Shown here: positions 1 to 64,000 of the stretch, in pieces
Layout of the letters: each line of letters starts with the position of its first letter
How positions within the stretch are numbered: the first letter of the stretch is position 1
Origin: Escherichia phage EJP2
Sequence record: OQ411014.1
Length of the DNA: 64,000 bases
Direction: 5' to 3' (one strand)
Translations under genes and position numbers: made by a program
Notes under the pieces: model-generated
What the model was told of the DNA's origin: nothing
Seen by the model: the letters and a program-made list of their open reading frames with translations, nothing else
Database searches by the model: none

Positions 1-47
1 ATCGTCGAAATAAATATGAATCCTATATTTAAAACAGGAGTATAATA

Positions 48-605
48 ATGCTACAAGAAATCCAAACACTAATTACACAAATTGAAAACTTCCTACAAGA
101 AAAAGAAGGTTTCAGTGCAGAAGTCCACACTGCTGGTGCAGTACTGAAAGTTCATGAACCATCTGGTAATGAAGTACAGTACGATGGGTATGAACTACTC
201 CTTTACACTCTAGCTTCACGTAAACTCGGTCATGAGATCAAACTAAGCGTAGTGAAAGATGAAAAAGGTAATGATACGTTCCGTATCAATTCAGGTGCTA
301 ATTATGACCTTGATAAATATATTGCAGAAGTAAACAGTACAGTACTGTCTAAAGTGAAAGCTAAAGATGTACACGCAGTAGTAATGAGCCGTCAAACTGG
401 TTCAGTAGAATTCCCGTACTGTATCAATACATTCTTTGAAGGTGGTTCTTGGTTGCGTTATGACGTAACTATGCCTGAAATGCTATATGCAGCTATTCAT
501 GAACTACCAGTAGAAGAACAGTCTGACAAGTCATTCGCGTTTACTAAACTACGTAACATCACTGAAACTCTACGCGTAGAGATTGAAGAATTTCTCAAAA
601 AATAA
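48..605 (+). CDS. hypothetical protein (185 aa)
   Basis: ORF track; AGGAG RBS 5 nt upstream of ATG. Confidence 0.6.
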   Translation: MLQEIQTLITQIENFLQEKEGFSAEVHTAGAVLKVHEPSGNEVQYDGYELLLYTLASRKLGHEIKLSVVKDEKGNDTFRINSGANYDLDKYIAEVNSTVLSKVKAKDVHAVVMSRQTGSVEFPYCINTFFEGGSWLRYDVTMPEMLYAAIHELPVEEQSDKSFAFTKLRNITETLRVEIEEFLKK

Positions 606-614
606 ATAAATTTT

Positions 615-643
615 TGAACATTTCAGAAAAAATGTGATATAAT
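615..643 (+). promoter_or_regulatory. sigma70-type promoter with extended -10 (TTGAAC N17 TGTGATATAAT), upstream of tRNA
   Basis: Conserved TGTGATATAATATAA block, one of 5 near-identical copies in window; followed by hairpin and tRNA. Confidence 0.5.
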
Positions 644-681
644 ATAAGTACAGGAGATGAGAGTTCTCCTGTAACAAATTA

Positions 682-754
682 GCTTGAATAGCTCAGTAGG
701 TAGAGCAGCGTACTTGTAATACGAAGGTCGTGGGTTCAATTCCTGCTTCAAGCA
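682..754 (+). tRNA. tRNA-Thr (anticodon UGU)
   Basis: Acceptor GCTTGAA/TTCAAGC, D-arm GCTC-AGTAGGTA-GAGC, anticodon loop CTTGTAA, T-loop GGTTCAATTCC; CCA not encoded. Confidence 0.75.
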
Positions 755-803
755 TTTATTCATACGATGATAATAAAAAATAAATATAGTCCTTGACAAT
801 CTT

Positions 804-833
804 ACCCAGAATTTGTATTCTGGGTTTTCTTTT
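804..833 (+). terminator. rho-independent terminator
   Basis: Inverted repeat ACCCAGAAT/ATTCTGGGT followed by T-run, immediately after tRNA. Confidence 0.5.
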
Positions 834-855
834 AACTAATCAAAAGGTAAATCCT

Positions 856-1362
856 ATGCAAATGACTTACGAAGATACAATGACTCATCTCAGTACTATT
901 GATATTGAAAAGTTCACTCTAGAAGTCACTACTGGCGACCGCAACAAGAAGATGTGGTACAGTGAATATGAAAATCAAGATGACCTGTATGTTGTGGTTT
1001 CTGATAACAGTTCTTGGGGATTGGTATCAATCACAGTATTCACACCAAATGCTGACAGGACAGTTTTGCATCGCTTCAACCGTTCTATCCATCCTAAGCA
1101 CGAACTGGACGTGATGAAGATTGAATCAATTATGTTCGACTTTGGTGGAAATCGAGATGATAAAGCGGACATTCCAGCAGTGTGCATTCAAAACCTAAGT
1201 ACACTGAAGTCCGAGTCTGATTTCTTCAGTTATATCCTAATGAACAACATCAATGATATCACACATCAGAATATCGTTGACTTCATTGAATTCACTGATA
1301 AACTGTACAGTAAATGGGTAGAACAGTTCGGTGAACCATCTCTAGGAGACGAAGATGAGTGA
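856..1362 (+). CDS. hypothetical protein (168 aa)
   Basis: ORF track 793..1362 trimmed to first ATG with AAAAGG RBS; track start overlaps terminator hairpin; C-terminal ESDFFSYIL resembles FFQ-family motif. Confidence 0.5.
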   Translation: MQMTYEDTMTHLSTIDIEKFTLEVTTGDRNKKMWYSEYENQDDLYVVVSDNSSWGLVSITVFTPNADRTVLHRFNRSIHPKHELDVMKIESIMFDFGGNRDDKADIPAVCIQNLSTLKSESDFFSYILMNNINDITHQNIVDFIEFTDKLYSKWVEQFGEPSLGDEDE

Positions 1363-1753
1363 AATTCAATCCAGATGTTATATAGTACTGAACAAAGAAC
1401 TCCAGATGCCTGTCGGTAAAGCTGCTGTACAGGTTGGTCATGCGATGGATCAGGTTTGGGGAGCTTTCTGTAATATGACTTCACAACCTACCATGTCTTT
1501 GTTGGGTAACCTGAAGTACATGGAAGACTTTTCCAAATGGAAAGATGAAGGCCGTAAGAAAGTAACACTAGGTGCTAAGAACGACGCTGAAGTTCAGAAA
1601 TATAAAGACAAACTCCTTGATGCGGGTTATACTGTGTTTGATATCGTTGACTACGGAATCAATTTCTTTGATGGTGTAACCAGGACTGGTATTGTAGTCT
1701 TTCCAGTACTGAATGCTATCCCTGAACTAAAACGTTTACAGGTATTCAAATGA
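1355..1753 (+). CDS. PTH2-like peptidyl-tRNA hydrolase domain protein (132 aa)
   Basis: Motif YIVLNKELQMPVGKAAVQVGHA resembles PTH2 core (hydrophobic strand, GK, AAQ..HA); ATGA start/stop overlap with upstream gene. Confidence 0.45.
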   Translation: MSEIQSRCYIVLNKELQMPVGKAAVQVGHAMDQVWGAFCNMTSQPTMSLLGNLKYMEDFSKWKDEGRKKVTLGAKNDAEVQKYKDKLLDAGYTVFDIVDYGINFFDGVTRTGIVVFPVLNAIPELKRLQVFK

Positions 1754-2172
1754 AAGAATTCAACCGTGCAGAAGCTATAGCAGAGGCTTATGAGAAAATA
1801 AAAAACAATGAACTACGTCTAAAGGATGTATCTCAATCGAATAAGCATCGTGAAACTGACGAATACGTATTGTATTTCAACCCATATGCTGGTATGTTCA
1901 TCTTACGAATGAACTTGGAATGTATCCTAGATACAAACCAGAATCGGACGTTATTATTTTATTCGACCGATGAACCAGATGAAGCATTAGTACCAGTACA
2001 GAACGGTATTGGTAGTATAATTGTACACCCTTATAAATCTGAAGCTGAACAGTTCCAGCGTACTTTGGTCGAAGAAGATTATCCTGACGTTGAAACTATG
2101 AAACAGATTCAATATATTGTTGAGTATATCAAAAGTACACATTTCGGAGGCGTTGATGCAGTACAAGAATAG
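1750..2172 (+). CDS. hypothetical protein (140 aa)
   Basis: ORF track; ATGA overlap coupling; C-terminal SEAEQFQRTL motif. Confidence 0.55.
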   Translation: MKEFNRAEAIAEAYEKIKNNELRLKDVSQSNKHRETDEYVLYFNPYAGMFILRMNLECILDTNQNRTLLFYSTDEPDEALVPVQNGIGSIIVHPYKSEAEQFQRTLVEEDYPDVETMKQIQYIVEYIKSTHFGGVDAVQE

Positions 2173-2521
2173 TTATGCAGTCCAACTCGGTACTATGCTG
2201 GCTTTTACTTTCCTGAACGGTTTGTTTGCGTTCTTTTCTCCTAGTACTCCAGAAGTACCAGCACAGGGTCAAGAGAAAGTACTCAAGATTGAAACCATCC
2301 GTCAGGACGTAACTTCATACACTCAAGTACTGAAAAAAGCCGATACGTGTGAAAAGGTAACTGATAAAGAAGAAAATGATTTCTATAGTTGTCCTGACAG
2401 TACTACTATTTCTATGGTACACTGGACTCGTAGCCCAGACCGTAAAGGTGTGGTAACAAAATACTATGACAAGGATAAGAACCTGTTGATGATCTATGGT
2501 CATCCAGATGATGTTTACTAA
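2156..2521 (+). CDS. hypothetical protein (121 aa)
   Basis: ORF track 2117..2521 trimmed to ATG preceded by GGAGG RBS. Confidence 0.5.
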   Translation: MQYKNSYAVQLGTMLAFTFLNGLFAFFSPSTPEVPAQGQEKVLKIETIRQDVTSYTQVLKKADTCEKVTDKEENDFYSCPDSTTISMVHWTRSPDRKGVVTKYYDKDKNLLMIYGHPDDVY

Positions 2522-2530
2522 GGATATATA

Positions 2531-2968
2531 ATGCAATCGTACTTCTCCATAATTACCGATGTACTCGCAGAATATACCAAACCAGAACAGTGGACACCAA
2601 TCAAATCAGACGTAGGAGAACGCTACCGTTCAGTACTGGATGGTAGTGTCCTGTCCGTATCTAAAGCATTGATTGGTTTCATTTACAATGGAGACAAAGC
2701 ACCAGTCCAGGAATTGACTGTGAACATTTTTGCTAACTCGAAGTATTTTGTATTTGTAGACCGAAATACCAACAAGGTAAGAATAAAGACCAGTGTAGGC
2801 AGTACTGGTATTATGACGAGTAAGGTACTTTCTACTTTAGTTCCAGAAGATGAGTATTTTCATTTGATGTTATCATCTGATGAGTATCAGATATCCTATG
2901 AAGAGCAGAAAATATTGCTCAAGTTCATAGAACTCGCAAAGTGGGTACACAGGAAAAATAATCGTTGA
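2531..2968 (+). CDS. hypothetical protein (145 aa)
   Basis: ORF track; TAAGGA RBS. Confidence 0.55.
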   Translation: MQSYFSIITDVLAEYTKPEQWTPIKSDVGERYRSVLDGSVLSVSKALIGFIYNGDKAPVQELTVNIFANSKYFVFVDRNTNKVRIKTSVGSTGIMTSKVLSTLVPEDEYFHLMLSSDEYQISYEEQKILLKFIELAKWVHRKNNR

Positions 2969-2993
2969 CAGTACTGCTAGGTGTGCGTATAAT
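2965..2993 (+). promoter_or_regulatory. sigma70-type promoter TTGACA N17 TATAAT
   Basis: Canonical hexamers; CAGTACTG abuts the -35 box. Confidence 0.55.
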
Positions 2994-3033
2994 CACTTCA
3001 TAACGAAATGACTTAAACACTAAGGATAACAAA

Positions 3034-3291
3034 ATGGCTAACGTAATTCGCTCTCGAAAAATGATTTCTGGTAATGACCTTCGCTATCTGAACAACTATC
3101 GTCATCTTTTCCAACAGTTGGGTAAAGGTGTAAAAATGACAGTTATTACTGATACCATTCAGGAACCAGAAGACATTTTTGGTGTATACCATAGCGTTTT
3201 CAATCTATACATCAAACGTGGTCTGTTGGACGTAAAAACCATTACTGAAATTGATGACGATGAAGAGATGGAGAATTTCCTGTTCCTATGA
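3034..3291 (+). CDS. hypothetical protein (85 aa)
   Basis: ORF track; AAGGA RBS. Confidence 0.55.
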   Translation: MANVIRSRKMISGNDLRYLNNYRHLFQQLGKGVKMTVITDTIQEPEDIFGVYHSVFNLYIKRGLLDVKTITEIDDDEEMENFLFL

Positions 3292-3434
3292 ATAATGAAT
3301 ACTACAATGCTTGGTCGTACGCGATTGAGTTTTGTCGAAAGTACGACATATGCACGAGTACTAAAAAATGGAAACCGTGGGAGAAGAAATTCTTCTTCTA
3401 CATTTATAACCTAAAATTAGGACGTGAGGTGTAA
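3288..3434 (+). CDS. small hypothetical protein (48 aa)
   Basis: Uninterrupted frame ATG..TAA found by hand; ATGA overlap with upstream stop; below ORF-track size cutoff. Confidence 0.35.
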   Translation: MNNEYYNAWSYAIEFCRKYDICTSTKKWKPWEKKFFFYIYNLKLGREV

Positions 3435-3457
3435 CATGCCAGAACCATTAGATCGTG

Positions 3458-3973
3458 ATGATGATTTCATGGATGAACGCTATGGTGATAAGGATGAGTA
3501 GATTCCTTACACTAGCTGATGTAATCAAGGAGGCTAATGATTATCTTGACAGTAAACCAGTGTTCAATGATAATGCAAAGGATACAAGAACATCTTTCGT
3601 CCCGAATTTGATTAACACTGCGTACGCTAATATTATTGACGTATTCGTGTGTCCACGCTATGCTATTTTCAAATTCCGTGATGTTGAGAATCTCGTGGAG
3701 TATCAACTATCAGTTCTTCCGTGGCGTAGTGGATTTTCGTTTATGTCATGGGATGATAGTTATATTGATGACGGTGAAGACATGCGGCATCTTTCAATGG
3801 GGTTTATTACATCAGAAGAACAGTTCTTCCAAGAATCGTTGAAACGTGATTTGTCATGGGTAGAATTGGTTGACGTTATCAATGCCAAGAAACTTCATGA
3901 CCGCATCTTTGAGTACTATGGTATTACACCATGTGATGATGAGCAGGACCAACTAGGTGACGTATACAAATGA
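3458..3973 (+). CDS. FFQ-motif family protein (start uncertain)
   Basis: ORF track 3455..3973; first ATG used; C-terminal TSEEQFFQESL motif. Confidence 0.5.
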   Translation: MMISWMNAMVIRMSRFLTLADVIKEANDYLDSKPVFNDNAKDTRTSFVPNLINTAYANIIDVFVCPRYAIFKFRDVENLVEYQLSVLPWRSGFSFMSWDDSYIDDGEDMRHLSMGFITSEEQFFQESLKRDLSWVELVDVINAKKLHDRIFEYYGITPCDDEQDQLGDVYK

Positions 3974-4488
3974 AAGTAGAACCGTTCAGTACTGAATTTA
4001 TGCTGGTGGACGTATCACTCTCCAATTTCAAGCGTACTATGCGAAATTCTGGAGTGCACTATTATCGTTTTAAGAATAAACGATTAGTGCATGATACGAT
4101 TCATAACACTGTAAAACTTGTATGTGAATATCAGATTGATGAAGATACTCACACAAACCAAGTTCTGCACTTCAATTACAAAACTAACGAGTTGACTGCA
4201 CTCTTTACTGTAGTTCACAATAAAGTCAAGGAAAAATTCGTAGGTAAATATAAGTTCACGCTAGACGAATGTGAGTACTTCTTACTAAGTTTATCTGCGG
4301 AGAAATATTTTCCTAGTCTACAAGATTTAGTTCAAATCAATTCAGTAGTTCAAGAATTGAAAGAAGATGTGAAGTCTTGGGATGAAGAGATGACCGCTGC
4401 CGCATATAAGCGTCGTGTTGAGAGTTTTCATAAATGGGAAATGAAAACAGGTCGGAAGTTATTTCATTATAATAGTAAGGCAAAATAA
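3970..4488 (+). CDS. hypothetical protein (172 aa)
   Basis: ORF track; ATGA overlap coupling. Confidence 0.55.
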   Translation: MKVEPFSTEFMLVDVSLSNFKRTMRNSGVHYYRFKNKRLVHDTIHNTVKLVCEYQIDEDTHTNQVLHFNYKTNELTALFTVVHNKVKEKFVGKYKFTLDECEYFLLSLSAEKYFPSLQDLVQINSVVQELKEDVKSWDEEMTAAAYKRRVESFHKWEMKTGRKLFHYNSKAK

Positions 4489-4742
4489 TGAGTGAATATT
4501 CAAACGTATTGAAAGCAATCATTGCTGATTTGGGCGAAGATTGTGCTAATGTTTCCGAAGAAGAATACCAGTTGTGGAAGATGAACTATGAAAGTCTCCC
4601 AGAGCATGATAAAGTATTCAATCTTCTAGGTGCAATGTCACAGTACTTGACTTGTGCATCTAAAGCTAGTGCAAGTATCTTAGCTACTGCGGTAGTTTGC
4701 ACAGAACGTTGGTGTAACGAAAAAGATTTGGAGAATTTCTAA
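4488..4742 (+). CDS. hypothetical protein (84 aa)
   Basis: ORF track; start overlaps upstream stop. Confidence 0.5.
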   Translation: MSEYSNVLKAIIADLGEDCANVSEEEYQLWKMNYESLPEHDKVFNLLGAMSQYLTCASKASASILATAVVCTERWCNEKDLENF

Positions 4743-4760
4743 TATATAAAAGGATTTTAT

Positions 4761-5618
4761 ATGCAACCAATAACAGTACTTAGTCTGTTCAATGGAATGT
4801 CAGGCGGGATGCTTGCTTTAAACGAAGCACAAATACCCGTACATAAGTACTATTCATCTGAGATAGATAAGTTCGCAAACGCTGAGTCCCAAGCGAATTT
4901 CCCTGATATAGTCCAGTTGGGTGATGTTACCAAGTGGAAGGAATGGGATATTGAATGGGACAAAATAGATCTACTCATGGGTGGATTTCCATGCCAGGCA
5001 TGGTCTGTGGCTGGTAAACAGGGTGGAACGAACGATCCACGTGGAATGCTATTCCATACTATGGTTGATATCTATCATCATATTAAGGCGTTGAATCCGA
5101 ACTTGAAAGTACTGTTCGAGAACGTCAAGATGAAAGAAGACTTCAAGCAATACATTGATGGTATCTTAGGAATGACACCTAAGATGATCAACTCTCAAAA
5201 CTACACTGCTCACTATCGCCAGCGATATTACTGGTACTCATCTGATAAGTACTTTATCCCGCCTCCTATCATGTCTTCCCCTTCACTGCAATCAATTCTT
5301 GATAGTGATTACACTGATAGAGAGAAATCGTACTGTATAGATGCGAACTATTGGAAGGGTGGAGATCCTAACCAGTACTTCAACAAGTCCAGGCGGCAGA
5401 TGGTGTTCATGGACCCTGATATTGATAGAGAGTACCTTATTGAAAAGGGTATAAACAAGATTGACTATCGTAAGCTAAGTGTAGTAGAATGTTGTCGTTG
5501 TCAGGGAGTGCCGGATGATTACTTTAAAGTGTCCAGCAATACCCAAGCGTACAAGATGTTAGGTAACGGGTGGACTATCCCAGTCATCGCTCACTTATTA
5601 CGTGATATATTCTTTTGA
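4761..5618 (+). CDS. DNA (cytosine-5)-methyltransferase
   Basis: C5-MTase motifs in order: I LFNGMSGG, IV GFPCQAWS, VI ENV, C-terminal GNGWTIPV; RBS AAAGGA. Confidence 0.8.
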   Translation: MQPITVLSLFNGMSGGMLALNEAQIPVHKYYSSEIDKFANAESQANFPDIVQLGDVTKWKEWDIEWDKIDLLMGGFPCQAWSVAGKQGGTNDPRGMLFHTMVDIYHHIKALNPNLKVLFENVKMKEDFKQYIDGILGMTPKMINSQNYTAHYRQRYYWYSSDKYFIPPPIMSSPSLQSILDSDYTDREKSYCIDANYWKGGDPNQYFNKSRRQMVFMDPDIDREYLIEKGINKIDYRKLSVVECCRCQGVPDDYFKVSSNTQAYKMLGNGWTIPVIAHLLRDIFF

Positions 5619-5648
5619 TATAATACTATGACTTACAAAGGAGAGCAT

Positions 5649-6218
5649 ATGAACTTTATCAAGTTCAATACATCTGAGTCAGAAGCATACTTTGATACAA
5701 ATAATAAATTCAATATTATTCTAAAAGACGGAACAGTTATTATCGGAGTATCATTACTATCATTTGATGGTGAAAACCGCAAAACTGTTTATAAATTCAC
5801 CAATCTTGATGGTGATTACTGGGATACATCAGATGTATCTAAAATTTGCACACATTATGTATTTGAATCAATTGAAGTTGGTGATGGATGGGCGTTGACT
5901 TGTAATGGTAATAAAGTATTTTCTGGTAACATATTTGGGGTAATCACCGAAAAGGAAATAGTAGACCATCATCTTCATGTCCTCAATGATACTGCTAACA
6001 CTTATACACCTGATAATATCAACCTTCGCGATATTGTAACATATACTGATTGTAATGGTTTCAGTCATAAAGCAATCGTAACTGAAGTCAAAAAACCAAG
6101 AAATTATTTCGACCACGGTGTAATTGAAGTATATATGGTAGATGTTGATAAACAATACTTTGAACATTTCACTTATACTGGTTGGGATAAATTCCTAACC
6201 GTTATTGAAGAATATTAG
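5649..6218 (+). CDS. hypothetical protein (189 aa)
   Basis: ORF track 5628..6218 trimmed to ATG with AAGGAG RBS. Confidence 0.55.
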   Translation: MNFIKFNTSESEAYFDTNNKFNIILKDGTVIIGVSLLSFDGENRKTVYKFTNLDGDYWDTSDVSKICTHYVFESIEVGDGWALTCNGNKVFSGNIFGVITEKEIVDHHLHVLNDTANTYTPDNINLRDIVTYTDCNGFSHKAIVTEVKKPRNYFDHGVIEVYMVDVDKQYFEHFTYTGWDKFLTVIEEY

Positions 6219-6272
6219 GATTACTCGTGTTCTTGATACATTTTTTACTAATTCAATGAGGTTTTTTATAGT

Positions 6273-6791
6273 ATGCCAAATACAAACAATTACAATATTC
6301 CGTCACTTGCTACTGCCAAATCAGACCGCATTAGTGAACAAAAAGAATATGTGAAACGCCGTACGGATGGTGGTTTTTGTCCAGAAAAGGGTGACCGCGT
6401 ATTCTTCCAAACAACCGACCGTGATGGTAATATTGGTCGCAGTGGTTATGGTAAAGTTAGTGGTAAACATCAGTACAGTTCAAAACACTACATGTACTTT
6501 ATAGACTGTGATGATGCTACAATAGAGAATGTTGTTGTTGGACATCCTAGTGGTTTCTATCCAAAGGACTTTATCCAGTTGGAATCAATGTATAATAAAG
6601 ATAAAGAACTCAAACCTGAAGTTGTACCAAAAGAATACTTTGGTCTATATGACTTCAGAACTCAACGAGTTGAACTTGGAAGTCTATTCACATACCGTTC
6701 TGATACGTTTGAGTATGCAACATCGAAGTACGGAAACCCATTACCACATAATTTAACGATTCGTGCATTCATCATACACGAAAAGTTATAA
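6273..6791 (+). CDS. hypothetical protein (172 aa)
   Basis: ORF track; followed by terminator. Confidence 0.55.
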   Translation: MPNTNNYNIPSLATAKSDRISEQKEYVKRRTDGGFCPEKGDRVFFQTTDRDGNIGRSGYGKVSGKHQYSSKHYMYFIDCDDATIENVVVGHPSGFYPKDFIQLESMYNKDKELKPEVVPKEYFGLYDFRTQRVELGSLFTYRSDTFEYATSKYGNPLPHNLTIRAFIIHEKL

Positions 6792-6798
6792 ATCATAC

Positions 6799-6823
6799 GG
6801 AGTCTTTTTTTAGACTCCTTTTA
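6799..6823 (+). terminator. rho-independent terminator
   Basis: GGAGTCT/AGACTCC hairpin with T-rich loop and tail. Confidence 0.55.
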
Positions 6824-6850
6824 AATTGAATATCCACACTAGGAGTTGTA

Positions 6851-7231
6851 ATGAATCAATTAGATTGGCTAGACAAAGCTCTTGAAAAGATGCGAGCCGA
6901 AGATCCTGAAGTCCTGCACAGAAAGTTATTCGGATTTAGTGCCGCCGAATTTGAACAGTACTGCAACGATTTGACATTCTTTGATGAAGCCAAAACTGTT
7001 CTTGACTTTATGAAGAGCAAAGACTACACGATCATTAACATCTATGATACTGATGATTTTGAGTTACCTTCTCGGATGTTCTTACATTATTTCGAATCTT
7101 ACTGTACTGAAGGATACGATGAATCCTTTTGGAGTGGGTATGGTGCACATACATTGACACATGATGAATTGCAGTTACAATATCTTTTCGTTAATGGTCA
7201 GGGGACTGAACATTTCTTTCGGATTATCTAA
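6851..7231 (+). CDS. hypothetical protein (126 aa)
   Basis: ORF track; TAGGAG RBS. Confidence 0.55.
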   Translation: MNQLDWLDKALEKMRAEDPEVLHRKLFGFSAAEFEQYCNDLTFFDEAKTVLDFMKSKDYTIINIYDTDDFELPSRMFLHYFESYCTEGYDESFWSGYGAHTLTHDELQLQYLFVNGQGTEHFFRII

Positions 7232-7233
7232 CT

Positions 7234-7602
7234 ATGTATGAAGATTACAAAGTAGTACTGGAACCTAAACATCTTGTAAAAATAAAACAAATTTATAAAA
7301 GAGCACATGAGTCCAATGAACCACATTCTTACATTGTAAATAACACAATGTTTTATCTGTGTAAGGGTTTTGCAACAATGACTCGTTCTGGTGGTAATTT
7401 TTATGTAATTTCACAAATGCATAATGACCACATAGAAATCTTCAAAATGAGTTCAATGGGAAAAATTACACATAGCCATACACTCAAATATTGTAATGAT
7501 GAAGACTATTTGTTTCAACTTTCCCTTGTGTGTGATTTTGATTTGACATTAGACGATATGAATCTTATGATTGGTATCCGAGACAATATAGTAAAGGAAT
7601 AA
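7234..7602 (+). CDS. hypothetical protein (122 aa)
   Basis: ORF track. Confidence 0.5.
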   Translation: MYEDYKVVLEPKHLVKIKQIYKRAHESNEPHSYIVNNTMFYLCKGFATMTRSGGNFYVISQMHNDHIEIFKMSSMGKITHSHTLKYCNDEDYLFQLSLVCDFDLTLDDMNLMIGIRDNIVKE

Positions 7603-7603
7603 A

Positions 7604-7816
7604 ATGAAATACCTAATAAAAGAAGTGTTTGCATTTCTGTATGTGTTGCTGTTGAGTATAGGCTCAATTACGTTAGCTCTTACTCCTTCAATTGTGTACC
7701 AATTCATTTGTGTATCAAATGATTATAACTTCGATGAAACGATCCATTTCACATTACGTGTTTTTGGCTTCATTGTGTGGTTATGTGCATTTAGTTATTT
7801 TATGAACAGGAAATAA
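7604..7816 (+). CDS. small membrane protein (70 aa)
   Basis: ORF track; hydrophobic segments. Confidence 0.5.
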   Translation: MKYLIKEVFAFLYVLLLSIGSITLALTPSIVYQFICVSNDYNFDETIHFTLRVFGFIVWLCAFSYFMNRK

Positions 7817-7817
7817 T

Positions 7818-8117
7818 ATGAACAAGCACGAAGTAATTATCTTTGACCGGAAAGTATTCGTACCAACCGAGAACAGTACTGAATCGTACTATCTCATCAA
7901 TGAGATCATGTCCGCAACTAGTACTAGCTGTGAGCAGAAACCAGGTGAGTACATCTTCAGTCAGACCATTGGGTATTATCGTTACAAAGAAAAAGAACAT
8001 TTTGACATTGATTCTGAAAAAATCATTGCAGTACTGAAAGAATGTGGCTATAATGAATGTATTGAAAACGACACTACCTTACCAGTTGTCGTGTTTACAC
8101 TAAACCCAACCATCTAG
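7818..8117 (+). CDS. hypothetical protein (99 aa)
   Basis: ORF track. Confidence 0.5.
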   Translation: MNKHEVIIFDRKVFVPTENSTESYYLINEIMSATSTSCEQKPGEYIFSQTIGYYRYKEKEHFDIDSEKIIAVLKECGYNECIENDTTLPVVVFTLNPTI

Positions 8118-8126
8118 GATAACATT

Positions 8127-8405
8127 ATGCATTTCGAAAAATTCAACGCAAACCGTAACACACGTATTGAAATGTTGTTTGAAACTCAAGATACTATCAG
8201 TATTTGTACTAAGAGTGGTGATGTTTACCATGAATGTACTATTGAGTGGGAACAAGGCCGAACACGTTCTGTTGAGTTTGACAACTACCATTTCAAACAA
8301 GGCGACCGCAAGATCTGGCCTGAACTGGTAGAAAGCATTGCATATGAAGATGAAGATAAAGAATCTTTTATCAAAGAAAATCCAGAAAATGATGAAGATT
8401 TTTGA
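8127..8405 (+). CDS. hypothetical protein (92 aa)
   Basis: ORF track; TAGGA RBS. Confidence 0.5.
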   Translation: MHFEKFNANRNTRIEMLFETQDTISICTKSGDVYHECTIEWEQGRTRSVEFDNYHFKQGDRKIWPELVESIAYEDEDKESFIKENPENDEDF

Positions 8406-8431
8406 GCATTTTGAAGAAAATGTGATATAAT
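8402..8431 (+). promoter_or_regulatory. extended -10 promoter (TTGAGC N18 TGTGATATAAT) upstream of tRNA pair
   Basis: Second copy of TGTGATATAATATAA block. Confidence 0.5.
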
Positions 8432-8485
8432 ATAATTAAGAAAGGGACAACATGATGTTCTTTTCTTGTTAATAAATAGAATACA

Positions 8486-8576
<91 letters not shown>

Positions 8577-8689
8577 GTTTTCAAAAGGTAGCCGAAAGGC
8601 AAGTTTATAGGATTTACGGATAGTTATAAATCTGAATTGACAGCAACTCCTAACAGAGTTACTATCCGCTCCTATCTTTTCTTAATCCA

Positions 8690-8764
8690 CGGGGTATAGC
8701 TTAATGGATAAAGCAGTAACCTTCTAAGTTATTGATCTAAGTTCGATTCTTAGTATCCCGACCA
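8690..8764 (+). tRNA. tRNA-Arg (anticodon UCU)
   Basis: Acceptor CGGGGTA/TATCCCG, anticodon stem GTAAC/GTTAT loop CTTCTAA, T-loop GTTCGATTC, encoded CCA. Confidence 0.75.
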
Positions 8765-8779
8765 AATAAGAGACACAAC

Positions 8780-9286
8780 ATGAACTCCAGAATCTATAAA
8801 GAACTAACTAATATAATGTATGAATTTATGGATTTTGAAGTCCAGCTTGGTGTCATATGGGGTCACACCCAACCCCGTGCCACAGATTTGTTTGAAAACT
8901 GTGGCTATTTTGTTTCTGATTGGTCATGGTATGATGGTCACATTGTATCATTACTTTCTAAACAGTACCCAAATATTGAAATTGACTACGCTGCTTGTGC
9001 TGATTCTTATACATTTAGCAGTACTGAATTTCCTGGTTTGGCAATATGTATAGAAGAAGTTCCTAAGATAAGGACAGAGCCATCAGATCATATCTTTAAT
9101 AGAGTTCCAATTTATAAGGTACTTGAAAATAGGTCAGAAGAAGTACGTATTACTAATCCAACTCCAGAGTTCAGTGAGTTCGTACAAGAATTATGTCAGT
9201 GGGTGATGACATTTGACAAGTCAGAAGAACTTGATTATACTGTCAGTATATATGTACAAGAAAACATTGAGGTCACTGAACTATGA
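8780..9286 (+). CDS. hypothetical protein (168 aa)
   Basis: ORF track. Confidence 0.5.
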   Translation: MNSRIYKELTNIMYEFMDFEVQLGVIWGHTQPRATDLFENCGYFVSDWSWYDGHIVSLLSKQYPNIEIDYAACADSYTFSSTEFPGLAICIEEVPKIRTEPSDHIFNRVPIYKVLENRSEEVRITNPTPEFSEFVQELCQWVMTFDKSEELDYTVSIYVQENIEVTEL

Positions 9287-9720
9287 TCAATTATGAAGCA
9301 GTACTGAAATCATTTATACACTGGTTGAACGACGATATCGTATACAAAACCATTGTGCGTACTAGAAATGATGAATACATTCCTATTCAGTATTTGGATA
9401 AGAATGAAGATATCTTCTTAGATAATGAAAACCTACATTACAGTTATCAACACTGGGAATTGAACACAACTACCCAAGCTGAAAGCCTGACTTCGTACTT
9501 TGGTATTGATATAAATCGTGATGGTTCTATTGTTATATTATATAATCCATCAGGAAGTGTACGTGATAAAACTCCACCTGCACGATTTAATATTAGTACT
9601 ACAGAAGAGGAATTATTCCAACTTAGTACTATCCAAGAGGATTATGACGTAACGATGGAAGTACTGAAAGAGTTTGCTAAACTGCACGAGAAATATTTTG
9701 GGAACCTAGACGATGTGTAA
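9283..9720 (+). CDS. FFQ-motif family protein
   Basis: ORF track; C-terminal TTEEELFQLST. Confidence 0.55.
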   Translation: MINYEAVLKSFIHWLNDDIVYKTIVRTRNDEYIPIQYLDKNEDIFLDNENLHYSYQHWELNTTTQAESLTSYFGIDINRDGSIVILYNPSGSVRDKTPPARFNISTTEEELFQLSTIQEDYDVTMEVLKEFAKLHEKYFGNLDDV

Positions 9721-10159
9721 TAGATATAACATAAAGATGATCCAACGTGGATTTGATGTGTTTAAAAATATCATTGCAGCTTATAGGTTCTTGATGGAAG
9801 TTGATAATCTTTCTGAACTTGACTTATGTAATGATTTCTGTATAATTGATGATGCTGGTAATCGCAATACTGCATCAGCCACTATAGACGATGATAGAAT
9901 AATTTTCTCATTTGACGCTGCTGGTGTTATAGTTGATAACAATGAACTGATTTACACGGAATGTCTATATGATGATTCTGGACATAAAATCAAGTTCATC
10001 GTGAAGAATCCGAAATTCATTGTAAATGAAGAAACATTCTTCCAAGCGAGTATGTTGTATGATTTGTCTGATGTGAAAAGTTACGAATGGTTTGTAACTA
10101 TTATGCAAACATATGATTTCGTTATGGATTTCATGAAAATGGATTTTGAACAATACTAG
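9713..10159 (+). CDS. FFQ-motif family protein (tandem paralog)
   Basis: ORF track; C-terminal VNEETFFQASMLYDLSDV nearly identical to next gene. Confidence 0.55.
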   Translation: MCNRYNIKMIQRGFDVFKNIIAAYRFLMEVDNLSELDLCNDFCIIDDAGNRNTASATIDDDRIIFSFDAAGVIVDNNELIYTECLYDDSGHKIKFIVKNPKFIVNEETFFQASMLYDLSDVKSYEWFVTIMQTYDFVMDFMKMDFEQY

Positions 10160-10167
10160 GACTTAAA

Positions 10168-10572
10168 ATGATTGATCTTCAGAAACTGCTAATGGTTCAG
10201 TATGGTTTTGATGTGTTGTCGAGTAGTGATTTATCGAACGTGAATTTGAAAGATTTTGAATTCATTATCAGAGATGCAAACAATAACAGTACTGATGCTT
10301 ATGCGTCAATTCATAACGAAAGCGTTGATTTCACATTCAATGATTGTTCTGTGTATGTTGATGCTACAGAAATCGAAATCGTTTACCGTGTATATAGTGA
10401 AAACTACGCGGACGATATCGAATATATCCTTTGTATTGAAAATCCAACTTATATAGTGAATGAAGAAACTTTCTTCCAGGCTAGTACACTTCAAGATTTA
10501 TCAGAAGTTCCTGGGTATGAGTGGATTGTTTCTATTATGCAAATGTACAAAAATATTATTACTAAGGTATAA
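10168..10572 (+). CDS. FFQ-motif family protein (tandem paralog)
   Basis: ORF track; C-terminal VNEETFFQASTLQDLSEV; TAGGA RBS. Confidence 0.55.
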   Translation: MIDLQKLLMVQYGFDVLSSSDLSNVNLKDFEFIIRDANNNSTDAYASIHNESVDFTFNDCSVYVDATEIEIVYRVYSENYADDIEYILCIENPTYIVNEETFFQASTLQDLSEVPGYEWIVSIMQMYKNIITKV

Positions 10573-10573
10573 T

Positions 10574-11092
10574 ATGAAAGAGCTTATTGAACGTGTAGAT
10601 TTCTTTGAACTGATTGCATTGGAATTTGATCCAGAATGTACTGATATTCTTTCAGATGTACCAATCTTCCCTATTGAAAACGATGATGGTACTTCATCGT
10701 ACTTAGAAGATTACGAAGATTATTTGCGTAGCTTCTGTCCAACATCAAACGATAAAGTGCATCTCTTTACTGAAATTATTCATGTACAATACAATACAAA
10801 TAATAAAGAAATTGTATTATGTGCAATGGATACATTCAACAGTACTGAAGCTGGTATTGCACGTGAGTATGCTAAACTATATCTCATTGATACAGGTGAG
10901 TATTGTAAACTTACCATCAAGGAAAATTCATTTATATTCAATAACAAAGAATATAAGCTAGGTACTACTGAAGAAGAGAACTTCCAGATTTCATGTACTG
11001 ACATGGGTTACTTCAATAATGTAGTAAATGAAGTAAAGAAATTTATTCTTCAAGATATTGACAAGAATGGATTACCTGAGTATAATAAATAA
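10574..11092 (+). CDS. FFQ-motif family protein
   Basis: ORF track 10460..11092 trimmed to ATG after TAAGGT RBS (track start overlaps upstream gene by >100 nt); motif TTEEENFQISC. Confidence 0.5.
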   Translation: MKELIERVDFFELIALEFDPECTDILSDVPIFPIENDDGTSSYLEDYEDYLRSFCPTSNDKVHLFTEIIHVQYNTNNKEIVLCAMDTFNSTEAGIAREYAKLYLIDTGEYCKLTIKENSFIFNNKEYKLGTTEEENFQISCTDMGYFNNVVNEVKKFILQDIDKNGLPEYNK

Positions 11093-11101
11093 CAGAATTA
11101 C

Positions 11102-11191
11102 AGAAGGTTGGCAGAGCGGCTAAATGCACTCGCCTACTAAGCGAGCACTCGCTCCGGCGAGTCGAGGGTTCGAATCCCCCACCTTCTGCCA
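11102..11191 (+). tRNA. type II tRNA with unusual anticodon loop (apparent anticodon ACU; identity uncertain)
   Basis: Acceptor AGAAGGT/ACCTTCT, T-loop GGTTCGAATCC, long variable arm, encoded CCA; anticodon stem CTCGC/GCGAG with loop CTACTAA. Confidence 0.6.
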
Positions 11192-11204
11192 TATTAGGAT
11201 TTCA

Positions 11205-11594
11205 ATGATGACAATGCATGTGTACGATGAGTATGAAGAACGTATAAAACATGAAATCCAAAGTTATTTGGATGGTGTCAATAAAAAATTGAAATACAGT
11301 TCGGGTAAACGTTTTCAATCATTCACCCTAGAATACATGGATTGTGATGATTATAAACAACGCAGAATAACTATAAAAATTGCAGTTGATCCGAAGTTTA
11401 GTTGTGTGCATTCATCTTTACAGATAGATTCCACTTTTGGTGAAGATGAAGATCAATACTGGAGTGGTTTTTCCTATATACCAGAAAGTGAAGAAAAGCA
11501 CTTTCAAGAAACGTTACTCAATAAACAGATTTTAAGCTGGGATTTATTGCAGTACTTGATTGTTTTCTTCACTAAAATGCAAAATAAAGATTGA
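11205..11594 (+). CDS. FFQ-motif family protein
   Basis: ORF track 11124..11594 trimmed because track start lies inside the tRNA; ATG after AGGAT RBS; motif SEEKHFQETL. Confidence 0.5.
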   Translation: MMTMHVYDEYEERIKHEIQSYLDGVNKKLKYSSGKRFQSFTLEYMDCDDYKQRRITIKIAVDPKFSCVHSSLQIDSTFGEDEDQYWSGFSYIPESEEKHFQETLLNKQILSWDLLQYLIVFFTKMQNKD

Positions 11595-11641
11595 CTGTAC
11601 TGTAATGAACTAGTATTATATTACTTAGAGGATATAAAAAC

Positions 11642-12001
11642 ATGGCAGTTCAGGATTTTTCAAAATATGAAAAGTTTCTTAGAACATTTTTGAATTCCAA
11701 ATTAACATCTTACGATGCAGCACATAGTGAAGATAAACCAGCACGTCGCATTGTAAATGAAAATCAAGATTCATTTATTATTACTAATGATGAAATTATT
11801 TTTGAATCATTTGAAGATATAAAAAGACCTGCAAAACCAACTTTACAAGATATCGTAAATAGCTTAAATGCTAGATACATTACCTTTCAGTTGTGTAATG
11901 ATGAAGAAGATGAATTTCAGAAAAGTACAGTATATGAGAATATCTTTCCACATGAATTAAATTCTGTTATACTTGATATACTGAATAGTACTGAACAGTA
12001 G
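11642..12001 (+). CDS. FFQ-motif family protein
   Basis: ORF track; RBS AGAGGA; promoter TTGACT N17 TATTAT upstream; motif EEDEFQKST. Confidence 0.55.
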   Translation: MAVQDFSKYEKFLRTFLNSKLTSYDAAHSEDKPARRIVNENQDSFIITNDEIIFESFEDIKRPAKPTLQDIVNSLNARYITFQLCNDEEDEFQKSTVYENIFPHELNSVILDILNSTEQ

Positions 12002-12028
12002 ATATCAGTACTGATAAAAGGGTAACAC

Positions 12029-12238
12029 ATGAAAGCACGAGAACTTGCTAAAATTCTGATGGATAATCCCGAAGCTGAAGTTGTTTTGAATGATAATGAA
12101 TCAAATTATCAATTTTCACATATTGCCTGTACTGAAACTTTTTATAAAGATTCGTATGCTGAATCTTGGCAAAACGATGATAACAAAACTATTTCAGAAA
12201 ATGAAAAATTCAAAGTTGATGTAATAGTTTTGTACTGA
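12029..12238 (+). CDS. small protein, MKxxELxxIL N-terminal family
   Basis: ORF track; N-terminus MKARELAKILMDNPEAEVV shared with 13494, 14536 and 16293 genes. Confidence 0.5.
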   Translation: MKARELAKILMDNPEAEVVLNDNESNYQFSHIACTETFYKDSYAESWQNDDNKTISENEKFKVDVIVLY

Positions 12239-12445
12239 TATAATGAATTCCACAATCAGACGTATATGGTGTAAGTTACGTCGATGTAATCCAGAACAAG
12301 ATCTCTGGTACTCTAGGAAGTGGTGAATGTTAACCTAGACGGGTTTGATAATTGGACGATAGGCAATTATTACTTGACTAGCAGGTTTAAACTAGAGGTG
12401 ACAGTCCTTCACCAAACTGGAAAACCGGATGGACTTTTTAATTTA

Positions 12446-12540
<95 letters not shown>

Positions 12541-12607
12541 TATTGTTCCGAAAAGAATCGAGTTCTAAGATTTGTGATAACTTGTCTTAGTATAAGATTT
12601 TGTGTAA

Positions 12608-12686
<79 letters not shown>

Positions 12687-12695
12687 TCCAAATTC

Positions 12696-12769
12696 GGCCC
12701 TTTAGCTCAGTTGGTTAGAGCAGAGAACTCATAATTCTTTGGTCACTGGTTCGAGTCCAGTAGGGGCCA
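12696..12769 (+). tRNA. tRNA-Met (anticodon CAU; could equally be a lysidine-modified tRNA-Ile)
   Basis: Acceptor GGCCCTT/AGGGGCC, D-arm AGCTCAGTTGGTTAGAGC, anticodon loop CTCATAA, T-loop GGTTCGAGTCC; CCA not encoded. Confidence 0.8.
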
Positions 12770-12785
12770 TTAACAAGGAAACAAA

Positions 12786-12971
12786 ATGCAACTTTTCATT
12801 CTTTCTGTATTGTATATTATGATAATGATTCCATTATCAATACGTCTAATTGCAGTAGAGGGATTTTTATCGAAACATGGACATAGATCTATGATCTTAG
12901 TTCCTATTGGTTTGATACTGTTTGGTATTGTTGCATTTATCATGGGAATTAAAGCTGCATTCTTTTCATAG
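12786..12971 (+). CDS. small membrane protein (61 aa)
   Basis: ORF track; AAGGAA RBS; two hydrophobic helices. Confidence 0.5.
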   Translation: MQLFILSVLYIMIMIPLSIRLIAVEGFLSKHGHRSMILVPIGLILFGIVAFIMGIKAAFFS

Positions 12972-12980
12972 GAAACAACA

Positions 12981-13238
12981 ATGACATATTTCTTGATTCA
13001 AAGCGATGCGGATGATGAAGTAATCGCAAAAACTAAAATCGATATTGATAACTACCGTACAGTACTGGAAGCTATTCACTACTATGATGTGCGTTTACCA
13101 AGCAATGTCAACGAAATCAAAAACTGGATTGAACTGGGTGAATACAAAATTGAATCTTTATCCATTTCAGGTGATGAGTTAGAAGAAGATGGTTTCCTTA
13201 CAGAAACTATGTACTTGACTATTGAAAACGAGTTCTAA
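12981..13238 (+). CDS. hypothetical protein (85 aa)
   Basis: ORF track. Confidence 0.5.
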   Translation: MTYFLIQSDADDEVIAKTKIDIDNYRTVLEAIHYYDVRLPSNVNEIKNWIELGEYKIESLSISGDELEEDGFLTETMYLTIENEF

Positions 13239-13255
13239 CTCACGGGGAATAACGA

Positions 13256-13507
13256 ATGTTATCAGTATATGTTGTAATATCAATGTCGATTGTCATTTCA
13301 CTTATTCTCATGGTTATCATTTACGATACACTGGTAACACTTAACATCGTTGATGGTACACGTATCAGTACTGGACTATTCGGTTGGCATGTGTTAGCAT
13401 TCATGCTTTCATTTCTACCATTTATCAATCTAGTATGGTTGATGGTTATTATCGTCCATATCCGAAACATGCGTAAAGACACTGGGAAATCAAATGAAAA
13501 AGAATGA
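13256..13507 (+). CDS. small membrane protein (83 aa)
   Basis: ORF track; hydrophobic. Confidence 0.5.
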   Translation: MLSVYVVISMSIVISLILMVIIYDTLVTLNIVDGTRISTGLFGWHVLAFMLSFLPFINLVWLMVIIVHIRNMRKDTGKSNEKE

Positions 13508-13895
13508 CTTGATCAAAATGCTCCAAGAGATTGACGGCAATCCAGAGATTGTTATTTGGAATGGCTATGTCGATGATTATATGAACATCGAAAAAGGCTT
13601 GACTAAAATCACTCTAGTCAAAGAAACTGAACAGTTCCTTCTGAACGCATTAGAACACGAATGGTGCGAACGTAACAAGACATTCGACATACCAGAAGAC
13701 CAACGAACTAAGATTGCTGAACGGGCAAAAGAACTTCATAAGAAACGTGAATACGATTTCCAGAACCCATATGTTACTGAAGAAGAATTCAATCACTGGT
13801 ACGGAAAGAAAAAGTTGACAAAGTATGTCCTTTCACCTAAACTACGTGGTAAGACTTCACTTGGTGTATTCAACGCTTCTGACTTGGACTACTAA
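13494..13895 (+). CDS. MKxxDLxxML N-terminal family protein (133 aa)
   Basis: ORF track; N-terminus MKKNDLIKMLQEIDGNPEIVIW. Confidence 0.5.
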   Translation: MKKNDLIKMLQEIDGNPEIVIWNGYVDDYMNIEKGLTKITLVKETEQFLLNALEHEWCERNKTFDIPEDQRTKIAERAKELHKKREYDFQNPYVTEEEFNHWYGKKKLTKYVLSPKLRGKTSLGVFNASDLDY

Positions 13896-13906
13896 GGAAA
13901 AATAAA

Positions 13907-14227
13907 ATGATGTGGTATTCTAACGTACCGTGTGAACCTAAATATATTCAGATTTCACATAATGCACTGAAAGCGTTCTGTGATAATTGCAGTACTAAAG
14001 ATTATCACTTCGAAGACTTCAGAACGTTGATTTATGACCATCACTGTCAGCCAGCAACCAAAGATGGTATGTTTGTAATTGAACAATTCTTTCATGGTAA
14101 AGTATTGCAAATTGTTGCTGATTATCTGAAAGCAATGGGATATATTATCAAAGATGATTATCTTGATTTGGAAGGTGAATGCATTGTTGATGGTTATGAT
14201 GGTGTACTGATGAATTGGACATGGTGA
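13907..14227 (+). CDS. hypothetical protein (106 aa)
   Basis: ORF track; TAAGGAA RBS. Confidence 0.5.
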   Translation: MMWYSNVPCEPKYIQISHNALKAFCDNCSTKDYHFEDFRTLIYDHHCQPATKDGMFVIEQFFHGKVLQIVADYLKAMGYIIKDDYLDLEGECIVDGYDGVLMNWTW

Positions 14228-14231
14228 TGAA

Positions 14232-14534
14232 ATGATTGCAACAATGATGATTGTACTTATCCCAATAGTACTAGTAATTCTAGTTACTTCATATGGTGCA
14301 ACCACAACTATTGAAGATCTAAAAACACATTACGCTATCGTCTTTAGTGAAGCACATGAAGACTTTGGTACAGTACTGACCGATAAGACTTATATTGCAA
14401 CTAAATGTAAGTACTACCGATTCTGGGAACGTTCTGACAAATACCACTACAGAGATGAGAAAGGCGTGAATCAGTACTTAGACGTACTGGATGCATTCTT
14501 GAAACCTTACTATACAGTAACCGAGGTAAAATAA
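14232..14534 (+). CDS. hypothetical protein with N-terminal hydrophobic segment (100 aa)
   Basis: ORF track. Confidence 0.5.
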   Translation: MIATMMIVLIPIVLVILVTSYGATTTIEDLKTHYAIVFSEAHEDFGTVLTDKTYIATKCKYYRFWERSDKYHYRDEKGVNQYLDVLDAFLKPYYTVTEVK

Positions 14535-14535
14535 C

Positions 14536-14751
14536 GTGAAAGCTAAAGATTTGATTTCAATTTTACAGAAAAACCCAGAAGCAGATATTCTTATTCATGC
14601 TTCGCCTTATGATGACTATGCGATTGGTAGTTGCGAAACTGCTCATTCATATCAAGCAGGGGACACCGCTGTTGAAGAGTCTGGTGAAGATTTTTCGGAT
14701 TCATTTGATGAAGATGGAAAACTCTTAGTACCAGTCATCATCCTCTCATAA
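14536..14751 (+). CDS. MKxxDLxxIL N-terminal family protein (71 aa)
   Basis: ORF track (GTG start, GAGGT RBS); N-terminus MKAKDLISILQKNPEADIL. Confidence 0.5.
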   Translation: MKAKDLISILQKNPEADILIHASPYDDYAIGSCETAHSYQAGDTAVEESGEDFSDSFDEDGKLLVPVIILS

Positions 14752-14840
14752 AAGAACGAAATGTAGACGGTCGTATTCAGTACTGAGTCACCAGGGGAGG
14801 TTGTGATTCCCGATTCAGTAGCTTATAAAGCAGTTCCGTG

Positions 14841-14941
<101 letters not shown>

Positions 14942-14960
14942 AGAGGTACTTCGAGTATGC

Positions 14961-15087
<127 letters not shown>

Positions 15088-15088
15088 A

Positions 15089-15135
<47 letters not shown>

Positions 15136-15232
15136 GTTAGATAAAGGTAAGAGTAAAAAATAATACAGTAAGATAACCTCCCCTCAATGCGAAAGAGTAT
15201 GGAGACTTGTTGGTTATCTTACTTCCTAAATA

Positions 15233-15294
15233 GCCGTTTAGCTCAGTTGGTAGAGCAAACACCTAGGTCGTCTGTTCGAGTCAGATAAACTGCA
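15233..15294 (+). pseudogene. tRNA-like element lacking an anticodon arm (degenerate tRNA or tRNA-derived RNA)
   Basis: Canonical D-arm TAGCTCAGTTGGTAGAGC and T-arm GTCTG-TTCGAGT-CAGAT with a 6/7 paired acceptor, but only 13 nt (containing palindrome ACCTAGGT) where the anticodon arm should be. Confidence 0.45.
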
Positions 15295-15311
15295 CAAAAT
15301 AAAGGTACAAT

Positions 15312-15728
15312 ATGGAATACAACATTGTTAAAATGGTGAACTACGTATTAAAAAACAACACATGGTCACTCTATGATGTACAAATAGAAGATATTGGTGA
15401 AGTTAGAGTATTTTGTTATGATCCAGATTTGTATGAAACCACAGATTTGAGTAAATGTTTTAATATTTTTCTTGGTTATGAAATCAATAATCATTTTTAT
15501 TCATTTGATGTGTATTTTGAACGAGTTATAATCAGAATTACTAATGTAGATAATGATTATTTTGACACTGAAATTATATTGAATTTTAACGATATTGATA
15601 CAGAAGAAAAATTCTTCCAGTACTCTTTAGTTAACGACACAATGGGATTGTCATTTGAGGACATTGAAGCTATACTTAAAGTTCAAAGTTCAATTTCAGA
15701 AGAGGTTCTAAATCCGTTAAATGTCTAG
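15312..15728 (+). CDS. FFQ-motif family protein
   Basis: ORF track; motif DTEEKFFQYSL. Confidence 0.55.
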   Translation: MEYNIVKMVNYVLKNNTWSLYDVQIEDIGEVRVFCYDPDLYETTDLSKCFNIFLGYEINNHFYSFDVYFERVIIRITNVDNDYFDTEIILNFNDIDTEEKFFQYSLVNDTMGLSFEDIEAILKVQSSISEEVLNPLNV

Positions 15729-15933
15729 AACAGTTTACAAGCACAATGGTGTAGTTTACATTACTGACAATGCTGGAACGTGGATTGTTAATAAAGGTAA
15801 TGCACCAAACCCGTACTCAATTGGTAGTGAGTTTTTATTGAAAAGGACATGGATTGCCACAGACAATATGTGCAAGTGCGGTGAGTACAGTACATATGAA
15901 GAAGCAATGAACCGTGTTCGTTCTATTATGTAA
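15721..15933 (+). CDS. hypothetical protein (70 aa)
   Basis: ORF track. Confidence 0.5.
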   Translation: MSRTVYKHNGVVYITDNAGTWIVNKGNAPNPYSIGSEFLLKRTWIATDNMCKCGEYSTYEEAMNRVRSIM

Positions 15934-15944
15934 TAGGAGATTTT

Positions 15945-16136
15945 ATGATTTGGAATTTAGCATGTTTATTTGGTCGTACATTCGTACTGGCAATTATCCA
16001 CACTCCTGGTATTCGTAATTTCGTTTCGTATGAATTCAAAGAAGCATACCATAACAACACTGAGCCTCGTCTTATTCGTATGAGTAAAGACTTTAACGTT
16101 CCTGTACAAAAATTCAAAAAGTACAGCGACGAATAA
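15945..16136 (+). CDS. hypothetical protein (63 aa)
   Basis: ORF track; TAGGAG RBS. Confidence 0.5.
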   Translation: MIWNLACLFGRTFVLAIIHTPGIRNFVSYEFKEAYHNNTEPRLIRMSKDFNVPVQKFKKYSDE

Positions 16137-16292
16137 TATAACAAATTTGAACAATTCAATCCGAACTAGTACTGATAGAACAAGCACTTACGGCTGTAAA
16201 CTGGGGTTCAGTACAAACCCCTTCAGGTACAGAGTGCAACAGATTGATGACAAAAGGTATCCTTCGTCACGTTCAACCCATAAGGACAACCC

Positions 16293-16658
16293 ATGAATGT
16301 AAAAGACCTCATGGCGATTTTAACTCGCCTTGACCCTGAAACTGAAGTAGTTATTGACGTTCAGGTTCCATATGACTCAATCGGTCCTACACCTAGTGTA
16401 GCTATCAAACACGCAGTAAAAGGATTTGATTGGGATAATGGTACAGTACGTTTATGTACTGAGCAGAAGTTAGTACTGTTCAATGAAGAGCAATATAAAC
16501 ATTTCTGTGTAATGAAGACTGAAGCTCGTAAAGAACGTTCAGATGCATGGAATAAACTAAACATCAGGAGTATGTCCTATGAAGAGTCCATTGAAGTTTC
16601 TAAGGACATTGATAAAAATGTACACCCTCTATTCAAAGGTTCTTACAATGAAAGATAA
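16293..16658 (+). CDS. MxxKDLxxIL N-terminal family protein (121 aa)
   Basis: ORF track; TAAGGA RBS; N-terminus MNVKDLMAILTRLDPETEVVI. Confidence 0.55.
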   Translation: MNVKDLMAILTRLDPETEVVIDVQVPYDSIGPTPSVAIKHAVKGFDWDNGTVRLCTEQKLVLFNEEQYKHFCVMKTEARKERSDAWNKLNIRSMSYEESIEVSKDIDKNVHPLFKGSYNER

Positions 16659-16877
16659 GAAATTCAATACAAAACGGTTTATCAGTCCAGAAGTAAAAGC
16701 TCGTCTAATCGAGATGTTGAAAAAGAAATAATCAATAATACCTATCATCTAATATCAGTACTACCAGGCGAGGTTCTACGTTTGCAGTACTGACAGGATA
16801 CCTCGTTCGCCAGTGGTGGGTTCGGGGGATGTACGTAAAGTCGTACTGGGTATGCCAAATGTGATATGGAGAGAAAC

Positions 16878-17357
16878 ATGGAATTAAGTTTAAAGCACCA
16901 GAATGCTCTGAAACGAGTAATGGACCATATCAAAACGAACAAGTCACTTTCTATGAGTACGTATGATTCCTTCCACAAAACAACACAAGTGTGGGCGAGT
17001 GATTCATTCGATAACTCGAAAGATAAAAGTAATTCTTGTATAGAAGATACTGATGGTGTAATATATGTAAATCTAAAGTACTCAAATTTTGAAGAAATGT
17101 ATATGTATATCGACATCAGAGATATGGTGGTTAACATTTCATATGCATATGATGAAGACATTGCTGCATTGAAACATGAATCGGAGATAACAAATGATTA
17201 TTGGTATGCTGATTTCACTGTTCCGATATTTGAAAAAGAAGAAGAATATTTCCAGTACTTAACTACTGAAGAGAATCCTTTGTCTATAGAAGAAAACAAA
17301 ATGTTTATTGATTTTGTTGTTGAATTTTATAAAAGAAAAGAAAAACATATTCGTTGA
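16878..17357 (+). CDS. FFQ-motif family protein
   Basis: ORF track 16866..17357, second in-frame ATG preferred (GGAGAG RBS); motif KEEEYFQYL. Confidence 0.55.
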   Translation: MELSLKHQNALKRVMDHIKTNKSLSMSTYDSFHKTTQVWASDSFDNSKDKSNSCIEDTDGVIYVNLKYSNFEEMYMYIDIRDMVVNISYAYDEDIAALKHESEITNDYWYADFTVPIFEKEEEYFQYLTTEENPLSIEENKMFIDFVVEFYKRKEKHIR

Positions 17358-17382
17358 CACATGACCTGTACTTGAGTATAAT
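17354..17382 (+). promoter_or_regulatory. sigma70-type promoter TTGACA N17 TATAAT with hairpin spanning the -10
   Basis: Inverted repeat ACCTGTACT/AGTACAGGT encloses the -10 and is followed by a T-run. Confidence 0.5.
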
Positions 17383-17417
17383 CAGTACAGGTTTTTTTAT
17401 TGTCAAAAGGTGAAGAC

Positions 17418-17885
17418 ATGACAGCCCAAACTATAGCAAAGCACTTTCAACAGGAATGTGAAACGTTCAGGACATTTAAAATTGACAACTGGTTAGGTCC
17501 AGATGGTAAGCCAACTGTAGATTTCAATGCTAGTGGTGAAGGAATTACTAATTACTACGCCCCGAACTATAAACCATCTGTAGGTTTAGCACAGACTATA
17601 TACATCGGCAATTATGCAACATCTATTGGTGTAGTTGGTGGTGATGGAACAGGTGATATTGAACTGGATTTGAGTTATTATTACGAAACCAGTACTCTGA
17701 AGATTCACTACAGTTATACTAACGCCAATGACTACGGTCAGATTGAAACGAAAATTAGCGGTACTGAAGAAGATTACTTTCAACAAAGTACAATTCATGA
17801 GAAGCTATTCTCGCTGGAGTTCGAAAAAGAAATGTACGAATTCTTTCAAGAAGTCAAGAAACATTTCGCATATAAATCTAGGTGA
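17418..17885 (+). CDS. FFQ-motif family protein
   Basis: ORF track 17400..17885 (TTG) trimmed to ATG with GGTGA RBS; motif GTEEDYFQQST. Confidence 0.55.
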   Translation: MTAQTIAKHFQQECETFRTFKIDNWLGPDGKPTVDFNASGEGITNYYAPNYKPSVGLAQTIYIGNYATSIGVVGGDGTGDIELDLSYYYETSTLKIHYSYTNANDYGQIETKISGTEEDYFQQSTIHEKLFSLEFEKEMYEFFQEVKKHFAYKSR

Positions 17886-17888
17886 CAT

Positions 17889-18302
17889 ATGAGTAAGTTA
17901 TTTGAAGAGTTATTAGACATGCTCGTTCAAGGGGCATATGATTTGGGTACGTTCTCTGCTGAAGAACATGCACGGAAATTCCGCTACGGCCTGACTAGTT
18001 CTTCTATGATCGTCGGGACGTACGCAGTGTTTGCACCTGATTCGTCCTTTAGTCTCAAAAGTGAAGCATATACTATTGACAAAGACGTATTGAAACTACC
18101 TAACGGTACTAAGATTCCACACAAAGAGTGCCAAACAGAAGAACAGTACTTCCAATTTAGTTTATTAGAGAATACTCTGGACCTGGAGTACCATGAATAC
18201 GCGTACGTTGTGAAGAAATATAAAACTCTACAATTCACTGCGAATCGCAAGATTTATCATTACAACAATTTATCACATAACAGTTTAGTTGCGAGGTACT
18301 AA
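17889..18302 (+). CDS. FFQ-motif family protein
   Basis: ORF track; motif QTEEQYFQFSL. Confidence 0.55.
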   Translation: MSKLFEELLDMLVQGAYDLGTFSAEEHARKFRYGLTSSSMIVGTYAVFAPDSSFSLKSEAYTIDKDVLKLPNGTKIPHKECQTEEQYFQFSLLENTLDLEYHEYAYVVKKYKTLQFTANRKIYHYNNLSHNSLVARY

Positions 18303-18700
18303 TGATGTGGACTATCAATGTAAAATATCAAACTGGGGATAGCTTTGGTTCTTCTGAATCTGAAGATACTATCCCTGTTGTGTGGGAAAACTTGGCATTA
18401 GCTAAAGAAGCACTACAGGCGATCCGTAATCACAACACAGCGGCGAATGAAATCGATAACGCAAGAAACCGTGAAGCAAAAATTGCATCCATGATGAAAT
18501 ACAATGCTGAGTACTGGTTCCTTCCATCAGAGAACCTGACAGGCCAGCACTGGGACTACAACTTAGCAGTACTGAACGATGATCGAATCCCTACTATTAT
18601 TCATGCTTTCTGGCGTGGATACTTTGAGCGTATTATTTGTGCTAAGATTGTGAAGTACACTGAAGATGATGAAGATGATGGTATGGAAATTTATTTCTAG
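18302..18700 (+). CDS. hypothetical protein (132 aa)
   Basis: ORF track; overlapping start/stop. Confidence 0.55.
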   Translation: MMWTINVKYQTGDSFGSSESEDTIPVVWENLALAKEALQAIRNHNTAANEIDNARNREAKIASMMKYNAEYWFLPSENLTGQHWDYNLAVLNDDRIPTIIHAFWRGYFERIICAKIVKYTEDDEDDGMEIYF

Positions 18701-18728
18701 TTGACAACGCATTCAGTACTGATATAAT
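18701..18728 (+). promoter_or_regulatory. sigma70-type promoter TTGACA N16 TATAAT with TCAGTACTGA in spacer
   Basis: Spacer and -10 context TTCAGTACTGATATAAT is identical to the promoter at 38714. Confidence 0.55.
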
Positions 18729-18759
18729 GTCAGTACTTTAACCAACTAAGGGTAATGAA

Positions 18760-18939
18760 ATGCAAAAGCAACGTATAGTGAACGTTCCAAAGGCGAATGA
18801 ACCTAATAACCGTGTGTTAGGGTTCGTGGTCGATTCTTCTAAAATTCCAGTAATGGGTTTATTCGAAGAAGAGTTCGAAGAAGAGTGCATTAACTATCTT
18901 CGTTCTAAGGGTTATGTTATTCAGTCCATAGGGGAATGA
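18760..18939 (+). CDS. small hypothetical protein (59 aa)
   Basis: Uninterrupted frame found by hand downstream of promoter; AAGGG RBS; below ORF-track cutoff. Confidence 0.45.
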   Translation: MQKQRIVNVPKANEPNNRVLGFVVDSSKIPVMGLFEEEFEEECINYLRSKGYVIQSIGE

Positions 18940-18940
18940 T

Positions 18941-19456
18941 ATGTTTTCAATTATGTACAAAGATGAGAATAATCAGCCACAGTACTTAGAGAGTTCCAGA
19001 TTTTACTCTTGGACTGATGATCTCGACGATGCTGCAAAGTTCGCACAAGAGAAGACAGCAGAAAAAGAAGTCAAGAAGATGTACAAAAATGGCTTCGATG
19101 AACAACTCTACGTAGTCTCTGTGAAGTGTGTTGCTATGTCTTTGAATACTGTAAAAATGCCCCCTATGAAGAATGGGTATACTTTCTGGTTGTCTGTTAC
19201 TGAAGAGTTCTATCGTGGTCCTAAGAAAAACTTCGGATTCAGTTCTTTCAGTACTGCGGTAAGTGCATGTACTATATTCAAAACAGAAGAAGAAGCTGAA
19301 AAAACAATGCAAGAATATATTCAGTTCTTGCAGGATTGTTATAATATGTATAAAACAACTTCACCTTCGTATAAAGTATATAAAGATACATATGATAAAG
19401 AATCAGTACAGCTTCGTGTTGTGAAAATTGTTGATGGGAAAATGCACAATGCGTAA
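18941..19456 (+). CDS. hypothetical protein (171 aa)
   Basis: ORF track; start overlaps upstream stop. Confidence 0.55.
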   Translation: MFSIMYKDENNQPQYLESSRFYSWTDDLDDAAKFAQEKTAEKEVKKMYKNGFDEQLYVVSVKCVAMSLNTVKMPPMKNGYTFWLSVTEEFYRGPKKNFGFSSFSTAVSACTIFKTEEEAEKTMQEYIQFLQDCYNMYKTTSPSYKVYKDTYDKESVQLRVVKIVDGKMHNA

Positions 19457-19937
19457 AATTCATCACAAGATGAAACCCTTCTGGAAAGAAGTTGATGGGC
19501 TGGTGGAGTACTTAGTGTACTACCATGCATTTGGTTCCGTCTATGAACGACAAGGCTTGAAGGACCGTTCCATCTGTATCAATAAATCCAAATCGTACTT
19601 CATTTCATTTCAGTACGATAACTTATTGTACATGATTCTTTACAGCCTGAAGAACCCGAATGTGTTTTCTATTGAGATTGCAGATACATGGGACAAAACA
19701 TCATATTCTACACTATATGATTTCACTGTACCAGTACTGCTAACTGAAGAAGAACTGTTCAGTAAAGCATTGACGCAAGACATTGCGGAGTATAGTATTG
19801 AATTGCATAAGGAAGTATATAATTACTTCATGTACGTTCACACTATGCTTGGGGTTGGTCAGTTGAAAGATATGGACCCAATCACACCGCACATCCAGTC
19901 AGTACTGGATTCTGTAAAAGATTTGAAGAAGTGTTGA
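19434..19937 (+). CDS. FFQ-like family protein (start uncertain)
   Basis: ORF track 19428..19937 (TTG); first ATG used; motif LTEEELFSKAL. Confidence 0.5.
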   Translation: MGKCTMRKIHHKMKPFWKEVDGLVEYLVYYHAFGSVYERQGLKDRSICINKSKSYFISFQYDNLLYMILYSLKNPNVFSIEIADTWDKTSYSTLYDFTVPVLLTEEELFSKALTQDIAEYSIELHKEVYNYFMYVHTMLGVGQLKDMDPITPHIQSVLDSVKDLKKC

Positions 19938-19962
19938 CATAGGGGGAATCTTCCCCTATAAT
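19934..19962 (+). promoter_or_regulatory. sigma70-type promoter TTGACA N17 TATAAT with hairpin in spacer
   Basis: GGGGGAATCTTCCCC inverted repeat sits in the spacer. Confidence 0.5.
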
Positions 19963-19989
19963 TAATTCATACAAAACGCAGAGGTTAAC

Positions 19990-20691
19990 ATGGACATTAC
20001 TGATTCTTTAATTGTGGTATTACGTAATCACATACAAAAGCACTTCAATAGGACTGAAATTAGAAATTTCAATTATGAACTATCTGAATGCACCAAGCTG
20101 CAATTTGTACACGAAGAACCATTTAAGGTTATTAGTGTAGCATTTGTTTCCGAAGGTGGGTGTACACAGCATCCGTTCTTTGAGTTCGAGGACAAATACT
20201 TAAAGAGTGCATTTAGCTATGAAGATACTATTTCAATTGAAACATCAAGGATTGCACCAATTCATATAGAAACGATTCCGTGGAGTCGATTACTTGATGC
20301 ACCTGCAATTCAATGCGAACCTGACTGGGTGGGACTTAGTATTGAAGTAATATCGTACATTCAATATCCTACGTCAGACGATTATGGATTTGCTCTTGAT
20401 GCGTACCTATTACAATGTACTGATTTGAAGATGAAAACAGTACTGAAGACTTCCAGAAAGCGAACTGACCTGATATACTATAAGGATGAGATTATAGCTA
20501 TCATGTCCGGTACTGGATCATATGGGATGCGTTATACAGTACTCAGTACTGATAGAGATAAGTTCACTGAAATGATACATACAATCATTACAGAATCCAA
20601 AGCTGAAGATTACAAAATTCCAATTGAACATACGAAAGTGATTGACTTCACCCAAGACCCTGATGTATACTTTCATGTACCAGGTTTATAA
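19990..20691 (+). CDS. hypothetical protein (233 aa)
   Basis: ORF track; GAGG RBS. Confidence 0.55.
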   Translation: MDITDSLIVVLRNHIQKHFNRTEIRNFNYELSECTKLQFVHEEPFKVISVAFVSEGGCTQHPFFEFEDKYLKSAFSYEDTISIETSRIAPIHIETIPWSRLLDAPAIQCEPDWVGLSIEVISYIQYPTSDDYGFALDAYLLQCTDLKMKTVLKTSRKRTDLIYYKDEIIAIMSGTGSYGMRYTVLSTDRDKFTEMIHTIITESKAEDYKIPIEHTKVIDFTQDPDVYFHVPGL

Positions 20692-20710
20692 ACAAACATA
20701 GGAACAGAAA

Positions 20711-20905
20711 ATGAAATTTTTTGAACGTATCGTCGCATCAATCAAAGCATATCTTGGTAACAACAACACAGGCCCAGGTGAGCTAGAGTGCTGGCGTGAT
20801 TGGGATAAACGTATGGATAGTATTGTTCCAGCGGCACATCCTAAGACGTATGACCGTTACGACCCGAAGTACAATCTTCATGAAAAAATTGAAAAAGATT
20901 CATAA
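20711..20905 (+). CDS. hypothetical protein (64 aa)
   Basis: ORF track; TAGGAA RBS. Confidence 0.5.
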   Translation: MKFFERIVASIKAYLGNNNTGPGELECWRDWDKRMDSIVPAAHPKTYDRYDPKYNLHEKIEKDS

Positions 20906-20910
20906 AAAAA

Positions 20911-20939
20911 TGAGACAAACTGGAAAATTGTGATATAAT
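20911..20939 (+). promoter_or_regulatory. extended -10 promoter (TGAGAC N~17 TGTGATATAAT)
   Basis: Third copy of TGTGATATAATATAA block; followed by ~95 nt leader with hairpin. Confidence 0.45.
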
Positions 20940-21036
20940 ATAATTATCCAAACATCGTCGGATGTAAAACGAAAAACTCACAGCGTTCAATCATTTGAAC
21001 GCAATTCTATAGAAAAGTAATAAAAGGATTTATAAA

Positions 21037-21258
21037 ATGGCTAACGAACTAAACCAAACCGCAGTAATCGCTGACATTTCCGATGTAGAACGTACCATGA
21101 ACTACATTCAATTCCAACTAAGTCAAGCAGATGCTGAATTGGCTACCTTTGCTGGTACAGATGCTAAGAAAATCTGTTATGTTCACCTACTTGCTTGGAA
21201 GCAAGAGCTACAAACTGAACTACATGAACTACGCAAAGCTCTAAAGCGTAAAGCATAA
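21037..21258 (+). CDS. hypothetical protein (73 aa)
   Basis: ORF track; AAAGGA RBS; host-like codon usage. Confidence 0.5.
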   Translation: MANELNQTAVIADISDVERTMNYIQFQLSQADAELATFAGTDAKKICYVHLLAWKQELQTELHELRKALKRKA

Positions 21259-21261
21259 GTT

Positions 21262-21296
21262 CATAATGAATGCCATCCACATGGGTGGCATTTTTA
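21262..21296 (+). terminator. rho-independent terminator
   Basis: ATGCCATCC/GGGTGGCAT hairpin followed by TTTTT. Confidence 0.5.
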
Positions 21297-21319
21297 AACT
21301 TACCTATTTGGAGATTATA

Positions 21320-21568
21320 ATGAAACAAGGCGATTTGGAGCAACAAGTCAAACATCTACACAAACGTATTGAGCAGATGAAAGCCCAACGTACAGAAGCG
21401 TGGAGTAAATGGCAAGAACTACAAAACGTACAAGCAACTCGTGAAATTCAAAAAGAAATTTCTTCTCTTTCTGGATTGATTTGTTCTCTGAACTATAGTA
21501 TTATGGGTACTCAGAAGACGTACAAAGAAGCGTGTTCCGAATTGATTTCATTCATCACTAAAGGGTAA
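21320..21568 (+). CDS. coiled-coil protein (82 aa)
   Basis: ORF track 21266..21568 trimmed to ATG after GGAG RBS (track start lies in terminator). Confidence 0.5.
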   Translation: MKQGDLEQQVKHLHKRIEQMKAQRTEAWSKWQELQNVQATREIQKEISSLSGLICSLNYSIMGTQKTYKEACSELISFITKG

Positions 21569-21573
21569 TAACA

Positions 21574-22101
21574 ATGTCAATTGAAATGATTTTTCTGTTC
21601 TCATGTTTAGCTTTCCTGGGTGCGTTCATTGTACTGCTAACTATCAGTACTGCGGTAATTGGTTCTAACAAAGCACTTCGTTTGCAATACATGATGAGTG
21701 CTCTGAAGAAAGATAAGAACGTTACTGATATCGTTGAGCATATCTTAGCTAAAGAAGAAGTAGGTCTTCTTGAAGTTTCACTATCTGGTAATCGCTTACG
21801 TTTTTATGAAGTAGGTGAAGTTCCAAATGATGGTCTTTCCTGGAGCAACCGTAACTCACATAGTGTTTCTATTTGGATTGGTAATCGTTATTCTAACTAT
21901 GGTTATATCGAGAAGTACTATTCCGAAGATGATTCACAGTTCGACGGTAAGTGTCCAGCATATAAGACTTGGTTGAAACTGATTGCACTTGAACAAAGGA
22001 TTGCAAACAAAGAAACTGGTATCAATACCGACAAGACCAAAGCTAAGAAAGAAACTACTTACAAAGCTGAAAAGAACAAAGTAACAGAAATCGAATTATA
22101 A
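21574..22101 (+). CDS. membrane-anchored protein (175 aa)
   Basis: ORF track; N-terminal transmembrane segment. Confidence 0.55.
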   Translation: MSIEMIFLFSCLAFLGAFIVLLTISTAVIGSNKALRLQYMMSALKKDKNVTDIVEHILAKEEVGLLEVSLSGNRLRFYEVGEVPNDGLSWSNRNSHSVSIWIGNRYSNYGYIEKYYSEDDSQFDGKCPAYKTWLKLIALEQRIANKETGINTDKTKAKKETTYKAEKNKVTEIEL

Positions 22102-22104
22102 TCA

Positions 22105-22127
22105 AAAGGGGTCTTGTGCCCCTTTTT
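22105..22127 (+). terminator. rho-independent terminator
   Basis: AAAAGGGGTC/GTGCCCCTTTTT hairpin. Confidence 0.55.
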
Positions 22128-22144
22128 CGTGTAAGGAAATGAAT

Positions 22145-22444
22145 ATGAGTATTCACCAAACTATTGTTGATAAACTCCAAGAAGTTCTCGATGAAGTTCA
22201 AGAACTTCCTGCTGGATATCAGTACAAGATTCGTGAGTTATGTTCTTGTATTGAAACTGTTGTTAGCATGTATGAAGATGTTCAGAAGGGTATCATCCCT
22301 GAAGTTTTCAAAAAGAATACGGCACAGCATGTAGATGCAGCAGAACATGAAGTTCAGGATGAACCACAGCCTGTTCAAGAAGTAAAAGAAGAAGTAAAGC
22401 CCATAAAGAATGATGTGTTGAATATCCCTAACATCGAGCTATAA
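22145..22444 (+). CDS. hypothetical protein (99 aa)
   Basis: ORF track 22139..22444, ATG with better spacing to AAGGA RBS preferred. Confidence 0.5.
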   Translation: MSIHQTIVDKLQEVLDEVQELPAGYQYKIRELCSCIETVVSMYEDVQKGIIPEVFKKNTAQHVDAAEHEVQDEPQPVQEVKEEVKPIKNDVLNIPNIEL

Positions 22445-22446
22445 TT

Positions 22447-22947
22447 ATGATAAACCCAAAGGTACTCAAAACTATAAAAGACGAATTGACAGTACTGCAA
22501 AGTACTATCCCAATGACTCGTAATAGTGGTGTACACAATTCAACAAAGAAGACTACCGTATTCATACCCATTGATGGTGTTAGTGGTGAAGATATAAATC
22601 TCACAGTGAACACGTATCATAATGGAGAGACATTCTTTGATGGTAAGTGTAGTAACATTCATATACTCGTTGTGGGTAGAAATGATGATGTTGATGCAGC
22701 GGGGAATCGATATTCTTCATTTTTCGAGATTGACATATATCGAGATAGATTGTTCATGCCTGGAATGAATGGTGAAGGATCTATCGATTTCAGTATGTTC
22801 TCTGACGATTATGAAATTAGTGAAAAAGAATTGTTTGAATTTTTCCTAGTTACTGATACAATGGGTTTACCAGATGACCTCATGTTGACTATCATCGAAG
22901 TTACACGAGTATTACAAGATACTGATACGTTTTCACCCATATTCTAA
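22447..22947 (+). CDS. FFQ-like family protein
   Basis: ORF track; C-terminal ISEKELFEFFLVTDTMGLPDD parallels 15312 protein FFQYSLVNDTMGLSFED. Confidence 0.55.
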   Translation: MINPKVLKTIKDELTVLQSTIPMTRNSGVHNSTKKTTVFIPIDGVSGEDINLTVNTYHNGETFFDGKCSNIHILVVGRNDDVDAAGNRYSSFFEIDIYRDRLFMPGMNGEGSIDFSMFSDDYEISEKELFEFFLVTDTMGLPDDLMLTIIEVTRVLQDTDTFSPIF

Positions 22948-22956
22948 GGAACAACA

Positions 22957-23229
22957 ATGCAAAATTTAGATGGCTTCAAACCTTTCTTCACTTTCTATGA
23001 CTTTGGTATTCGCAAAGAAGATGCTAAAGGTTTCTTACAATTTGGTGCTACTGTAGCAGGTTCCCCAAACAGTGGATATCATGTGTTCATTGCAGCACTA
23101 GGGAAACGTTCTAAAGTACTGGCAGACTTGGAACTCTTCCATAAGCTACATGTTGCGTTAGAAGATAATCAAGAGTTTTATGATTTGTGTGTTCAAATTG
23201 TAACAGAAAATCCAGAACGTAATAAATAA
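22957..23229 (+). CDS. hypothetical protein (90 aa)
   Basis: ORF track; TAAGGAA RBS. Confidence 0.5.
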   Translation: MQNLDGFKPFFTFYDFGIRKEDAKGFLQFGATVAGSPNSGYHVFIAALGKRSKVLADLELFHKLHVALEDNQEFYDLCVQIVTENPERNK

Positions 23230-23366
23230 TAATACCAAAAGAAGAATAACATAATTATATCCCTCCCCTACCTATGGGATTTGGTGTACTAGTACTGCAA
23301 TAGTACTGTACATCCCGTTGGTAGACAACTTGTGTATCTCCTGCACATATAAACATCCGCAAACTG

Positions 23367-23396
23367 TCCAGCTTTATGCTGGACTTTTTGTTTTTA
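23367..23396 (+). terminator. rho-independent terminator
   Basis: GTCCAGC-TTTAT-GCTGGAC hairpin followed by T-run. Confidence 0.5.
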
Positions 23397-23438
23397 TGCT
23401 GTTATAATTTAAGTATTAACAACCATAAAGAGATAATC

Positions 23439-23828
23439 ATGAAAGCTGAACTATATGATTTATTGTTACAATCATTGAAGACTGAATTTGTATTTGACTT
23501 CAAGAACCCAACTGGCTCAATTGTATTCACGAACAAGATCGTTTATGCCAAAGCTGAAGGCGGGGCATCTGTAATCTACGTACCGTATGAAGGTCAATCA
23601 TTTTATGTGTGTATCTATCCTGACACAACAGATTACGTTACAGTAATGTACATGTCAGGTGATGATTTTGAAGAAAAAGAGGGCAGTACTGAATCTTTTG
23701 GTACATTCAAAATGATCAGTACTGAAGAAGAGTTCTTCATGAAGAGTACTATCAACGATATGAATCATTCTTTTGAATTGATCAGTACTCTTCATGAACT
23801 CCAGAAAGAACTTGACCAGTATTTGTAA
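23439..23828 (+). CDS. FFQ-like family protein
   Basis: ORF track 23376..23828 trimmed (track start inside terminator); motif STEEEFFMKST. Confidence 0.55.
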   Translation: MKAELYDLLLQSLKTEFVFDFKNPTGSIVFTNKIVYAKAEGGASVIYVPYEGQSFYVCIYPDTTDYVTVMYMSGDDFEEKEGSTESFGTFKMISTEEEFFMKSTINDMNHSFELISTLHELQKELDQYL

Positions 23829-23834
23829 GGACAG

Positions 23835-24170
23835 ATGATGTTAGAACTACTAGAAACAATCCTGTACGCAGCTAGAGCAGAACGATATGATAAACTCGAT
23901 GCACTAGCACCTAAAGTGTTTTATGGTCGAGAAGGTGATGCGATATTGTCCTTTACTATCATGACAGAAGAAAACTTTTCTATCATGATTAGGGCAACAC
24001 ACGTCATTGACTGTCGTTGTAAAAACTGGTCTGACGCAACATTGAAGTACGGTTACAAGGAAGATGAATTCTTCTTAGAATCACTCAAGCGTGAAATACA
24101 TTTTTCCTATGAAGAATATCTACTTGCACAAAAAATTTCAGAAGTTCTAAAAAGACTCGCATATAAATGA
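23835..24170 (+). CDS. FFQ-like family protein
   Basis: ORF track; motif YKEDEFFLESL. Confidence 0.55.
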   Translation: MMLELLETILYAARAERYDKLDALAPKVFYGREGDAILSFTIMTEENFSIMIRATHVIDCRCKNWSDATLKYGYKEDEFFLESLKREIHFSYEEYLLAQKISEVLKRLAYK

Positions 24171-24196
24171 GAAATTTAGGATAAATGTGATATAAT
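24168..24196 (+). promoter_or_regulatory. extended -10 promoter (TGAGAA N17 TGTGATATAAT)
   Basis: Fourth copy of TGTGATATAATATAA block; followed by ~140 nt leader with two hairpins. Confidence 0.45.
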
Positions 24197-24338
24197 ATAA
24201 TTATTAGGGACATTCGTCCCAACCGCCCTCACTGAAGCATGGTCAGACTCAGTGAGCACACTACGGGTGCTCTGACTGGTAAATGGAGGCTACCATAGAT
24301 GTAGCCTCCAATTTATCCTTAAACAAAAGGAGAGCAAA

Positions 24339-24785
24339 ATGAAATTCAACAAAATTCAGTTAGTGTTTGAAAACTGTGAAACTTTAGTTATTAATGCATC
24401 TGATATTGTTACATTGAAGACTTCACCAGCCCAAACTTCTTATCACAAGAACTACGGTAACAGTATCATTGAAGAACATGAAATCAAACACATCTTCCTG
24501 GCAGTGAAGAATGGCACTAAGGCTGATCCTGATTCTGTGTCATGGGACGATGACAGTACTGTGCGATTCCGTAATGACGTTACGAACATTACCTTCATTA
24601 GTGATAATGAAAGTAAAAACTACGTAGTTCGTTGGGAAGAGAGTAATACTAATAATTACTCATCTGCGTATCAGCGTTGCACAACCACTCTAGATGGTCA
24701 TCAAGTCTGGATCAACTCATCTGATGTTATTATGGATTTGCAAATTTCTGACGTTGATGAGTTAGCATCGTTTATGAATATCTAA
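24339..24785 (+). CDS. hypothetical protein (148 aa)
   Basis: ORF track; AAGGAG RBS. Confidence 0.55.
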   Translation: MKFNKIQLVFENCETLVINASDIVTLKTSPAQTSYHKNYGNSIIEEHEIKHIFLAVKNGTKADPDSVSWDDDSTVRFRNDVTNITFISDNESKNYVVRWEESNTNNYSSAYQRCTTTLDGHQVWINSSDVIMDLQISDVDELASFMNI

Positions 24786-24794
24786 GGAAATCAA

Positions 24795-25157
24795 ATGACA
24801 AAGCACCGTACATTACATAATGCAATAAAACATGTTCATACTAATATCAGTACTATCATGTCTAACCAGCCATATATATGCGGTGCTTTGGAATTCACAT
24901 CTCTAGGACACCAAACTGTCCACGCATACGAACTCTTCTGGAACACCCACAGAGCCATTACTATTGATATGTATGAGAATCACATGGCCTTCAAATCATG
25001 GAACGTTGATACGTACCGATGGATGGATGTGTGCAAGATAAGTTATGACATCACCAGGGAAGAGTTCGATCAGTTGTTGTTCGTTCATGACTTACGTACT
25101 TTGGAGTTCAAATCATTCAAGTACCTAAAGCTCATCAAAGAACACATTTTCAGTTGA
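24795..25157 (+). CDS. hypothetical protein (120 aa)
   Basis: ORF track. Confidence 0.5.
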   Translation: MTKHRTLHNAIKHVHTNISTIMSNQPYICGALEFTSLGHQTVHAYELFWNTHRAITIDMYENHMAFKSWNVDTYRWMDVCKISYDITREEFDQLLFVHDLRTLEFKSFKYLKLIKEHIFS

Positions 25158-25210
25158 CAATGATTTGTTATGATGTATAATACTAACAAATAACACAGAG
25201 GATTGAAAAC

Positions 25211-25639
25211 ATGTCATTAGAAGCTAAAGTACATTTCAAAGATACGTGGATTGACTTAACCACCAATACAGTACTGAACAATGAATTCAGTACACAAACT
25301 CTTTCTGCTGATACAGTAGAAGAACTAACCAAAGATGTTAAGCAACTCATCTCATCACGTGTTGGCTCTGACGTATACAACGCTCAACGCCATATTACTG
25401 AATTGTTAGGTGTAGATGGTATTGAATACCAGATGCAGTACAAAATGAGCAAAGAAGAGATGTTTGACTTCATTTTGACTAACAATGTAGAAATCACACG
25501 AGATGGTGCTGTTTGGACTAAAACTGACGGTCGTAAAGTTCGTGTGAAATATTCTGTCAAGATCAATGATTTGAACTTAGCTGGATATGATTTAGAAGAA
25601 GCTATTCAGTACTATCACGATACGAGAGGTTCACGATGA
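25211..25639 (+). CDS. hypothetical protein (142 aa)
   Basis: ORF track; promoter TTGACA N16 TATAAT at ~25154. Confidence 0.55.
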   Translation: MSLEAKVHFKDTWIDLTTNTVLNNEFSTQTLSADTVEELTKDVKQLISSRVGSDVYNAQRHITELLGVDGIEYQMQYKMSKEEMFDFILTNNVEITRDGAVWTKTDGRKVRVKYSVKINDLNLAGYDLEEAIQYYHDTRGSR

Positions 25640-26028
25640 TTGTAGTTGCAGTATTACTTGGATTTGCTATAATGGCTATAACGTTACGTCTTAACGGTTA
25701 CTACAGAGACGAACGATTTCGCATTGAGCGAGAGAAAGAACGTGACTTGCACAAAGAAATATATAAAGCACATGAGCCAGTAAAATCACCATATGAAGTT
25801 CGATTGTCTTTGAGTAAGGACAAGAAGTTGGGTTATGCAGTGTATGACCACAGTGTGGGGCATTTTGCGAACTCAAATGGTGTTTTTATGTGGTTTCCTG
25901 ATTCGAAAAGTGCTATGATATTTCAAACAACACTGGAAGTGATTGGTTCATATCCACTAACGTACAAAGAATATCTAGATGTAATTCTTCCTGAAGTACT
26001 AAACCAAGAGAAAACTGAGGAAAAATAA
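25636..26028 (+). CDS. membrane-anchored protein (130 aa)
   Basis: ORF track; N-terminal TM; related to next gene (shared RWGYAIWD / KLGYAVYD segment). Confidence 0.5.
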   Translation: MIVVAVLLGFAIMAITLRLNGYYRDERFRIEREKERDLHKEIYKAHEPVKSPYEVRLSLSKDKKLGYAVYDHSVGHFANSNGVFMWFPDSKSAMIFQTTLEVIGSYPLTYKEYLDVILPEVLNQEKTEEK

Positions 26029-26379
26029 ATGTTAGCTGCAATCATCTGTACTGTTATCTTTTCTGCAACGTATTATATTTGCCAGAAGAAACGTACTGAA
26101 GCGTTTGAAACAGCACAAGCTAATCAACTAGAACTTGAGCGTTCTATGTTGATACAGGAGTCCAATGAGGGTAAAGAAGATTCCCCATTCCTCATTAAAC
26201 GTGTAGAATGTAATGGTCGCTGGGGTTATGCAATTTGGGATAAACGTATTTCTGATTATGCTAACATCTCTGACCAAAAGATTGAATTCTTCAGGACATT
26301 GGCTGCGGTTTATTGTATTATGAACGAAATAGAAACTTTTGAGAACTTTAAAGTTACTAAACCTATGCATACATTATAA
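26029..26379 (+). CDS. membrane-anchored protein (116 aa), paralog of previous
   Basis: ORF track; N-terminal TM. Confidence 0.5.
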   Translation: MLAAIICTVIFSATYYICQKKRTEAFETAQANQLELERSMLIQESNEGKEDSPFLIKRVECNGRWGYAIWDKRISDYANISDQKIEFFRTLAAVYCIMNEIETFENFKVTKPMHTL

Positions 26380-26390
26380 GGAGATATAAG

Positions 26391-26537
26391 ATGATTACTG
26401 TACAACTAAATGGTGTAGAACTAGAACTATCTGTCAAGGATGCAGAGAAACTAGTAGAAGAACTGAACTTCAAAATCAACGAGTACTATTACAGTACTAC
26501 TAACGTTCCTGACTCGGAAATCCTATACCGCGAGTAA
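26391..26537 (+). CDS. small hypothetical protein (48 aa)
   Basis: Uninterrupted frame found by hand; strong AAGGAG RBS; below ORF-track cutoff. Confidence 0.45.
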   Translation: MITVQLNGVELELSVKDAEKLVEELNFKINEYYYSTTNVPDSEILYRE

Positions 26538-26540
26538 ATC

Positions 26541-26942
26541 ATGCAAGAAGAAGATATTGTCGATATACTGAAGGGTGTAGTCAAAGAAATCAGAGATAAT
26601 GGTGAATGCAAACAATGTAGGTTCACCATCAATGATGGTAATGGTTCTGATGGCTCATTTCTTATGCAGTTTGAGAATATGACACTTACCATTTACCCGA
26701 CTTCAGTTATAACAAATCAGTTCGAAACAAATTCAGTGAATTACTTTCGGCGGCATCCAAACGATACAGAAGAACAGTACTTCGCTAGAATGCTAACAGG
26801 CACTGAGAGTATAATTTCTCCCAGTACTGAATTAGTACTACAAAGATTCTTTTTCGTTGTCATTACATTCATTCGTGATGGTCTATCCATGTTTCACGAT
26901 ACAGTCTGGACTGGCAATGCATACTACGATGACCAATTATAA
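26541..26942 (+). CDS. FFQ-like family protein
   Basis: ORF track; motif DTEEQYFARML. Confidence 0.55.
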   Translation: MQEEDIVDILKGVVKEIRDNGECKQCRFTINDGNGSDGSFLMQFENMTLTIYPTSVITNQFETNSVNYFRRHPNDTEEQYFARMLTGTESIISPSTELVLQRFFFVVITFIRDGLSMFHDTVWTGNAYYDDQL

Positions 26943-26956
26943 GTTAGGAGATATAT

Positions 26957-27754
26957 ATGATTTTTGATAAAGTTAGTTTTCCTGCACATGCCTTCACTCA
27001 TGCGATTGTAGAAGACACAACTCTGTACGTGTACCTTAGTACTGGTAAGTGTATTGATATTGAATACGATAGCAATGACGCAGCAGAATACGCACTACTA
27101 CGCATTGATGCAGCCGTTTCACAATCCAATCCAGCACAAGAAGTTGTGTACGATGTGAAAGGTAAGATCACTGACATTGTGGGTTCTCTGAAAGAAAAAG
27201 TACTAGACGTTGCTAAAGATAAGGTCAAGAAAACTGCTCAAGAGAAAATCCAAGACACCATTGAAGAACGTGCACAGAAAATGTACGATGACCTACAGAA
27301 TGCACTAACTAACACCAAAGGTGTAGTTCAGAAGGTAGATGATATTTTCAGTACTATCTTTAGTGTTGGTGCACCCACTGAAGAAGAAAAACCTAAAGCA
27401 AAACCAGAAGTGAAACCTTCCCAACCTAAGAAGAAAACATACAAGCATTTTGGTGAAGATTTTTACAGTACTGTAAAAGTAACTGACCAACCGCGTGATC
27501 TAGACGGTCATCAACTACTCAATACTAAAGTATCTGATTTGACCCTGGATGAACTACGTACTGCTGTTGGTTTTGGTATTGATGATGCAATTTCTAACAA
27601 TCCAAATGTTAGTGAAAGTATCAAGATGATTGTGAAAACATTTGGTGCACAAGAAACTGAAGAAGCAATGACTTATCTAAAAGACCTGATTGTGGATTAT
27701 GCACAATCACAACCGAACGCAACCGTTCGACAAGCAATCGCTAAATTCTTGTAA
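26957..27754 (+). CDS. hypothetical protein with K/P/E-rich linker (265 aa)
   Basis: ORF track; TAGGAG RBS. Confidence 0.6.
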   Translation: MIFDKVSFPAHAFTHAIVEDTTLYVYLSTGKCIDIEYDSNDAAEYALLRIDAAVSQSNPAQEVVYDVKGKITDIVGSLKEKVLDVAKDKVKKTAQEKIQDTIEERAQKMYDDLQNALTNTKGVVQKVDDIFSTIFSVGAPTEEEKPKAKPEVKPSQPKKKTYKHFGEDFYSTVKVTDQPRDLDGHQLLNTKVSDLTLDELRTAVGFGIDDAISNNPNVSESIKMIVKTFGAQETEEAMTYLKDLIVDYAQSQPNATVRQAIAKFL

Positions 27755-27759
27755 TAAAA

Positions 27760-27785
27760 AAGGCTCCTATAAAGGAGCCTTTTGT
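27760..27785. terminator. bidirectional rho-independent terminator
   Basis: AAAAAGGCTCC/GGAGCCTTTT hairpin between convergent genes. Confidence 0.6.
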
Positions 27786-27786
27786 T

Positions 27787-28929
27787 TTAATCTTTTCCAG
27801 CAATTACGATAGAACCAGCAAACCCATCGAGGGCTGTTAGTACTATATCATCTGCGTCATTAACCTGAACCTGAACAGTACAAACTGATGTACCATCATA
27901 TACAGTATATGACATATTGGATTTACCATGTTGTGCTTTGGTAATAGAAGCACTTGAGGAACCATCACCATTTGGTGTCCATGATAGAGCAGAACGGAAT
28001 GGAACACTTTGAGATGTTTTACCAATAATAACAACAACAGCGGCAGACGCAGCACTTTGTGTAACAGTAATGTTACCACTTGCATCTACGTCTACAGTAC
28101 TGAATTGTACTGCGTCATCTTGAGGTTCATGTAACTGAACAACCAGGTCCGCACCACGTCCGTGAATGATAGCAGGAACAGTAGCTTTGTACTGACCATC
28201 TGATTGTATTGCAAAATCAGCAGGAGCAATGTTGATTGAAGTTACATAGTCAGAATCAGCACCATCTGCATATACAGGGAATTGTACTTGAATTTCATTG
28301 TAATTCGGTGAAGTAATTGTTATAGTAGCTGTACCAGTTTGGGAGATAACCACTGGAGAAATACTGAATGTTCCATCTGGATTAACAGTACCTTCATATT
28401 CAGAACCATCTGGTAGAACAATTTTAACAACCATATCAGTAACGTCTAGAGCACCCGAACTAGAGGTGATAGCACCACTAATTTCAGTATCATTAACGTG
28501 AACTGGATTGATTACGATGTTGTCAATATCTGGTAGAGGGATAGTACATGTAGGTGTGTACATATCATAAAGCGTTTTACCAGTACTGAGAATTATTTTG
28601 TTCAATAGGAAACGAATGACGAAACCTTCCTTGGTCTTTTGATCATTGTAACCCCTTACAAAGAAGGTATTGCGTGGAATCTTAGCCAAGATTTGATCGT
28701 TATTTTCTAGATAATCCAGAACTCTACCCTCGGTGTCATAACCAGTGAGTAGTACTTTTTGATAAATTGTGTTTGTCGCAGGATCAATAAGGTCGAACAT
28801 TACATCAGAACGTTGTTTGTATATACGTAACATCTTTTTCTTTGTAAAGTCTCGCAGATATGCCCCATCAACTACAAATCCACAAACCCCATAAGGATAA
28901 TCCCCAACCCCAGCTATCGGTTTAGCCAT
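27787..28929 (-). CDS. Ig-like domain protein (possible virion decoration or adhesin)
   Basis: ORF track 27787..29025 trimmed to ATG (MAKPIAG) preceded by AAGGAG RBS; S/T/V/G-rich beta-sandwich-like repeats. Confidence 0.55.
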   Translation of the reverse strand: MAKPIAGVGDYPYGVCGFVVDGAYLRDFTKKKMLRIYKQRSDVMFDLIDPATNTIYQKVLLTGYDTEGRVLDYLENNDQILAKIPRNTFFVRGYNDQKTKEGFVIRFLLNKIILSTGKTLYDMYTPTCTIPLPDIDNIVINPVHVNDTEISGAITSSSGALDVTDMVVKIVLPDGSEYEGTVNPDGTFSISPVVISQTGTATITITSPNYNEIQVQFPVYADGADSDYVTSINIAPADFAIQSDGQYKATVPAIIHGRGADLVVQLHEPQDDAVQFSTVDVDASGNITVTQSAASAAVVVIIGKTSQSVPFRSALSWTPNGDGSSSASITKAQHGKSNMSYTVYDGTSVCTVQVQVNDADDIVLTALDGFAGSIVIAGKD

Positions 28930-29049
28930 AGATAAACTCCTTTTTTTGTTTTTCATTATGAACGTATTTACCCCTTGACATGTGATTATGCTTGTATTAT
29001 GATACATGCATTGATTGACGCACATGTAATAAAGAACATTAAATGTGTG

Positions 29050-29078
29050 TTGACAGTACTGAATGACTGCTCTATAAT
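29050..29078 (+). promoter_or_regulatory. sigma70-type promoter TTGACA N17 TATAAT
   Basis: Canonical hexamers; CAGTACTG abuts -35. Confidence 0.55.
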
Positions 29079-29123
29079 ACTTACATCAACTACGAACTTA
29101 AAGAAACCATAAGGAATACTAAA

Positions 29124-29702
29124 ATGACTACTCGCTTAAAAATCGTTGACAACAAAATGTCCATCAGCCTGTTCAAAGACGAAGCTGATTCTTACATGGC
29201 TAAAGCAATGGCTAAATCACAGCGTTATAACAACATGCTGAATGGTCGTAAAGCTCCTTACGGTCAGAACCACCCACACAGCCACTACGTTGGTATGGTT
29301 GCTGAACACGCTACTTTAGTACTGATGGAAGAAATCGAACAGCTTCTGAACATTGATATGAAAATCGATGCAGTGTTCCTGGACGACAAGCGTGACAAAG
29401 AATGTGATATCGTTGTGAATGGTCTGCGTATTGAAGTAAAATGCATCAAGTACGGTTCATGGGTAAAATTCGGCCCTTGCATTACTGCCGCTCAACGTAA
29501 GAACATTGAACGCAAAGCTGATGTAGTACTGTGGGCTGTATACAACGAACGTAAACAATCCTTTACGTTTGAAGGTTTCAACCGTGTAGAAGACATTGCT
29601 AACATCCCAACTGAAATGACTGGTGTCCAAGGTCGTGAGAAGATCGAAAACCATCCAGTAATGAGTATCATCAAACCTTTACAGGAGATGCAATTTTGCT
29701 AA
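29124..29702 (+). CDS. hypothetical protein (192 aa), host-optimal codon usage
   Basis: ORF track; TAAGGAA RBS; CTG/CGT/GGT/AAC-rich codon usage unlike neighbours. Confidence 0.6.
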   Translation: MTTRLKIVDNKMSISLFKDEADSYMAKAMAKSQRYNNMLNGRKAPYGQNHPHSHYVGMVAEHATLVLMEEIEQLLNIDMKIDAVFLDDKRDKECDIVVNGLRIEVKCIKYGSWVKFGPCITAAQRKNIERKADVVLWAVYNERKQSFTFEGFNRVEDIANIPTEMTGVQGREKIENHPVMSIIKPLQEMQFC

Positions 29703-29905
29703 AATATTTCTTACACTTCGAAGATGATGATGAGTTTATTGTGGTACGTGAATTTACATTACCACATAAACCACAGAAAGGTGATTTCATTACAATTGGA
29801 ACTGAATACCATTCAGTACAATATGTAGTTCAAGAAGTCGATACGTTCCTTGATATTGAAAGTGCAGCGTATAGTGTGAATGTTCATTTGGAAAAACGAA
29901 AATAA
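29696..29905 (+). CDS. hypothetical protein (69 aa)
   Basis: ORF track. Confidence 0.45.
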   Translation: MLKYFLHFEDDDEFIVVREFTLPHKPQKGDFITIGTEYHSVQYVVQEVDTFLDIESAAYSVNVHLEKRK

Positions 29906-30252
29906 TGAAAATTGTATCAGTACTGGCTGGGTTGATTTTATGTAGTACTCAAGTATTGGCTAGTACAGTCGATACTGATGTGAATTATAAGAAAGAGTAC
30001 AAGACTGGTATTGCATCTGACCCATCATATTGTATTGGTTATGCGGATGCAAAGATGTTCCAGACAGGGAATCAGCAGTACTACGAATGGATGAAACAAT
30101 GGTACGAGGATCAAACTAGTAATACTGATTTGGTCATGAAGCCATTCAATCATCGTTCGTACGTTAACGGTACTGAAATGAATAATAACGATTTGACCGT
30201 TGAATGTGTAATGGAATTTGATTTCATTATCACTGACGAGGTACAACAGTGA
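29905..30252 (+). CDS. secreted protein (signal peptide)
   Basis: ORF track; N-terminus MKIVSVLAGLILCSTQVLAS. Confidence 0.5.
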   Translation: MKIVSVLAGLILCSTQVLASTVDTDVNYKKEYKTGIASDPSYCIGYADAKMFQTGNQQYYEWMKQWYEDQTSNTDLVMKPFNHRSYVNGTEMNNNDLTVECVMEFDFIITDEVQQ

Positions 30253-30258
30253 GGCTCT

Positions 30259-30723
30259 ATGAGTGTATTTGATTTGGTATCTAGTATTTCGTGGATTGAA
30301 GTAATAATCTTTATTGTACTTAGTGCAGTACTGTTCATGTTCATGTTCAACGATGATTACACGTACTGTAAAAAGATTCATAAAGCATGTGCAGAACCAG
30401 TATGGAAATCATTTTGGTATATGCAGTTCATCCCGAATAAGTTCATACGACCGTTTGAAAGCTGGTGTGATGTTTCAACCAGAACAGTCCCCACGATTGA
30501 AACGATTTTATCTCTCTATGAAGATAATCGAGATTCGTTGATTATCAAACTTATACCTACATTAGATGATGATACAATCGAATTCATATGCAAGAGATTA
30601 CCATCCGTATCAATTAGGGTTAGTAACAAAATGGTTGTGAACTACAGGACTGAGCATGTGATTCCACCACGAGTTCTTGTGGGTTTGTTGAATATGTACG
30701 AAATAGAACGAAAGAAAATCTAG
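30259..30723 (+). CDS. membrane protein (154 aa)
   Basis: ORF track; N-terminal TM. Confidence 0.5.
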   Translation: MSVFDLVSSISWIEVIIFIVLSAVLFMFMFNDDYTYCKKIHKACAEPVWKSFWYMQFIPNKFIRPFESWCDVSTRTVPTIETILSLYEDNRDSLIIKLIPTLDDDTIEFICKRLPSVSIRVSNKMVVNYRTEHVIPPRVLVGLLNMYEIERKKI

Positions 30724-30780
30724 ACATATACTTTGAGTGTGTTATAATACAGTCATCAAATAACAAGAAGAGAGGTTTAT

Positions 30781-31230
30781 ATGAACGTACTAGGAACGAA
30801 GTTCAGTACTGCAATGGGTGCACGTAATGGTTGGTTTACTATCAATGAAGTACTGGACGATACTTTCAAACATTACACGTTCAATCAGTGCCTAAAACTC
30901 AAAGTAACTCCAGAAACTAAAGATGACATGAACTTCATCGAGTGGGTTATGTATTGGGAAGGTTCACCCGTTGCAGTGCATTTACACGTTCTAACTACAG
31001 TATTGAGTACTGGTTATGTGAAAGCAACTGTCATCTCTAAGCGTCATGTATTCACTGATGAAATTGGTGAATTCCCAGGTAAACAAGCAATCATTGATGG
31101 TTACATGATTGATGGGAAATTCATGGATAAGAAGGGTGCAGAGGCATATCATACTCGTAAGCTAATGAACGGGAACTTCCGTCCAGCAGCTAAGATCCCT
31201 GATGCAGTCATTCAACCTAAACGTAAGTAA
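30781..31230 (+). CDS. hypothetical protein (149 aa)
   Basis: ORF track. Confidence 0.55.
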   Translation: MNVLGTKFSTAMGARNGWFTINEVLDDTFKHYTFNQCLKLKVTPETKDDMNFIEWVMYWEGSPVAVHLHVLTTVLSTGYVKATVISKRHVFTDEIGEFPGKQAIIDGYMIDGKFMDKKGAEAYHTRKLMNGNFRPAAKIPDAVIQPKRK

Positions 31231-31279
31231 TGTAGTCCCTCCTTAACTGGGGGGATTTAAACACATAAGGACAAAATAA

Positions 31280-31705
31280 ATGTTCAAATATTGTTTCCGT
31301 ACGTATGTAGTACTGTTCTTAGTACCAGCACTGTACTTGATTACTGCACAACTTAGTAAAATCTTCGAAAGTCTTAGCTTTTTGAATTTTACTGCACCAG
31401 AACAGTACAAAATTCTATTGACAATAATGTACGTTTTTTCTTTCATATTGTCAGTACTGATCATTTTCAATTCAGGATGTGACTACCGAGAGTTTCATAT
31501 TTTCAGAAACTTCAAGAACGTAACGTACTCAAAGTTCTGGAGTTATATACTCGCAGTCCCTGTTGTATTGAATTTCCATATTGAGGGCTTCTCGTTCACA
31601 ACTTTTATGCTCTTCATTGAACCAATTGCAATCTATATGTACATCCATCAACATAACCGATTCGTATTGAGTCATAATCTAGTCCACGTAGAGGAACAAC
31701 CATGA
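31280..31705 (+). CDS. multi-pass membrane protein (141 aa)
   Basis: ORF track; several hydrophobic helices. Confidence 0.5.
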   Translation: MFKYCFRTYVVLFLVPALYLITAQLSKIFESLSFLNFTAPEQYKILLTIMYVFSFILSVLIIFNSGCDYREFHIFRNFKNVTYSKFWSYILAVPVVLNFHIEGFSFTTFMLFIEPIAIYMYIHQHNRFVLSHNLVHVEEQP

Positions 31706-32199
31706 ATACGTATATCAGTGGGTTTTACAAGTACTACCTATCGTTCATAACTATATTTGCTATTCTGTTATTGAATGAAACAGAACAATTTGGATCAAAA
31801 TTCCTATCAGAAGGACTAGGAATCTTCCTTCAGGTTATCTTTGCACTGATGGCTGCTATATCAATGCCAGTACTGATCTATGGTATTCATCTTGTTGCGA
31901 GCGATGACCAGGATAGTAAGGACTCGTGTATCCGTGAGTACTGCCAAGCAGCAAAATACAGTACTATAAGTTCTATGATACCGTTTAGTCTAATTATTGT
32001 GTCCATCGCTATGTTCCAATGGAATCTGTGGTTCTTGGGTACGTTTGGATTTATTATGGGTTGTAGTATGTACGTGTATACTAAAGTACTATACAGAGGT
32101 GAGAAACTATTCACTGAAATGGAAGCCCGTAAAGGAACCAAAGCACCAGTTCAACGAGAAGAGCGAGATTATTTCGCACCAGACGATGAGTTACCTTGA
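31702..32199 (+). CDS. multi-pass membrane protein (165 aa)
   Basis: ORF track. Confidence 0.5.
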   Translation: MNTYISGFYKYYLSFITIFAILLLNETEQFGSKFLSEGLGIFLQVIFALMAAISMPVLIYGIHLVASDDQDSKDSCIREYCQAAKYSTISSMIPFSLIIVSIAMFQWNLWFLGTFGFIMGCSMYVYTKVLYRGEKLFTEMEARKGTKAPVQREERDYFAPDDELP

Positions 32200-32224
32200 C
32201 ACGTACCTGAAGAGTAGCTATAAT
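32196..32224 (+). promoter_or_regulatory. sigma70-type promoter TTGACA N17 TATAAT
   Basis: Canonical hexamers upstream of 32260 gene. Confidence 0.55.
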
Positions 32225-32259
32225 ACTTTCATTGAAGCGAAACTAACAAAGGAAACATA

Positions 32260-32514
32260 ATGGATACCGTACAGATTGAATCTTTGACTTCACTTGTTCT
32301 TGATAATGTAAAAGCTGAAGAAGAAATTTCAGTACAAATCAAAGCAGAGTATCAGTGCATTACTGAAAAGCTCCAAGATGCGAAGTACACTGTAACGAAA
32401 GAAATTGAAGAGCATTATAAGAACATTGAACGTCTGTTCCGTGTCAAGCAAGAACACATTGTTCGTCAGAATAACGCTAAGACTGCAATCAATAAACTTC
32501 TGGGAATCGCATAA
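32260..32514 (+). CDS. hypothetical protein (84 aa)
   Basis: ORF track. Confidence 0.5.
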   Translation: MDTVQIESLTSLVLDNVKAEEEISVQIKAEYQCITEKLQDAKYTVTKEIEEHYKNIERLFRVKQEHIVRQNNAKTAINKLLGIA

Positions 32515-32993
32515 TGAAAAACGTACAACAATACATTCAGAACTTCACCGCATATCCAGTATCAGTAATGTTCGGACATATCGATACACCTACTCCTAAG
32601 CAGAAGAAAGCGGAGAAACGTGTAGCAGAAATCTGTGAAGAACTGTATCGTTTTGATTGTACAGTACTATCAGATGTGCGAGCAGCATTCCGCGAGTTAG
32701 ATGTTCTTATCTCCTTGAGTGATGATAAGTTCCGCATCAAGCAAGTGCGTCTAACTCGTATGACTGGTCGTTTGGCATATTTTGTTGACAAAGCGGTTGT
32801 AATGCTCGATAATATGCACAAGAAAGACCAGCAACTTCAGCAGTACTGGCAACCGCTGTCAATGAAAGCTAAAGTACTGAAGGATGAAATCAAATCATTC
32901 CTTATCCAGTACGATACTTCAGTTGATAAGATTGTATTACTGTCTGAATTTGACAATGCATACAAAGAAGCCCAAGAGGAAGATAAGAAATGA
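32514..32993 (+). CDS. hypothetical protein (159 aa)
   Basis: ORF track. Confidence 0.55.
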   Translation: MKNVQQYIQNFTAYPVSVMFGHIDTPTPKQKKAEKRVAEICEELYRFDCTVLSDVRAAFRELDVLISLSDDKFRIKQVRLTRMTGRLAYFVDKAVVMLDNMHKKDQQLQQYWQPLSMKAKVLKDEIKSFLIQYDTSVDKIVLLSEFDNAYKEAQEEDKK

Positions 32994-33490
32994 CAACTGT
33001 TTTCGTGAGTAAAGAATTAGGAATTGCTATTACTGACTCACGAGCCACGTTTCAAGAGTCCAGGAAGTTTCTTGGGCTTTTTAACTTGACTCCATTACCA
33101 TCGTATAAAGTTGTGAATCAAAAGGCTTTGTATGTTCATGACCGTTTATTCTTAGCATGTGGAAGTGTAGATACTATTGATAAAGTATTGCAATATTTCA
33201 TCGACGGTACTAAGTTCAAGATAAACAAGAAAACTCCAAGCTGTGAGTGTCTTCTTCTTGGTAAAGAATACGGTGTACACTTGTACGTGTGGAATGGTAA
33301 GATTCATAAGAAGACTATCTTCTTGGCGTATAATTTTGTACACTTCATGGGGTCTGGTAGTTCTGCCCTACTCAGAAAGTACTACAAGACTTTAGAACGT
33401 AATACACCAGATGAAGTTATTGATATTTTCAAGACTGTACATTTGGATGATAGCTTCACTGACGATAACGTAAATTTATACAGAATCTAG
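32990..33490 (+). CDS. hypothetical protein (166 aa)
   Basis: ORF track. Confidence 0.55.
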   Translation: MTTVFVSKELGIAITDSRATFQESRKFLGLFNLTPLPSYKVVNQKALYVHDRLFLACGSVDTIDKVLQYFIDGTKFKINKKTPSCECLLLGKEYGVHLYVWNGKIHKKTIFLAYNFVHFMGSGSSALLRKYYKTLERNTPDEVIDIFKTVHLDDSFTDDNVNLYRI

Positions 33491-33519
33491 TTGACAGTCT
33501 AAAAGAGATATCATATAAT
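33491..33519 (+). promoter_or_regulatory. sigma70-type promoter TTGACA N17 TATAAT
   Basis: Canonical hexamers upstream of small ORF and sigma gene. Confidence 0.55.
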
Positions 33520-33549
33520 CATTGCATACCACAACGAGAGAGAAACAAA

Positions 33550-33696
33550 ATGAGTACATTCATCGTAGAATATGTTCTGACTGGTCAAAGCATCTGGCAG
33601 GTACAAATGGTAAAAGCATGTAATAAAGAGCAAGCCCAGAGCACGCTCAAGAAAATGATTTCTGGTGTAGTAACCACCAAAGCATACCCAGCATAA
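33550..33696 (+). CDS. small hypothetical protein (48 aa) upstream of sigma factor
   Basis: Uninterrupted frame found by hand; followed by terminator hairpin AATCCGC-TCTGT-GCGGATT plus T-run. Confidence 0.4.
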   Translation: MSTFIVEYVLTGQSIWQVQMVKACNKEQAQSTLKKMISGVVTTKAYPA

Positions 33697-33758
33697 TTTA
33701 GAGCTATAATGAATCCGCTCTGTGCGGATTCTTTTTTTTAATATCAAAGGAGAAAGTA

Positions 33759-34751
33759 ATGACTGTAAAACAACTCAATCTAGAATCTATTCAAGACGAT
33801 ATCATGGATGAATGTTTTGTAAATGAAAACAATACGTTCGAGCGTATTAGTGAACAGTCACATGACAGTACTGAAGAAGTAGAAGAAAGTACTGATGACG
33901 TAGGTTCTTTCAAGACTTACAACACATCTAGCGTTTTACCAGAAGGTGAGACGAATGAATCTATTATTCGTTTAATCCGTGACGGTATCAATGTGAAGCG
34001 TAACATTGACCTTATCGTACGTAACAACGTAGGCTTAGTATATAGCCAAGCACGTCAGTGTACTTGTAATATCCCATTCCAAGATAAAGCACAGTACGCT
34101 TTTGAAGGTCTAATGCGTGCAATCCATCGTTATGATGTGAATCAGAATATTCTTTTCAGTACTTACGCTACTGTGTCTATTCGCCAAACACTCTATAACT
34201 TTGGTAATGATGAAGTTCGTCTAATCAGTATTCCACGTCACTTGTCAGTGGATAACATCAAGATTCAGAACTACATTGAGAAGCATCGTTCTAAGTTCGG
34301 TCGTACCCCAAGTGAAGATGAAATCAGTACTGCTACTGGCATCAAGTTATCCGCAGTGAAACGTGTAGTGCAGTACATGAACAGTAAGCCAATGAGTTTC
34401 GATACTCCAATGGGTTCTGACAGTACTGAAAACGATATGAGCTTAGTGGATGTAATCCCAGGAACTTCCAATGATTACACACTAAGTGCAGATACAGTTC
34501 AGAAAGCACCACTAGATGTAATTGCATTGGTCATGTCTGAACTACCAGAAGAAGAGCAGTTGCTGATCAATAAGATTCACGGCTTGAATGGACATGAAGA
34601 AAGTACTTTTATTGCTCTAGAGACTGCTGGATTGGTAGATGCGAAGGGTAAGAAGCTAACTAACCGTTGCACTATTCATCGTCGTTACAATGCAATACTG
34701 GATAAGATTCGTAATATTCTAAAAGCACGTGACATTTCATTCGATGACTGA
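33759..34751 (+). CDS. RNA polymerase sigma factor, sigma70 family
   Basis: Region 2 match VGLVYSQARQ..FEGLMRAIHRYD..FSTYATVSIRQT and C-terminal region-4-like helix-turn-helix; AAGGAG RBS. Confidence 0.7.
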   Translation: MTVKQLNLESIQDDIMDECFVNENNTFERISEQSHDSTEEVEESTDDVGSFKTYNTSSVLPEGETNESIIRLIRDGINVKRNIDLIVRNNVGLVYSQARQCTCNIPFQDKAQYAFEGLMRAIHRYDVNQNILFSTYATVSIRQTLYNFGNDEVRLISIPRHLSVDNIKIQNYIEKHRSKFGRTPSEDEISTATGIKLSAVKRVVQYMNSKPMSFDTPMGSDSTENDMSLVDVIPGTSNDYTLSADTVQKAPLDVIALVMSELPEEEQLLINKIHGLNGHEESTFIALETAGLVDAKGKKLTNRCTIHRRYNAILDKIRNILKARDISFDD

Positions 34752-34911
34752 TATGATTCGTTACAAGGCAAACAAAGTACAAGGAACTGCTGTTGTAGTT
34801 TTCTTGTACTGGACTGAGAATCCGGTCTATGTTCTGGCAGAGAACAGTACTGTATCGCTGTCGGAGTTCATTGATATAGCAATTGAAGAATTCAAATCAT
34901 TAGAGGAATAA
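34744..34911 (+). CDS. small hypothetical protein (start uncertain)
   Basis: ORF track 34729..34911 (GTG); internal ATG chosen; weak RBS. Confidence 0.35.
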   Translation: MTDMIRYKANKVQGTAVVVFLYWTENPVYVLAENSTVSLSEFIDIAIEEFKSLEE

Positions 34912-34915
34912 TACT

Positions 34916-35287
34916 ATGTTGCACAAAGTTGAAGGTTCAAAGCACAATTGGATTGACGAATACGATATCTATGTTGGGTATGATACTTCCCCGTGTTGTT
35001 GTGAATATGCGGATTACTTCTTGAGTTATGAGATTGAGAGGAATGGAGTACCAGACGAAGAACTAATTGATAAAAGTACTTTCAAATGGGAAGAATACGA
35101 CTTCTATCCATTCGCATCTGCACTGATCGAAAACGTCCCAGGACTTGATGAAGGTGCTATTGCGATGTTCCCAATGATCCACAAAACGACTTCCCGTATG
35201 GTGTACTTGCACTTGTTTAACGCTCACAATGGTTATTACAGCCACGGGTTCGAAAGCAATACATTCATTGGTAACGGTTCTTTATAA
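34916..35287 (+). CDS. hypothetical protein (123 aa)
   Basis: ORF track; AGAGGA RBS. Confidence 0.55.
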   Translation: MLHKVEGSKHNWIDEYDIYVGYDTSPCCCEYADYFLSYEIERNGVPDEELIDKSTFKWEEYDFYPFASALIENVPGLDEGAIAMFPMIHKTTSRMVYLHLFNAHNGYYSHGFESNTFIGNGSL

Positions 35288-35296
35288 GGAATTTTT

Positions 35297-35470
35297 GTGA
35301 AAACTAAAAACTCAAAATCTTTAGGTACATATGTGAATGGTAATCGCTATGCGAAAATCAGTACATGTATTGATTGCAGTACTGGAAATACTTTATACTA
35401 TTACTGTATTCCTGGTGAGCGGGTGTATATCAGTTCAGAAGAATTCAAGAATGAATGGGTAAAAAACTAA
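35297..35470 (+). CDS. small Cys-containing protein (57 aa, GTG start)
   Basis: Uninterrupted frame found by hand; TAAGGAA RBS. Confidence 0.35.
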   Translation: MKTKNSKSLGTYVNGNRYAKISTCIDCSTGNTLYYYCIPGERVYISSEEFKNEWVKN

Positions 35471-35476
35471 AACAAA

Positions 35477-35512
35477 ATGCTTGACTTCGGTCGAGCATTC
35501 TTTTAATATAAT
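35477..35512 (+). promoter_or_regulatory. terminator-promoter module (hairpin containing -35 TTGACT, T-run, -10)
   Basis: ATGCTTGAC-TTCG-GTCGAGCAT hairpin then TTTT then TAATAT. Confidence 0.5.
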
Positions 35513-35549
35513 TGCATCAACTACACTACTACACTTGAGGATAACAATC

Positions 35550-35990
35550 ATGGCTTGGATTCACAGCAATCATTCTGAACTGAACAATTTCGATATCTTT
35601 GCATTCGTGAACATGCAAGAGAAGATCTTCATCAAAGGACGTCTCTGCACGCTCTCTGACGGCTCACGGGCCATCTGTAACATGAACAACAAGGGTGAAG
35701 TACTGGATATCGTTGCTCTTCCTGCGTGGGCTACTGTGCAGCCTGAAGAGGCACTTATGCGTCTACTCTTTGAAGAGATTGGTAAACTTCCAGGTACTGA
35801 TGTGGAGAACAAACTCTTCAACATCAAACACTCCAAGTACAGTGCTGACCAATTATCTGGTTTAACTGATACAGTACTGAAAGAAGTTGTAAGTAATCAA
35901 TGTAACGTAATTCTTAAGTACGTTCCTGAACTGGAACTGACTGAAGAAATGCTAGTGGAATTTGACATCAACGCTAAGGGTTCTCTATGA
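35550..35990 (+). CDS. hypothetical protein (146 aa)
   Basis: ORF track 35481..35990 trimmed (track start is the TTG of the promoter -35); ATG after GAGGA RBS. Confidence 0.55.
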   Translation: MAWIHSNHSELNNFDIFAFVNMQEKIFIKGRLCTLSDGSRAICNMNNKGEVLDIVALPAWATVQPEEALMRLLFEEIGKLPGTDVENKLFNIKHSKYSADQLSGLTDTVLKEVVSNQCNVILKYVPELELTEEMLVEFDINAKGSL

Positions 35991-36349
35991 GACTAATCCT
36001 GTTACTGATTTTGTTAGTAACTGCACAGACGATACCATCTGATTCATATATCGATATAAATCCAGCACGTGAGTTCATTATTTGTACAGACAGAGTAGAC
36101 AGTACTAAAAAGATTGAAGTCCTCTTCGATTCAAGTACTCCAGAATATGTAGTGACGAACAAAGTACAGTACAAATTCATTTCTCACGAAGTTATTGGGG
36201 ATGTAGATGTACTTCAATATAAGTTCGGTTCAAAGACTATGAATTTTGAATTTATTATGCAAGGTGATAAAGTATCTTCTATTCGATTGGAAGTACTTGG
36301 TGCTATCCCTGGTATGGAATTCATGGATGGGGAGTGTAAACTGCTATGA
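35987..36349 (+). CDS. secreted protein (signal peptide)
   Basis: ORF track; N-terminus MRLILLLILLVTAQT. Confidence 0.5.
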   Translation: MRLILLLILLVTAQTIPSDSYIDINPAREFIICTDRVDSTKKIEVLFDSSTPEYVVTNKVQYKFISHEVIGDVDVLQYKFGSKTMNFEFIMQGDKVSSIRLEVLGAIPGMEFMDGECKLL

Positions 36350-36690
36350 TTTCAGTACTGAATAGTATTAGTATTGTTGTTATGATTTTAGCCTGTACCT
36401 ACGCTATCCTAGCTGGGGTGCTCATCTTCTACAAGAAGACTAAGTTCTTGGGGTGGTTACAGATAAGTAAAACTGGCTATTGTTTTGTGTACGGAATAAG
36501 TGCCTTTTGTATATACAGGGATTTATTTTTAGGAGTACTTCCTCCTGATTTCAATGGGTACAACTTTAGTGCAGTGTTCTTATTGTTTTATATTGTACTT
36601 ATTGTGCTTGGTCTTTGTATACCGTATGTACTTATAGTTGGTGTTTCAAAGGTACTTGAGTACCGTAAACGTATTCCTGATGAGGATTGA
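36346..36690 (+). CDS. multi-pass membrane protein (114 aa)
   Basis: ORF track. Confidence 0.5.
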   Translation: MISVLNSISIVVMILACTYAILAGVLIFYKKTKFLGWLQISKTGYCFVYGISAFCIYRDLFLGVLPPDFNGYNFSAVFLLFYIVLIVLGLCIPYVLIVGVSKVLEYRKRIPDED

Positions 36691-36693
36691 TAA

Positions 36694-37023
36694 ATGAAGA
36701 TGGAAGACTTAGTAGAACTATTACAGCCGTACGCTACAGTACTATTTTTGATTGCTTCAATGTATACTGTTGTAACTCTAGTACTTGGATTCTTCAAGTA
36801 TCGAACACTAGCTAAACGCTTAGACGAGAACTTATGGCTCTCTGTTCCTAGTATCTTTAGTGTAGCTATTAGTATTGCAAACTATTTTATTGAAGATCGT
36901 ATGTTCGCTGCTATTATGTTATTATTTGTTTTGGTTGGGGTAACATTTGTAGGTACTATCTATGCAATGTGTAAAGGATTTGTGTACGTTCGTTCCAAGA
37001 TACCAGATCCAGAACAAGAATAA
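36694..37023 (+). CDS. multi-pass membrane protein (109 aa)
   Basis: ORF track; ends KIPDPEQE like previous gene (RIPDED). Confidence 0.5.
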   Translation: MKMEDLVELLQPYATVLFLIASMYTVVTLVLGFFKYRTLAKRLDENLWLSVPSIFSVAISIANYFIEDRMFAAIMLLFVLVGVTFVGTIYAMCKGFVYVRSKIPDPEQE

Positions 37024-37029
37024 TTCTAA

Positions 37030-37058
37030 TTAATGCTCACTTCGGTGAGCATTTTTTT
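37030..37058 (+). terminator. rho-independent terminator
   Basis: GCTCAC-TTCG-GTGAGC hairpin followed by TTTTTTTT. Confidence 0.6.
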
Positions 37059-37074
37059 TATTTTGTGATATAAT
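37045..37074 (+). promoter_or_regulatory. extended -10 promoter (GTGAGC N~16 TGTGATATAAT)
   Basis: Fifth copy of the TGTGATATAAT block; drives a ~580 nt ORF-free region. Confidence 0.45.
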
Positions 37075-37654
37075 TAAGCTATAATCTCGATTAACCATTA
37101 TGGTATAAAGAAACCTAATCCACTCGAAAATGTAGAGGGTAGATGAGTTGAGTAATCGCAACGAAGTGCAAATGAAACCCGTTAGGTGAAGGCATAGTTA
37201 GTACCTCCCACGGCGACGCGGCACTATAAATGAGCATGGTAAGATGATATTGCTCACTCGATAGACGTATAGGATGAACACCTACCAAATATCTAAGGGA
37301 GTTCATCAAAAAGGCTGGCTATAGATCCGTCCAGAATTTGATGAACACAGTACTGAATTGACTGTATAGTTCAGTACTGAAGTGTAGTAAGACTACGACC
37401 GTTGCAGAACAGAGATAGGGAGAAACAGGGCAACCCGCTTCCGTATCGTAAGATAATTCTCTATACAGTACTCCGATGCTATCAGCGTCAGATTGTCGTC
37501 CCTCCCTTGTGGGGGGATGAAATTTCCTCAACAAATCTCGTCAGGATTGATTCAGTACTATTGATATTAAATGAATATTCAGTTATGATACGAAGTATCT
37601 AACGAATACCAGACTTCTCATAAGAGAAGGATGTGATGACCCAAAGGAGATATA
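37075..37654 (+). ncRNA. putative structured non-coding RNA region (identity unknown)
   Basis: No + strand ORF of 60 aa or more across ~580 nt downstream of a promoter; multiple strong inverted repeats. Confidence 0.3.
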
Positions 37655-37903
37655 ATGAAGATTTTCAAATTTATTGCTGCTTCAGTACTAGCACTTTCCC
37701 TAAGTGCGTGTGATCGCGTAACAGAAGAACGTTCGCATGAGTTCGCACTTCCTTCTGAGTTAGTTCAAGCAGGATGTAAGATTTATCGTATGCGAGCTGA
37801 AAGTGGTGTAACTCTATATGCTTTGTATTGTCCTAATTCCACAACCACAACAAGCTACACCAGTGGTAAACAAACTCATCATGTCACTACGTACAGTAAC
37901 TAA
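37655..37903 (+). CDS. lipoprotein (82 aa)
   Basis: ORF track; AAGGAG RBS; signal MKIFKFIAASVLALSLSAC with lipobox LSAC. Confidence 0.55.
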   Translation: MKIFKFIAASVLALSLSACDRVTEERSHEFALPSELVQAGCKIYRMRAESGVTLYALYCPNSTTTTSYTSGKQTHHVTTYSN

Positions 37904-37905
37904 CT

Positions 37906-38676
37906 ATGTTCAAAATATCATACTACTCACCTAAGTGTATAACTGAGCTTACACAGTCAGAGATTGATGGTATTGACTGGACTGAAATAGATCCACCAAC
38001 AATGGATTCTATCCCAGAGGATTATCTACATCACGTCAAGAATCTTCCGATTCTCTTTGAAAAGAGAACACCTGGTACGGTCAGTGATGCGTGTCTTCGT
38101 AAGTTACTTCTCAAAAGCATGAAAGGACGTAGTACGTACTATCGTGATAGTATTTGTGAAAGTCTCTGTGACTGGGCTGGGCCAGAATTTAGTGCTAGAA
38201 ATGTGACAATGTTTGCACGTTTCATGCGAACTGGACCAATGTGGAGAACTAAACTCTACCTTATGAAACATAACATCATTAGCCTAAATGTTTACAGAAG
38301 TACCAAATCATTGAGTTCTGCAAACATGGAAGAAGTGCTGAGTTCTGTACATGTCCCAGTGCAGGAAAAGTTTGAGTACTTACTGCATTCGAATTACATT
38401 TTCGACAAGTACAATATCATTGACGAATCGTGCTTATTCGTTCATAATAAGTATCTCATAGATTTGGGCCTACCACCAATAGTGGTTAACCCTAACTCCA
38501 TGAACGAATATGAAGTACAAGAATGGAGTAATCTCGGATGTCTACAATGGGATGTTCTCCTTGATGCGTACCTTCGTGGAGAAATCGCTCCAGAATATCT
38601 GTATGACATTCATATGATGTTCTTTGATGAAAATAGCATGAAAGATAGAACCTTCTATTTTCGTGATAATGAATAG
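37906..38676 (+). CDS. hypothetical protein (256 aa)
   Basis: ORF track. Confidence 0.6.
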   Translation: MFKISYYSPKCITELTQSEIDGIDWTEIDPPTMDSIPEDYLHHVKNLPILFEKRTPGTVSDACLRKLLLKSMKGRSTYYRDSICESLCDWAGPEFSARNVTMFARFMRTGPMWRTKLYLMKHNIISLNVYRSTKSLSSANMEEVLSSVHVPVQEKFEYLLHSNYIFDKYNIIDESCLFVHNKYLIDLGLPPIVVNPNSMNEYEVQEWSNLGCLQWDVLLDAYLRGEIAPEYLYDIHMMFFDENSMKDRTFYFRDNE

Positions 38677-38682
38677 AATAAT

Positions 38683-38712
38683 ACAGTACAGAAACTTTTC
38701 TGTACTTTTTAA
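38683..38712 (+). terminator. rho-independent terminator
   Basis: CAGTACAGAAA/TTTCTGTACT hairpin followed by TTTTT. Confidence 0.55.
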
Positions 38713-38713
38713 G

Positions 38714-38740
38714 AAAAAAGAGTTGACACAGATTTCAGTA
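38714..38740 (+). promoter_or_regulatory. sigma70-type promoter TTGACA N15 TATAAT with TCAGTACTGA in spacer
   Basis: Spacer and -10 identical to promoter at 18701. Confidence 0.5.
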
Positions 38741-38801
38741 CTGATATAATTACTACATCAAGAACGAACTAACTAAAACACTCAAACATAGGATTAAAAA
38801 T

Positions 38802-38960
38802 ATGCCATATCTTCTGATTATTATCATTTCTTTCGGTGCAGGTATCTACAGTGGTAAAGTGATGTTTGAAAAAGAAATCACTGCTGGTGCTTGTTTGGAC
38901 AACAGTACTAAGTCCATCGGAGAGAAGTATGATGATATTATGAAAATCATCAAAGAATAA
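38802..38960 (+). CDS. small membrane protein (52 aa)
   Basis: Uninterrupted frame found by hand; AGGA RBS; preferred over antisense track ORF 38769..38975. Confidence 0.4.
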   Translation: MPYLLIIIISFGAGIYSGKVMFEKEITAGACLDNSTKSIGEKYDDIMKIIKE

Positions 38961-38987
38961 TTCTACACTATACAAAAGGAAACAACT

Positions 38988-39311
38988 ATGAAAGCTCTAC
39001 GTAACATTATCGCTTATGCAGTAATCTCTATGGGTATGACCTTTGCAGCACATGCAAACAGTTCTATCCTATGTGAATCGGAAAATGGCAAACAGCACGT
39101 TATGAAACATAACAGTACTGTTATGACTGTTCACGGTGAAAACTTCAACTTTGAACAAACTGGCACTCTCAAGAGCGGTGCGGATGTATTTGTTTACTGG
39201 AACCAAGAGCGTACTAAACTATTGGCGGTAACTTCTGCTGATAAGCAAACTATTGTTTATCAAATCATGGATAAGCGTCAACGTGTACTTGACATGGGTA
39301 CTTGTAACTAA
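38988..39311 (+). CDS. secreted protein (signal peptide)
   Basis: ORF track; AAGGAA RBS; N-terminus ends AAHA. Confidence 0.55.
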   Translation: MKALRNIIAYAVISMGMTFAAHANSSILCESENGKQHVMKHNSTVMTVHGENFNFEQTGTLKSGADVFVYWNQERTKLLAVTSADKQTIVYQIMDKRQRVLDMGTCN

Positions 39312-39371
39312 TATACTTTATGGGTGCATTAATATTGATGCACCTAAAACAACTAGCTCTGGAGTTTAGAT

Positions 39372-39677
39372 ATGATTGGTGTAAATTGGAATATCATTGT
39401 ATTATGTGTACCGTTGTTATTCATGACTATTGCAATGCTTGTCCGAATGTGGAAGCCCAGCATCACTGAAAAGGATATCGGATTCAATCCGCTGATTCAG
39501 CTACTCGACAATGTTTTATGTATGTGGGTAGTACTGGCATTCGTTTGGCTCTATGTATTCAATGAAGATTATCTAAACGCCAGAGCAGCACTGTATTCAA
39601 TGATTGCACTTGGGTGGTTGTGGTTGACGTGCTTCACTATTCAAACTACAGTAAAGTTCTTTCAAAATAAGGGTTGA
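39372..39677 (+). CDS. membrane protein (101 aa)
   Basis: ORF track. Confidence 0.5.
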   Translation: MIGVNWNIIVLCVPLLFMTIAMLVRMWKPSITEKDIGFNPLIQLLDNVLCMWVVLAFVWLYVFNEDYLNARAALYSMIALGWLWLTCFTIQTTVKFFQNKG

Positions 39678-39700
39678 CTTCGGTCAACCTTTTTTGAGCC
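39671..39700 (+). terminator. rho-independent terminator (hairpin-with-TTGACT family)
   Basis: GGTTGAC-TTCG-GTCAACC then TTTTTT. Confidence 0.55.
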
Positions 39701-39742
39701 TAATTTTGGGAACTTGATCTAGATCAATGTACAGGAGTAGTA

Positions 39743-40069
39743 ATGAAAAAGATATTTTTCAGCACTTTAGTAGTACTGAGTTTGTTGTCTTTCAATGTTA
39801 GTGCTTTAGAGTGCATAGATGATGCCGATAATCATTACATCATTGAGCCAGGAGAAGAAGATTCAGTACTGATCAATAACACAGAGTTTTATAAACTCAA
39901 TACGGAGGAATTCAAAGATACAGAGACAACCATTCATGATACTTGGTTACAGGATGAATCTGGAACCATTGCATTACTATCAGTAATAACAACAAAGAAA
40001 TCAAAAGAAGTTCAAACTAAACTGCACTTCGTCCAGGGAGATGAAATGTATAAGGGGATTTGTAAGTGA
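39743..40069 (+). CDS. secreted protein (signal peptide)
   Basis: ORF track; AGGAG RBS; N-terminus MKKIFFSTLVVLSLLSFNVSA. Confidence 0.55.
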   Translation: MKKIFFSTLVVLSLLSFNVSALECIDDADNHYIIEPGEEDSVLINNTEFYKLNTEEFKDTETTIHDTWLQDESGTIALLSVITTKKSKEVQTKLHFVQGDEMYKGICK

Positions 40070-40371
40070 ATACAACACGCGTCATAAACTATGTCATGGC
40101 AGACATGAAACAAGCGTACGAAGATGCATACGTACGTTACTTAGGGAAAGAGGAAGTTATTGCGACGCGAGTATACCTTGCATATGAGATGAGTTGTTCT
40201 ACACACCCTTCACTGAATAGCAAAGAAAACGCTAAGTTATTTCGTAAAGTAATTATTGACCACTACCGTAAAAACGGGTATCATATCCCTAGTGTTATGA
40301 AACTCTTCATGAATGTGATTCCTTCTAAGTATTCAGTTCATGGGGACTACGAGCCATTAACCTTAGAGTGA
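40066..40371 (+). CDS. hypothetical protein (101 aa)
   Basis: ORF track. Confidence 0.5.
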   Translation: MNTTRVINYVMADMKQAYEDAYVRYLGKEEVIATRVYLAYEMSCSTHPSLNSKENAKLFRKVIIDHYRKNGYHIPSVMKLFMNVIPSKYSVHGDYEPLTLE

Positions 40372-40377
40372 TAAACC

Positions 40378-40710
40378 ATGCAACTAAGAGAAGTACCATT
40401 AGTCCTGCCAGTACTGGCAAATTGTGTAGTACTGTTGATATTTGTATACGCATTCTTTGAATGTTTGTGTCACTTATATGTAACAGGAAGATACAGAAAC
40501 AAGTTCTTTGAGTACTCAAGAGTAGACGTAATTGCTTCAACATATTGTACGTTACTGTCGAGTACTTTGGTATGTGCTTTCTGTGTTTATATATTACCGG
40601 ACACATATTTCGCATTGACTATGTGGGCTATGATATCTAATGGTGCTGCTTTGATGTACCTGATATACATCGTGGACTACTGGAATCTAAAAAGAACTAA
40701 ACGTATATGA
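40378..40710 (+). CDS. membrane protein (110 aa)
   Basis: ORF track. Confidence 0.5.
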   Translation: MQLREVPLVLPVLANCVVLLIFVYAFFECLCHLYVTGRYRNKFFEYSRVDVIASTYCTLLSSTLVCAFCVYILPDTYFALTMWAMISNGAALMYLIYIVDYWNLKRTKRI

Positions 40711-40832
40711 TTTTATTCTTTATTTTATGTAGTACTGTAGTGTATACTCTCTTCGCTCCAAAGAAATCTACTATACAGATCTTGAGCGAAGAGATTAATA
40801 AATCCAAATCTAAATCCAATAAGGAGAAGTAA

Positions 40833-41084
40833 ATGTCACTACTTGCTTTTGTAGTACAAATGCTCATTGCAGTTTTAGTCGTACTTCCAGTACTGATCGC
40901 GTTATTCCGTGCTAAACAGGGTGTGTTCTTCGCAACAATGGGCTTGACATTTGTTATCCCAGTTGGACACCAAATCATCTTTGGTTCTTACGCAAACATG
41001 AGCAATACTGTACTAATTGTATATGGTGTATGTTATGTTACAGCACTAGCCCTCGCAATCTTCACTGAAGCAGATAAAGGATAA
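40833..41084 (+). CDS. membrane protein (83 aa)
   Basis: ORF track; AAGGAG RBS. Confidence 0.5.
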   Translation: MSLLAFVVQMLIAVLVVLPVLIALFRAKQGVFFATMGLTFVIPVGHQIIFGSYANMSNTVLIVYGVCYVTALALAIFTEADKG

Positions 41085-41088
41085 GAAC

Positions 41089-41592
41089 ATGCAACTAGAA
41101 AATTGGTTAGGATGGACTATCGTAGTAATATGTGTAGTACTGATGTATGCCCCACTAGTGCTGGTATTCGTCAAAACTAAAACAATCTCAATGCTGCTTC
41201 TGTCAATGGCAATCATTGCTGGTGCAGTAGGTGCACTCTTCGGTCAAGCATCTCCTAAAATCAGTGCAGTATTGATGGTAATGATTTGGGTAGTGATGTT
41301 GTTCGTTTCTCTCAAACTCATTTGGGCTGAGAAGGCTCCAATGTTTGAAGCTGATGAAAAGGGTAAGCGATGGTTCCTGTACTGCTTGAGTCATGATTTA
41401 CGTGTACGCATTACTGACGGAAAGATTGAGTACTATCTAGGTGAAGTAGTAACGCTTGACGAAATTCTAAAAGTGTATAAACTATCAGAACAGAATCATA
41501 ATGCATTACTTGACCAGATTGAAGCTGAAGAGTTCGCAGAACATCGTGAACAAATCAAGAAGGACTTAGCTGATTTGCGTTGTGCAAACTAA
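41089..41592 (+). CDS. membrane-anchored protein (167 aa)
   Basis: ORF track; terminator GGGAACC/GGTTCCC follows. Confidence 0.55.
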   Translation: MQLENWLGWTIVVICVVLMYAPLVLVFVKTKTISMLLLSMAIIAGAVGALFGQASPKISAVLMVMIWVVMLFVSLKLIWAEKAPMFEADEKGKRWFLYCLSHDLRVRITDGKIEYYLGEVVTLDEILKVYKLSEQNHNALLDQIEAEEFAEHREQIKKDLADLRCAN

Positions 41593-41646
41593 ACACTAGG
41601 GAACCGATGGGTTCCCTTTATTAATCCAACACACATAGAGAACAAA

Positions 41647-41946
41647 ATGAATTACATCTTATCTGTCATCTTCTTCAGTACTCTAATTGCGTATTCAGTC
41701 AATTCTTATAAAGAGAACATTGCACCAGATATGTATGAGTGTACAATAAATGTACAGTACGATACAGTACTGAAGACTAAGAAAGATACGTTCACATCCA
41801 CACGTCTGAACGAGATTGTAGACCACGGTGGTGCAATGCTGGGTGTTCATGTAGAAGATATGAAAGAAGATTCAGATTCATATAAAGGTGTAGTACTGAA
41901 ATATGAAGACGTAGTTGGTGGTAGTGTAGTGTGTAACAGAATATAA
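41647..41946 (+). CDS. hypothetical protein with N-terminal hydrophobic segment (99 aa)
   Basis: ORF track. Confidence 0.5.
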   Translation: MNYILSVIFFSTLIAYSVNSYKENIAPDMYECTINVQYDTVLKTKKDTFTSTRLNEIVDHGGAMLGVHVEDMKEDSDSYKGVVLKYEDVVGGSVVCNRI

Positions 41947-41961
41947 AAAGAGGTACGAGTG

Positions 41962-42135
41962 ATGAAAAAATGTACACTTTATGTATTGGCTTTTAGTATC
42001 TTTGCTGTACTGACATATTTTTCATTTTCTATCAAAGAAAGTTCTTCCCTTTGGGTATTCGTTGTGTTAGAATTCTTTTCGTTGGCAGTGACAATGTTGT
42101 TCATCGAACTATATTGTCGTTACATTAAAACTTAA
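41962..42135 (+). CDS. small membrane protein (57 aa)
   Basis: Uninterrupted frame found by hand; AGAGG RBS; below ORF-track cutoff. Confidence 0.4.
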   Translation: MKKCTLYVLAFSIFAVLTYFSFSIKESSSLWVFVVLEFFSLAVTMLFIELYCRYIKT

Positions 42136-42149
42136 ATGAGATACTAACC

Positions 42150-42785
42150 ATGACTAAACAAGATATTTTCAAAACTGTAATCAATGCTCTTCGGTCTGAA
42201 GAAGTTCGTTGTATGATGGAATACAACATCAATAAAGCCACTGACGCTATCGTTCCTGTTATTGAAGCTGCTGGCCTGGTGTTCGTTGGTATTGGTATGT
42301 ATTCTGTCGTTGTGGAGCATCCTAAGTACCCTGGACGTGTGTTTAAGGTTAGTACTTCACGTTGGGATGGTTTCCGTGAGTACGCTAAGTACTGCAAAGA
42401 TAACAGCAACAAACCATTTGTACCTGCTATCTATAGTGCTGAAGTTAAAGGTAACTTCGCATGGTATGAGATGGACAAATACTTCTCAATCATGAAGGCT
42501 GATGAATCTGATTTCGTAAGCAACAAAGCAGATGAAATGTATTCCTTTGCTAATGCTGGTCAGTACGGTTCATCTCTTCGTGAAGAGATGGATGTACAAC
42601 AGGATCGTATGGATATCTACAACTTCGCTAAGGAGTTAGAAAGTGCATACGGTTCGCGTTTCACGCTGGACATTCACACTGGCAATATCATGATGGATGT
42701 ATTCGGTAACTTCTTTATCACTGACCCACTTGCTGGTGATTTACGCCGCGAGATTCCAGTACTGGAAGAAGATCCAGTATTCTAA
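42150..42785 (+). CDS. protein kinase-like fold protein (211 aa)
   Basis: ORF track; glycine-rich GIGMYSVV, lysine in VFKV, catalytic-loop-like DIHTGNIMMD, DFG-like ITDP. Confidence 0.5.
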   Translation: MTKQDIFKTVINALRSEEVRCMMEYNINKATDAIVPVIEAAGLVFVGIGMYSVVVEHPKYPGRVFKVSTSRWDGFREYAKYCKDNSNKPFVPAIYSAEVKGNFAWYEMDKYFSIMKADESDFVSNKADEMYSFANAGQYGSSLREEMDVQQDRMDIYNFAKELESAYGSRFTLDIHTGNIMMDVFGNFFITDPLAGDLRREIPVLEEDPVF

Positions 42786-42794
42786 GGAGATATA

Positions 42795-43088
42795 ATGAAA
42801 GGTGCATTATTAGTAATTTTTGGAATGATTTTGATTTATTTTAGTGTTGACAAGTACACACAAAAGTCTGTACAATCAGTACCAGAAGCCCAAGAGACTT
42901 CACCAGTTCAGGAGCCACCAGCACCGGAACCTAAGTCCCAAGAGCAAGTACAAAACGAATACTACGCACATCACGTGTATCGTTTTAAAGATGACAAGTA
43001 CAAAGTTATTTGCTGGCGTATCATGAATATGAACCATGCAGGTTTATCTTGTCTCCCTGAACATTTGGTAAACGAAAGGACCGAATAA
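42795..43088 (+). CDS. membrane-anchored Pro/Gln-rich protein (97 aa)
   Basis: ORF track; AAGGAG RBS. Confidence 0.5.
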   Translation: MKGALLVIFGMILIYFSVDKYTQKSVQSVPEAQETSPVQEPPAPEPKSQEQVQNEYYAHHVYRFKDDKYKVICWRIMNMNHAGLSCLPEHLVNERTE

Positions 43089-43420
43089 TGAATATCATTT
43101 ATCCTAACACAAGCACCAATTTTGATGACGTTGTAAGTGTTCTGAACAATAACAGTACTGTAACAATTCAGTTTCAGTTATCACCAAGTACTGGTCTTCT
43201 TGTGAAGAAAGAAGTATCCAAATACGTTGGCTATGAAAACCAAACTGTAATTGAAGTTTCGTTCTATGAAGATGATGCATCTGTGTTCGGTCGCATGTCA
43301 TCTGGTACTGAAATTCATGCAGCAGATGAAGCACTATTAGTAGTGCGTGCACTAAAGGAACGCTTGGCTTCAACGTCACCAAGCGATGTCAGTTCTATCT
43401 CTCTAGCTCGCGTGTGGTAA
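43088..43420 (+). CDS. hypothetical protein (110 aa)
   Basis: ORF track. Confidence 0.5.
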   Translation: MNIIYPNTSTNFDDVVSVLNNNSTVTIQFQLSPSTGLLVKKEVSKYVGYENQTVIEVSFYEDDASVFGRMSSGTEIHAADEALLVVRALKERLASTSPSDVSSISLARVW

Positions 43421-43425
43421 ACGAA

Positions 43426-43728
43426 ATGAAACAGGTTATTATTGCAACGTTTGTATTTTTACTATTCACTCCAGTAACTTATGCTGGTATCAATCTGGAT
43501 TGTGTACTCACTAATTCATCTGGTGCAAAGATGCAGATCAATACCAGACAGACCTTTGGTGAATCTTATATTGAGTCAGATGCTTATATCAACTTCAAAG
43601 CAGTGGACTTTGTTGAAGGCTCGTTCATCAACTCCAACATGGTACTGGATAAGATTACTCTCAAGGGAGTGTTCAGTACTCAAAAGGATAACGGTAAAAC
43701 CCATCACGCAATGGTAGATTGTAACTAA
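43426..43728 (+). CDS. secreted protein (signal peptide)
   Basis: ORF track 43414..43728 (GTG) trimmed to ATG; N-terminus MKQVIIATFVFLLFTPVTYAG. Confidence 0.5.
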   Translation: MKQVIIATFVFLLFTPVTYAGINLDCVLTNSSGAKMQINTRQTFGESYIESDAYINFKAVDFVEGSFINSNMVLDKITLKGVFSTQKDNGKTHHAMVDCN

Positions 43729-43743
43729 GAGGAAAGCTAAGTT

Positions 43744-43827
43744 ATGACGTACTTATCTATTGCAGTTGTTGTATTTTTAGTTTTAGTCGTTTGTGCATTT
43801 GGGTATCTCATGACTAAAGGTGATTGA
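43744..43827 (+). CDS. membrane micro-protein (27 aa)
   Basis: GAGGAAAG RBS then ATG; single hydrophobic helix; speculative. Confidence 0.3.
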   Translation: MTYLSIAVVVFLVLVVCAFGYLMTKGD

Positions 43828-44018
43828 ATGTGAAATACATATTAGTCCTACTAGTATTATTCACTACATGCACAAATGCTAGTGCATTGAAGGAGCAGAA
43901 ATTCTTTGTATCCTTCTTTGCACCAGTACAAACGAAGCACATTAAATGGACGTATAATTCAAATCTACTAGAGTTGAATGAGCACAGGATTGGATTCGTT
44001 ATCAATTACGTGTGGTGA
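43824..44018 (+). CDS. secreted small protein (64 aa)
   Basis: ORF track (TTG start overlapping upstream stop); signal-peptide-like N-terminus. Confidence 0.4.
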   Translation: MNVKYILVLLVLFTTCTNASALKEQKFFVSFFAPVQTKHIKWTYNSNLLELNEHRIGFVINYVW

Positions 44019-44040
44019 ATAACAATTCAGTACTGAAGAA

Positions 44041-44073
44041 TGGGTTGACTTAGGTCAGCCCTTTTGTTATAAA
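44041..44073 (+). promoter_or_regulatory. terminator-promoter module (GGGTTGACTTAGGTCAGCCC hairpin, T-run, TATAAA)
   Basis: -35 TTGACT inside hairpin stem, 17 nt spacer, -10 TATAAA. Confidence 0.55.
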
Positions 44074-44120
44074 TAACGGTATAGAAAAACACTATATGAA
44101 ATCTATGGAGAGAAATCAAA

Positions 44121-45641
44121 ATGCCAAATGATATGAAACACAAGAATGGTGCATTAGTACAACACTCTGACAAATGGAGTGAAGCTAATCGTCGTAAGAA
44201 TTCACACAACGCAGGCCAAGGATCTCGTGGCTCTCGCAATCAGGGGACTGGTGAAGCTGGTAAAGCTAATACAGTTGCTTCTGGTGGTATGGACACTTCC
44301 AATATGTCTCAACATGAGAAACTAAAGTACTTCAACAGTTTAGGACTCCTAAACCCTACACAGAAGAAGCAATTACAAGACATGGACGCTGCTGCATCTG
44401 CACCAAAAGAACAGCCACAGCAAGCTCCTAAAGCTGCTCCTGCTGGTAATCCTGTCAAAGAGCTATCTGATAACTTAGGTCGTATCTTTGCACAGAAGCC
44501 TAATCTAATTCAAGGTATTGTAAAAGAACTACAAGCAGTACCGAAGGAAGAGCTAAAGAGTAAAGCACAAGCTGTACTTGATGCTATGAAAGGCAATCGC
44601 AGTACTGAACCAACCGAAGTATTCAGTACTATCATGCGTGCACTTCAAGCTAAACCACAAGCTGCTCCAGCACAGAAAGCACCTAAGATGGACAGTGCAC
44701 AGGACATGTCAGATTTGTTTGGTAAAGTTGGTGCTGAAGGTAAGAACAACGCACAACAAGTCAAGAACGTCCAAGCTAAGATTATTGATCGTTTAGGTGA
44801 TAATCAAGACAAGACTAAGCGGGCATTTGACGCATTGAACAAAGCACTTGAATCTTATGTTCCTGGTGAGAAAGACAAGTTCCAGACCATCATGAACGCA
44901 GTCTTTGGTGAAATGAAGAAGTACGAAGCAGAGCACGGTGAGAAGGTATCATCTGATGGCTATATGATTCGTAAAGACGAAGAAGGTGCAGTAGACCAGA
45001 AAGATGCTCCTAAAGAGCAAGAAGACCTACCTGATACAGTTGATATGGATGGTTACATTTCTCGTCCAGATGAATATGACTTCGGTTCAGACAAAGAAGG
45101 TTATGAGTATGCTATGGACATTTATCGTTTCCTAGCTAAGAACTATGATTATGCTAACAAGTACGTAGATCAGTTTGTCAGTGCTTGGGATAATTACAAA
45201 GATAAAGGTTATGACTTCCCTGCGGAAGCTGCATTCTTTGAGTTAGGTAAACTACTCCAGAAAGATGGTGTAGAGATTGGCTCGAAAGAAGATACTTCTA
45301 GTCTAGATGCAGAATTGGCAAAAGACCGTCAAATGACACCAGGTTCTAAAGCTGAATTGAATAAGCTCCTATCATGGATTGTTGACATTGGTAAAAATGC
45401 TGGTAAAGATAACAAGAGTATCAACCGCAGTATTTCTTGGATCAATAATAAAATTGATAACAACGGGCGTAAGCTACAGAAAGCATGGAGTGATTTAGTC
45501 AATGGTGCAGATGAGATCGATATTGATTCTCCTGAAGCATATGAGTATGCGATGACGACTCTAGACAATTCCTTCCAGGACTATGAAAATGGTAATCTAA
45601 CTGCTAGTGAACAAGACATCATGCGTTCACACGGAAAATAA
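44121..45641 (+). CDS. large A/K/Q/P-rich protein (506 aa)
   Basis: ORF track; GGAGAG RBS; low-complexity N-terminal half; host-like codon usage. Confidence 0.65.
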   Translation: MPNDMKHKNGALVQHSDKWSEANRRKNSHNAGQGSRGSRNQGTGEAGKANTVASGGMDTSNMSQHEKLKYFNSLGLLNPTQKKQLQDMDAAASAPKEQPQQAPKAAPAGNPVKELSDNLGRIFAQKPNLIQGIVKELQAVPKEELKSKAQAVLDAMKGNRSTEPTEVFSTIMRALQAKPQAAPAQKAPKMDSAQDMSDLFGKVGAEGKNNAQQVKNVQAKIIDRLGDNQDKTKRAFDALNKALESYVPGEKDKFQTIMNAVFGEMKKYEAEHGEKVSSDGYMIRKDEEGAVDQKDAPKEQEDLPDTVDMDGYISRPDEYDFGSDKEGYEYAMDIYRFLAKNYDYANKYVDQFVSAWDNYKDKGYDFPAEAAFFELGKLLQKDGVEIGSKEDTSSLDAELAKDRQMTPGSKAELNKLLSWIVDIGKNAGKDNKSINRSISWINNKIDNNGRKLQKAWSDLVNGADEIDIDSPEAYEYAMTTLDNSFQDYENGNLTASEQDIMRSHGK

Positions 45642-45654
45642 GTAAAAATAAGGG

Positions 45655-45683
45655 TTGACATATGTCATCCCTTTTTGTATCCT
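45655..45683 (+). promoter_or_regulatory. terminator-promoter module variant (GGGTTGACATATGTCATCCC)
   Basis: Hairpin with TTGACA in stem followed by TTTTT and weak -10. Confidence 0.45.
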
Positions 45684-45720
45684 ATCAGTACTGAATTAAT
45701 CCCAACTAAGGTGACAAAAC

Positions 45721-46041
45721 ATGGAACTCAAACAATACGACGCAGCAATCGAATTTATGGGTTATACTGAAGAGTACCCAAATGACTTCATCTATAAGCA
45801 CGATGTAGGGCGTGATCATTCAATTTATTTCATTCAGCATAAACAAACTGGTGTACGCATTGGTGTGAATGATACATATTCTGTAGCGAAGAACTTTTCT
45901 TCCTTCAATCATGTAAATTCAACTGTAGCAAAGAATGTTGTTGACACAGTACGCAAATTCATAGAGAATGAACGTCATCAGGAATCAGTTTCCTCCGACA
46001 ACGCAAGCCTTATGAAAGTGTTTGCTCACTATAAACTCTAA
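45721..46041 (+). CDS. hypothetical protein (106 aa)
   Basis: ORF track; AAGGTGA RBS. Confidence 0.55.
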   Translation: MELKQYDAAIEFMGYTEEYPNDFIYKHDVGRDHSIYFIQHKQTGVRIGVNDTYSVAKNFSSFNHVNSTVAKNVVDTVRKFIENERHQESVSSDNASLMKVFAHYKL

Positions 46042-46355
46042 TGCTGAGACTAATCATGACTAATCCACAATCTGATTTTGATATTGAAGTGTATGTAGGT
46101 TCTAATGTGTACCCTGAAATCTTGTCAGATGTACAGGAACTGAAAGGTACAAGTTCAGTACTGCACTTTGAAGAACTTTGCGTGAAGTACGGTTCTATGG
46201 GTGATAAAGAGTTTATTGCATTCTACATGGAAGCGAGAAACTTGAAGTTTTTAGATGGTTCATATTTCAAAGTACAAGAAACAGTCGCAGCAGACTATTC
46301 AAAGAAATATGAAAGTTCAATCATTGACTTGTATAAAAAGTACGGAATCTTATAA
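46041..46355 (+). CDS. hypothetical protein (104 aa)
   Basis: ORF track. Confidence 0.55.
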   Translation: MLRLIMTNPQSDFDIEVYVGSNVYPEILSDVQELKGTSSVLHFEELCVKYGSMGDKEFIAFYMEARNLKFLDGSYFKVQETVAADYSKKYESSIIDLYKKYGIL

Positions 46356-46364
46356 GGAACTCCA

Positions 46365-46742
46365 ATGCGTGTATCATATAAAGTAACTGAATTCAACAAA
46401 GATTTGTTAGTACGTTCTATGTTTGAAGATGCGAAATCATTCAAGTACTTCAAAATTGGATTAGATGCGTGTATTGAGATTCAGAAGTTGATAGATGCTG
46501 GATATATCATCATGGATAATGGTGAACCTATTCCACGGCATTATGAGTTCAAGATTGCATTTGACTCATTCGATTCAGTGCTTAGTATGCCGCGACTGGG
46601 ACCAGATGGGGTTATGTGGTTAGGTTCAACTATGGGTAACATTGAAGATACTGTGTTTGTGTATAAGAAAGAACTCAACGAAGCATTTGGTAAACTTTCT
46701 TACATCAAGCCAGAAGACCAATGTAAACTGAAATTTATTTGA
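46365..46742 (+). CDS. hypothetical protein (125 aa)
   Basis: ORF track; TAAGGAA RBS. Confidence 0.55.
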   Translation: MRVSYKVTEFNKDLLVRSMFEDAKSFKYFKIGLDACIEIQKLIDAGYIIMDNGEPIPRHYEFKIAFDSFDSVLSMPRLGPDGVMWLGSTMGNIEDTVFVYKKELNEAFGKLSYIKPEDQCKLKFI

Positions 46743-46749
46743 GGTATGT

Positions 46750-47082
46750 ATGTTAGTATATAATTACTTCAGTTTTATAATCTTCATGATGTTTTCGCTT
46801 TATATCATCATGGGTAACGTTGCGTGTTTCTTGAAGCATTATAAACTCGCAAACAGATGGTTTATGATGACAAATCCTTGCTTCCCGAATTTCTGTGCAT
46901 TTATATCTGGGATTTTAGTACTGGTAGATTTGTTCTTGGGTATCTCATCGGAACAACCATGCTTCTCTGCGGTAGCGATGACATTTTTGCTCGTTGCAAC
47001 AGTCCTGGGTATTGTGTTTATCATCTGTACAGTACTGATAGAGTTGATTAGTGATTGGCGACGAAAGTGGCCTGAACAATAA
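46750..47082 (+). CDS. multi-pass membrane protein (110 aa)
   Basis: ORF track. Confidence 0.5.
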   Translation: MLVYNYFSFIIFMMFSLYIIMGNVACFLKHYKLANRWFMMTNPCFPNFCAFISGILVLVDLFLGISSEQPCFSAVAMTFLLVATVLGIVFIICTVLIELISDWRRKWPEQ

Positions 47083-47095
47083 CATCATAAAAGGG

Positions 47096-47124
47096 TTGAC
47101 TTCGGTCAGCCCTTTCTGTATTAT
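47096..47124 (+). promoter_or_regulatory. terminator-promoter module (GGGTTGACTTCGGTCAGCCC, TATTAT)
   Basis: -35 TTGACT in hairpin stem, 17 nt spacer, -10 TATTAT. Confidence 0.55.
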
Positions 47125-47151
47125 ACATACATCAACTGAGAGGATAATTAA

Positions 47152-47580
47152 ATGCGTGTATTTCGTTTTGAATTAAAATATTCTATTCTTGAAGGTAAGT
47201 ACAACTCTATCATTACTGGTATGGGACCATTCACATGGTACTACAAAGATTACAGTACTGAAGCTGGCTACCGTGCACTTGAAATGAAAACGCTTGAAGA
47301 GTGTCAACCAGAGCCAGAGGATGATGGTATTCATGCTATTAAGAACGGATGGGCTTTTGGGTGTGACTCACTGGAATCGCTGTATGAGTTCTTTAATGCT
47401 GATATCCAGGCTTTGAGTGCTGCTGGGTTTGCAGTGTCTGAATATGAAGTTCCTTATCAGCACGTAGACATTGGTCTACATCAAGTACAGTACTACAAAA
47501 AGAGTGCACAATTGCTAGCTATCCATGATGTGAATGAAATATTCAAATCAGTACTTGACAATTGTACTGTTCAGTACTAA
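47152..47580 (+). CDS. hypothetical protein (142 aa)
   Basis: ORF track; GAGAGGA RBS. Confidence 0.55.
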   Translation: MRVFRFELKYSILEGKYNSIITGMGPFTWYYKDYSTEAGYRALEMKTLEECQPEPEDDGIHAIKNGWAFGCDSLESLYEFFNADIQALSAAGFAVSEYEVPYQHVDIGLHQVQYYKKSAQLLAIHDVNEIFKSVLDNCTVQY

Positions 47581-47612
47581 ACTATATCTAACTTAACAGA
47601 GGAATCAAACAA

Positions 47613-48224
47613 ATGACTAAATGTGCTTACGGTCTGGACTATTCCATCAATGGTAAATTCACATCTCTCGGCACTTCTAACGATTGGCGTGCCATTTTTG
47701 AGACATTCATTAATGATGTTATTAGCACATCAGTTGAAAGTGTTGAATATGCAATCCTCACGTTCAACGATGAACCGATTGTAAATTCAGTACTGGACGT
47801 TATTCTTTTTGGGATGGTAGAACACAAATATCGTGTAGTTCTTTTGAATAAAGAACGTGACACTATTATTTCATGTGCTTCTTACAACGAAACATATAAC
47901 ATGCGTGAATGTAATTTATGCTCTGGTATTATTGAAGTAAAAGCAGTAAATCAAAACAACTTATGTTTTTCATTGGGTAAGGACTTTTCATTTAGTAGTG
48001 CTGATTTTGAAGTGTTCATGAATGATTGGAATACTATGCATCTCAAGACTAAAACTAAAATTTCTAGCTTACAACGCCCTACTGAAGTTGCAAAAAACGA
48101 GAATACTATTCAGTACCATGTCAGTACTGAATTAGAGAAAGCAATCAAAGTAATTGATTCTAATCCAGAAGAAGCAAAGCGTATTCTTAACGTAATGCAA
48201 TATATGTTCACTAACAAAGGATAA
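47613..48224 (+). CDS. hypothetical protein (203 aa)
   Basis: ORF track; AGAGGAA RBS. Confidence 0.6.
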   Translation: MTKCAYGLDYSINGKFTSLGTSNDWRAIFETFINDVISTSVESVEYAILTFNDEPIVNSVLDVILFGMVEHKYRVVLLNKERDTIISCASYNETYNMRECNLCSGIIEVKAVNQNNLCFSLGKDFSFSSADFEVFMNDWNTMHLKTKTKISSLQRPTEVAKNENTIQYHVSTELEKAIKVIDSNPEEAKRILNVMQYMFTNKG

Positions 48225-48229
48225 TTGAA

Positions 48230-48826
48230 ATGCTATTCAATAAAAGTAATTATTTTTCAGTACCGAAGGTTTCTGGCAAACCGCTCCAAATGACTTTTGA
48301 TATGAATATCAGTACTATATTCTATAATTTGCTTCGCATTCAAAATAATGATAAAGAGTTCGTCTTGGGTAAAGCAGCAATTTACAATTCAGATGATATT
48401 CCTTTGATTTGTGATTTTGATAAAATTCTTGAAGCAGCACGTTCAGCCACCAGTAGAGTATATAAATTCACTGTTTGTGATTTGTCACAGAAGGTACTTG
48501 ATTATAGTTTCTATATGGATGAAGAAAGTTTGAAGGTAAGTATCACAAATATCATCAATGCAGACATTACCCTTGATAAGAAACCGCACCTTTCGATCAC
48601 AGATAATGAGACTGGGGAAACTCGAAGTGGTACTGTGAATGAAATTTATGATCATTACTTCCATGCACAGATTGCACCTAAAAATGATTCTACTATGTCT
48701 GTAGTACTGGACATGGAAGAAGTACTGAATGAAATGCGTCCTATTATTCAGAATGGTACTGACGTAGAAAAGTCCAACGCAAAAGCAATCCTGGCGTATG
48801 TTGCAGCTAAATTGGCTAAACAATAA
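48230..48826 (+). CDS. hypothetical protein (198 aa), paralog of 53302 gene
   Basis: ORF track; C-terminus LNEMRPIIQNGTDVEKSNAKAILAYVAAKLAKQ matches VNDMREQIKSGTDKEKIEAKAVLSYIATKIALKQ. Confidence 0.6.
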   Translation: MLFNKSNYFSVPKVSGKPLQMTFDMNISTIFYNLLRIQNNDKEFVLGKAAIYNSDDIPLICDFDKILEAARSATSRVYKFTVCDLSQKVLDYSFYMDEESLKVSITNIINADITLDKKPHLSITDNETGETRSGTVNEIYDHYFHAQIAPKNDSTMSVVLDMEEVLNEMRPIIQNGTDVEKSNAKAILAYVAAKLAKQ

Positions 48827-48832
48827 AAGAAA

Positions 48833-48856
48833 AAAGGAGACTTTGTAGTCTCCTTT
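48833..48856. terminator. bidirectional rho-independent terminator
   Basis: AAAGGAGAC-TTTGT-AGTCTCCTTT between convergent genes. Confidence 0.6.
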
Positions 48857-48860
48857 CTTT

Positions 48861-50039
48861 TTATGGTAAATCAAATTCCGTATATGAATATTTGTATACA
48901 CCATCTGGTCCACGACCTGAGTATCGTAATTTACCAGAAGTAGTTATATATGCTGAAGTAATATTACTAGTACTGAATATGTTAAACACTGACTTCATAT
49001 CATTCACTGTACCGTTACCGAATGGTATCAGGTTAAGTTCATTGCCGTTGACACCAGTACTCAATCTTCCTGAAGAATTTGCTCCACAACCATATGCATT
49101 TGATGGGCTAAGAGCAACGTAACCAGTATTACTAGTATAATAACTTAGTAAACCAATAAAATTCTCTGTAGTGGCTATTTCAGTAAAGACTCTAATATTG
49201 ACAGAACTATTCACTCCATTACCTAAGTTTCCAGCATTCTGGCTTCCCGCAGCATATAGATGTGTTTTACCAGTACCGTCACTGTACAATATTGTGAATG
49301 CTGATTCAGTTAGACCAATATCAAAAACACTAAGACCTGGGTCTGGTAGTGGTACTTGTGTTAGCACATTTATTCTTGTATCTGGATGACCAATACCGAG
49401 TTGACCAAATGAGTTTGAACCTGAAACCCAAACACTTAAATCATTTTTTAATATCAGTACTGATGAATTAACAAATTCAACTTTTTGAACATCTGATGTA
49501 AGTTTTGAGAAAGTAGTTAGTGCAAGATAATTACCAGTTGCTAGTTGGCCTTGGTTATTAAAACCGCTTCTATAAAGATCACCATTGTTCATTAATATAT
49601 ATAATGCATATACACCAGCATGAACAGATGTTATTTGATTAAGATTCCCTGTACCTATACCAGCTTCAATAAATGGGGTACAATCAGTATATGATGTCAC
49701 AACTTCAGTAGATGATGTATTGCCAGTTTGAAAGCTACGGCGACCAGTATATAATAATTTTCCATCCATAGTTTTAATGATAACAAAACTTGTGTTTGTA
49801 CACCAAACATCTTGAACATCATCTCTGATTAAAGTCCACTCTAGCTTTTGTTCTGTTGGCTTTCCATCCCCATAGATATAATTATCAACTGTTCCTCCAC
49901 CGATACCATACAATCTGTTATCATCATATAATACCATAAATGCCGGACGAGACGATGCATAAGGTACTAATATTTTTGTAATTTCAGGTAATGAAGGTGC
50001 TTTATTACCATAATTAAGCATTCGTACAAAAGGTAACAT
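48861..50039 (-). CDS. RCC1-like repeat (beta-propeller) protein (392 aa)
   Basis: ORF track; GGAGA RBS on minus strand; repeated G-x-N-x-x-G-Q/N-L-G motifs (GFNNQGQLATG, GSNSFGQLGIG, GSQNAGNLGNG). Confidence 0.65.
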   Translation of the reverse strand: MLPFVRMLNYGNKAPSLPEITKILVPYASSRPAFMVLYDDNRLYGIGGGTVDNYIYGDGKPTEQKLEWTLIRDDVQDVWCTNTSFVIIKTMDGKLLYTGRRSFQTGNTSSTEVVTSYTDCTPFIEAGIGTGNLNQITSVHAGVYALYILMNNGDLYRSGFNNQGQLATGNYLALTTFSKLTSDVQKVEFVNSSVLILKNDLSVWVSGSNSFGQLGIGHPDTRINVLTQVPLPDPGLSVFDIGLTESAFTILYSDGTGKTHLYAAGSQNAGNLGNGVNSSVNIRVFTEIATTENFIGLLSYYTSNTGYVALSPSNAYGCGANSSGRLSTGVNGNELNLIPFGNGTVNDMKSVFNIFSTSNITSAYITTSGKLRYSGRGPDGVYKYSYTEFDLP

Positions 50040-50148
50040 AATTAAATCTCCGTCTAATAATTATAATGTATTTACCAAAAAGGACTTGACAGTACTGAAC
50101 AGTACTAGTAGAATTGTATCCAAGATAACTCACTAAGGAATATCCAAA

Positions 50149-50439
50149 ATGACAACTGTTACTTATTATCAAACACGCCGCCTTTTTGACATGACTGAAG
50201 GGCGTGGCCCAATGATCAATGATTTGGCATTCACTGAGTACCGCCATGCTGAAGCATACATCAACTCCCAACCTGGTGTTATGGGTCGTCGCTGTAACTG
50301 GACACAAGAGCGTCATGCGTCTGACTGGGACATTCAAACAGTACACGCCAGGACTGAAGCCTATGATCCACAAGAAGAAGCACGTCAGCGTGCATTAGCT
50401 AAACTAACCAAAGAAGAACGTAAACTACTAGGACTCTAA
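50149..50439 (+). CDS. hypothetical protein (96 aa)
   Basis: ORF track; TAAGGAA RBS; promoter TTGACA at ~50082 with two CAGTACT copies in spacer. Confidence 0.55.
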   Translation: MTTVTYYQTRRLFDMTEGRGPMINDLAFTEYRHAEAYINSQPGVMGRRCNWTQERHASDWDIQTVHARTEAYDPQEEARQRALAKLTKEERKLLGL

Positions 50440-50440
50440 T

Positions 50441-50653
50441 ATGACAGTACAACTAAAAACTTATAAAGAAGATGATAAAACATATGTAGCTACTGGTTTT
50501 ATCAAAGACAATGGCTTCCATCGTGCACACGATCAACGTCAATACACAGCAGAACGTGCTGGCGGTGAAGTACTCAACACTGACAGCTATGATGATGCAT
50601 TAGCTTTCATTGCTGCCGGACTAGGTAAACCAGAGCGGTTATATACGTTATGA
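50441..50653 (+). CDS. hypothetical protein (70 aa)
   Basis: ORF track. Confidence 0.5.
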   Translation: MTVQLKTYKEDDKTYVATGFIKDNGFHRAHDQRQYTAERAGGEVLNTDSYDDALAFIAAGLGKPERLYTL

Positions 50654-50916
50654 AATACATTCTAGTACTTCTAAGTATCTTCTTTCTTACGGCATGTGAA
50701 CCGGAAGAAGAACGTGAAGAACGTATTGATGCGAAGTATCTGGTGGCGAATGATTGTAAGTACACTGGCGAATCCTTTATAAACGAAGAAACCATTATGG
50801 TGGGTCCAGCCCGTTTCTCTAGGCCAGAGGTCGTTGAGAAGCGTTATTACGTGTATAAATGCAGTCAAGAGCGGAAGGTTCTCGCTACAGTTCGATTTGA
50901 AATTGAAAAAGAATAG
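50650..50916 (+). CDS. lipoprotein (88 aa)
   Basis: ORF track; signal MKYILVLLSIFFLTAC with lipobox LTAC. Confidence 0.55.
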   Translation: MKYILVLLSIFFLTACEPEEEREERIDAKYLVANDCKYTGESFINEETIMVGPARFSRPEVVEKRYYVYKCSQERKVLATVRFEIEKE

Positions 50917-50944
50917 TTGACACACAATGGGAGTACTGTATAAT
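50917..50944 (+). promoter_or_regulatory. sigma70-type promoter TTGACA N16 TATAAT with hairpin across -10
   Basis: GGGAGTACTGTATAATACTCCC inverted repeat encloses -10. Confidence 0.5.
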
Positions 50945-50976
50945 ACTCCCATCTTAACGACAAAAGAGGAATTGAA

Positions 50977-51126
50977 ATGGAACGTGTATACTTGAACGTA
51001 ATCACTGGTGCTAAACGTAAGTTCATCGGCAAAGAAGGATATTTCTGGATGAACAATAAGCAGTGGGTTCCTAATGGTACATCAGAAGAACTCATCAAAG
51101 CATTACCATATTACAAAGTACTCTAA
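50977..51126 (+). CDS. small hypothetical protein (49 aa)
   Basis: Uninterrupted frame found by hand; AAGAGGA RBS. Confidence 0.4.
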   Translation: MERVYLNVITGAKRKFIGKEGYFWMNNKQWVPNGTSEELIKALPYYKVL

Positions 51127-51143
51127 CTATAGGAATCAATCCC

Positions 51144-51791
51144 ATGCTCAAAGATATATCAATTGATGTAGATGCACTGAATGAAGAGTACAAAGATAAA
51201 GGGATTGATTTTTTTGAAACCGTAAGGGAAAACCCAATTAATGGTTCAAAACTACAAGTTACAATGGGAGTTGTTAATCCATTACATCCAGCAATACAGG
51301 CAAAGAAACTACCTATTAGTACTAAACCAATACGCCTTATGCTCGCGGCACATTGTAGTACTGGTATCTATATGGGATTCCCATTACATGAAACTATTCG
51401 CAAGTACAGCAAAAGCGAAGTTGTTTCTCGTATGGTTGAGTTTGATTTGAGTACTGGAATGTGGTATGATTCTCATGAAGTGGCACAGTCCTTCAATGAG
51501 AAGGAATTACCTTCTGGAAAGGCTCCTGCCGATATTACTCGCTTGAGTAGTTCTTATGGTTTAGCTGATAACATCAAGCAAATCATCAAGCACTACAGAA
51601 AAGTAATTAACAGGAGTGACTTCAATGTAGTGCTGCATATTACGTACAACAATGAAAAGCAACTGGCTGGATTGCGTTGGCATAAATGCGGGAAGTACTT
51701 GGGTAAGCATAAACAGAAGCACGAATACTTAGAAGAAGATAATATAAAGAGTATTCTACAATTCCACCTTTATGTACTGAAGGAGGACTAA
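51144..51791 (+). CDS. hypothetical protein (215 aa)
   Basis: ORF track; TAGGAA RBS. Confidence 0.6.
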   Translation: MLKDISIDVDALNEEYKDKGIDFFETVRENPINGSKLQVTMGVVNPLHPAIQAKKLPISTKPIRLMLAAHCSTGIYMGFPLHETIRKYSKSEVVSRMVEFDLSTGMWYDSHEVAQSFNEKELPSGKAPADITRLSSSYGLADNIKQIIKHYRKVINRSDFNVVLHITYNNEKQLAGLRWHKCGKYLGKHKQKHEYLEEDNIKSILQFHLYVLKED

Positions 51792-51950
51792 ATGAATCAT
51801 GATAAGATTCAAGAAATTGAAGAGAAGCGTAATCACTTAAACGCACTCACGTATGAAATGACACAGACTGCTGATGTGGTGATGGGAGTATTATCAACAT
51901 CCGCAGTTCTTTCAGTACTGATAGCGATTTATATATTTTTCTTGTCATGA
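51792..51950 (+). CDS. small tail-anchored membrane protein (52 aa)
   Basis: Uninterrupted frame found by hand; strong AGGAGG RBS; C-terminal hydrophobic helix. Confidence 0.45.
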   Translation: MNHDKIQEIEEKRNHLNALTYEMTQTADVVMGVLSTSAVLSVLIAIYIFFLS

Positions 51951-52016
51951 AGTGTTTGACAATCTTAGTATCATCTAGTATGATGTTTGTACTATAATGA
52001 TATAAGGAAATACAAA

Positions 52017-52262
52017 ATGAAATTTATTAGTGCAATTATTCTTTCGATGACTTTATTGGTTGGATGTTCAACTGATTTCATGAAAGAAGCATACGTTGGT
52101 GAAGTGAATGGACGTACAATCGTCTTCTTCAAAGATATCCAACGTAACGGTATGCAGTACTACACTCCGCAGTTTGCATCTGTATGCCGTGATATGTTCG
52201 GGGTAAGTTCACCATGTAGGATAAAAGAAACTGCAATCAAAAACATTCGTCCATACAAATAA
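52017..52262 (+). CDS. lipoprotein (81 aa)
   Basis: ORF track 51987..52262 (TTG) trimmed to ATG after TAAGGAAA RBS; signal MKFISAIILSMTLLVGCS with lipobox LVGC. Confidence 0.55.
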   Translation: MKFISAIILSMTLLVGCSTDFMKEAYVGEVNGRTIVFFKDIQRNGMQYYTPQFASVCRDMFGVSSPCRIKETAIKNIRPYK

Positions 52263-52273
52263 GGAAACACAAT

Positions 52274-52597
52274 ATGTTTATTCTTTCTTTCCCACTGTTC
52301 GTTCTGCTTATCTGTTATATTGCAGTAGTAGCAGTAGGTTCTAAGTACAAAGATCTCCCTGAATATCTGAACATTGGTGACGGTCAAACAAATTCGCTAC
52401 GCTTTGTTCTGGGTGCAACGTTTGTATCATTAGGGTTCCAAATTCTTGGTCTGTTCTTTGCGTTTGCAATTAGTCTAGGACTGTTGTTTTCAACTATTGC
52501 TTCAGTCCTTGCGTGGTGGTGGTTGTTTGAAACATTCCAGTCTGGTAAGATCAAGATCTGGTACAAAGATGCTAAAGCATATTTCGATCAGGACTAA
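52274..52597 (+). CDS. multi-pass membrane protein (107 aa)
   Basis: ORF track; TAAGGAAA RBS. Confidence 0.5.
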   Translation: MFILSFPLFVLLICYIAVVAVGSKYKDLPEYLNIGDGQTNSLRFVLGATFVSLGFQILGLFFAFAISLGLLFSTIASVLAWWWLFETFQSGKIKIWYKDAKAYFDQD

Positions 52598-52615
52598 TTG
52601 ATTCATTGTTTCATC

Positions 52616-52645
52616 GGGGTTAACATGTGTTAGCCCTTTTTTGTA
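52616..52645 (+). terminator. rho-independent terminator (variant of hairpin family)
   Basis: GGGGTTAACA-TGTG-TTAGCCC hairpin followed by TTTTTT. Confidence 0.5.
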
Positions 52646-52652
52646 GGTAATA

Positions 52653-53036
52653 ATGCGAGCGATGATTAGTATAGATAAGAAAGGTGCAACTCGGATTGTA
52701 TTCTTGACGAAGAGATACGCAATCAAGATACCATCTTTCTATTCGTGGAAAATGTTCTTACATGGATTGATTGCTAATCTAAATGAAAGAGCATTCAAAG
52801 AGTACTCATGTTCTCCTGGTTCTGGATTATGCCCTACTGTATATGCGTCAGGAACGGGTCTAATAAGCATTCAGAAGAGATGTTTACCAGTACAGCACAG
52901 AGGTATGTTCTGGGTGGAATTGGCTCACCTAGCGTGCAGTACTGTACTACATGAGGACTTCTTTTATTCGGATGCGAAGCCTGAGAACTTCGGGTATATA
53001 GATGGGAAGTTAGTAAAATTGGATTACGGAGATTGA
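52653..53036 (+). CDS. protein kinase-like protein, N-lobe plus catalytic loop only (127 aa; possibly truncated or split)
   Basis: ORF track; YAIKIP (VAIK-like lysine), HEDFFYSDAKPENFGY (HRD-LKPEN-like catalytic loop), KLDYG (DFG-like); frame ends right after DYG. Confidence 0.5.
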   Translation: MRAMISIDKKGATRIVFLTKRYAIKIPSFYSWKMFLHGLIANLNERAFKEYSCSPGSGLCPTVYASGTGLISIQKRCLPVQHRGMFWVELAHLACSTVLHEDFFYSDAKPENFGYIDGKLVKLDYGD

Positions 53037-53037
53037 T

Positions 53038-53226
53038 ATGCTAATTTACAATAACAATGGTATTAGAGTACTTCAGCATGAATACTTACAAGTGTTTCAT
53101 GTACAGAAGTTCATGGAGGGTGATAATCCTCGGAGCTATGGTCGTACGATGGATTACTTCACTGTAAAGGAATGCTATAGTATTCAAGAAGTTCGTGAAG
53201 TTGTATCTGAATTACTTGAAGAATAA
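53038..53226 (+). CDS. hypothetical protein (62 aa), possibly C-terminal part of split kinase-like gene
   Basis: ORF track; begins 2 nt after previous stop in another frame. Confidence 0.4.
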   Translation: MLIYNNNGIRVLQHEYLQVFHVQKFMEGDNPRSYGRTMDYFTVKECYSIQEVREVVSELLEE

Positions 53227-53239
53227 TATTAGAAAGGGG

Positions 53240-53269
53240 TTGACTTCGGTCGGCCCTTTTTGTTATAAT
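53240..53269 (+). promoter_or_regulatory. terminator-promoter module (GGGGTTGACTTCGGTCGGCCC, TATAAT)
   Basis: -35 TTGACT in hairpin, T-run, -10 TATAAT. Confidence 0.55.
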
Positions 53270-53301
53270 CATTACATCGACAACCAATAGGAAATCTAAA
53301 A

Positions 53302-53964
53302 ATGCCAATTCCATTGTTTCATGAAAGTAATACATTCACTATCTACAAAAATAATGGCGAACTGAAGACTATTCACTTCACTGGTCACAAAGTAGGTTTG
53401 TATTACAAGTTGTATTCAATCCTACGTAAGAGTCACAACTTCAATATGCCTTCAGTAACTGTACGTGATATTACAGGGCGGGTATTATCCAATGGAAACT
53501 TCTTGGATATCTATTTTGAGTTGATTGATGTATTGAAAGCAGAACACAAGTACTCAATCATGACGACCAATAGTGTTGGTGAAGATCTATATCACTTCCG
53601 TGATGAACCTGAAGGTGTACTGCAACAACTGAAGCATCTGAGAGATACATATACTAAAAATGGTGATCCGCGTCGTTTTGAATATCACACAGTAGTACGA
53701 AGAGATGACTCATCGTTTATTCGTAACAAGTTGGATTATTTGATTATAGAATACCAGAAAATTGCTGATGCAGAGAACTCAGAGAAAGCTGGCGAAACCG
53801 ACTGCATTGGTGAAACTGGCGAAATGGGGTTAGGTGTGTACCTGGAGTTCGATGAAGTAGTGAACGATATGCGTGAGCAAATCAAATCAGGTACTGACAA
53901 AGAGAAGATTGAAGCTAAAGCAGTACTGTCATATATCGCTACTAAAATAGCACTGAAACAGTAA
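53302..53964 (+). CDS. hypothetical protein (220 aa), paralog of 48230 gene
   Basis: ORF track; TAGGAAA RBS; shared C-terminal block. Confidence 0.6.
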   Translation: MPIPLFHESNTFTIYKNNGELKTIHFTGHKVGLYYKLYSILRKSHNFNMPSVTVRDITGRVLSNGNFLDIYFELIDVLKAEHKYSIMTTNSVGEDLYHFRDEPEGVLQQLKHLRDTYTKNGDPRRFEYHTVVRRDDSSFIRNKLDYLIIEYQKIADAENSEKAGETDCIGETGEMGLGVYLEFDEVVNDMREQIKSGTDKEKIEAKAVLSYIATKIALKQ

Positions 53965-53974
53965 AATAAAAGGG

Positions 53975-54004
53975 TTGACTTCGGTCGGCCCTTTTTGCTA
54001 TAAT
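53975..54004 (+). promoter_or_regulatory. terminator-promoter module (GGGTTGACTTCGGTCGGCCC, TATAAT)
   Basis: Same architecture as 53240 copy. Confidence 0.55.
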
Positions 54005-54034
54005 CATTTCAACTTCTGATGAAAGGAAAATTAT

Positions 54035-54283
54035 ATGTTCGCACTACGCCACAAAGAAACAAAGAACTTCATGTGTATTGATACACAGTGGGATTGCTTT
54101 GGTAGTACTGAAGTATTGGAAGAACACGCTGAGAACGTCTTTGTTGTTAGTGAACGTTCATTGTTGGAAGCACTAATTGAGGACTTCAATGCTGGTACTA
54201 ATGCATTCTCTCTGAACTTTCCGGTTGTTGCAGATCCAGAAGCATTTGTTATGTACGAAATTGTAGAACTTACTGTGAAATAG
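54035..54283 (+). CDS. hypothetical protein (82 aa)
   Basis: ORF track; AAAGGAAA RBS. Confidence 0.5.
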   Translation: MFALRHKETKNFMCIDTQWDCFGSTEVLEEHAENVFVVSERSLLEALIEDFNAGTNAFSLNFPVVADPEAFVMYEIVELTVK

Positions 54284-54300
54284 TATCATTGGAGATAACC

Positions 54301-54597
54301 ATGAAAGCACTGACCGCCGTAGAAATCAAAGAGCAATACAAAGATTTATTCGAGTTTAAACACAACGGTGAAGAATTCAAACGTAGTAGTACTGTACGTG
54401 ACTTCTTGAACAAACTCTTCTGTACTAAGTTCAAAGCTGCGTACATTACTATGCCTGAGCGTACTTCAAGTGCAGAAGATATCAAGAAGTTCGGTTTAGG
54501 TTGGGATGCACAATCAATCATCCTGGTGAATGCAGATGAAGAGCTAGTGTACTTGACTAACTCCGAGTGGGCTTCTTTCATGTATCTTCGTAAATAA
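54301..54597 (+). CDS. hypothetical protein (98 aa)
   Basis: ORF track 54289..54597 (TTG) trimmed to ATG after GGAGA RBS. Confidence 0.5.
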   Translation: MKALTAVEIKEQYKDLFEFKHNGEEFKRSSTVRDFLNKLFCTKFKAAYITMPERTSSAEDIKKFGLGWDAQSIILVNADEELVYLTNSEWASFMYLRK

Positions 54598-54606
54598 GGA
54601 ACTATA

Positions 54607-54789
54607 ATGAAACTGAAACGTTATGACCGCAATCGTATTATGGATGCTTTGTATCGTGAAGAAATTTCACTCAATAAGGTGAAAGTGTACTTTATGTTAG
54701 AAGGACGGCTTCCAGCACGTAAAGCTAAACAGTTAGCTATTGAACTGTTGAACGAAGGTATTGAGTACTGGCATTATGACGGATATTGA
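54607..54789 (+). CDS. hypothetical protein (60 aa)
   Basis: ORF track; TAAGGAA RBS. Confidence 0.45.
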   Translation: MKLKRYDRNRIMDALYREEISLNKVKVYFMLEGRLPARKAKQLAIELLNEGIEYWHYDGY

Positions 54790-54800
54790 TTTGTGAAATA

Positions 54801-54856
54801 AAAGGTTGACTTCGGTCAGCCTTTTTCGTATTATGTACTCATCGAAACGAAGGAGA
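54801..54856 (+). repeat. repeated ~55 bp promoter-leader cassette, copy 1 (hairpin with TTGACT, TATTAT, leader, AAGGAG)
   Basis: Near-identical to copies at 56641 and 56937. Confidence 0.6.
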
Positions 54857-54865
54857 TATAAAAAA

Positions 54866-55102
54866 ATGAAACTATCTTTTATACGATTGGGTCAATTCTT
54901 CGGTACTAATGTTATAACTTTACAACAAATTGCAGATAATACATCTCTAACGATTCAAGAAGTACTTGACTTGGATGACATAAATTACGATACTACATGT
55001 ATCGAGTACAAAGAAGGTCTTATCGAAAAGGATAAGATTCAGGCTAAAATTAATGGTGCTGGAAAAGTTCAGTACTGGAAGGGAGTGTTAAGTAATGTGT
55101 AA
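54866..55102 (+). CDS. hypothetical protein (78 aa)
   Basis: ORF track 54806..55102 trimmed: track start is TTG of the promoter -35 and the first 20 codons translate the cassette; ATG after AAGGAG RBS. Confidence 0.5.
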   Translation: MKLSFIRLGQFFGTNVITLQQIADNTSLTIQEVLDLDDINYDTTCIEYKEGLIEKDKIQAKINGAGKVQYWKGVLSNV

Positions 55103-56192
55103 CTTTGATGTTTTAGATTGTTTTTCTGTAGATGAAATTATTTATGAACCCAAATCACATAATTCAGTATCCCCAGGGCAATATGAAAAGAAAATAACAG
55201 AGTTATTTTCATTAAATGATCATAATGTTGTTTTTATCGGATTCAATATGAAAACCGCCAATGAATGGCAAGCGGGTGATACTAAAGTACATTTTAAACT
55301 CGTCAACAAATATTACGAGGATATTTTTTCTGATGTGACAATAGAAAAGATTATCAAAAAATTTAAGAAAAAAACCTACAAACCTAAACATAAAAAATTA
55401 ACAATGGAAATTATTGAATATCAGGCCAAGGCTGTATCTTACTTAAAAGGCCATCGGATTATATCATTTGGTCCATTTGATGGTGCACTCACTAAAATTG
55501 AGATGGAATGTCTAATGGATTCACATACGTGGTCTACCAGTTACAATTCATATGTGACAAATGACAAAGGTTGTGTTAAATGTGGAATTGTAGTGACCTC
55601 TGAGTTTCACCGGACAAATCACGATGATGTGAACTTGTTCTTAAAAGAAAATGGAGATATTAACAATTATGATTTATATGAAGAATTCATATATTCTAAT
55701 AATTTAACAATAATAAAAAGAATTTGCAAAATATGTAATCATGGTAAATGTGGAGAATGGAAAACGTCTTATGAATGCATTAAGAATCGTGATCATCAGT
55801 GTCCAGTATGTAAGACAACTGAAGCTCGGTGCATCAAACGTGATCTAGATCCGATTTTTAGTGGGTTCGGTGTGGTAGAATGTGAAAAAAAATATGATGA
55901 TTGTAGGATGATTAATCATTTACGCTACGACCGCTTCATCCCGAAACTCAACATGTTATTTGAATATGATGGAGAGCAACATTTCAATAAGAGGAACATT
56001 CGTTGGCATGGTGAAAGTGGTGAAAAACGTGATCAAATAAAAACAGAGTTCGCAATCAACAACGGTTACAACTTCATTAGGATTGCATACTATGAAGACC
56101 ACGTTGCAGTACTGGAATCTTTCCTTAAACTCATAGAAGAGAACCCAGGAAAGCAAATCGTACAGATCTATGGTGATGTGAAAATTATCTAA
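55095..56192 (+). CDS. PD-(D/E)xK nuclease-like protein (Vsr/DUF559-like), possible homing endonuclease
   Basis: ORF track; C-terminal FEYDGEQHF..RDQIKTEFAINNGYNFIRI resembles E-x-DG-x-x-H..RD..GW-x-x-R nuclease core; Cys-rich middle; markedly AT-rich. Confidence 0.5.
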   Translation: MCNFDVLDCFSVDEIIYEPKSHNSVSPGQYEKKITELFSLNDHNVVFIGFNMKTANEWQAGDTKVHFKLVNKYYEDIFSDVTIEKIIKKFKKKTYKPKHKKLTMEIIEYQAKAVSYLKGHRIISFGPFDGALTKIEMECLMDSHTWSTSYNSYVTNDKGCVKCGIVVTSEFHRTNHDDVNLFLKENGDINNYDLYEEFIYSNNLTIIKRICKICNHGKCGEWKTSYECIKNRDHQCPVCKTTEARCIKRDLDPIFSGFGVVECEKKYDDCRMINHLRYDRFIPKLNMLFEYDGEQHFNKRNIRWHGESGEKRDQIKTEFAINNGYNFIRIAYYEDHVAVLESFLKLIEENPGKQIVQIYGDVKII

Positions 56193-56201
56193 AATAAAAG
56201 G

Positions 56202-56230
56202 TTGACTTCGGTCAGCCTTTTTGCTATTAT
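56202..56230 (+). promoter_or_regulatory. terminator-promoter module (GGTTGACTTCGGTCAGCC, TATTAT)
   Basis: -35 in hairpin, 17 nt spacer. Confidence 0.55.
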
Positions 56231-56366
56231 ATCAGTACTATCAATGTGAAAGAGTTCGATAAACATCTGAAGAAGAATGGCTTCGATACGAACAACTTTG
56301 CTATCAGTAGTATTACTGAAATCATGATTCAATACAACATTATTGTAGATACATTACGAGGGTAAA

Positions 56367-56633
56367 ATGAAACCAATCACAACAACACAGAGTACTAACC
56401 TAACGGTTTTACATGATGGTTTAAAAGGTACAGTACGTGATCTTCTGAACTTCATTGATAGTATTCAAGGTGATACCGGATACTGCATTTATACTACTAT
56501 CATTCCTGGTGGTACAGAACTGTACTTCACCAATATGGAAGTATCGGAATCGGGTGAAACTGATGATTCATTCCAAGAAGCCATCCAACAATTTCAGGAA
56601 TCCTTAGAGGATTTAGGTTTTACGGTACAATGA
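56367..56633 (+). CDS. hypothetical protein (88 aa)
   Basis: ORF track; GAGGG RBS. Confidence 0.5.
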   Translation: MKPITTTQSTNLTVLHDGLKGTVRDLLNFIDSIQGDTGYCIYTTIIPGGTELYFTNMEVSESGETDDSFQEAIQQFQESLEDLGFTVQ

Positions 56634-56640
56634 CGAAAAA

Positions 56641-56698
56641 AAGGTTGACTTCGGTCAGCCTTTTTCGTATTATGTACTCATCGAAACGAAGGAGATTA
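56641..56698 (+). repeat. repeated promoter-leader cassette, copy 2
   Basis: AAGGTTGACTTCGGTCAGCCTTTTTCGTATTATGTACTCATCGAAACGAAGGAGAT. Confidence 0.6.
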
Positions 56699-56700
56699 TT

Positions 56701-56832
56701 ATGTATATTTTAATAGTGGAGTACTGCTTCTATACTCTATGGATTTACTTAGGTTGTCGATATGGCTTACCTTTATTTGGTAAGTACTTCTTAGATTCTG
56801 GTTCAGACAAATATGGCGAGAGAAATGACTAA
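56701..56832 (+). CDS. small hydrophobic protein (43 aa)
   Basis: ATG directly downstream of cassette RBS; uninterrupted frame found by hand. Confidence 0.35.
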   Translation: MYILIVEYCFYTLWIYLGCRYGLPLFGKYFLDSGSDKYGERND

Positions 56833-56936
56833 AGGAATGCAGAAGTTAAACTGTTCGTGAAAACTCAAGACTGGCCTGAAGTTGTACAGCAAGTAATATG
56901 TTCATTCACTAAGACTGAACTAATATAAGAAAAAAT

Positions 56937-56990
56937 GGTTGACTTCGGTCAGCCTTTTTCGTATTATGTACTCATCGAAACGAAACGTAC
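56937..56990 (+). repeat. repeated promoter-leader cassette, copy 3
   Basis: Same cassette; explains identical spurious N-terminus MTSVSLFRIMYSSKR of track ORFs 54806 and 56939. Confidence 0.6.
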
Positions 56991-57004
56991 TAAGGATTAA
57001 GAAA

Positions 57005-57775
57005 ATGAACCGCACAGAAAAAGCAATGCAAATCGAAAAGAACTTCAACTCCATGATGGCTGCTCTTGAATGTCTTCTGGATACCCAAGCTAACTCAATC
57101 AACTCTCTGATTGTTTCTGGTAAAGGTGGTGTTGGTAAAACTTATAACGTAGACAAACGTCTGCAACAAGCAGATAACAACTACGAAATCGACTACAAAA
57201 AGATTTCTGGTAAAGTAACTACTATGGGTCTGTACGAAGCACTGTATCACTCTCGCCACGCTGCTTCAGTACTGTTACTCGATGACGTTGATATCTTCGG
57301 TGACGAAACTAATATCGACCTCCTTAAAGCAGTACTGGATACTTCCGATAAGCGTGTTGTTTCTTATGCAACTTCCGGTAAGCACTTGGACGCGATGGGT
57401 ATTCCTAAGCAGTTCGAGTTCCGTGGTAAAGTGATCTTCCTGACGAACAAAAACCTGTCACAGATTGCTAAAGGTAAAAGCAGTTTAGCACCACACATCG
57501 ATGCTCTGATTACTCGTAGTATCTTCGTGGACCTGCAACTGTTCAGCAACGAAGAAGTAATGATTCACATCGAAAACGTTATGTCCAAAACTAACATTCT
57601 GGAAAACCAGTTCGTTAGTCCAGAAGGTGCAGGTCACATTCTGAACTTCATGCTCAAGAATGAAGATCGTCTGCGTAGTCCTTCTCTGCGTATGCCAGTA
57701 CTGATCGCTGGCTTGTATAATAAGTTCCCGTTTGATTGGGAATCAATGGCTGAAAACATGTTCCTGGAGAAATAA
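57005..57775 (+). CDS. P-loop ATPase with deviant Walker A (ParA/MinD-like)
   Basis: ORF track 56939..57775 trimmed to ATG after TAAGGA RBS; Walker A SGKGGVGKT, Walker B-like VLLLDDVD; host-optimal codon usage. Confidence 0.6.
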   Translation: MNRTEKAMQIEKNFNSMMAALECLLDTQANSINSLIVSGKGGVGKTYNVDKRLQQADNNYEIDYKKISGKVTTMGLYEALYHSRHAASVLLLDDVDIFGDETNIDLLKAVLDTSDKRVVSYATSGKHLDAMGIPKQFEFRGKVIFLTNKNLSQIAKGKSSLAPHIDALITRSIFVDLQLFSNEEVMIHIENVMSKTNILENQFVSPEGAGHILNFMLKNEDRLRSPSLRMPVLIAGLYNKFPFDWESMAENMFLEK

Positions 57776-57776
57776 T

Positions 57777-58154
57777 ATGCAAATGTTCTTGACACCTTTT
57801 GGTTCAATCTGTTTAGTACTGGAAACTTTCCTATCTGTTGCAGTACTATGTATGCTGATTGGGAAGTTCTTTAATGCTCGCCCATTCAATAAGTACTATG
57901 ATGCAATTTATGATCAAAGTGAAAGTGAAGGCGTAGCTATCTTTCAATTGCTGGTGGCTATCGTAATCGCTACTATCCTTGCATGGATTGGTATCATCGG
58001 GGAATTCGAACTCCTAACAGAATTTTCAGTTGTAGCAGCTTCTGTGTGTACTGCCTTTACAATTCTGTACTTTACAATCTGTGCAGTGGATGCTATTATT
58101 CCTTATATCAAAAACGTGCACCACAAAATCGTAAAGAAAACCAACGGGGAATAA
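57777..58154 (+). CDS. multi-pass membrane protein, tandem family member 1
   Basis: ORF track 57732..58154 trimmed to ATG after GGAGA RBS; C-terminus HHKIVKK. Confidence 0.5.
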   Translation: MQMFLTPFGSICLVLETFLSVAVLCMLIGKFFNARPFNKYYDAIYDQSESEGVAIFQLLVAIVIATILAWIGIIGEFELLTEFSVVAASVCTAFTILYFTICAVDAIIPYIKNVHHKIVKKTNGE

Positions 58155-58155
58155 A

Positions 58156-58284
58156 ATGAAACCTGAGCAGTGGATTATTGATGACATGCGTTCTATGCGA
58201 GCAATTAAAGAACGCACATACGTACAAGAACAATATCTCGAACTCTTGATGTGGTACGTAAAAGTACTGAACTCTAAGGAATAA
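58156..58284 (+). CDS. small hypothetical protein (42 aa)
   Basis: Uninterrupted frame found by hand; GGGGA RBS. Confidence 0.35.
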   Translation: MKPEQWIIDDMRSMRAIKERTYVQEQYLELLMWYVKVLNSKE

Positions 58285-58286
58285 TT

Positions 58287-58634
58287 ATGTCTGCATATAC
58301 TATGATTACATGTTCTAATCTTGTTAGTATTGCGTACTTTATGTACGTCGCACTTATGGTTGTATGTTGGTACTTTCGCTTGTCAAAGGTTTATTGTGCA
58401 ATTGTCCCAAGTTCTGAATTTGGGATGTTCTTTATAAAATTCATGTTCATTGTTACATCAGTAACGAACTTCCTACAACTTATGGACTCCTTCTTCCCAG
58501 GTACTGGTGAGCCAGTAGCGTTTGCATTCTATATGAACGTTGCAATTGCCGGAGCTTTATTAGGTTGGTTCTTACTGTGTAAAGTAGTGAATTACCTTTT
58601 GTACATCCGAGCAGAACATATTCCACGGAGATAA
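58287..58634 (+). CDS. multi-pass membrane protein, tandem family member 2
   Basis: ORF track; TAAGGAA RBS. Confidence 0.5.
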   Translation: MSAYTMITCSNLVSIAYFMYVALMVVCWYFRLSKVYCAIVPSSEFGMFFIKFMFIVTSVTNFLQLMDSFFPGTGEPVAFAFYMNVAIAGALLGWFLLCKVVNYLLYIRAEHIPRR

Positions 58635-58637
58635 TAA

Positions 58638-58985
58638 ATGAATTCGTTCTTTTCTTCATTAGCAGCATTAGCAACAGAAAACACACTATACACCATCTTC
58701 ATTTGTACTCTATCATTATGTTATGGTGCAATGTGGTTCACTAATCATCGCTGGTTCCATGTTATTGATAAGAAGTTCGGTATAGTAGTATTTGCAATAC
58801 ATTTAGCAACACTAGTAGCAGTACTGACGTGGGTGATTGATACTCTAGCTCCAGGAAAGCCCGTTGGGATGGTTATCAACTTCATGTATTGGGTTGTGAT
58901 GGGTGTATTTGTTGGTGGTGTATTCATCTTTGAATATATGTCAAAGATTCGTAAAAAATATTTTATTGATAAAGGAAACTACTAA
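58638..58985 (+). CDS. multi-pass membrane protein, tandem family member 3
   Basis: ORF track. Confidence 0.5.
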   Translation: MNSFFSSLAALATENTLYTIFICTLSLCYGAMWFTNHRWFHVIDKKFGIVVFAIHLATLVAVLTWVIDTLAPGKPVGMVINFMYWVVMGVFVGGVFIFEYMSKIRKKYFIDKGNY

Positions 58986-59323
58986 TGTTTTATTTCTGTT
59001 CAGCAGTAATGCTATTGTGGATCTTCACATGGGTTAGTTGGATCTTCTGTCTAGATATCGCCAAATGGTTCGACAAACAACTCAAATACACTACATATGA
59101 CTTTGATGGTAAGATCTTTATCATAATCGTTTCGGTTTTTGCTGTCATCGCTGAAGTTCTTGCGTGTCTTGGTATCTTTGTGATGCACGGTAAGGACTCA
59201 ACGGTACTATTGGTAATTGCTACACTAATTACTAGTACTACCTTGATATCTTATGTAGTTTCGTTTATAATCTTTTGTGTCGTCCCCTGGAGGGATAAAC
59301 TAGCACGTAAGAAAGGATATTAG
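58985..59323 (+). CDS. multi-pass membrane protein, tandem family member 4
   Basis: ORF track. Confidence 0.5.
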   Translation: MFYFCSAVMLLWIFTWVSWIFCLDIAKWFDKQLKYTTYDFDGKIFIIIVSVFAVIAEVLACLGIFVMHGKDSTVLLVIATLITSTTLISYVVSFIIFCVVPWRDKLARKKGY

Positions 59324-59324
59324 T

Positions 59325-59681
59325 ATGGAATCATTATCACCGTTCGGGTTAGGTATTTGGTACATGAACGTAGTCATTTCAGTACTGATAGTGTTGTTGT
59401 TCGTACTGAAGTTCTTCCATGTATCACCGTTTTATAAGTTCTATGACTCAATGATAGAAACTGCTGTTATTGTTCCTATTCTGTCTGTGGTATATGTAAT
59501 ATGCACATTGATTCTAGTGCCATCAAATATCAATACGTTCTGGACTATTTTTGGGATGATGATCCCAACGTTGTATGATATTTGTTTAGTAGTTTTCTTA
59601 TTCATTTTAGGACTACTCGGTGCATATCAAGGCTTAGAGAATCTTCACAAGAAAATCGTTGATAAAAAGGTAAATCGATAA
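59325..59681 (+). CDS. multi-pass membrane protein, tandem family member 5
   Basis: ORF track; C-terminus LHKKIVDKK parallels member 1. Confidence 0.5.
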   Translation: MESLSPFGLGIWYMNVVISVLIVLLFVLKFFHVSPFYKFYDSMIETAVIVPILSVVYVICTLILVPSNINTFWTIFGMMIPTLYDICLVVFLFILGLLGAYQGLENLHKKIVDKKVNR

Positions 59682-60019
59682 TGAATATTTCACCTGACTT
59701 CATCGTACTAGTGAACTGCATGAGTATCTTTGTATGTGCATGTTCACTGTTCCTTGCTGTTATCTGGTTCTTTGACACTCCATTATGGAACCATTTTACC
59801 AGTACTGATGGATGTACCTTCATTGTTATTCCAGTGCAATTGTTCCTTACTGTTCTAGTACTTACAGGTCAGTACGCAACAACTGGTGGTAATATGAAGC
59901 CATACGAAATATTATTCCTAGGTATTCTTCTCGGAATGGCAGTAAACATCGGTTCAGTACTAGTAGCTTTAGTAATGTACTGGAGAACAAAGATGCTAGA
60001 ACGTCGTGATAGACGATAA
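59681..60019 (+). CDS. multi-pass membrane protein, tandem family member 6
   Basis: ORF track. Confidence 0.5.
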   Translation: MNISPDFIVLVNCMSIFVCACSLFLAVIWFFDTPLWNHFTSTDGCTFIVIPVQLFLTVLVLTGQYATTGGNMKPYEILFLGILLGMAVNIGSVLVALVMYWRTKMLERRDRR

Positions 60020-60174
60020 AAAATAGTTTCAAATAACCCAGTCCTAATGGCTGGGTTTTGCTCTTGAATGTATTAAATACATTTTTAGACAATATCTTTC
60101 TTGTCTAATGCTTAAAAAAACAAGAGGAAATAAATGATAAATTTTGACTTCTATTTGATTGTTGAGGACTGTAT

Positions 60175-60477
60175 ATGCTAATTTATATATTGACCTCGAT
60201 TGTTGTGTATTATCACGTATGTATACTATTAGGTACTTCGCTGTTGTTGCTAGACTATGCTTTGGATGTAAACTATCTCGAAGGTTATAGATGGATTGCG
60301 GACGAGCCTCTCTTTATAATGTTGTGGTTCGTTGAGATCCCAATGATTATAGGATATGCATTGTCTTTCTACATGAACAGTACTTTAATATTAAGCATCT
60401 TATGGGTTAGTACTTTCATAGTACTAATAACTATCTTATTAACGTTAATTGGATATTATATACATAAAAATGTATAA
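60175..60477 (+). CDS. multi-pass membrane protein (100 aa)
   Basis: ORF track; GAGGA RBS. Confidence 0.5.
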   Translation: MLIYILTSIVVYYHVCILLGTSLLLLDYALDVNYLEGYRWIADEPLFIMLWFVEIPMIIGYALSFYMNSTLILSILWVSTFIVLITILLTLIGYYIHKNV

Positions 60478-60481
60478 CATA

Positions 60482-60508
60482 AAGCCCCTCAATCGAGGGG
60501 CTTTTTTT
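60482..60508 (+). terminator. rho-independent terminator
   Basis: AAAGCCCCTC-AATC-GAGGGGCTTTTTTT hairpin; TTGACA promoter immediately downstream. Confidence 0.6.
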
Positions 60509-60565
60509 ATTGACACAATCCCTTAGACTATGCTATGATGTATCAAATTCATTGGAGACGCAACG

Positions 60566-61243
60566 ATGCATAAGAAGACACAAAAGAAGAAATCCCGTAC
60601 ATTCAAACATTACTTACACAGTTTTAAGTTCTGGCGGTACAGGTCTAAGTTATATGAGAAGATGTATGATGTTGGGCGTGAACCTTGGCAGTACTATTCG
60701 ACTTACTCATTGGCAGTTCGAGAAAACGATTATGGCATTTCTAAGAAAGTACATAAGCTATTAGAAGCCTGTAATGTACGTTTGGACTATGCAGAAGTAC
60801 TACATGACTTTGTGTACATGTACATGGCAAAACCAAATGACCAAATGCACTACACAAGTGGTGAATTTATACACAGCAATACACAGTACGAATTCAATAT
60901 CATGGGGGATAAATCCTTTATGATCCGTGAGTACAATCGTGCTGATCCACAGGTGTATATTTCGTACAAGAAAGGTTCAGTAAAGGTAGAACTAAAGTAC
61001 GCATACAGTGCTAGACCTAAAAATAATGATGAGCTACAAGAAGCTCTCACTAAGCACGTACAATCTGAACTAACCGAAGCGGAGTTATTTCAGTACACAA
61101 TTATGTACGAACAGTTCGAGAGACTCATTTTCATGTTGAATCTGCTTAAACCTTTATGTATATTCAAAGATACTAAAGTAAATGCCTATTCGTTGTACAC
61201 ACTATTCAGTACTCACGAGACTTACAAAGGACAATTACAATGA
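60566..61243 (+). CDS. large FFQ-family paralog (225 aa)
   Basis: ORF track; GGAGA RBS; motif LTEAELFQYTIMYEQ. Confidence 0.6.
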   Translation: MHKKTQKKKSRTFKHYLHSFKFWRYRSKLYEKMYDVGREPWQYYSTYSLAVRENDYGISKKVHKLLEACNVRLDYAEVLHDFVYMYMAKPNDQMHYTSGEFIHSNTQYEFNIMGDKSFMIREYNRADPQVYISYKKGSVKVELKYAYSARPKNNDELQEALTKHVQSELTEAELFQYTIMYEQFERLIFMLNLLKPLCIFKDTKVNAYSLYTLFSTHETYKGQLQ

Positions 61244-61860
61244 AGCTAACAGCCTTACAGAAGCACTATCAACAAACGTTCAATTTCTACCGAACTCGAT
61301 ATCATCGCACACACGGAGCAACAATCTATCGCCCTCGTAGATTGGGACGTGTACGTAAAGGAGGTAAGTTCTTCAAAAAGATCTGTAACGAACTGAACAT
61401 CAAATGTCATGGACTGTACGGTTCTAATTCTAATGGCAAAGTAAACGTAAATGAAAACCTTCGCAGTGGTACACGTATTGATACGGTTGCTGGGAATATC
61501 TACACATCCGAAAGCCGGATGTATTTCCCTAAAGGTAAGTCCGAAGATTCTCGCTATGTATTGTGTTATGATTCTTGTGAGTCACCGCTTAGTATCGAAG
61601 ATATCATGGTACTTGATTATAAGTTCGAATACCAGGATGATTCGGTCACTAGTGAAGAACTAACCGACATCGTTCAGAAGCACCTAAAAGGTACTCTAAC
61701 GGAGGCAGAACTATTTGTAGCCCTACTATACCATGAAGAGGTAATGCAGCTTCTGGCTGGTGCTGAGATGCTTTATAAGCTATTTGGATACGTACACAAA
61801 GAGCAAGTATCACTCATTGACATTTATGTTTCAGTACTGAAGAGTGAGCAATCTAAATGA
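61240..61860 (+). CDS. large FFQ-family paralog (206 aa)
   Basis: ORF track; motif LTEAELFVALLYHEE. Confidence 0.6.
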   Translation: MKLTALQKHYQQTFNFYRTRYHRTHGATIYRPRRLGRVRKGGKFFKKICNELNIKCHGLYGSNSNGKVNVNENLRSGTRIDTVAGNIYTSESRMYFPKGKSEDSRYVLCYDSCESPLSIEDIMVLDYKFEYQDDSVTSEELTDIVQKHLKGTLTEAELFVALLYHEEVMQLLAGAEMLYKLFGYVHKEQVSLIDIYVSVLKSEQSK

Positions 61861-62531
61861 AGATGAACCGTTTTGGGAATCACTACAACAAGTACTTCAA
61901 ACATATGCACTACGTACAAGCAGAATCTACTACTTCTGCGTATGTATATAACCGTAATGCAACCAGACGGACTCATATGCGTAGGTCGTTTTCTGCTGTA
62001 CTGAAGAAGTTCATGCGAGCTAAAGGATTTATGTTCAAAAAAGATACACGGTCTGGATGGTCTTGGGAGAACCATAACACATCACCATCATCTGTGTATA
62101 ATATAGGTCTAACATATTTCAGTTTTATGATTGATGATATTCCTTGTTTGGTTTCGTATTATACATATCCATATACCTACAATGTCACTGTATATGTGAA
62201 TTATATATCAGTCGATGATGATGAAAAATTACTGAAACAAAACGTTATTCAAGTTGGTATATCAAATGAAGTATACGCCGCCCAGGATAAAGAGTTGGAG
62301 GATATTCTTAGGAAAAAGTTACCAAAGTACCATGAAGTACTGACGGATGAAAAGATGTTTCAGTACAGTACAATGATACCGAATGCAGATGTATATTGGA
62401 AAGCTAACAATATATATCATAATATTACACAAATGATAATGAGTAGTTATCATGAGAACATACATCACCCATACAATAAAAAGAATAAAACAATCATTCA
62501 TTTATTGAATTGTATCTTGAAGGAATTATAA
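61857..62531 (+). CDS. large FFQ-family paralog (224 aa)
   Basis: ORF track; motif LTDEKMFQYSTM. Confidence 0.6.
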   Translation: MKMNRFGNHYNKYFKHMHYVQAESTTSAYVYNRNATRRTHMRRSFSAVLKKFMRAKGFMFKKDTRSGWSWENHNTSPSSVYNIGLTYFSFMIDDIPCLVSYYTYPYTYNVTVYVNYISVDDDEKLLKQNVIQVGISNEVYAAQDKELEDILRKKLPKYHEVLTDEKMFQYSTMIPNADVYWKANNIYHNITQMIMSSYHENIHHPYNKKNKTIIHLLNCILKEL

Positions 62532-62537
62532 AAGAAA

Positions 62538-62566
62538 AATGCCAGTACATATTTTAGTACTGGCAT
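62538..62566. terminator. bidirectional rho-independent terminator
   Basis: AATGCCAGTAC-ATATTTTA-GTACTGGCATT hairpin between convergent genes. Confidence 0.55.
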
Positions 62567-62570
62567 TTTG

Positions 62571-63701
62571 TTAAAATGGTAAATCTATTTGTTTGGTAAT
62601 CGTCATACCTAAAGGTATTGAACACATTGACATATTTTTCCCATTTAGATTGGAAGGCGGCTGTCCGTTCATCCATATATTGGTATCGTCATAGAATGTA
62701 CTCCACCACGTAGAACCACCTTCTATGTGAATATTTTGATTAAAATCAGCGAATTGGCATTCTTGAAAAACTTCAAAAAACGGAATAGATGATAAACTAC
62801 TACTAGTAAATGGTGTATATCCTGTTGCCATTAACTTATTCGTATCTGAATTTACTAAAAAGATAACATTACCTGCATTGTATGGTACATATTTGGGATA
62901 TAAATTACTCATATCACCAATAGGGAAGTTAATATTAAATATTTTACTATGCGTACCCGTTCCTGAAAGTGTAGTACCAGTTACGTATATTTTATTATCA
63001 GTTGTACCCATAATAAACCCAATACCAAACCCAGAACAAAATGTAATGTCGTATGAAACATTATCAAATAGTTGAACAAACGTAGTTACATCACCTGCTG
63101 GACTTTGTATTTGTAAACTATTGTTTGCACCTGCTCCCCAAACAGTTCCGTTACTTTTCACTTTGAATAAAGTATCTCCTATATAGTGACCATATATGCT
63201 ATCAACTTCAGTATCAAGTTCTGTCCATTGTGACACAAAGTTTTTATGCCCTAAACCTAAACACCCATTACGATTAAGCCCTCTACCGTACAATGTACCA
63301 TCATTCATCAATACAAATACTGTATATCCACATAACATTTTTTTAATTTGTGTAACGTCGATACCATTAAAATACCCACTCCAATCTGCATAACCTTGTT
63401 GCATTGTCGAAGAATTTGTAAATGCTTGTGTTGGCCCTGAACCATATATTTTACCACCTTTAATAATGACTGAAAACGATCCCAACCACACATCTTGAAC
63501 ATCCTGAGCAATTGTTTTCAATTCACCATATGCAGTTAAGGGAGTACTTTGCCCTGAACTATATGTTGAATCTTCTCCGTGTGCATATAATGTTCCATCT
63601 TGTGTTAGAATCATTTCTAAGTAAACAGCACTTACACTTTTCTTTATTTTATTAACTTCTATTTTATTTCCGTACTTCAACATCCTTGCAAAAGGTAACA
63701 T
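62571..63701 (-). CDS. RCC1-like repeat (beta-propeller) protein (376 aa), paralog of 48861..50039
   Basis: ORF track; shared N-terminus MLPFARMLKYGNK vs MLPFVRMLNYGNK; motif GLNRNGCLGLG; GGAGA RBS on minus strand. Confidence 0.65.
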   Translation of the reverse strand: MLPFARMLKYGNKIEVNKIKKSVSAVYLEMILTQDGTLYAHGEDSTYSSGQSTPLTAYGELKTIAQDVQDVWLGSFSVIIKGGKIYGSGPTQAFTNSSTMQQGYADWSGYFNGIDVTQIKKMLCGYTVFVLMNDGTLYGRGLNRNGCLGLGHKNFVSQWTELDTEVDSIYGHYIGDTLFKVKSNGTVWGAGANNSLQIQSPAGDVTTFVQLFDNVSYDITFCSGFGIGFIMGTTDNKIYVTGTTLSGTGTHSKIFNINFPIGDMSNLYPKYVPYNAGNVIFLVNSDTNKLMATGYTPFTSSSLSSIPFFEVFQECQFADFNQNIHIEGGSTWWSTFYDDTNIWMNGQPPSNLNGKNMSMCSIPLGMTITKQIDLPF

Positions 63702-64000
63702 GATAATCTCCTATCGATCAAATTTAAAATCTGTTATGTGTGTCCAAACATGTGGTAATGGTGTACTCAATGGTGTAAATCCAGCAGGGTCTGACAAAGT
63801 ACTACCACATGCGTACATAAATTGATTACCAGTACAATCCATTATAGCATAAGAACGTGTAGCTGTACCACATTTGAATCCAACTGCACTGCTTGGTGTT
63901 GGTAATACTTCAAATGTTAGTGCATTTGATGAACCACCACCATCCTTTGTACCTGCGATGTATAGTACTCCATTATTATCAATGATTAAGTTGGTCCAAT
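63677..64000 (-). CDS. hypothetical protein, partial (5' end beyond window)
   Basis: Uninterrupted minus-strand frame from window edge to a stop ~25 nt inside the start of the 62571..63701 gene; G/T/S-rich like neighbours. Confidence 0.4.

What the first reader, a model, noticed from the sequence alone, without database searches (positions are those of the whole stretch)
37075..37654. Largest ORF-free region (~580 nt), promoter-driven and rich in nested inverted repeats
Downstream of a strong terminator and an extended -10 promoter there is no + strand ORF of 60 aa or more. There are several long hairpins, including a 10-bp stem enclosing a second hairpin (~37300-37350), CAGTACTGAA...TTCAGTACTG (~37325-37365) and CCCTCCC...GGGGGG (~37500-37520). 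I could not recognise group I intron, tmRNA or RNase P signatures by eye.
Basis: seen in the sequence. Interest (0 to 1): 0.5.

Follow-up and report, generated by a model that had tools for sequence, protein, structure and literature searches.

The report
New large structured jumbo-phage RNA gene
The ORF-free stretch is a gene for a roughly 465-nucleotide, intricately folded non-coding RNA from an unannotated family that has 4-5 diverged copies in every Rak2/121Q-like jumbo phage and also occurs in small bacterial genomic islands; its function is unknown, and new RNAs of this size and complexity are rare.

Summary
Window 37081-37546 (+) lies behind a terminator and an extended -10 promoter and is not coding. 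It is one member of a conserved RNA family.

- **Distribution:** homologues occur in 71 Rak2/121Q-like jumbo phage records, usually 4-5 diverged paralogues per genome. They also occur in about 75 metagenome loci and in small integrase-bearing islands of Enterobacterales chromosomes.
- **Conservation:** it is the only part of a 15-kb stretch still 87% identical to the nearest phage.
- **Structure:** on 54 copies, 87.9% of cells pair against 70.2% in shuffles, and 71 of 99 pairs change on both sides. A 7-bp pseudoknot pairs in 99.7% of cells. The 133-position core pairs in 96.1%.
- **Strand:** G·U (338) far exceeds A·C (77), which fixes the + strand.
- **Known families:** no Rfam 15 model, tRNA/tmRNA finder, PGAP annotation or paper identifies it.
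- **Stand-alone gene:** copies flanked by convergent genes show it is not a leader.

My best reading is a trans-acting, ribozyme-sized "ornate" RNA of unknown biochemistry. An RNA-primed replication origin exploited by satellite-like islands is the main rival. I rate it highly interesting and probably a new RNA class.

The parts
37032..37061 (+). Intrinsic terminator of the upstream gene (ORF 36694-37023): stem AATGCTCAC/GTGAGCATT followed by a T run.
37045..37074 (+). Promoter: a degenerate -35-like box GTGAGCA (37045-51), a 12-nt spacer, and the extended -10 TGTGATATAAT (37064-74). It is the window's version of the family-wide motif T(G/A)(G/A)(G/A)AC(A/G)-N11-13-TGnTATAAT. The start site is inferred near 37081.
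   Evidence: One search aligns the promoters of 46 copies. (PMC5259590) describes the same 'divergent RpoD-like' promoter class, with a TGAAACG -35, in phages CBB and GAP32.
37081..37546 (+). Body of the structured RNA, i.e. the region homologous to the family. The 3' end is not marked by a terminator in this copy.
   Evidence: nhmmer with the family profile matches 37098-37545 at E 3.6e-112. blastn matches 37113-37660 to 121Q and 37114-37551 to Hallingskeid.
37088..37158 (+). 5' domain. H1 (37088-93/37153-58) encloses a variable hairpin and H3 (37115-25/37135-42), which has the conserved loop GAAAAUGUA. The invariant AUGAG follows.
   Evidence: H1 has 6 of 6 pairs changed on both sides. H3 has 7 of 8 and is 94% paired.
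37165..37225 (+). Junction domain: H4 AGUGC/GCACU (37165-69/37221-25), H5 CCGU/ACGG (37179-82/37210-13), near-invariant joining strands AAAUGAAA and CAAUGCG, and a variable distal hairpin (37185-37208).
   Evidence: H4 is 99.3% paired with 3 pairs changed on both sides. H5 is 98.1% paired.
37231..37301 (+). H7 (37231-36/37251-56), the conserved strand CUCGAUAGACNUAU, H8 (37270-73/37281-84) and the invariant UAAGGGAG (37294-37301).
   Evidence: H7 has 6 of 6 pairs changed on both sides. One search lists the invariant columns.
37301..37346 (+). H9, a 10-bp stem (37301-10/37337-46). It carries a peripheral module: stem 37315-18/37331-34 with the conserved loop CUAUAGAUCCGU. In other paralogues the same module sits on the tip of H14, or occurs at both sites.
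   Evidence: the outer 5 pairs covary. The module swap is visible in A2 columns 383-400 against 545-570.
37348..37379 (+). H10, a 10-bp hairpin whose 12-nt loop UUGACUGUAUAG supplies the 5' strand of the pseudoknot (37361-67).
   Evidence: 10 of 10 pairs changed on both sides.
37463..37469 (+). 3' strand of pseudoknot PK1 (AUACAGU), pairing with 37361-67.
   Evidence: 99.7% of cells paired and 7 of 7 pairs changed on both sides; 99.2%.
37383..37462 (+). Core of the 3' domain: H11 (37383-87/37393-97); invariant GACCGUUG (37397-404); H12 (37411-15/37458-62); H13 GGGAG/CUUCC (37418-22/37438-42) enclosing the invariant GAAACAGGGCAACCCGC (37422-38); and H14 (37444-47/37452-55), capped by the GNRA tetraloop GUAA.
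   Evidence: CM R1 scores 130.9 bits (E 1e-28) at 37345-37473.
37475..37489 (+). H15 hairpin GAUGC-UAUCA-GCGUC. Most paralogues have GACGA-CUAUCA-UCGUC.
   Evidence: Seen in the sequences. The column-wise count failed (33.7% paired) because the 5' strand is shifted by one column in the alignment.
37496..37545 (+). H16, a C-run/G6 hairpin (37499-505/37511-17, extendable to 37496/37520), followed by the conserved single-stranded tail CCUCAACAAAUCUCGUCAG (37526-44).
   Evidence: H16 varies only by C<->U opposite G (for example UG 28 and CG 25). That keeps G·U pairs on the + strand only. Tail conservation is shown.
37561..37654 (+). Poorly conserved spacer containing a sigma-70-like promoter (TTGATA-17-TATGAT) and the ribosome-binding site of the next gene (ORF 37655-37903). 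It is probably not part of the RNA family core.
   Evidence: Similarity to Hallingskeid ends at 37551.

Best explanation
Window ~37081-37546 (+) is a stand-alone gene for a large (about 465 nt), highly structured non-coding RNA. It belongs to a previously unannotated family. Host RNA polymerase reads it from a phage-specific promoter class (a TGAAACG-like box plus an extended -10).

**Fold.** The RNA has a 5' domain (H1-H8) and a more widely conserved 3' domain (H9-H16). The 3' domain is locked by a 7-bp pseudoknot between the H10 loop and the strand after H12. Interchangeable peripheral elements decorate it: a GNRA tetraloop or an 'AUAGAUCCGUC' hairpin module. Invariant joining strands such as UAAGGGAG, GACCGUUG and GAAACAGGGCAACCCGC remain exposed.

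**Shown.**
- It is a conserved gene.
- The strand is +.
- The secondary structure and pseudoknot are supported.
- The family is multi-copy and dispersed.
- It is independent of neighbouring genes.

**Inferred.** The folded RNA is the product and acts in trans, as a scaffold or RNP subunit, a self-assembling RNA or a ribozyme, during the middle phase of jumbo-phage infection. It would be comparable in kind to ROOL and GOLLD RNAs. Copies in chromosomal islands would then be versions that exploit or interfere with that phage function.
For: **Conservation**
- 71 phage records carry it, all Rak2/121Q-like, with 4-5 places per genome.
- The RNA is the only segment of 30000-45000 that matches the nearest relative by megablast, at 86.9%.
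- There are 47 IMG/VR loci, falling into at least 16 sequence clusters.
- About 75 metagenome loci are confirmed by nhmmer.

**Structure**
- On A2, 87.9% of cells pair against 70.2% in shuffles. 71 of 99 pairs change on both sides. The covariation score is 0.487 against 0.170 in shuffles (0 of 500 reach it) and 0.07-0.10 for slid partners.
- On the core alignment A3, 96.1% pair and the covariation score is 0.768 against 0.252.
- The pseudoknot pairs in 99.7% of cells.
- RNAalifold recovers the same helices independently.

**Strand**
- G·U 338 against A·C 77.
- H16 varies only by C<->U opposite G.
- The conserved promoter lies upstream in all copies.

**Stand-alone gene**
- The 121Q copy at 326.6 kb and the Munch copy lie between or against opposite-strand genes. 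They have their own promoter and intrinsic terminator.
- Bacterial copies converge on a cI-like gene.

**Tertiary-fold signatures**
- The GNRA loop on H14 is replaced in other paralogues by a conserved module that otherwise sits on H9.

**Composition**
- GC is 43% against about 36% in the flanks.
Against: - No transcript data exist for any member.
- This copy has no terminator, so its 3' end is undefined, and it may be cut from a longer transcript.
- In about half of the paralogues an intrinsic terminator sits between H15 and H16. Yet H16 and the tail stay conserved at RNA level, which a simple 'promoter-RNA-terminator' picture does not explain.
- No protein partner or target was found.
- Several features would equally suit a cis-acting DNA/RNA element such as an origin: the dispersed, co-oriented copies (121Q: 90, 193, 247 and 327 kb, all +), a middle-type promoter, a G6 tract, and presence in islands that lack replication genes.
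Confidence: 0.6

Rival explanations
1. RNA-primed replication origin. The transcript would be a pre-primer, functionally like ColE1 RNA II or the R-loop origins ori(uvsY) and ori(34) of T4. Its folded body would position the G6/C-run element and tail to form a persistent RNA-DNA hybrid that primes leading-strand synthesis. Several origins per jumbo genome would fire in the middle phase. Small chromosomal islands would carry a copy so that an infecting phage replicates them (satellites).
For: - There are four dispersed, co-oriented copies in 121Q.
- The promoter belongs to the class that PMC5259590 found mostly upstream of DNA-synthesis genes in CBB. From my own knowledge, T4 R-loop origins use middle promoters.
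- A G6 tract followed by A/T-rich DNA is conserved.
- Islands hold an integrase, the RNA and a few genes, with no recognisable replication protein. One island is integrase plus two ParB/RepB-like genes plus the RNA.
- Island copies keep the phage-type promoter.
- The islands share the phage's ~10-fold AGTACT excess. The E. coli island has 21 sites in 10.6 kb, against 5 in the 30 kb of flanking DNA.
Against: - About 15 covarying helices, a pseudoknot and invariant loops across deep paralogues are far more constraint than known pre-primers need.
- Many copies have an intrinsic terminator upstream of the G-rich element.
- There is no GC-skew inflection at the locus. This is weak evidence for T4-like phages.
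- There is no match in 72,556 plasmids, so it is not a host-only ColE1-type origin.
- The H16 hairpin would compete with hybrid formation.
Confidence: 0.17
2. Cis-acting leader. The RNA would be a giant riboswitch or a put-like processive antiterminator. It would modify the transcribing polymerase, or sense a ligand, to control read-through of the terminator after H15 into the downstream operon.
For: - In the window the RNA lies directly behind a promoter and ahead of co-directional ORFs.
- About half of the paralogues have promoter - RNA - intrinsic terminator - downstream genes.
- In both subfamilies the pentamer of the H15 3' strand is repeated in the tail. This would allow alternative pairing.
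Against: - The 121Q copy at 326.6 kb, the Munch and fENko copies and the bacterial copies are followed by opposite-strand genes, so there is nothing to regulate.
- Downstream genes differ between paralogues and between genera.
- The window's downstream gene has its own promoter-like site.
Confidence: 0.08
3. A very divergent member of a known catalytic or housekeeping RNA, such as RNase P RNA, a group I or II intron, tmRNA or 6S, that the models miss.
For: - Its size and complexity match RNase P RNA or a group I intron.
- The phage carries many tRNA genes.
- By eye, ACAGGGCAACCCGCUU loosely resembles the RNase P CR-V motif. This comparison is from memory only.
Against: - No Rfam model reaches even E<=10 on the window copy, or E<=1 on 12 other copies including the divergent subfamily.
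- ARAGORN finds no tmRNA.
- The helix order does not fit the P1-P4 pseudoknot plan or a group I P3-P8 core.
- The element is intergenic, so it has no exons.
- Having 4-5 paralogues is unlike any of these RNAs.
Confidence: 0.03
4. Not an RNA gene: small unannotated proteins or a chance ORF-free spacer.
For: - Mechanical ORFs of 64-71 aa overlap the region.
- Several relatives annotate tiny hypothetical proteins there.
Against: - Those annotations lie on different strands and in different frames in different phages.
- The alignment is full of indels that are not multiples of three, and of paired compensatory changes.
- The AUG after the G run is not conserved in presence or frame.
- Nucleotide conservation exceeds that of all flanking genes.
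Confidence: 0.01

Closest known systems
ROOL and GOLLD RNAs (large 'ornate' non-coding RNAs of phages and prophages)
   Same: - It is encoded by phages and by integrated elements.
- It is several hundred nucleotides long, with many covarying helices and a pseudoknot.
- The 3' domain is more conserved and the 5' domain more variable, as described for GOLLD.
- No protein partner is known and the function is unknown (PMC12286853).
   Different: - There is no sequence or structure match to their Rfam models.
- The hosts are Enterobacterales jumbo myophages rather than Firmicutes or Actinobacteria phages.
- There are 4-5 diverged paralogues per genome.
- This copy is not next to the tRNA island; the tRNAs lie about 24 kb away.
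- Oligomer or nanocage formation is untested.
ColE1 RNA II and the T4 ori(uvsY)/ori(34) origin transcripts (RNA-primed, R-loop origins)
   Same: - A promoter-driven structured transcript of about 450-550 nt carries a G-rich element near its 3' end.
- The promoter is of a middle type.
- A T4-like genome has several copies.
- No dedicated initiator protein is needed, which would suit the gene-poor islands.
   Different: - The fold is much more strongly and deeply conserved.
- Terminators lie upstream of the G run in many copies.
- It is absent from 72,556 plasmids.
- No skew signal is present.
- Hybrid formation and RNase H processing are untested.
- The comparison rests on my own knowledge of those systems.
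phi29 pRNA
   Same: - It is a phage-encoded structured RNA that acts in trans.
- Loop-strand complementarity (PK1 here) covaries.
   Different: - pRNA is about 170 nt, single-copy and belongs to small podophages.
- There is no Rfam match.
- PK1 is most simply intramolecular.
- No link to packaging has been shown.
HK022 put RNA and riboswitch leaders
   Same: The RNA lies directly behind a promoter, and in many copies ahead of an intrinsic terminator.
   Different: - It is 6-7 times larger.
- Several members have no downstream co-directional gene.
- The family therefore cannot be a leader in general.

Membership tests
Any Rfam 15 family (including RNase P, group I/II introns, tmRNA, 6S, ROOL, GOLLD, OLE, HEARO, raiA, phage pRNA) | Scores at or above the family's gathering threshold with its covariance model. 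| tested here: not met
   At gathering thresholds the whole window yields only 6 tRNAs. At E<=10 on 36900-37800 there are only chance terminator and sRNA-like hits of 16-25 bits. Nothing relevant appears at E<=1 on 8 paralogue loci or on 4 loci of the divergent subfamily.
tmRNA / tRNA | A tRNA-like domain or cloverleaf detectable by ARAGORN. | tested here: not met
   No gene is found in 36500-38200.
Large ornate phage RNAs (ROOL/GOLLD) as a kind | Encoded in phages or prophages; more than 400 nt; many covarying helices with pseudoknots. | tested here: met
Large ornate phage RNAs (ROOL/GOLLD) as a kind | Usually adjacent to tRNA islands. | tested here: not met
   The window's tRNAs lie at 682-12769 and the RNA at 37081. 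No tRNA is annotated near the four 121Q copies.
Large ornate phage RNAs (ROOL/GOLLD) as a kind | Homo-oligomeric RNA-only assembly (nanocage). | not testable with these tools
   This needs native gels, SEC-MALS or cryo-EM. PK1 could be intra- or intermolecular.
RNA-primed origin (ColE1 RNA II / T4 R-loop origin) | The transcript forms a persistent RNA-DNA hybrid that is processed into a primer at the replication start. | not testable with these tools
   This needs DRIP, RNase H mapping or 2D gels.
RNA-primed origin (ColE1 RNA II / T4 R-loop origin) | Supports autonomous replication with host factors, and is therefore found on plasmids. | tested here: not met
   No blastn match in 72,556 plasmids with either the bacterial copy or the window copy.
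RNA-primed origin (ColE1 RNA II / T4 R-loop origin) | A compositional skew switch at the locus. | tested here: inconclusive
   Cumulative GC skew rises monotonically through 37 kb. T4-like phages often show no such signal.
Cis-acting leader (riboswitch / put-type antiterminator) | Every member lies between a promoter and a co-directional downstream gene that it controls. | tested here: not met
   The 121Q copy at 326.6 kb, the Munch and fENko copies and the bacterial copies face opposite-strand genes.
Protein-coding gene | An ORF conserved in frame and strand across homologues. | tested here: not met
   Annotated mini-ORFs differ in strand and frame. Indels are not multiples of three and changes are paired.
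Rak2-like 'divergent RpoD-like' promoter class (PMC5259590) | A TGAAACG-type box in place of TTGACA, plus a TATAAT -10. | tested here: met
   46 copies were aligned on the -10. The motif is T(G/A)(G/A)(G/A)AC(A/G)-N11-13-TGnTATAAT. The window copy has the extended -10 but only a degenerate box (GTGAGCA).

The most novel reading that the evidence does not exclude
This is a new class of ribozyme-sized RNA that Rak2-like jumbo phages need in 4-5 specialised paralogues. It could be a self-assembling RNA machine, or the RNA component of their replication origins. The small Enterobacterales islands carry a copy driven by the phage-type promoter and share the phage's AGTACT signature. They would be the first satellites or RNA-based interference elements known for jumbo phages, using this RNA as the hijacking handle.
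Probability: 0.25. Interest if true: 0.92.

Novelty: categorically new. Interest (0 to 1): 0.8.

Why it matters
Bacterial and phage RNAs of more than 400 nt with this density of conserved structure are very few: rRNA, RNase P, group I/II introns, OLE, GOLLD, ROOL, raiA and HEARO. Each has led to new biochemistry or new structural principles.

- **Tractable hosts.** This family sits in culturable coliphages (121Q, PBECO4, phAPEC6, G17) and in Salmonella, Klebsiella, Erwinia and Serratia phages. Knock-outs, RNA-seq, pull-downs and cryo-EM are immediately feasible.
- **Unprecedented gene family.** A set of 4-5 ancient paralogues per genome, each with its own pseudoknot sequence, has no precedent among large phage RNAs.
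- **Link to bacterial islands.** Homologues sit beside integrases in small chromosomal islands that share a phage-type promoter and an oligonucleotide signature. This offers a route into satellite or defence biology of jumbo phages, which is almost unexplored.
- **Annotation.** At a minimum, dozens of published genomes carry spurious 'hypothetical proteins' over these loci and lack this RNA annotation.

Tried and rejected
- **Rfam.** I searched at gathering thresholds and at E-value thresholds on the window, 8 paralogue loci and 4 divergent loci. Nothing relevant came up.
- **ARAGORN.** It found nothing.
- **Other copies in the window.** blastn, nhmmer and the CM run with filters off all found only one.
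- **PA5oct.** I tested homology to the RNA-seq-defined ncRNAs of the distant relative PA5oct, hoping for expression evidence. ncRNA001, 002 and 003 show nothing. ncRNA004 shares several motifs by eye. Neither nhmmer nor CM R1 gives a significant hit to it (5 bits), so I make no claim.
- **Closing helix P0.** The proposed long-range helix 37161-64/37538-41 has only two invariant central pairs. 15-23 sequences are mismatched at the flanking pairs, so it is not supported.
- **All-against-all covariation scan.** I scanned for extra tertiary pairs. Lineage-correlated transitions swamped it.
- **H15.** Column-wise counting failed because of a 1-nt register shift in the alignment.
- **Short peptide after the G run.** The AUG and its frame are not conserved.
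- **GC-skew origin signal.** None was found.
- **Plasmid homologues.** None were found.
- **Shared protein partner.** The 286-aa protein conserved in 5 islands has no tblastn hit in 50,697 phage records.
- **Literature.** Searches for a prior description found none. The 10,006-motif virus catalogue PMC10690425 does not name individual motifs and could contain fragments of this RNA.
Full report
**1. What is in the window**

ORF 36694-37023 ends in a strong intrinsic terminator (37032-37053 plus a T run). An extended -10, TGTGATATAAT (37064-74), follows it. The next plausible gene starts at 37655, behind AAAGGAG.

The 10-bp stem is at 37301-10/37337-46, with a nested CTGG/CCAG hairpin. CAGTACTGAA/TTCAGTACTG is at 37348-57/37370-79, about 20 nt to the right of the stated position. 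CCCTCCC/GGGGGG is at 37499-517.

The claim of the "largest ORF-free region with no + ORF of 60 aa or more" is only approximately true. A TTG-start ORF of 66 aa lies at 37402-37602. With ATG starts only, the 631-nt gap ranks fourth on the + strand.

Folding the single sequence is unimpressive (z = -2.3). The argument must therefore rest on comparison with relatives.

**2. It is conserved, and more so than the genes around it**

The window comes from an undescribed Rak2/121Q-like jumbo phage with 36.9% GC and a tRNA cluster at 0.7-12.8 kb.

blastn finds the region in 71 phage records, all jumbo myophages of this clade. These include the genera Asteriusvirus, Eneladusvirus, Mimasvirus and Alcyoneusvirus, and also Munch, 7t3 and Hallingskeid. 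Identity is 67-86%. In most records the region is unannotated or covered by tiny "hypothetical proteins".

A megablast of window 30000-45000 matches the closest relative, Erwinia phage Hallingskeid, at only one place. That place is 37114-37551, at 86.9% identity. The flanking protein genes have diverged beyond detection.

**3. It is a multi-copy family**

A pattern built from invariant blocks (GACCGT...TAG...GAAAC.G....ACCCGC) hits 47 IMG/VR loci, with 3-5 hits per jumbo genome. The copies within one genome are only about 70% identical to each other. They fall into orthologous groups shared between genera, so they are ancient paralogues and not recent repeats.

In 121Q the four copies lie at 90.3, 192.8, 247.5 and 326.6 kb, all on the + strand. 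Their positions are syntenic across genera. One example is the copy upstream of the DNA methyltransferase in 121Q, BF and Yen9-03.

The 64-kb window holds only one copy.

The metagenome scan gave 99 loci, about 75 of which nhmmer confirms. They include a divergent "type B" subfamily on T4-like contigs. Type B keeps the 3' domain but has a different 5' half and tail.

**4. Structure**

I aligned 54 full-length copies (A2). RNAalifold and inspection give about 16 helices and a pseudoknot. On A2:

- 87.9% of cells form standard pairs, against 70.2% in column shuffles.
- 71 of 99 pairs change on both sides.
- The covariation score is 0.487, against 0.170 in shuffles (0 of 500 reach it) and 0.07-0.10 when partners are slid by 1-3 columns.

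H1, H3, H4, H7, H8, the outer part of H9, H10, H11, H12, H13 and H14 are each 87-100% paired, with multiple compensatory pair types.

The pseudoknot joins the H10 loop (37361-67) to 37463-69. It pairs in 99.7% of cells, and all 7 pairs show double changes.

The 133-position core (37345-37472) was realigned with type B sequences included. It is 96.1% paired, with a covariation score of 0.768 against 0.252. A covariance model built from it scores 130.9 bits on the window, and no other site in the window exceeds 12 bits.

Some features point to a compact tertiary fold:

- Joining strands are invariant: AUGAG, AAAUGAAA/CAAUGCG, CGAUAGAC, UAAGGGAG, GACCGUUG and GAAACAGGGCAACCCGC.
- H14 carries a GNRA tetraloop in the window copy. 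Other paralogues replace it with a conserved hairpin module (UACAAUAUAGAUCCGUC), which otherwise sits inside H9. Some copies have the module at both sites.

Not supported or not resolved:

- The proposed closing helix P0 is not supported.
- The column-wise count for H15 failed because of an alignment shift.
- The partner of the conserved 3' tail is unknown.

**5. Strand and transcription unit**

G·U outnumbers A·C by 338 to 77 in the helices. The C-run/G6 hairpin H16 varies almost only by C<->U opposite G. Both observations fit an RNA read from the + strand.

Every copy is preceded by the same promoter, T(G/A)(G/A)(G/A)AC(A/G)-N11-13-TGnTATAAT. This is the "divergent RpoD-like promoter with -35 TGAAACG" reported for CBB and GAP32, where it lies mostly upstream of DNA-synthesis genes (PMC5259590). 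The window copy has the extended -10 but only a degenerate upstream box.

About half of the paralogues carry a canonical intrinsic terminator right after H15, and the window copy does not. H16 and the tail CCUCAACAAAUCUCGUCAG remain conserved downstream of that terminator. I cannot explain this.

In both subfamilies the pentamer of the H15 3' strand is repeated in the tail: UCGUC...UCGUC in type A and CGAAG...CGAAG in type B. This hints at alternative pairing.

**6. Stand-alone gene, not a leader**

The 121Q copy at 326.6 kb lies between endonuclease VII (-) and a baseplate hub operon (-). It has its own promoter and terminator. The Munch and fENko copies face opposite-strand baseplate genes. 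Neighbouring genes differ for each paralogue.

**7. Bacterial homologues**

The same pattern finds true homologues in Enterobacterales chromosomes: Serratia fonticola (complete genome), Serratia sp., Enterobacter chinensis, Silvania, Buttiauxella and others. Three of the 11 genome hits are chance matches. Two of 5,426 complete E. coli genomes also carry one.

There the RNA sits in small integrative islands:

- In one arrangement it lies directly downstream of a large serine recombinase, facing a cI-like/cro-like switch and a conserved 286-aa protein.
- In another, the island is an integrase, two ParB/RepB-like genes and the RNA, next to a duplicated rof gene.
- In E. coli LR-29-1 it lies in a roughly 10-kb island beside ffs. 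That island has a tyrosine integrase and candidate defence genes (PDC-M45). PGAP annotates nothing over the RNA.

The island copies keep the phage-type promoter with the same spacing. The islands also share the roughly 10-fold AGTACT excess of the jumbo phages. The E. coli island has 21 sites in 10.6 kb, against 5 in the 30 kb of flanking chromosome.

The 286-aa island protein has no homologue in phages. The RNA has no homologue on plasmids.

**8. What it is not**

- No Rfam 15 family matches, at any threshold tried.
- It is not a tRNA or tmRNA.
- It is not coding. The annotated ORFs are inconsistent, indels are not multiples of three, and changes are compensatory.
- It is not a general cis-leader (section 6).
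- It is not a host-only plasmid origin.
- I found no paper describing it. A bulk catalogue of viral RNA motifs (PMC10690425) could contain pieces of it without naming them.

**9. How it most likely works**

Shown: it is a conserved, independently promoted, + strand RNA gene with a complex pseudoknotted fold, present as 4-5 ancient paralogues per genome.

Inferred: the folded RNA is the functional product and acts in trans during the middle phase of infection. It could be a scaffold or RNP subunit, a self-assembling RNA or a ribozyme. The closest kind is the ROOL/GOLLD group of phage RNAs, which are also of unknown function (PMC12286853). I give this reading 0.6.

The main rival, at about 0.17, is an RNA-II-like pre-primer or R-loop origin.

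- For it: the dispersed, co-oriented copies, the middle-type promoter, the G6 tract, and islands that have an integrase, sometimes partition-like genes, but no replication gene.
- Against it: the depth of structural constraint, the terminators upstream of the G run, and the absence of any skew signal.

Either way, the island copies suggest that this RNA is the point of contact between jumbo phages and a set of small mobile islands, which could be satellites or defence elements.

**10. Verdict**

Its function is unknown, and no expression data exist yet.

Noticed in passing
whole window (e.g. 139, 340, 1704... 37348, 37372); also L001, L005, L010, L170-L172: The palindrome AGTACT occurs 240 times in 64 kb, against 21 expected. 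CAGTACTG occurs 84 times, against 0.7 expected, and is the commonest octamer in the window. Median spacing is 629 bp, it lies inside and between ORFs, and it has no flanking consensus. The same roughly 10-fold excess appears in all Rak2-like loci fetched, but not in PA5oct or in host DNA.
   Followed up: partly
L069:15870-26505 (E. coli LR-29-1 island); L058, L062, L068: The chromosomal islands that carry the RNA homologue share the phage's AGTACT enrichment. The E. coli island has 21 sites in 10.6 kb, against 5 in the 30 kb of flanking DNA. Twelve of them lie within 1.5 kb around the RNA. A triple ATCGATCG repeat follows at L069:20985-21025.
   Followed up: partly
L173:517-1135 (Pseudomonas phage PA5oct ncRNA004, MK797984 246116-246734): This RNA-seq-defined 619-nt ncRNA of a distant relative shows motifs in the same order by eye: CUCGAAAC..UGUAGGAUG, CACGGCAU, a hairpin with loop UAUAGAUUCCGU, and a C-run/G-run hairpin followed by GGAAAUCUUCUCC. 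nhmmer and the core CM find no significant match. It may be a very remote member.
   Followed up: partly
L093, L099, L110, L142, L144, L155, L168 (metagenome contigs): A divergent 'type B' subfamily has about 45% GC and lies on T4-like contigs. It has the same 3' core and pseudoknot but a different 5' half, the tail GUCAAACCACGAAGAUG, and further conserved hairpins downstream.
   Followed up: partly
L005:1440-1462, L052 and L037 (5' of the RNA body): In several paralogue groups a terminator-like hairpin with a U run lies between the -10 and helix H1. The predicted start site falls at or inside its 5' arm. It may terminate only upstream transcription.
   Followed up: no
window 682-12769: A cluster of at least six tRNA genes, three of them long-arm types of 87 nt.
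   Followed up: no
window 38723-38750: A perfect sigma-70 consensus promoter, TTGACA-16-TATAAT with an upstream TG. It follows a - strand terminator-like hairpin at 38685-38706.
   Followed up: no
window 37655-37903: The ORF just downstream begins MKIFKFIAASVLALSLSAC, which looks like a lipoprotein signal peptide with a lipobox cysteine (read).
   Followed up: no
L002:437-1402 (121Q gp167) and L010:279-1175 (RaK2 ORF244): In 121Q and RaK2 one RNA paralogue lies immediately downstream of the phage's annotated RNA polymerase sigma factor gene.
   Followed up: no

Follow-up and report, generated by a model that had tools for sequence, protein, structure and literature searches.

The 64,000-nucleotide window of Escherichia phage EJP2 (OQ411014.1) analyzed here encodes two small, intact proteins that have a protein-kinase-like fold and are evolutionarily unrelated to one another. 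In the reading we favor, to which we assign a probability of roughly 0.8, the first protein of this jumbo phage (protein 1) is a homologue of the T7 gp0.7 kinase (T7K) that lacks the shut-off (SO) domain, and the second (protein 2) is a native kinase-fold protein of subdomains I–VII and a putative phosphotransferase. A sequence-only reading had proposed that both proteins are kinase-like and that one may be truncated or split; both open reading frames and all of the motifs it quoted are present in the ORF list and the raw sequence. Its kinase proposal holds for both proteins—for protein 1 through T7 gp0.7 homology and a kinase-fold model, for protein 2 through a confident kinase-fold model and conserved Lys, Glu, Asp-x-Lys-x-x-Asn and Asp-x-Gly residues.

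Protein 1 (42150–42785, plus strand; 211 residues) belongs to the T7K family and consists of the kinase domain only. Kinase similarity in profile searches, on which the sequence-only reading had staked its proposal, was found here: the PHROG family phrog_15752 ("protein kinase") matches residues 1–211 at E 4.4e-50. At the protein level the window phage is kin to the Asteriusvirus (121Q/PBECO4) jumbo phages. Full-length orthologues of 211–213 residues and 53–56% identity occur in 121Q (gp205), PBECO4, G17, and Munch, those in 121Q-like phages carry the annotation "protein kinase", and dN/dS against the 121Q orthologue is ~0.10. Pfam and NCBIfam searches gave no match for protein 1 itself; all of its homologues carry PF27024. 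In BLASTP, T7 gp0.7 residues 68–230 align with protein 1 (E 1e-10, 22% identity); the alignment ends at T7K residue 230 of 359, and the C-terminal SO DNA-binding domain is missing, with 19 residues following ITDP before the protein ends. By sequence, protein 1 is thus a T7K homologue without the SO domain, and homology suggests that it most likely acts on host proteins during infection as a putative Ser/Thr(/Tyr) kinase.

The kinase motifs of protein 1 all lie on the plus strand, and residues described here as invariant are so in an alignment of 22 homologues. The Gly-rich loop G47-I48-G49 (in VGIGMYSVV; 42288–42296) has both glycines invariant, as is the beta3 lysine K66 (RVFKV; 42345–42347); D174, H176, and N179 are invariant in the catalytic loop D174-IHTG-N179 (in LDIHTGNIMMD; 42669–42686). 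In the DFG-like motif I-T-D192-P-L (42717–42731; ITDP is 190–193), I190, T191, and D192 are invariant, and P193 and L194 are kept in at least 90%. Aligned with T7K, protein 1 retains G49 (T7K G76), K66 (K93, in RVIKV), D174/N179 (D195/N200, in D195-MHSG-N200), and D192-P193-L194 (DPV 213–215, with Asp and Pro kept and Val replaced by Leu). The first of these positions is functionally informative in T7K, where G76F is a published catalytic-dead allele (PMC13645617). In its AF2 model (pLDDT 91.4, pTM 0.87) protein 1 has a kinase-type three-dimensional fold; Foldseek returned 179 PDB matches at E<=1e-3, and the 50 listed of these 179 are all kinases, including CK1, PknI, MEK1, and APH(2''), with aminoglycoside phosphotransferases among the matches listed.

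Protein 2 (52653–53036, plus strand) is a sub-minimal kinase-fold protein of 127 residues that contains subdomains I–VII only; the polypeptide ends one residue after DYG, and subdomains VIII–XI (the activation segment with APE, alphaF, and alphaG–I) are absent. Its predicted structure is a confident kinase-fold model that is bilobal, and structure comparison by two methods gives neighbors that are kinases almost without exception, the best of them being Hanks-type Ser/Thr kinases. Searches against sequence models read differently: there is no Pfam or NCBIfam match, a Pfam scan of 139 family members gave noise only (ABC1 was sub-threshold in 2), and PDB sequence searches by phmmer and with a family HMM gave no significant match, although phmmer pairs SDAKPENF of protein 2 with SDLKPANF of TTK. 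The comparison with known kinase folds proposed in the sequence-only reading was borne out by structure search for both proteins; for protein 2 the curated models (Pfam Pkinase, ABC1, RIO, APH, and others) were negative.

The family to which protein 2 belongs is phrog_4301 ("unknown function"), matched at E 4.4e-35 over profile positions 38–167 of 225. The tail of the profile that has no match in protein 2 derives from a tailed subgroup, in which the relatives carry only 17–30 extra, unrelated residues. Members are generally ~110–135 residues long and found almost only in phages; clustering at 50% identity divides them into at least 1,336 groups. The family lacks a Pfam model, and we found no paper on it.

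Conservation was counted by column in 139 divergent family members, and all of the following features lie on the plus strand. The equivalent of the Gly-loop, G11-A-T13-R14-I-V16 in the beta1–beta2 turn (52683–52700), has G11 in 138, T13 in 122, R14 in all 139, and V16 in 131; from the sequence register, R14 would occupy the place of the third Gly in GxGxxG. The beta3 lysine K25 (YAIKIP; 52725–52727; predicted strand 22–27) and the alphaC glutamate E45 (ANLNE; 52785–52787; predicted helix 32–47) are each conserved in 139/139. For the catalytic loop D107-A-K109-P-E-N112 (SDAKPENFG; 52971–52988), position 107 is Asp in 95 and Glu in 43, and hence acidic in 138/139, K109 is kept in 122, and position 112 is Asn in 99 and Ser in 39; D-x-K-x-x-N is thus intact in protein 2 but loosened in some family members. 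The DFG equivalent D124-Y-G126 (53022–53030) is followed by D127 and a TGA stop (53034–53036), and its three positions are kept in 139, 128, and 125 members, respectively.

Like the family in general, protein 2 runs from beta1–beta5, alphaC, and alphaE through the catalytic loop and beta7–beta8 to D-Y-G and its native end, with the invariant K25, E45, and D124 as a putative ATP/Mg-binding triad and [D/E]-x-K-x-x-[N/S] as the presumptive catalytic loop of the family. It would most likely work as an ATP-binding phosphotransferase that stands alone and is constitutively open; this enzyme is probably a protein kinase of low intrinsic substrate selectivity, since the elements that choose substrates (activation segment, P+1 loop, and alphaF–alphaI) are absent. 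The phrog_4301 family as a whole is probably early-expressed, with putative ATP-binding phosphotransferase activity. The sequence-only reading had held that a kinase ending at the DFG position would be inactive, regulatory, or a pseudogene, and the first of these conclusions is not a safe one: T7K residues 1–242, the kinase domain on its own, are active with only ~27 residues after the DFG-like DPV 213–215 (PMC13645617); OspG and NleH are described as active kinases without subdomains VIII–XI.

Protein 2 could instead be a non-catalytic, pseudokinase-like nucleotide binder that sequesters or allosterically modulates a host or phage protein, an account we consider unlikely. It would fit the lack of any substrate-binding or spine-anchoring element past DFG, and also the pattern of conservation, in which the catalytic Asp becomes Glu and the Asn becomes Ser in ~30% of the family whereas the K/E/D triad for nucleotide binding never varies; there is a precedent in NleH, whose binding to RPS3 is described as independent of its kinase activity. 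However, at least one of the K/D/D residues is usually missing from pseudokinases, and an acidic residue 107 in 138/139 together with Lys 109 in 122/139 is a constraint that would be unexpected if binding alone mattered. A phosphotransferase acting on a non-protein substrate is a more improbable account: protein 2 might modify RNA, at its ends or at 2'-OH groups, in the manner of the small archaeal kinase ArkI, or it might phosphorylate nucleotides or, in the manner of APH-type enzymes, a small molecule. Against this, a D-x-K-P-E-N loop with Lys at +2 of the catalytic Asp is a signature of Ser/Thr protein kinases, the Lys being absent from APH, choline-kinase, and RIO-type enzymes; moreover, an RNA-ligase gene adjoins the protein 2 homologue in one lineage only, and no neighboring gene is conserved across 27 protein 2 loci.

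It is very improbable that a frameshift or truncation has made protein 2 a pseudogene, or that its gene is split and the following 62-residue ORF (ORF62) supplies the C-lobe. It arose from a correct observation: the raw sequence at 53022–53036 reads gat-tac-gga-gat-TGA, so the frame halts one residue after DYG, and after one spacer base ORF62 opens in another frame with ATG 53038. The same stop position, however, is shared by 121Q, Shewanella SXP01, Aeromonas PS1, Dhakavirus IME341, and Erwinia Y3, and the gene that follows differs in each; in the core group, proteins of five other phage genera stop 0–3 residues after D-[YL]-G, the 150 best metagenomic representatives mostly do likewise, and viral contigs behave alike. 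Additionally, protein 2 is under purifying selection, and a dN/dS of ~0.13 against its 121Q homologue and invariant active-site residues speak against a pseudogene. The native C-terminus of protein 2 is one residue after DYG.

ORF62 (53038–53226, plus strand) is independent of the kinase: it is a small phage protein of its own, a full-length member of phrog_6957 (E 7.5e-28, positions 1–61 of 63). Its homologues appear in 241 phage records, with T7-like, rV5-like, and Krischvirus phages among them. No protein 2 homologue adjoins the ORF62 homologue in T7-like, rV5-like, and other phages, in PBECO4 the ORF62 and protein 2 homologues lie ~10 kb apart (187164 and 177117, respectively), and ORF62 shows no homology to what follows the protein 2 homologues at 26 other loci. 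The resequencing near 53036 suggested earlier is unnecessary. That the kinase motifs are a chance likeness and neither protein has a kinase fold is scarcely credible, even with both proteins lacking Pfam and NCBIfam matches and the PDB sequence searches lacking a significant one: protein 1 has its PHROG kinase family (E 4e-50) and T7K alignment, confident models have kinases as nearly all of their structural neighbors (two methods for protein 2, one for protein 1), and the resemblance goes beyond chance: in both family alignments the invariant columns are those of the motif residues, and the models match kinase-type folds.

ORF62 is probably co-transcribed with protein 2, which seems to be expressed from a compact unit of two genes between hairpin/sigma70-like promoter cassettes. 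Just upstream of protein 2 lies a terminator-like hairpin with a T-run (52616–52637, plus strand; a 9-pair stem, then TTTTTTGTAGG), a degenerate copy of a repeated hairpin/promoter element. The unit is closed by a hairpin/promoter cassette (53237–53269, plus strand; GGGTTGACTTCGGTCGGCCCTTTT, then TATAAT) that is an exact copy of a repeat family with 10 members and contains TTGACT-18-TATAAT (11/12 matches) with an extended-10 TG.

Of the pair, protein 2 holds more interest, as it represents a large phage family with an apparently complete ATP-binding and catalytic apparatus in ~120 residues, halting at the DFG position. A broader proposal, which we offer tentatively and at less than even odds, is that phrog_4301 comprises the smallest known self-sufficient protein kinases—~120 residues, Hanks subdomains I–VII with an end at the Asp-Gly of DFG, no alphaF or substrate lobe—distributed over thousands of phage lineages (jumbo, T4-like, and ~58-kb Pseudomonas phages), and that these would serve as early, constitutively active, low-specificity enzymes of host take-over or anti-defense, in parallel to the unrelated T7K-type kinase that the same genome encodes. 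If active, the family would redefine the minimal kinase domain, making alphaF and the whole substrate lobe dispensable; it would give phages another widespread kinase class, beside the first, for host take-over and counter-defense, and provide a tiny scaffold for engineering. If inactive, it would be a widespread pseudokinase module of phages that binds nucleotides and has a target worth looking for.

The closest known system for protein 1 is T7K, with which it shares the whole kinase domain, the Gly-loop, the Lys of RV[FI]KV, D-[IM]-H-[TS]-G-N-I-M, and I-T-D-P. Jumbophage T7K homologues (Salmonella phage Munch, Escherichia phage G17) have lost the SO domain, and the Val of DPV is less conserved among them (PMC13645617); like these, protein 1 has no SO domain, and very few residues follow its DFG-like motif, which reads DPL against DPV in T7K. 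The SO domain belongs to the Autographiviridae architecture and not to the kinase domain proper. The T7K autophosphorylation sites Ser216 and Ser218 align with Ala195 and Asp197 of protein 1, so the autophosphorylation off-switch is probably absent. Since this jumbophage clade was described in Nature in 2026 (PMC13645617), proteins of this kind are already known and protein 1 adds little as a catalogued type; it lends itself to testing whether homologues without the SO domain share with T7K the role of an anti-defense kinase that phosphorylates host proteins hyperpromiscuously on Ser, Thr, and Tyr.

Protein 2 shares with Hanks-type kinases (TTK/Mps1, PknB) the beta3 Lys, the alphaC Glu, D-x-K-P-E-N (compare HRDLKPEN), D-[FY]-G, and a canonical spacing (K25–D107, 82 residues; D107–N112, 5; N112–D124, 12). 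It differs from them in having no HR before the catalytic Asp, Arg for the third Gly of GxGxxG, and no activation segment, APE motif, or alphaF–alphaI, and it falls below the Pfam Pkinase threshold. RIO, Bud32, and ArkI are small atypical kinases—cellular (archaeal or eukaryotic) proteins of 170–270 residues, with C-terminal helices past the metal-binding Asp, a catalytic loop without Lys at +2, and the ribosome, tRNA, or KEOPS as substrates, unlike the phage protein. OspG and NleH are type III secretion effectors (of Shigella and EPEC/EHEC) that work in eukaryotic cells, whereas protein 2 is a phage protein in bacteria; their kinase domains of ~160–170 residues keep helices after DFG, in contrast to an end at DYG+1 in 127 residues, and OspG activation reportedly requires E2~Ub. 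Although their structures are in the PDB, neither appeared in the protein 2 PDB-sequence searches (phmmer and family HMM, E<=10 or E<=1). By analogy, the OspG/NleH likeness supports the view that protein 2 may work like these minimal kinases, rather than its membership in their group.

The window holds two kinase-like genes. Both are conserved and intact, purifying selection acts on both, and high-confidence structure predictions give each product a kinase-type fold that retains the residues for binding nucleotide and metal. The sequence-only reading had taken both proteins to be kinase-like, which stood, and the second to be possibly truncated, split or a pseudogene, which did not. The first (protein 1) is ordinary; the second (protein 2, or the mini-kinase) is notable pending biochemistry.

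Protein 1 is the 211-aa product of 42150-42785 (+ strand). The ORF list contains every motif ascribed to it at its reported place—a glycine-rich loop (VGIGMYSVV), the VFKV lysine (RVFKV), a catalytic-loop-like segment (LDIHTGNIMMD) and ITDP—and its kinase-like character is agreed on by PHROGs, by BLASTP against T7 gp0.7 and by AF2 with Foldseek. PHROGs assigns the whole protein to phrog_15752 ('protein kinase; inhibitor of host transcription...', E 4.4e-50). By tblastn, 121Q (gp205), PBECO4, G17, Munch and others encode full-length orthologues (211-213 aa), many annotated as 'protein kinase'; T7-like phage Ser/Thr kinases match more weakly, at 23-30% identity. Searches of PDB sequences gave no match, and neither protein 1, protein 2 nor ORF62 (the 62-aa ORF that follows protein 2) had a meaningful match in Pfam, NCBIfam or PADLOC; 22 homologues of protein 1 carry PF27024, a recent Pfam family. 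AF2 models the protein with confidence (pLDDT 91.4, pTM 0.87), and Foldseek places that model near 179 PDB structures at E<=1e-3—all 50 of those listed are kinases, including CK1, PknI, MEK1 and APH(2''). Synonymous sites are saturated in the comparison with 121Q, which gives a dN/dS of about 0.10.

Direct BLASTP aligns residues 41-209 of protein 1 to residues 68-230 of the T7 gp0.7 kinase (T7K) at E 1e-10, in a register that pairs G49 with G76, K66 with K93, D174/N179 with D195/N200, and D192-P-L with D213-P-V; across 22 homologues, these protein 1 residues vary little or not at all. In the published work on T7K, the DPV motif lies at residues 213-215, G76F is the catalytic-dead allele, and a purified kinase domain of residues 1-242 is active (Nature 2026, PMC13645617). 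Protein 1 is thus an ordinary T7K-family member, belonging to a jumbophage clade that has already been described. One difference concerns regulation: T7K autophosphorylates at Ser216, which is inhibitory, and at Ser218, forming a self-inactivation switch (PMC13645617), whereas the aligned residues in protein 1 are Ala195 and Asp197 (DPLAGD, residues 192-197, window 42723-42740). The position aligned to Ser216 is A, G or S in most jumbophage homologues of our 22-member alignment, so the Ser216 off-switch may not operate in this clade, protein 1 included. By analogy with T7K, protein 1 would phosphorylate host proteins on Ser/Thr(/Tyr); lacking the shut-off domain, it would do so without DNA-directed targeting and probably without the Ser216 off-switch.

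Protein 2 is the 127-aa product of 52653-53036 (+). The ORF list and raw sequence bear out YAIKIP, the D-A-K-P-E-N catalytic loop (SDAKPENFG) and a DYG triplet just before the stop (LDYGD, then TGA at 53034-53036), as well as the ORF in another frame immediately downstream: ORF62 (53038-53226, +) begins with an ATG at 53038 after a single spacer base. Protein 2 belongs to phrog_4301 ('unknown function', E 4.4e-35). The match spans positions 38-167 of the 225 in the profile, a partial coverage that, taken alone, could hint at an absent C-terminus. Homologues occur in 125 phage records (tblastn), and reading frames followed from stop to stop in 121Q, Shewanella SXP01, Aeromonas PS1, Dhakavirus IME341 and Erwinia Y3 end 0-2 residues past D-[YL]-G in all five, each with a different downstream gene. 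An exhaustive search of 1.84 billion representatives with the family HMM retrieved 1,336 proteins at E<=1e-3 (772 at E<=1e-10). The median length of the family members fetched is 123 aa, and the match almost always extends to the final residue. Within viral contigs, the core group stops at DYG+1 to +3, and more remote members form a subgroup in which 17-30 extra residues follow DYA or DYG; this tailed subgroup also belongs to phrog_4301, which explains the longer profile. Even in the 267-aa homologue of Kosakonia phage Kc263 the kinase-like part stops at IDYGT (hhalign probability 99.4%), before a domain-less extension.

The common native stop, together with a dN/dS of about 0.13 relative to 121Q gp215, refutes truncation and a pseudogene. 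The suggestion that the gene is split, with ORF62 as its C-lobe, fails as well, because ORF62 is a complete member of another family (phrog_6957, positions 1-61 of 63) and its PBECO4 homologue lies about 10 kb from that of protein 2. T7-like, rV5-like and Krischvirus phages are among the 241 phage records with an ORF62 homologue. Protein 2 and ORF62 appear to make up a unit of two genes, with a terminator-like hairpin (52616-52637, +) ahead of it and, behind it, an exact copy of a repeated hairpin/promoter cassette (53237-53269, +).

This 24-nt composite element, GGGTTGACTTNGGTCNGCCCTTTT, occurs 10 times in the window against 0 expected by chance, always on the + strand (39671, 44042, 45652, 47093, 53237, 53972, 54803, 56199, 56642 and 56936). 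It consists of a GC-rich hairpin whose stem holds a -35-like TTGACT, then a T-run, then TATAAT; the promoter at 53240-53269, for example, has 11/12 matches plus an extended-10 TG. The arrangement looks like a putative terminator joined to an early promoter, bounding small transcription units. In a megablast search, no phage genome proved near-identical to the region, the sole DNA match being this element over ~24-40 nt; the 53972 copy is the one matched in 15 Asteriusvirus-like phages, and the element is therefore conserved across that group. Directly 3' of a perfect cassette lies a 506-aa ORF (44121-45641, +) with many low-complexity Lys/Ala/Gln/Glu repeats (…KEQPQQAPKAAPAGNP…, …KPQAAPAQKAPK…).

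More broadly, the window is AT-rich (GC ~0.37) and coding almost wholly on one strand, and its nearest relatives by protein are the Asteriusvirus jumbo phages 121Q, PBECO4 and G17 (~350 kb; 55-67% identity, tblastn). Six tRNA genes lie within 682-12769 (+; Thr-TGT, Ser-TGA, Arg-TCT, Ser-ACT, Ser-GCT and Met-CAT); the ACT anticodon of one Ser tRNA is unusual, perhaps through a miscall or because this tRNA decodes in a non-standard way. The sole sizeable minus-strand gene in an otherwise all-plus block (48861-50039), where GC skew turns locally negative, encodes a 392-aa protein whose precomputed PF25390 (WD40_RLD) match and faint RCC1 match indicate an RCC1-like beta-propeller. A 142-aa ORF at 47152-47580 (+) carries PF26820 (Phage_T4_Y00F), as precomputed for an identical contig from a metagenome. 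The ORFs at 48230-48826 and 53302-53964 (+; 198 and 220 aa), in an accessory region, share a conserved C-terminal module of ~49 aa (…NEMRPIIQNGTDVEKSNAKAILAYVAAKLA and …NDMREQIKSGTDKEKIEAKAVLSYIATKIA, respectively; BLASTP E 4e-12), and their products are paralogues; a fainter form of the module may be present in the ORF at 47613-48224.

The kinase-like assignment of protein 2 rests on a kinase-type fold predicted with high confidence and on conserved catalytic motif columns. Among the sequence searches, scanning 139 family members against Pfam yielded nothing beyond noise, the family HMM found no kinase among PDB sequences, and a single-sequence PDB search returned only TTK/Mps1, below threshold (E 0.16) and in the correct register (SDAKPENF...VKLDYG against SDLKPANF...KLIDFG). 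Sixteen positions are invariant in 28 close homologues—G11, T13, R14, V16, K25, F35, G38, N42, E45, G69, D107, N112, G114, K122, D124 and G126. Among 139 divergent members, chosen by a length of 105-140 aa (a range into which 152 of the 170 retrieved sequences fall), R14, K25, E45 and D124 are each kept in every one; 138 have an acidic residue at position 107 (D 95, E 43), K109 is retained in 122, position 112 is N in 99 and S in 39, and the DYG triplet has D in 139, Y in 128 and G in 125. The spacing is Hanks-type (K25-D107, 82 residues; D107-N112, 5; N112-D124, 12). Proteins 1 and 2 are not paralogues (hhalign probability 0.4%, BLASTP non-significant), and so represent independent kinase-like lineages.

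From this architecture, protein 2 would be a stand-alone ATP-binding phosphotransferase comprising subdomains I-VII, non-RD, with no activation loop and with Tyr replacing the DFG Phe. It would lack every part that confers selectivity and regulation on ordinary kinases, which leads us to expect an open active site in a constitutive configuration. Given the predicted fold, its likeliest activity is that of a low-specificity protein kinase, to which we assign a probability of roughly one half. The main objection is structural: every helix after DFG is absent, and we know of no characterised kinase-like enzyme that lacks them all, so protein 2 may need a partner or oligomerisation. In addition, Glu and Ser replace the catalytic Asp and Asn in ~30% of the 139 members. 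A nucleotide-binding pseudokinase or binder is one main rival. Activity is plausible despite the absent C-lobe, since T7K 1-242 and the OspG/NleH kinases, which lack subdomains VIII-XI, provide precedents. The other main rival, a kinase acting on RNA or small molecules, draws on ArkI and APH among the structural matches and on RNA ligase 2, which adjoins the mini-kinase in one T4-like lineage; as a functional lead, this adjacency is discounted by its confinement to that lineage.

The lineage in question is represented by IME341, where the homologue (L004, the IME341 locus, 1489-1851) lies between hoc and RNA ligase 2 and stops 1 nt before the ligase start codon; it is largely unannotated, the called gene being a 54-aa fragment only. 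Within this lineage, the adjacency may point to a link with RNA repair. Aeromonas phage PS1 carries tandem mini-kinase paralogues, PS1_0028 and PS1_0029 (119 and 121 aa; 1148-1507 and 1507-1872 of the PS1 locus L003), with overlapping stop and start codons, a duplication that might hint at hetero-dimeric function. Clustering the ORFs of 27 diverse loci in search of a C-lobe partner in trans gave no family besides the mini-kinase in at least 3 loci, and the gene directly 3' varies in length and sequence almost everywhere. The extensions of overlong members (P0128, P0157, P0194 and the 267-aa Kc263 protein) are unrelated and have no domain matches.

Carriers of the family include jumbo, T4-like, ~58 kb Pseudomonas and ~115-140 kb Aeromonas phages, among others; across 185,579 species genomes, a pattern-limited scan gave only one match, on a 4.4-kb MAG contig. 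Some GenBank records already label homologues 'serine/threonine kinase' (pEa_SNUABM_5, PAKlein3, Kc263, AH04). We found no paper in the literature describing the family (phrog_4301); a 2026 bioRxiv kinase-like-domain survey lies outside that scope.

Predicted fold and catalytic motifs place protein 2 in the protein-kinase-like superfamily, from whose ordinary members it differs in lacking subdomains VIII-XI and any match to a curated kinase model. Protein 2 would work much as the minimal kinases OspG and NleH do, but stands outside their family, with no homology detected in PDB-sequence searches, a length ~40 residues shorter, no post-DFG helices and another biological context. The mini-kinases make up a very widespread, uncharacterised, sub-minimal family of kinase-like proteins that is found alongside a T7K-type kinase.

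Follow-up and report, generated by a model that had tools for sequence, protein, structure and literature searches.

RCC1-like genes in the EJP2 window

The DNA analysed here, referred to as the window, is a stretch of 64,000 nucleotides from Escherichia phage EJP2 (sequence record OQ411014.1). Its minus strand carries three genes for proteins of the RCC1 type, the third of which runs out of the window.

48861..50039, minus strand: RCC1-A, an open reading frame of 392 amino acids with Pfam matches to RCC1, RCC1_2 and WD40_RLD; a dispersed copy
62571..63701, minus strand: RCC1-B, an open reading frame of 376 amino acids with Pfam matches; the last gene of a tandem RCC1 array
63711..64000, minus strand: RCC1-C, the array gene after RCC1-B, of which the C-terminal 95 codons were translated; it has 392 amino acids in a relative

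A sequence-only reading of this DNA had described RCC1-A and RCC1-B as paralogues with a shared N-terminus and an RCC1-type propeller, and this description was borne out. Both minus-strand open reading frames are present (392 and 376 residues), their N-termini correspond (MLPFVRMLNYGNK in RCC1-A, MLPFARMLKYGNK in RCC1-B), and BLASTP aligned the two proteins at 31% identity over 232 amino acids (E 4e-20). A third minus-strand gene, said to overlap RCC1-B at the window edge, is indeed there and of the same type, but does not overlap. Instead, a 9-nt spacer containing a ribosome-binding site separates the RCC1-C stop codon (TAG, 63713..63711) from the RCC1-B ATG at 63701. As this spacer is only 9 nt long, RCC1-B and RCC1-C are probably co-transcribed.

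The propeller fold was supported by both profile and structure searches. RCC1-A scored 32.8 against PF00415 (gathering threshold 21.7) and 24.3 against PF13540 (22), and RCC1-B scored 24.7 against PF13540 (gathering threshold 22). The whole-domain model PF25390 matched RCC1-A with a score of 85.4 (E 6e-24) and RCC1-B with 41.3 (E 1.6e-10), both below its strict cut-off of 150. The phrog_4219 profile matched RCC1-A with an E-value of 9e-57 and RCC1-B with 5e-41. An AF2 model of RCC1-A (pLDDT 86.5, pTM 0.86) is a seven-bladed β-propeller of approximately 28 strands, which Foldseek matched to UVR8 (E 8e-21, TM 0.77) and also to RCC1, RPGR and HERC2 RCC1-like domains. RCC1-A, RCC1-B and RCC1-C are members of PHROG 4219, a phage-specific family of RCC1-like β-propellers, and each is a seven-bladed propeller of approximately 380 residues.

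Within this known family, the EJP2 genes form a divergent lineage. The copies in the window are only 22–35% identical to any deposited phage protein. A megablast search with 4 kb around the RCC1-A locus found no match among deposited phages, and relatives were found at the protein level only. Similarly, when IMG/VR viral contigs were scanned with RCC1-B, only one weak, partial relative was recovered.

A tandem array and a dispersed copy

With tblastn, 1–12 RCC1 copies per genome were found in 92 phage records. The PHROG 4219 family as a whole is present in 1–13 copies; it is carried by the Rak2-like jumbo phages 121Q, PBECO4, phAPEC6, GAP32 and Munch/7t3, and also the Vequintavirinae. The array beyond the window was read from a close relative of EJP2, L010, which was reached through a neighbouring protein. 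The L010 array lies on one strand and encodes proteins of 376, 392, 460, 368, 368, 396, 381 and at least 396 amino acids. RCC1-C is identical to the C-terminus of N4_12472, the 392-amino acid array gene in the close relative. RCC1-B and RCC1-C thereby stand at the near end of a tandem array that continues beyond the window and has at least eight genes. With RCC1-A included, the phage has at least nine RCC1 paralogues. The RCC1 region of L010 is syntenic with phAPEC6 gp001–gp026 and with PBECO4.

The EJP2 genes resemble the RCC1 sets of Rak2-like phages (phAPEC6 gp001–010, 549 and 551; 121Q 234–248; PBECO4; GAP32_001) in HMM membership, size, fold, N-terminal motif, terminator–promoter cassette and tandem arrangement. 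In both, the array adjoins a block of small membrane-protein genes, and the close relative has one orthologue with 75% identity to phAPEC6 gp009. The EJP2 genes differ in the low sequence identity of the window copies and in RCC1-A, which is a dispersed, inverted copy lying antisense within a run of early genes. RCC1 genes are among the few protein differences between the same-species phages fEgEco12 and Ecwhy_1 (PMC13070987).

A conserved regulatory cassette

The following features accompany the RCC1 genes or carry a related promoter motif.

27787..28929, minus strand: a member of the virion structural family phrog_10468 (E 3e-126), with a GGTAAATAC motif upstream at 28964-28972
48830..48859, both strands: bidirectional hairpin terminator (-16.3/-16.6 kcal/mol, z -4.0/-5.4), common to RCC1-A and the convergent plus-strand gene that ends at 48826
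50060..50076, minus strand: GGTAAATACATTATAAT, a late-like promoter motif that precedes the RCC1-A start codon by 20 nt, with the ribosome-binding site GGAG at 50048-50051
50086..50114, plus strand: sigma-70-like early promoter TTGACA-17-TAGAAT (11/12 match), divergent from RCC1-A, which would restart plus-strand transcription
62536..62569, both strands: array-type hairpin terminator GCCAGTAC...GTACTGGC (-19.1/-19.2 kcal/mol, z -5.8/-8.0), between the plus-strand gene that ends at 62531 and RCC1-B

Each RCC1 transcription unit has a cassette made up of a hairpin terminator, a TAAATA-type late-like promoter, a ribosome-binding site and the codons for the N-terminal motif described below. The cassette is approximately 79% identical between copies, compared with approximately 45% DNA identity and 22–35% protein identity for the gene bodies. 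The 80-nt phAPEC6 cassette occurs 7–13 times in most Asteriusvirus genomes, and 4–13 times across the records listed. Of the cassette, RCC1-A has the promoter, the ribosome-binding site and the motif codons, and RCC1-B has the array-type 3′ hairpin, whose stem sequence recurs in the cassettes of L010, phAPEC6 and 7t3. Stable hairpins on both strands were found at the 3′ ends only (48830-48859 and 62536-62569), so the RCC1 genes are not bracketed by terminators as had been suggested; on its 5′ side, RCC1-A has a divergent promoter region, in which no hairpin was significant (z -0.17). The plus-strand promoter in this region is one of the TTGACAGTACTG class, of which the window has more members than expected (17 matches, 0.6 expected).

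The GGTAAATACATTATAAT motif also precedes the array paralogues in L010. The sequence GTAAATAC has just two occurrences in the 64 kb, each upstream of a minus-strand gene, and differs by one mismatch from the (T)ATAAATA motifs that precede structural genes of phAPEC6. The capsid, scaffold and baseplate genes of phAPEC6 have (T)ATAAATA at an equal distance, and ATAAATA has been reported as a late motif for CBB and GAP32 (PMC5259590). One of the two genes preceded by GTAAATAC is the phrog_10468 gene at 27787..28929; apart from it, RCC1-A and RCC1-B, no minus-strand gene is complete in the window. The timing class of the RCC1 genes is nevertheless unproven, since the promoter is assigned by motif only and the cassette also holds a TATAAT-like hexamer.

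An N-terminal peptide shared beyond the propeller

The RCC1 proteins begin with the motif M[LIF]P[FI]x[RK][IM]xxYGN, which reads MLPFVRMLNYGN in RCC1-A and MLPFARMLKYGN in RCC1-B. All of the 40+ paralogues inspected in nine phages were positive, 4MG gp038 having a related MFPIP start without YGN. The survey covered the window, L010, phAPEC6, PBECO4, GAP32, Yersinia phage fHe-Yen9-04, Xanthomonas phage XaC1, 7t3 and 4MG. Bacterial RCC1-like homologues are without the motif and have signal peptides in its place. In the AF2 model of RCC1-A, the motif has low confidence (pLDDT 53) and precedes the first strand, and so lies outside the propeller. A role for the motif as the closing ('velcro') strand of the propeller was ruled out, as residues 2–8 are modelled as a low-confidence helix and the first strand begins at residue 19.

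The same N-terminal start was found on a protein that is not of the RCC1 type, GAP32_002/7t3_0126 (210/233 amino acids). This protein belongs to phrog_6011, annotated as a virion structural protein, and has a weak match to ConA-like lectins. GAP32_002 adjoins an RCC1 gene, and 7t3_0126 lies within the RCC1 array and has the same cassette. The motif strings did not occur in the searchable literature, and the N-terminal motif and the repeated cassette appear to be previously undescribed. Conservation of the motif could have another cause than particle targeting, such as translation initiation or folding.

A lipoprotein module next to RCC1-A

Three small plus-strand genes, which form a conserved early module, lie on the 5′ side of RCC1-A.

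50149..50439, plus strand: module gene 1, 96 amino acids, 63% identical to Munch_502
50441..50653, plus strand: module gene 2, 70 amino acids, 43% identical to Munch_503
50650..50916, plus strand: module gene 3, a lipoprotein of 88 amino acids with the lipobox LTAC; homologues 121Q_177 and Munch_504

The sequence-only reading had placed RCC1-A divergently upstream of a lipoprotein gene. The gene itself is real: its product begins with a signal peptide and lipobox (MKYILVLLSIFFLTAC; Pfam LPAM_1 matched at only E 0.42), and the lipobox and two further Cys residues are kept in 121Q_177 and Munch_504. Homologues are single-copy in 38 Rak2-like phages, and only four close homologues were found in a large protein database. 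It is not the divergent neighbour of RCC1-A, as module genes 1 and 2 lie between, and the lipoprotein start is 610 bp from the RCC1-A start codon.

The arrangement had been likened to the T5 pair pb5 and Llp, with RCC1-A as a receptor-binding protein and the lipoprotein blocking the same receptor, resulting in superinfection exclusion. The likeness consists of a small early lipoprotein gene near an opposite-strand gene for a putative virion protein. The lipoprotein is conserved and its gene has a sigma-70-like early promoter in front of it, like T5 llp; the fEgEco12 homologue is deposited as 'lytic conversion lipoprotein', and RCC1 homologues are associated with virions. However, there is no homology to T5 on either side, and the linkage is not kept in relatives. 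The conserved 96-70-88 amino acid module of Salmonella phage Munch is part of a series of small genes that all point the same way, and no RCC1 gene was present within 4 kb. From the E. coli phage 121Q, the lipoprotein homologue alone was recovered, and it is likewise free of RCC1 neighbours within 4 kb. In phAPEC6, approximately 22 kb separate the lipoprotein homologue from the end of the RCC1 array as annotated, and in 7t3 its distance from the array is approximately 13 kb or more. The T5-like pairing is unsupported because the module has no RCC1 neighbour in Munch, nor has the 121Q homologue.

Further points against such a pairing are the two intervening genes and the disproportion between at least nine RCC1 paralogues and a single lipoprotein. 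Searches of Pfam and PHROG with RCC1-A found no match outside RCC1 and tail-protein families. No similarity of the lipoprotein to a solved lipoprotein was found: it had no match among PDB sequences at E-values up to 10 (a set that includes T5 Llp entries if deposited), and its low-confidence AF2 model (pLDDT 63) had none in Foldseek at E-values up to 0.001. Literature searches for a receptor-binding role of RCC1 proteins in phages returned a locus-tag false positive only. It is highly improbable that RCC1-A and the lipoprotein work as pb5 and Llp do, and a functional tie between them is not supported. The position of RCC1-A near the module is best explained as a dispersed RCC1 copy that landed at an operon boundary.

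RCC1-like proteins in virions

Homologues of the EJP2 proteins have been detected in virions by mass spectrometry. Those of phAPEC6 were gp003, 005, 006, 007, 009, 010, 549 and 551 (Table 1 of PMC7247149). Their peptide counts were low, at 1–5 unique peptides (PMC7247149), so that some could be co-purifying contaminants. GAP32_001 was detected in GAP32 virions, as cited in PMC5259590, and W70_237–239 were found in W70 virions with spectrum counts of 141–233 (PMC11370258). RCC1 proteins are not mentioned in the supplementary mass-spectrometry files for JP4, nor is the family a subject of the Sharanji paper. By analogy with these homologues, a virion role for RCC1-A, RCC1-B and RCC1-C is plausible.

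Among the Vequintavirinae, W70_237–239 and 4MG gp038 ('tail protein', phrog_11922) share the RCC1-like propeller with the EJP2 proteins; tandem copies and virion association by mass spectrometry (W70) are further likenesses, although these phages are smaller (approximately 145 kb). In 4MG gp038, the N-terminal start, in which YGN is not kept, and the propeller are fused to two Big_2 Ig-like domains, and the gene lies beside a tail fibre gene. RCC1 paralogues have isoelectric points of 5.2–7.6, except for the truncated phAPEC6 gp007 (9.2), and a K+R content of approximately 6%. An identity with the tail whiskers of CBB and phAPEC6 was ruled out, as CBB has whiskers and no RCC1 genes.

Proposed role and alternatives

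It is proposed, with confidence slightly better than even, that RCC1-A, RCC1-B and RCC1-C are late-expressed minor virion proteins that are anchored in the particle through their N-terminal peptide and present a diversifying propeller as a ligand-binding module, preferably as external accessory adhesins. The genes would be transcribed late from a T4-late-like promoter, as the motif suggests, and their products would be minor components of the virion. The N-terminal peptide may bring these proteins into or onto the particle, where the variable propeller would bind a ligand. The conserved cassettes may insulate each copy and supply homology for duplication and for exchange between phages. An external position as accessory adhesins is the preferred placement, and the least secure step. 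The fusion to Big_2 domains and the tail fibre neighbour in 4MG, the isoelectric points of 5.2–7.6 and the variation of RCC1 genes between fEgEco12 and Ecwhy_1 all lean towards an external, adhesin-like location.

A broader proposal, held at somewhat less than even confidence, is that the motif dodecapeptide is a portable virion-loading tag that docks any cargo at one site on the particle, and that the cassette is a plug-in system for a modular panel of adhesins. The cargo would be an RCC1 propeller or the lectin-like phrog_6011 protein, and the system would extend across Rak2-like phages and, via the related MFPIP start, to rV5-like phages. If this is correct, these phages can duplicate, swap and diversify surface-binding modules, and possess an adhesin repertoire distinct from their tail fibres.

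The N-terminal peptide might instead load the propellers into the prohead, in the manner of the T4 capsid-targeting sequence, and thereby make them internal head proteins with a role in an inner body, DNA organisation or ejection. T4 IPI–III are internal proteins with a capsid-targeting sequence, encoded at a hyperplastic locus. That locus parallels the RCC1 genes in its short N-terminal tag, divergent paralogues and own conserved promoters. By analogy, both groups consist of divergent paralogues that have only an N-terminal peptide of approximately 10 amino acids in common, a conserved promoter or 5′ region, products packaged in the virion and rapid turnover between related phages. These phages also encode a T4 gp21-like prohead protease, and the annotation 'DNA condensation protein' agrees with an internal location. 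The phAPEC6 particle contains an inner body of unassigned composition, and a role in it was proposed for the virion homologues by the phAPEC6 authors (PMC7247149) and repeated by the W70 authors (PMC11370258). In contrast to the T4 proteins, however, the RCC1 proteins have neither sequence similarity to them nor a conserved protease cleavage motif. A cleavable, T4-type capsid-targeting sequence was looked for, but in the paralogues compared the motif is not followed by a conserved (L/I)xE site; phAPEC6 gp003, gp005 and gp006 have no Glu in their first 25 residues. Furthermore, T4 internal proteins are small and basic, whereas the RCC1 proteins are 40-kDa propellers that are neutral to mildly acidic and poor in basic residues, unlike DNA-condensing proteins. 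The family also occurs in the 140-kb Vequintavirinae, which are not known to have an inner body. The domains fused to the propeller in 4MG, beside a tail fibre gene, point outwards too, since phage proteins are known to display Ig-like domains at the particle surface (Fraser et al. 2006, as given in a citing paper). An internal location is accordingly judged rather unlikely.

It is improbable that the propellers are non-structural, intracellular effectors that bind, inhibit or redirect host proteins such as defence factors, as BLIP-II does with β-lactamase, and that their detection in virions reflects carry-over. The RCC1/BLIP-II fold is a protein-binding scaffold, fast turnover of paralogues would suit an arms race, and the phAPEC6 peptide counts were low. 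Carry-over is at odds with independent detection in three unrelated virion preparations and with the substantial spectrum counts in W70. The effector explanation also sits poorly with a promoter motif in common with a structural-protein gene, and with an N-terminal tag in common with the phrog_6011 protein, annotated as virion structural.

Relation to eukaryotic and bacterial propellers

The phage proteins share the seven-bladed propeller and the GxNxxGQLG repeat signature with eukaryotic RCC1 and UVR8 and with bacterial BLIP-II and secreted RCC1-like proteins. Sequence identity to these proteins is 14–19%, and the phage side has its own N-terminal tag. In contrast to the secreted bacterial proteins and BLIP-II, the phage N-terminus is an MLPF motif with no signal peptide. 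Bacteria have no Ran and no nucleosomes, and the phage proteins lack the Ran or chromatin context of eukaryotic RCC1. Judged from composition, direct DNA condensation by the RCC1 paralogues appears to be argued against by their low content of basic residues (isoelectric points of 5.2–7.6, with one truncated exception). The deposited names for the Rak2-like paralogues are 'regulator of chromosome condensation' and 'DNA condensation protein', and it is argued here that the 'chromosome condensation' label, taken by analogy with the eukaryotic protein, is misleading.

The divergence of the lineage in the window sets off the invariant parts of the family, the N-terminal tag and regulatory cassette, from the variable propeller. 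If the proteins are accessory adhesins, they would be relevant wherever the host range of therapeutic jumbo coliphages is to be predicted or engineered. In Asteriusvirus-type jumbo phages, approximately 2% of all genes encode RCC1-like proteins, which account for roughly one in eight of the virion proteins detected.

Fold and family of the RCC1-like genes

Nearly all of the gene content of the window (GC ~37%) consists of small plus-strand ORFs, together with six tRNA genes. One ARAGORN call, tRNA-Ser with anticodon ACT (11102..11191, plus), overlaps ORF 11124..11594 and is doubtful. Sizeable minus-strand genes are few, and comprise three RCC1-like genes (RCC1-A, RCC1-B and RCC1-C) and a gene at 27787..28929.

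Features of the window
48861..50039, minus: RCC1-A, ORF of 392 aa
62571..63701, minus: RCC1-B, ORF of 376 aa
63711..64000, minus: RCC1-C, partial gene cut by the window edge
27787..28929, minus: phrog_10468 virion structural protein family gene (PHROG E 3e-126)
50650..50916, plus: lipoprotein ORF, third gene of the plus-strand unit starting beyond RCC1-A
48830-48859, both strands: hairpin 3′ of RCC1-A, stable on both strands (folding)
62536-62569, both strands: hairpin 3′ of RCC1-B, stable on both strands (folding)
50060-50076, minus: RCC1-A promoter, RBS and motif part of its upstream cassette
2965, 22486, 29050 and 50086, plus: examples of the early-promoter-like motif TTGACAGTACTG

RCC1-A and RCC1-B share the N-terminus quoted in the sequence-only reading, and are 31% identical over 232 aligned residues (E 4e-20). 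Pfam RCC1 and RCC1_2 repeats score over their gathering thresholds, and the RCC1-like domain as a whole is matched with E 6e-24 (A) and 1.6e-10 (B). An AlphaFold2 model of RCC1-A, built with 25 homologues as input, is confident (pLDDT 86.5, pTM 0.86). Because this model superposes on the RCC1-like domains of UVR8, human RCC1, RPGR and HERC2 (Foldseek best E 8e-21, TM 0.77), the RCC1-type propeller predicted from sequence was correct by both profile and structure search.

Both proteins match PHROG 4219 (E 9e-57 for A, 5e-41 for B). A search with 4 kb around the locus at 48861-50916 found no nucleotide-level match to deposited phages. The best protein matches of RCC1-A, at 25-32% identity, lie in Asteriusvirus and other Rak2-like jumbo phages (PBECO4, 121Q, phAPEC6, G17 and Salmonella SD-1), with 4-12 matching places per genome, and are annotated 'regulator of chromosome condensation' or 'DNA condensation protein'. 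The RCC1 genes of the window are a real feature and add a new, divergent member to an already known phage family of uncharacterised function.

Tandem array and synteny

The exact RCC1-A protein is found on five metagenome contigs, one of them a 236,674-bp ENA contig. In this contig, the close relative L010 (ENA NODE_4), the array runs on past the window edge, with genes of 376, 392, 460, 368, 368, 396, 381 and 396+ aa on one strand. Synteny, in reverse, links the right-hand third of the window to phAPEC6 gp001-gp026, where the order is RCC1 array, ~220-aa gene, five to six ~112-aa membrane proteins, 256-aa gene and denV region. RCC1-B and RCC1-C therefore belong to the proximal end of the RCC1 array that is the hallmark of the Rak2-like group, and RCC1-A is a dispersed, inverted extra copy. 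One L010 array gene is 75% identical to phAPEC6 gp009; every other pair is 22-35% identical.

RCC1-C had been thought to overlap RCC1-B, but its TAG stop (63713..63711) lies 9 nt ahead of the ATG of B. Nor are the RCC1 genes bracketed by terminators as proposed: only the 3′ ends of A and B have hairpins that are stable on both strands, and folding revealed no significant hairpin 5′ of RCC1-A, a divergent promoter region.

Eleven RCC1-like proteins have been reported for phAPEC6 (PMC7247149), 13 copies for 121Q, six for PBECO4 and none for CBB, though CBB has a whiskered tail (PMC5259590). The phAPEC6 array also holds four MLPF-initiated ORFs of 380, 369, 396 and 244 aa (L007 3, 2434, 6063, 7325) that are absent from the deposited annotation, so that its copy number appears to exceed the published eleven. 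The annotated start of phAPEC6 gp002 is apparently 36 codons too far upstream. Three independent metagenome contigs (L011, L012 and L013) stop at one point, the start codon (5′ end) of RCC1-C, at which the repeated 5′ cassette starts. Because assemblies seem to break at this repeat, metagenomic versions of the array are probably under-assembled.

At 60566..62531 (plus), three successive genes (206-225 aa) whose stop and start codons overlap are directly convergent on RCC1-B; they look paralogous and have a common ...TEAELF... region. At 57732..60477 (plus) lie five to seven tandem paralogous genes of ~100-140 aa, apparently multi-pass membrane proteins, syntenic with phAPEC6 gp012c-017c and the PBECO4 equivalent beside the RCC1 array. 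The gene convergent on RCC1-A (48230..48826, plus, 198 aa) and 53302..53964 (plus, 220 aa) have a similar ~40-aa C-terminal segment (..GTD.EK..AKA.L.Y.A.K.A.KQ). Compared with L010 2035..4953, window 53964..56192 has no denV (Pyr_excise) gene, and its DUF723-type protein is 365 aa rather than 466 aa; in another relative the denV position is taken by a 464-aa CapR-domain gene. The region appears to be a small hot spot of accessory or mobile genes.

Upstream cassette and putative late promoters

A conserved cassette precedes array genes that open a transcription unit, in the order hairpin (stem CCAGTAC/GTACTGG), T-run, [GT]TAAATA[CT], NNTAT[AG]AT, GGAG, ATG. Other array genes directly follow the preceding gene, as RCC1-B follows RCC1-C; RCC1-B has an array-type hairpin at its 3′ end. 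Cassette copies average 79% identity over -75..+39, versus 45% over the 360 nt of coding sequence that follow. Most Asteriusvirus genomes have 7-13 copies of the phAPEC6 version (range over the listed records, 4-13), and the hairpin and TAAATA elements are discernible in 7t3, GAP32 and fHe-Yen9-04.

The octamer GTAAATAC occurs twice in the whole window, both times on the minus strand, ~30 nt upstream of RCC1-A and of 27787..28929. In phAPEC6, major capsid, scaffold, portal-region and baseplate genes have (T)ATAAATA at an equal distance from their start codons, one mismatch from the RCC1 promoter, and a T4-late-like ATAAATA motif has been proposed for CBB and GAP32 (PMC5259590). The extended motif TTGACAGTACTG has 17 matches in the window (≤1 mismatch) versus 0.6 expected. 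Based on motifs only, we read the minus-strand genes as putative autonomous late transcription units, antisense in the early region, each then having a divergent sigma-70-like promoter (TTGACAGTACTG...) that would restart plus-strand transcription.

Within TTGACAGTACTG lies the 8-bp palindrome CAGTACTG, which recurs as the core of the hairpin arms of the RCC1 array in the window lineage, phAPEC6 and 7t3, and may be a regulator binding site. AGTACT stands directly upstream of several phAPEC6 late promoters. The gene at 27787..28929 (minus), antisense in an early-gene run, has an upstream GGTAAATAC motif in common with RCC1-A, and its C-terminal half looks rich in Ig-like sequence.

N-terminal tag

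A variant of M[LIF]P[FI]x[RK][IM]xxYGN opens every paralogue inspected in the window, L010, phAPEC6 (twelve copies, first 14 kb), PBECO4, GAP32, Yersinia fHe-Yen9-04 (four genes), Xanthomonas XaC1 (two) and Salmonella 7t3 (eleven). Vequintavirinae protein 4MG gp038 has a related start, MFPIP. Among database homologues, the tag occurs only in phage-type ~380-aa proteins; in bacterial RCC1-like proteins a signal peptide or lipobox takes its place. As residues 1-10 of the RCC1-A model have pLDDT 53 and strand one begins only at residue 19, the tag is modelled as an appendage outside the propeller.

The tag also opens a non-RCC1 virion protein, represented by GAP32_002 (210 aa) and, at 31% identity (E 3e-23), by the 7t3 homologue 7t3_0126 (233 aa). 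This family, phrog_6011, is annotated 'virion structural protein' and has a weak ConA-like lectin match. GAP32_002 adjoins the GAP32 RCC1 gene, and 7t3_0126 lies within the RCC1 array behind the same upstream cassette. The tag motif strings are absent from searchable papers. The family-wide tag and the conserved regulatory cassette are what this analysis adds; they suggest concrete experiments, and together are an argument that 'chromosome condensation' is a misleading annotation.

Virion association and location in the particle

Homologues have been detected in the virions of three phage groups. The phAPEC6 virion proteome includes gp003, 005, 006, 007, 009, 010, 549 and 551 (PMC7247149), entries mapped here to RCC1 genes. 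GAP32_001 was detected in virions according to the CBB paper (PMC5259590), and the 140-kb phage W70 has three tandem phrog_4219 proteins in its virion, with spectrum counts of 141-233 (PMC11370258). Searchable literature yielded no assignment of a function, particle location or receptor-binding role to RCC1-like phage proteins. The phAPEC6 authors speculated that the phAPEC6 copies organise packaged DNA (PMC7247149). The paralogues are neutral to acidic, with ~6% Lys+Arg and pI 5.2-7.6 except for the truncated phAPEC6 gp007, a poor composition for a DNA condenser.

The main rival explanation, less probable but still plausible, is an internal role like that of T4 internal proteins. The tag-plus-promoter logic would be shared with these, but comparison of paralogue N-termini revealed no conserved cleavage site. 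We lean towards a location outside the particle because of the 4MG domains, the lectin-like co-tagged protein, the composition and the secreted relatives. In the 4MG relative, whose gene adjoins a tail fibre gene, two Big_2 Ig-like domains are fused to the tag and propeller; Ig-like domains of phage proteins are regarded as surface features (Fraser et al. 2006, as cited in PMC5259590). RCC1-like proteins of prokaryotes are mostly secreted or surface proteins.

In the reading preferred here, the RCC1 genes would be expressed late, the tag would direct incorporation of their products into the particle, and the diversifying propeller may bind ligands. Recombination at the cassettes could bring about copy-number change and exchange. 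Between fEgEco12 and Ecwhy_1, of one species, RCC1-like proteins make up two of the seven that are <50% identical (PMC13070987). A tentative proposal, with somewhat less than an even chance of being right, is that the tag is a portable virion-loading element that drives a plug-in repertoire of adhesins.

The lipoprotein

The lipoprotein (50650..50916) has a canonical lipobox, LTAC, which is kept with two further cysteines in 121Q_177 and Munch_504; its homologues are single-copy in 38 Rak2-like phages. At 52017..52262 (plus), 1.1 kb downstream of it, is another small lipoprotein-like ORF (MKFISAIILSMTLLVGC...), which has no PHROG match. A PDB sequence search with the first lipoprotein gave no match; its structure model is too weak (pLDDT 63) for a fold search to be informative, and one gave nothing below E 0.78.

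The sequence-only reading, borne out on structure, had also paired RCC1-A functionally with a divergently adjacent lipoprotein, after the receptor-binding protein and blocking lipoprotein of T5-like phages. The lipoprotein gene is third in its unit rather than the immediate neighbour. Munch has the same trio of 96-70-88 aa genes and the downstream 215-aa gene, with no RCC1 gene within 4 kb; 121Q has matches only for the lipoprotein and the 215-aa gene, again with no RCC1 gene within 4 kb of the lipoprotein homologue. The homologue is ~22 kb from the RCC1 array in phAPEC6 (annotated end) and ~13 kb or more in 7t3. As nothing ties the lipoprotein to RCC1-A, the T5-like pairing is not supported. 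The lipoprotein may well have a role in superinfection exclusion or envelope modification.
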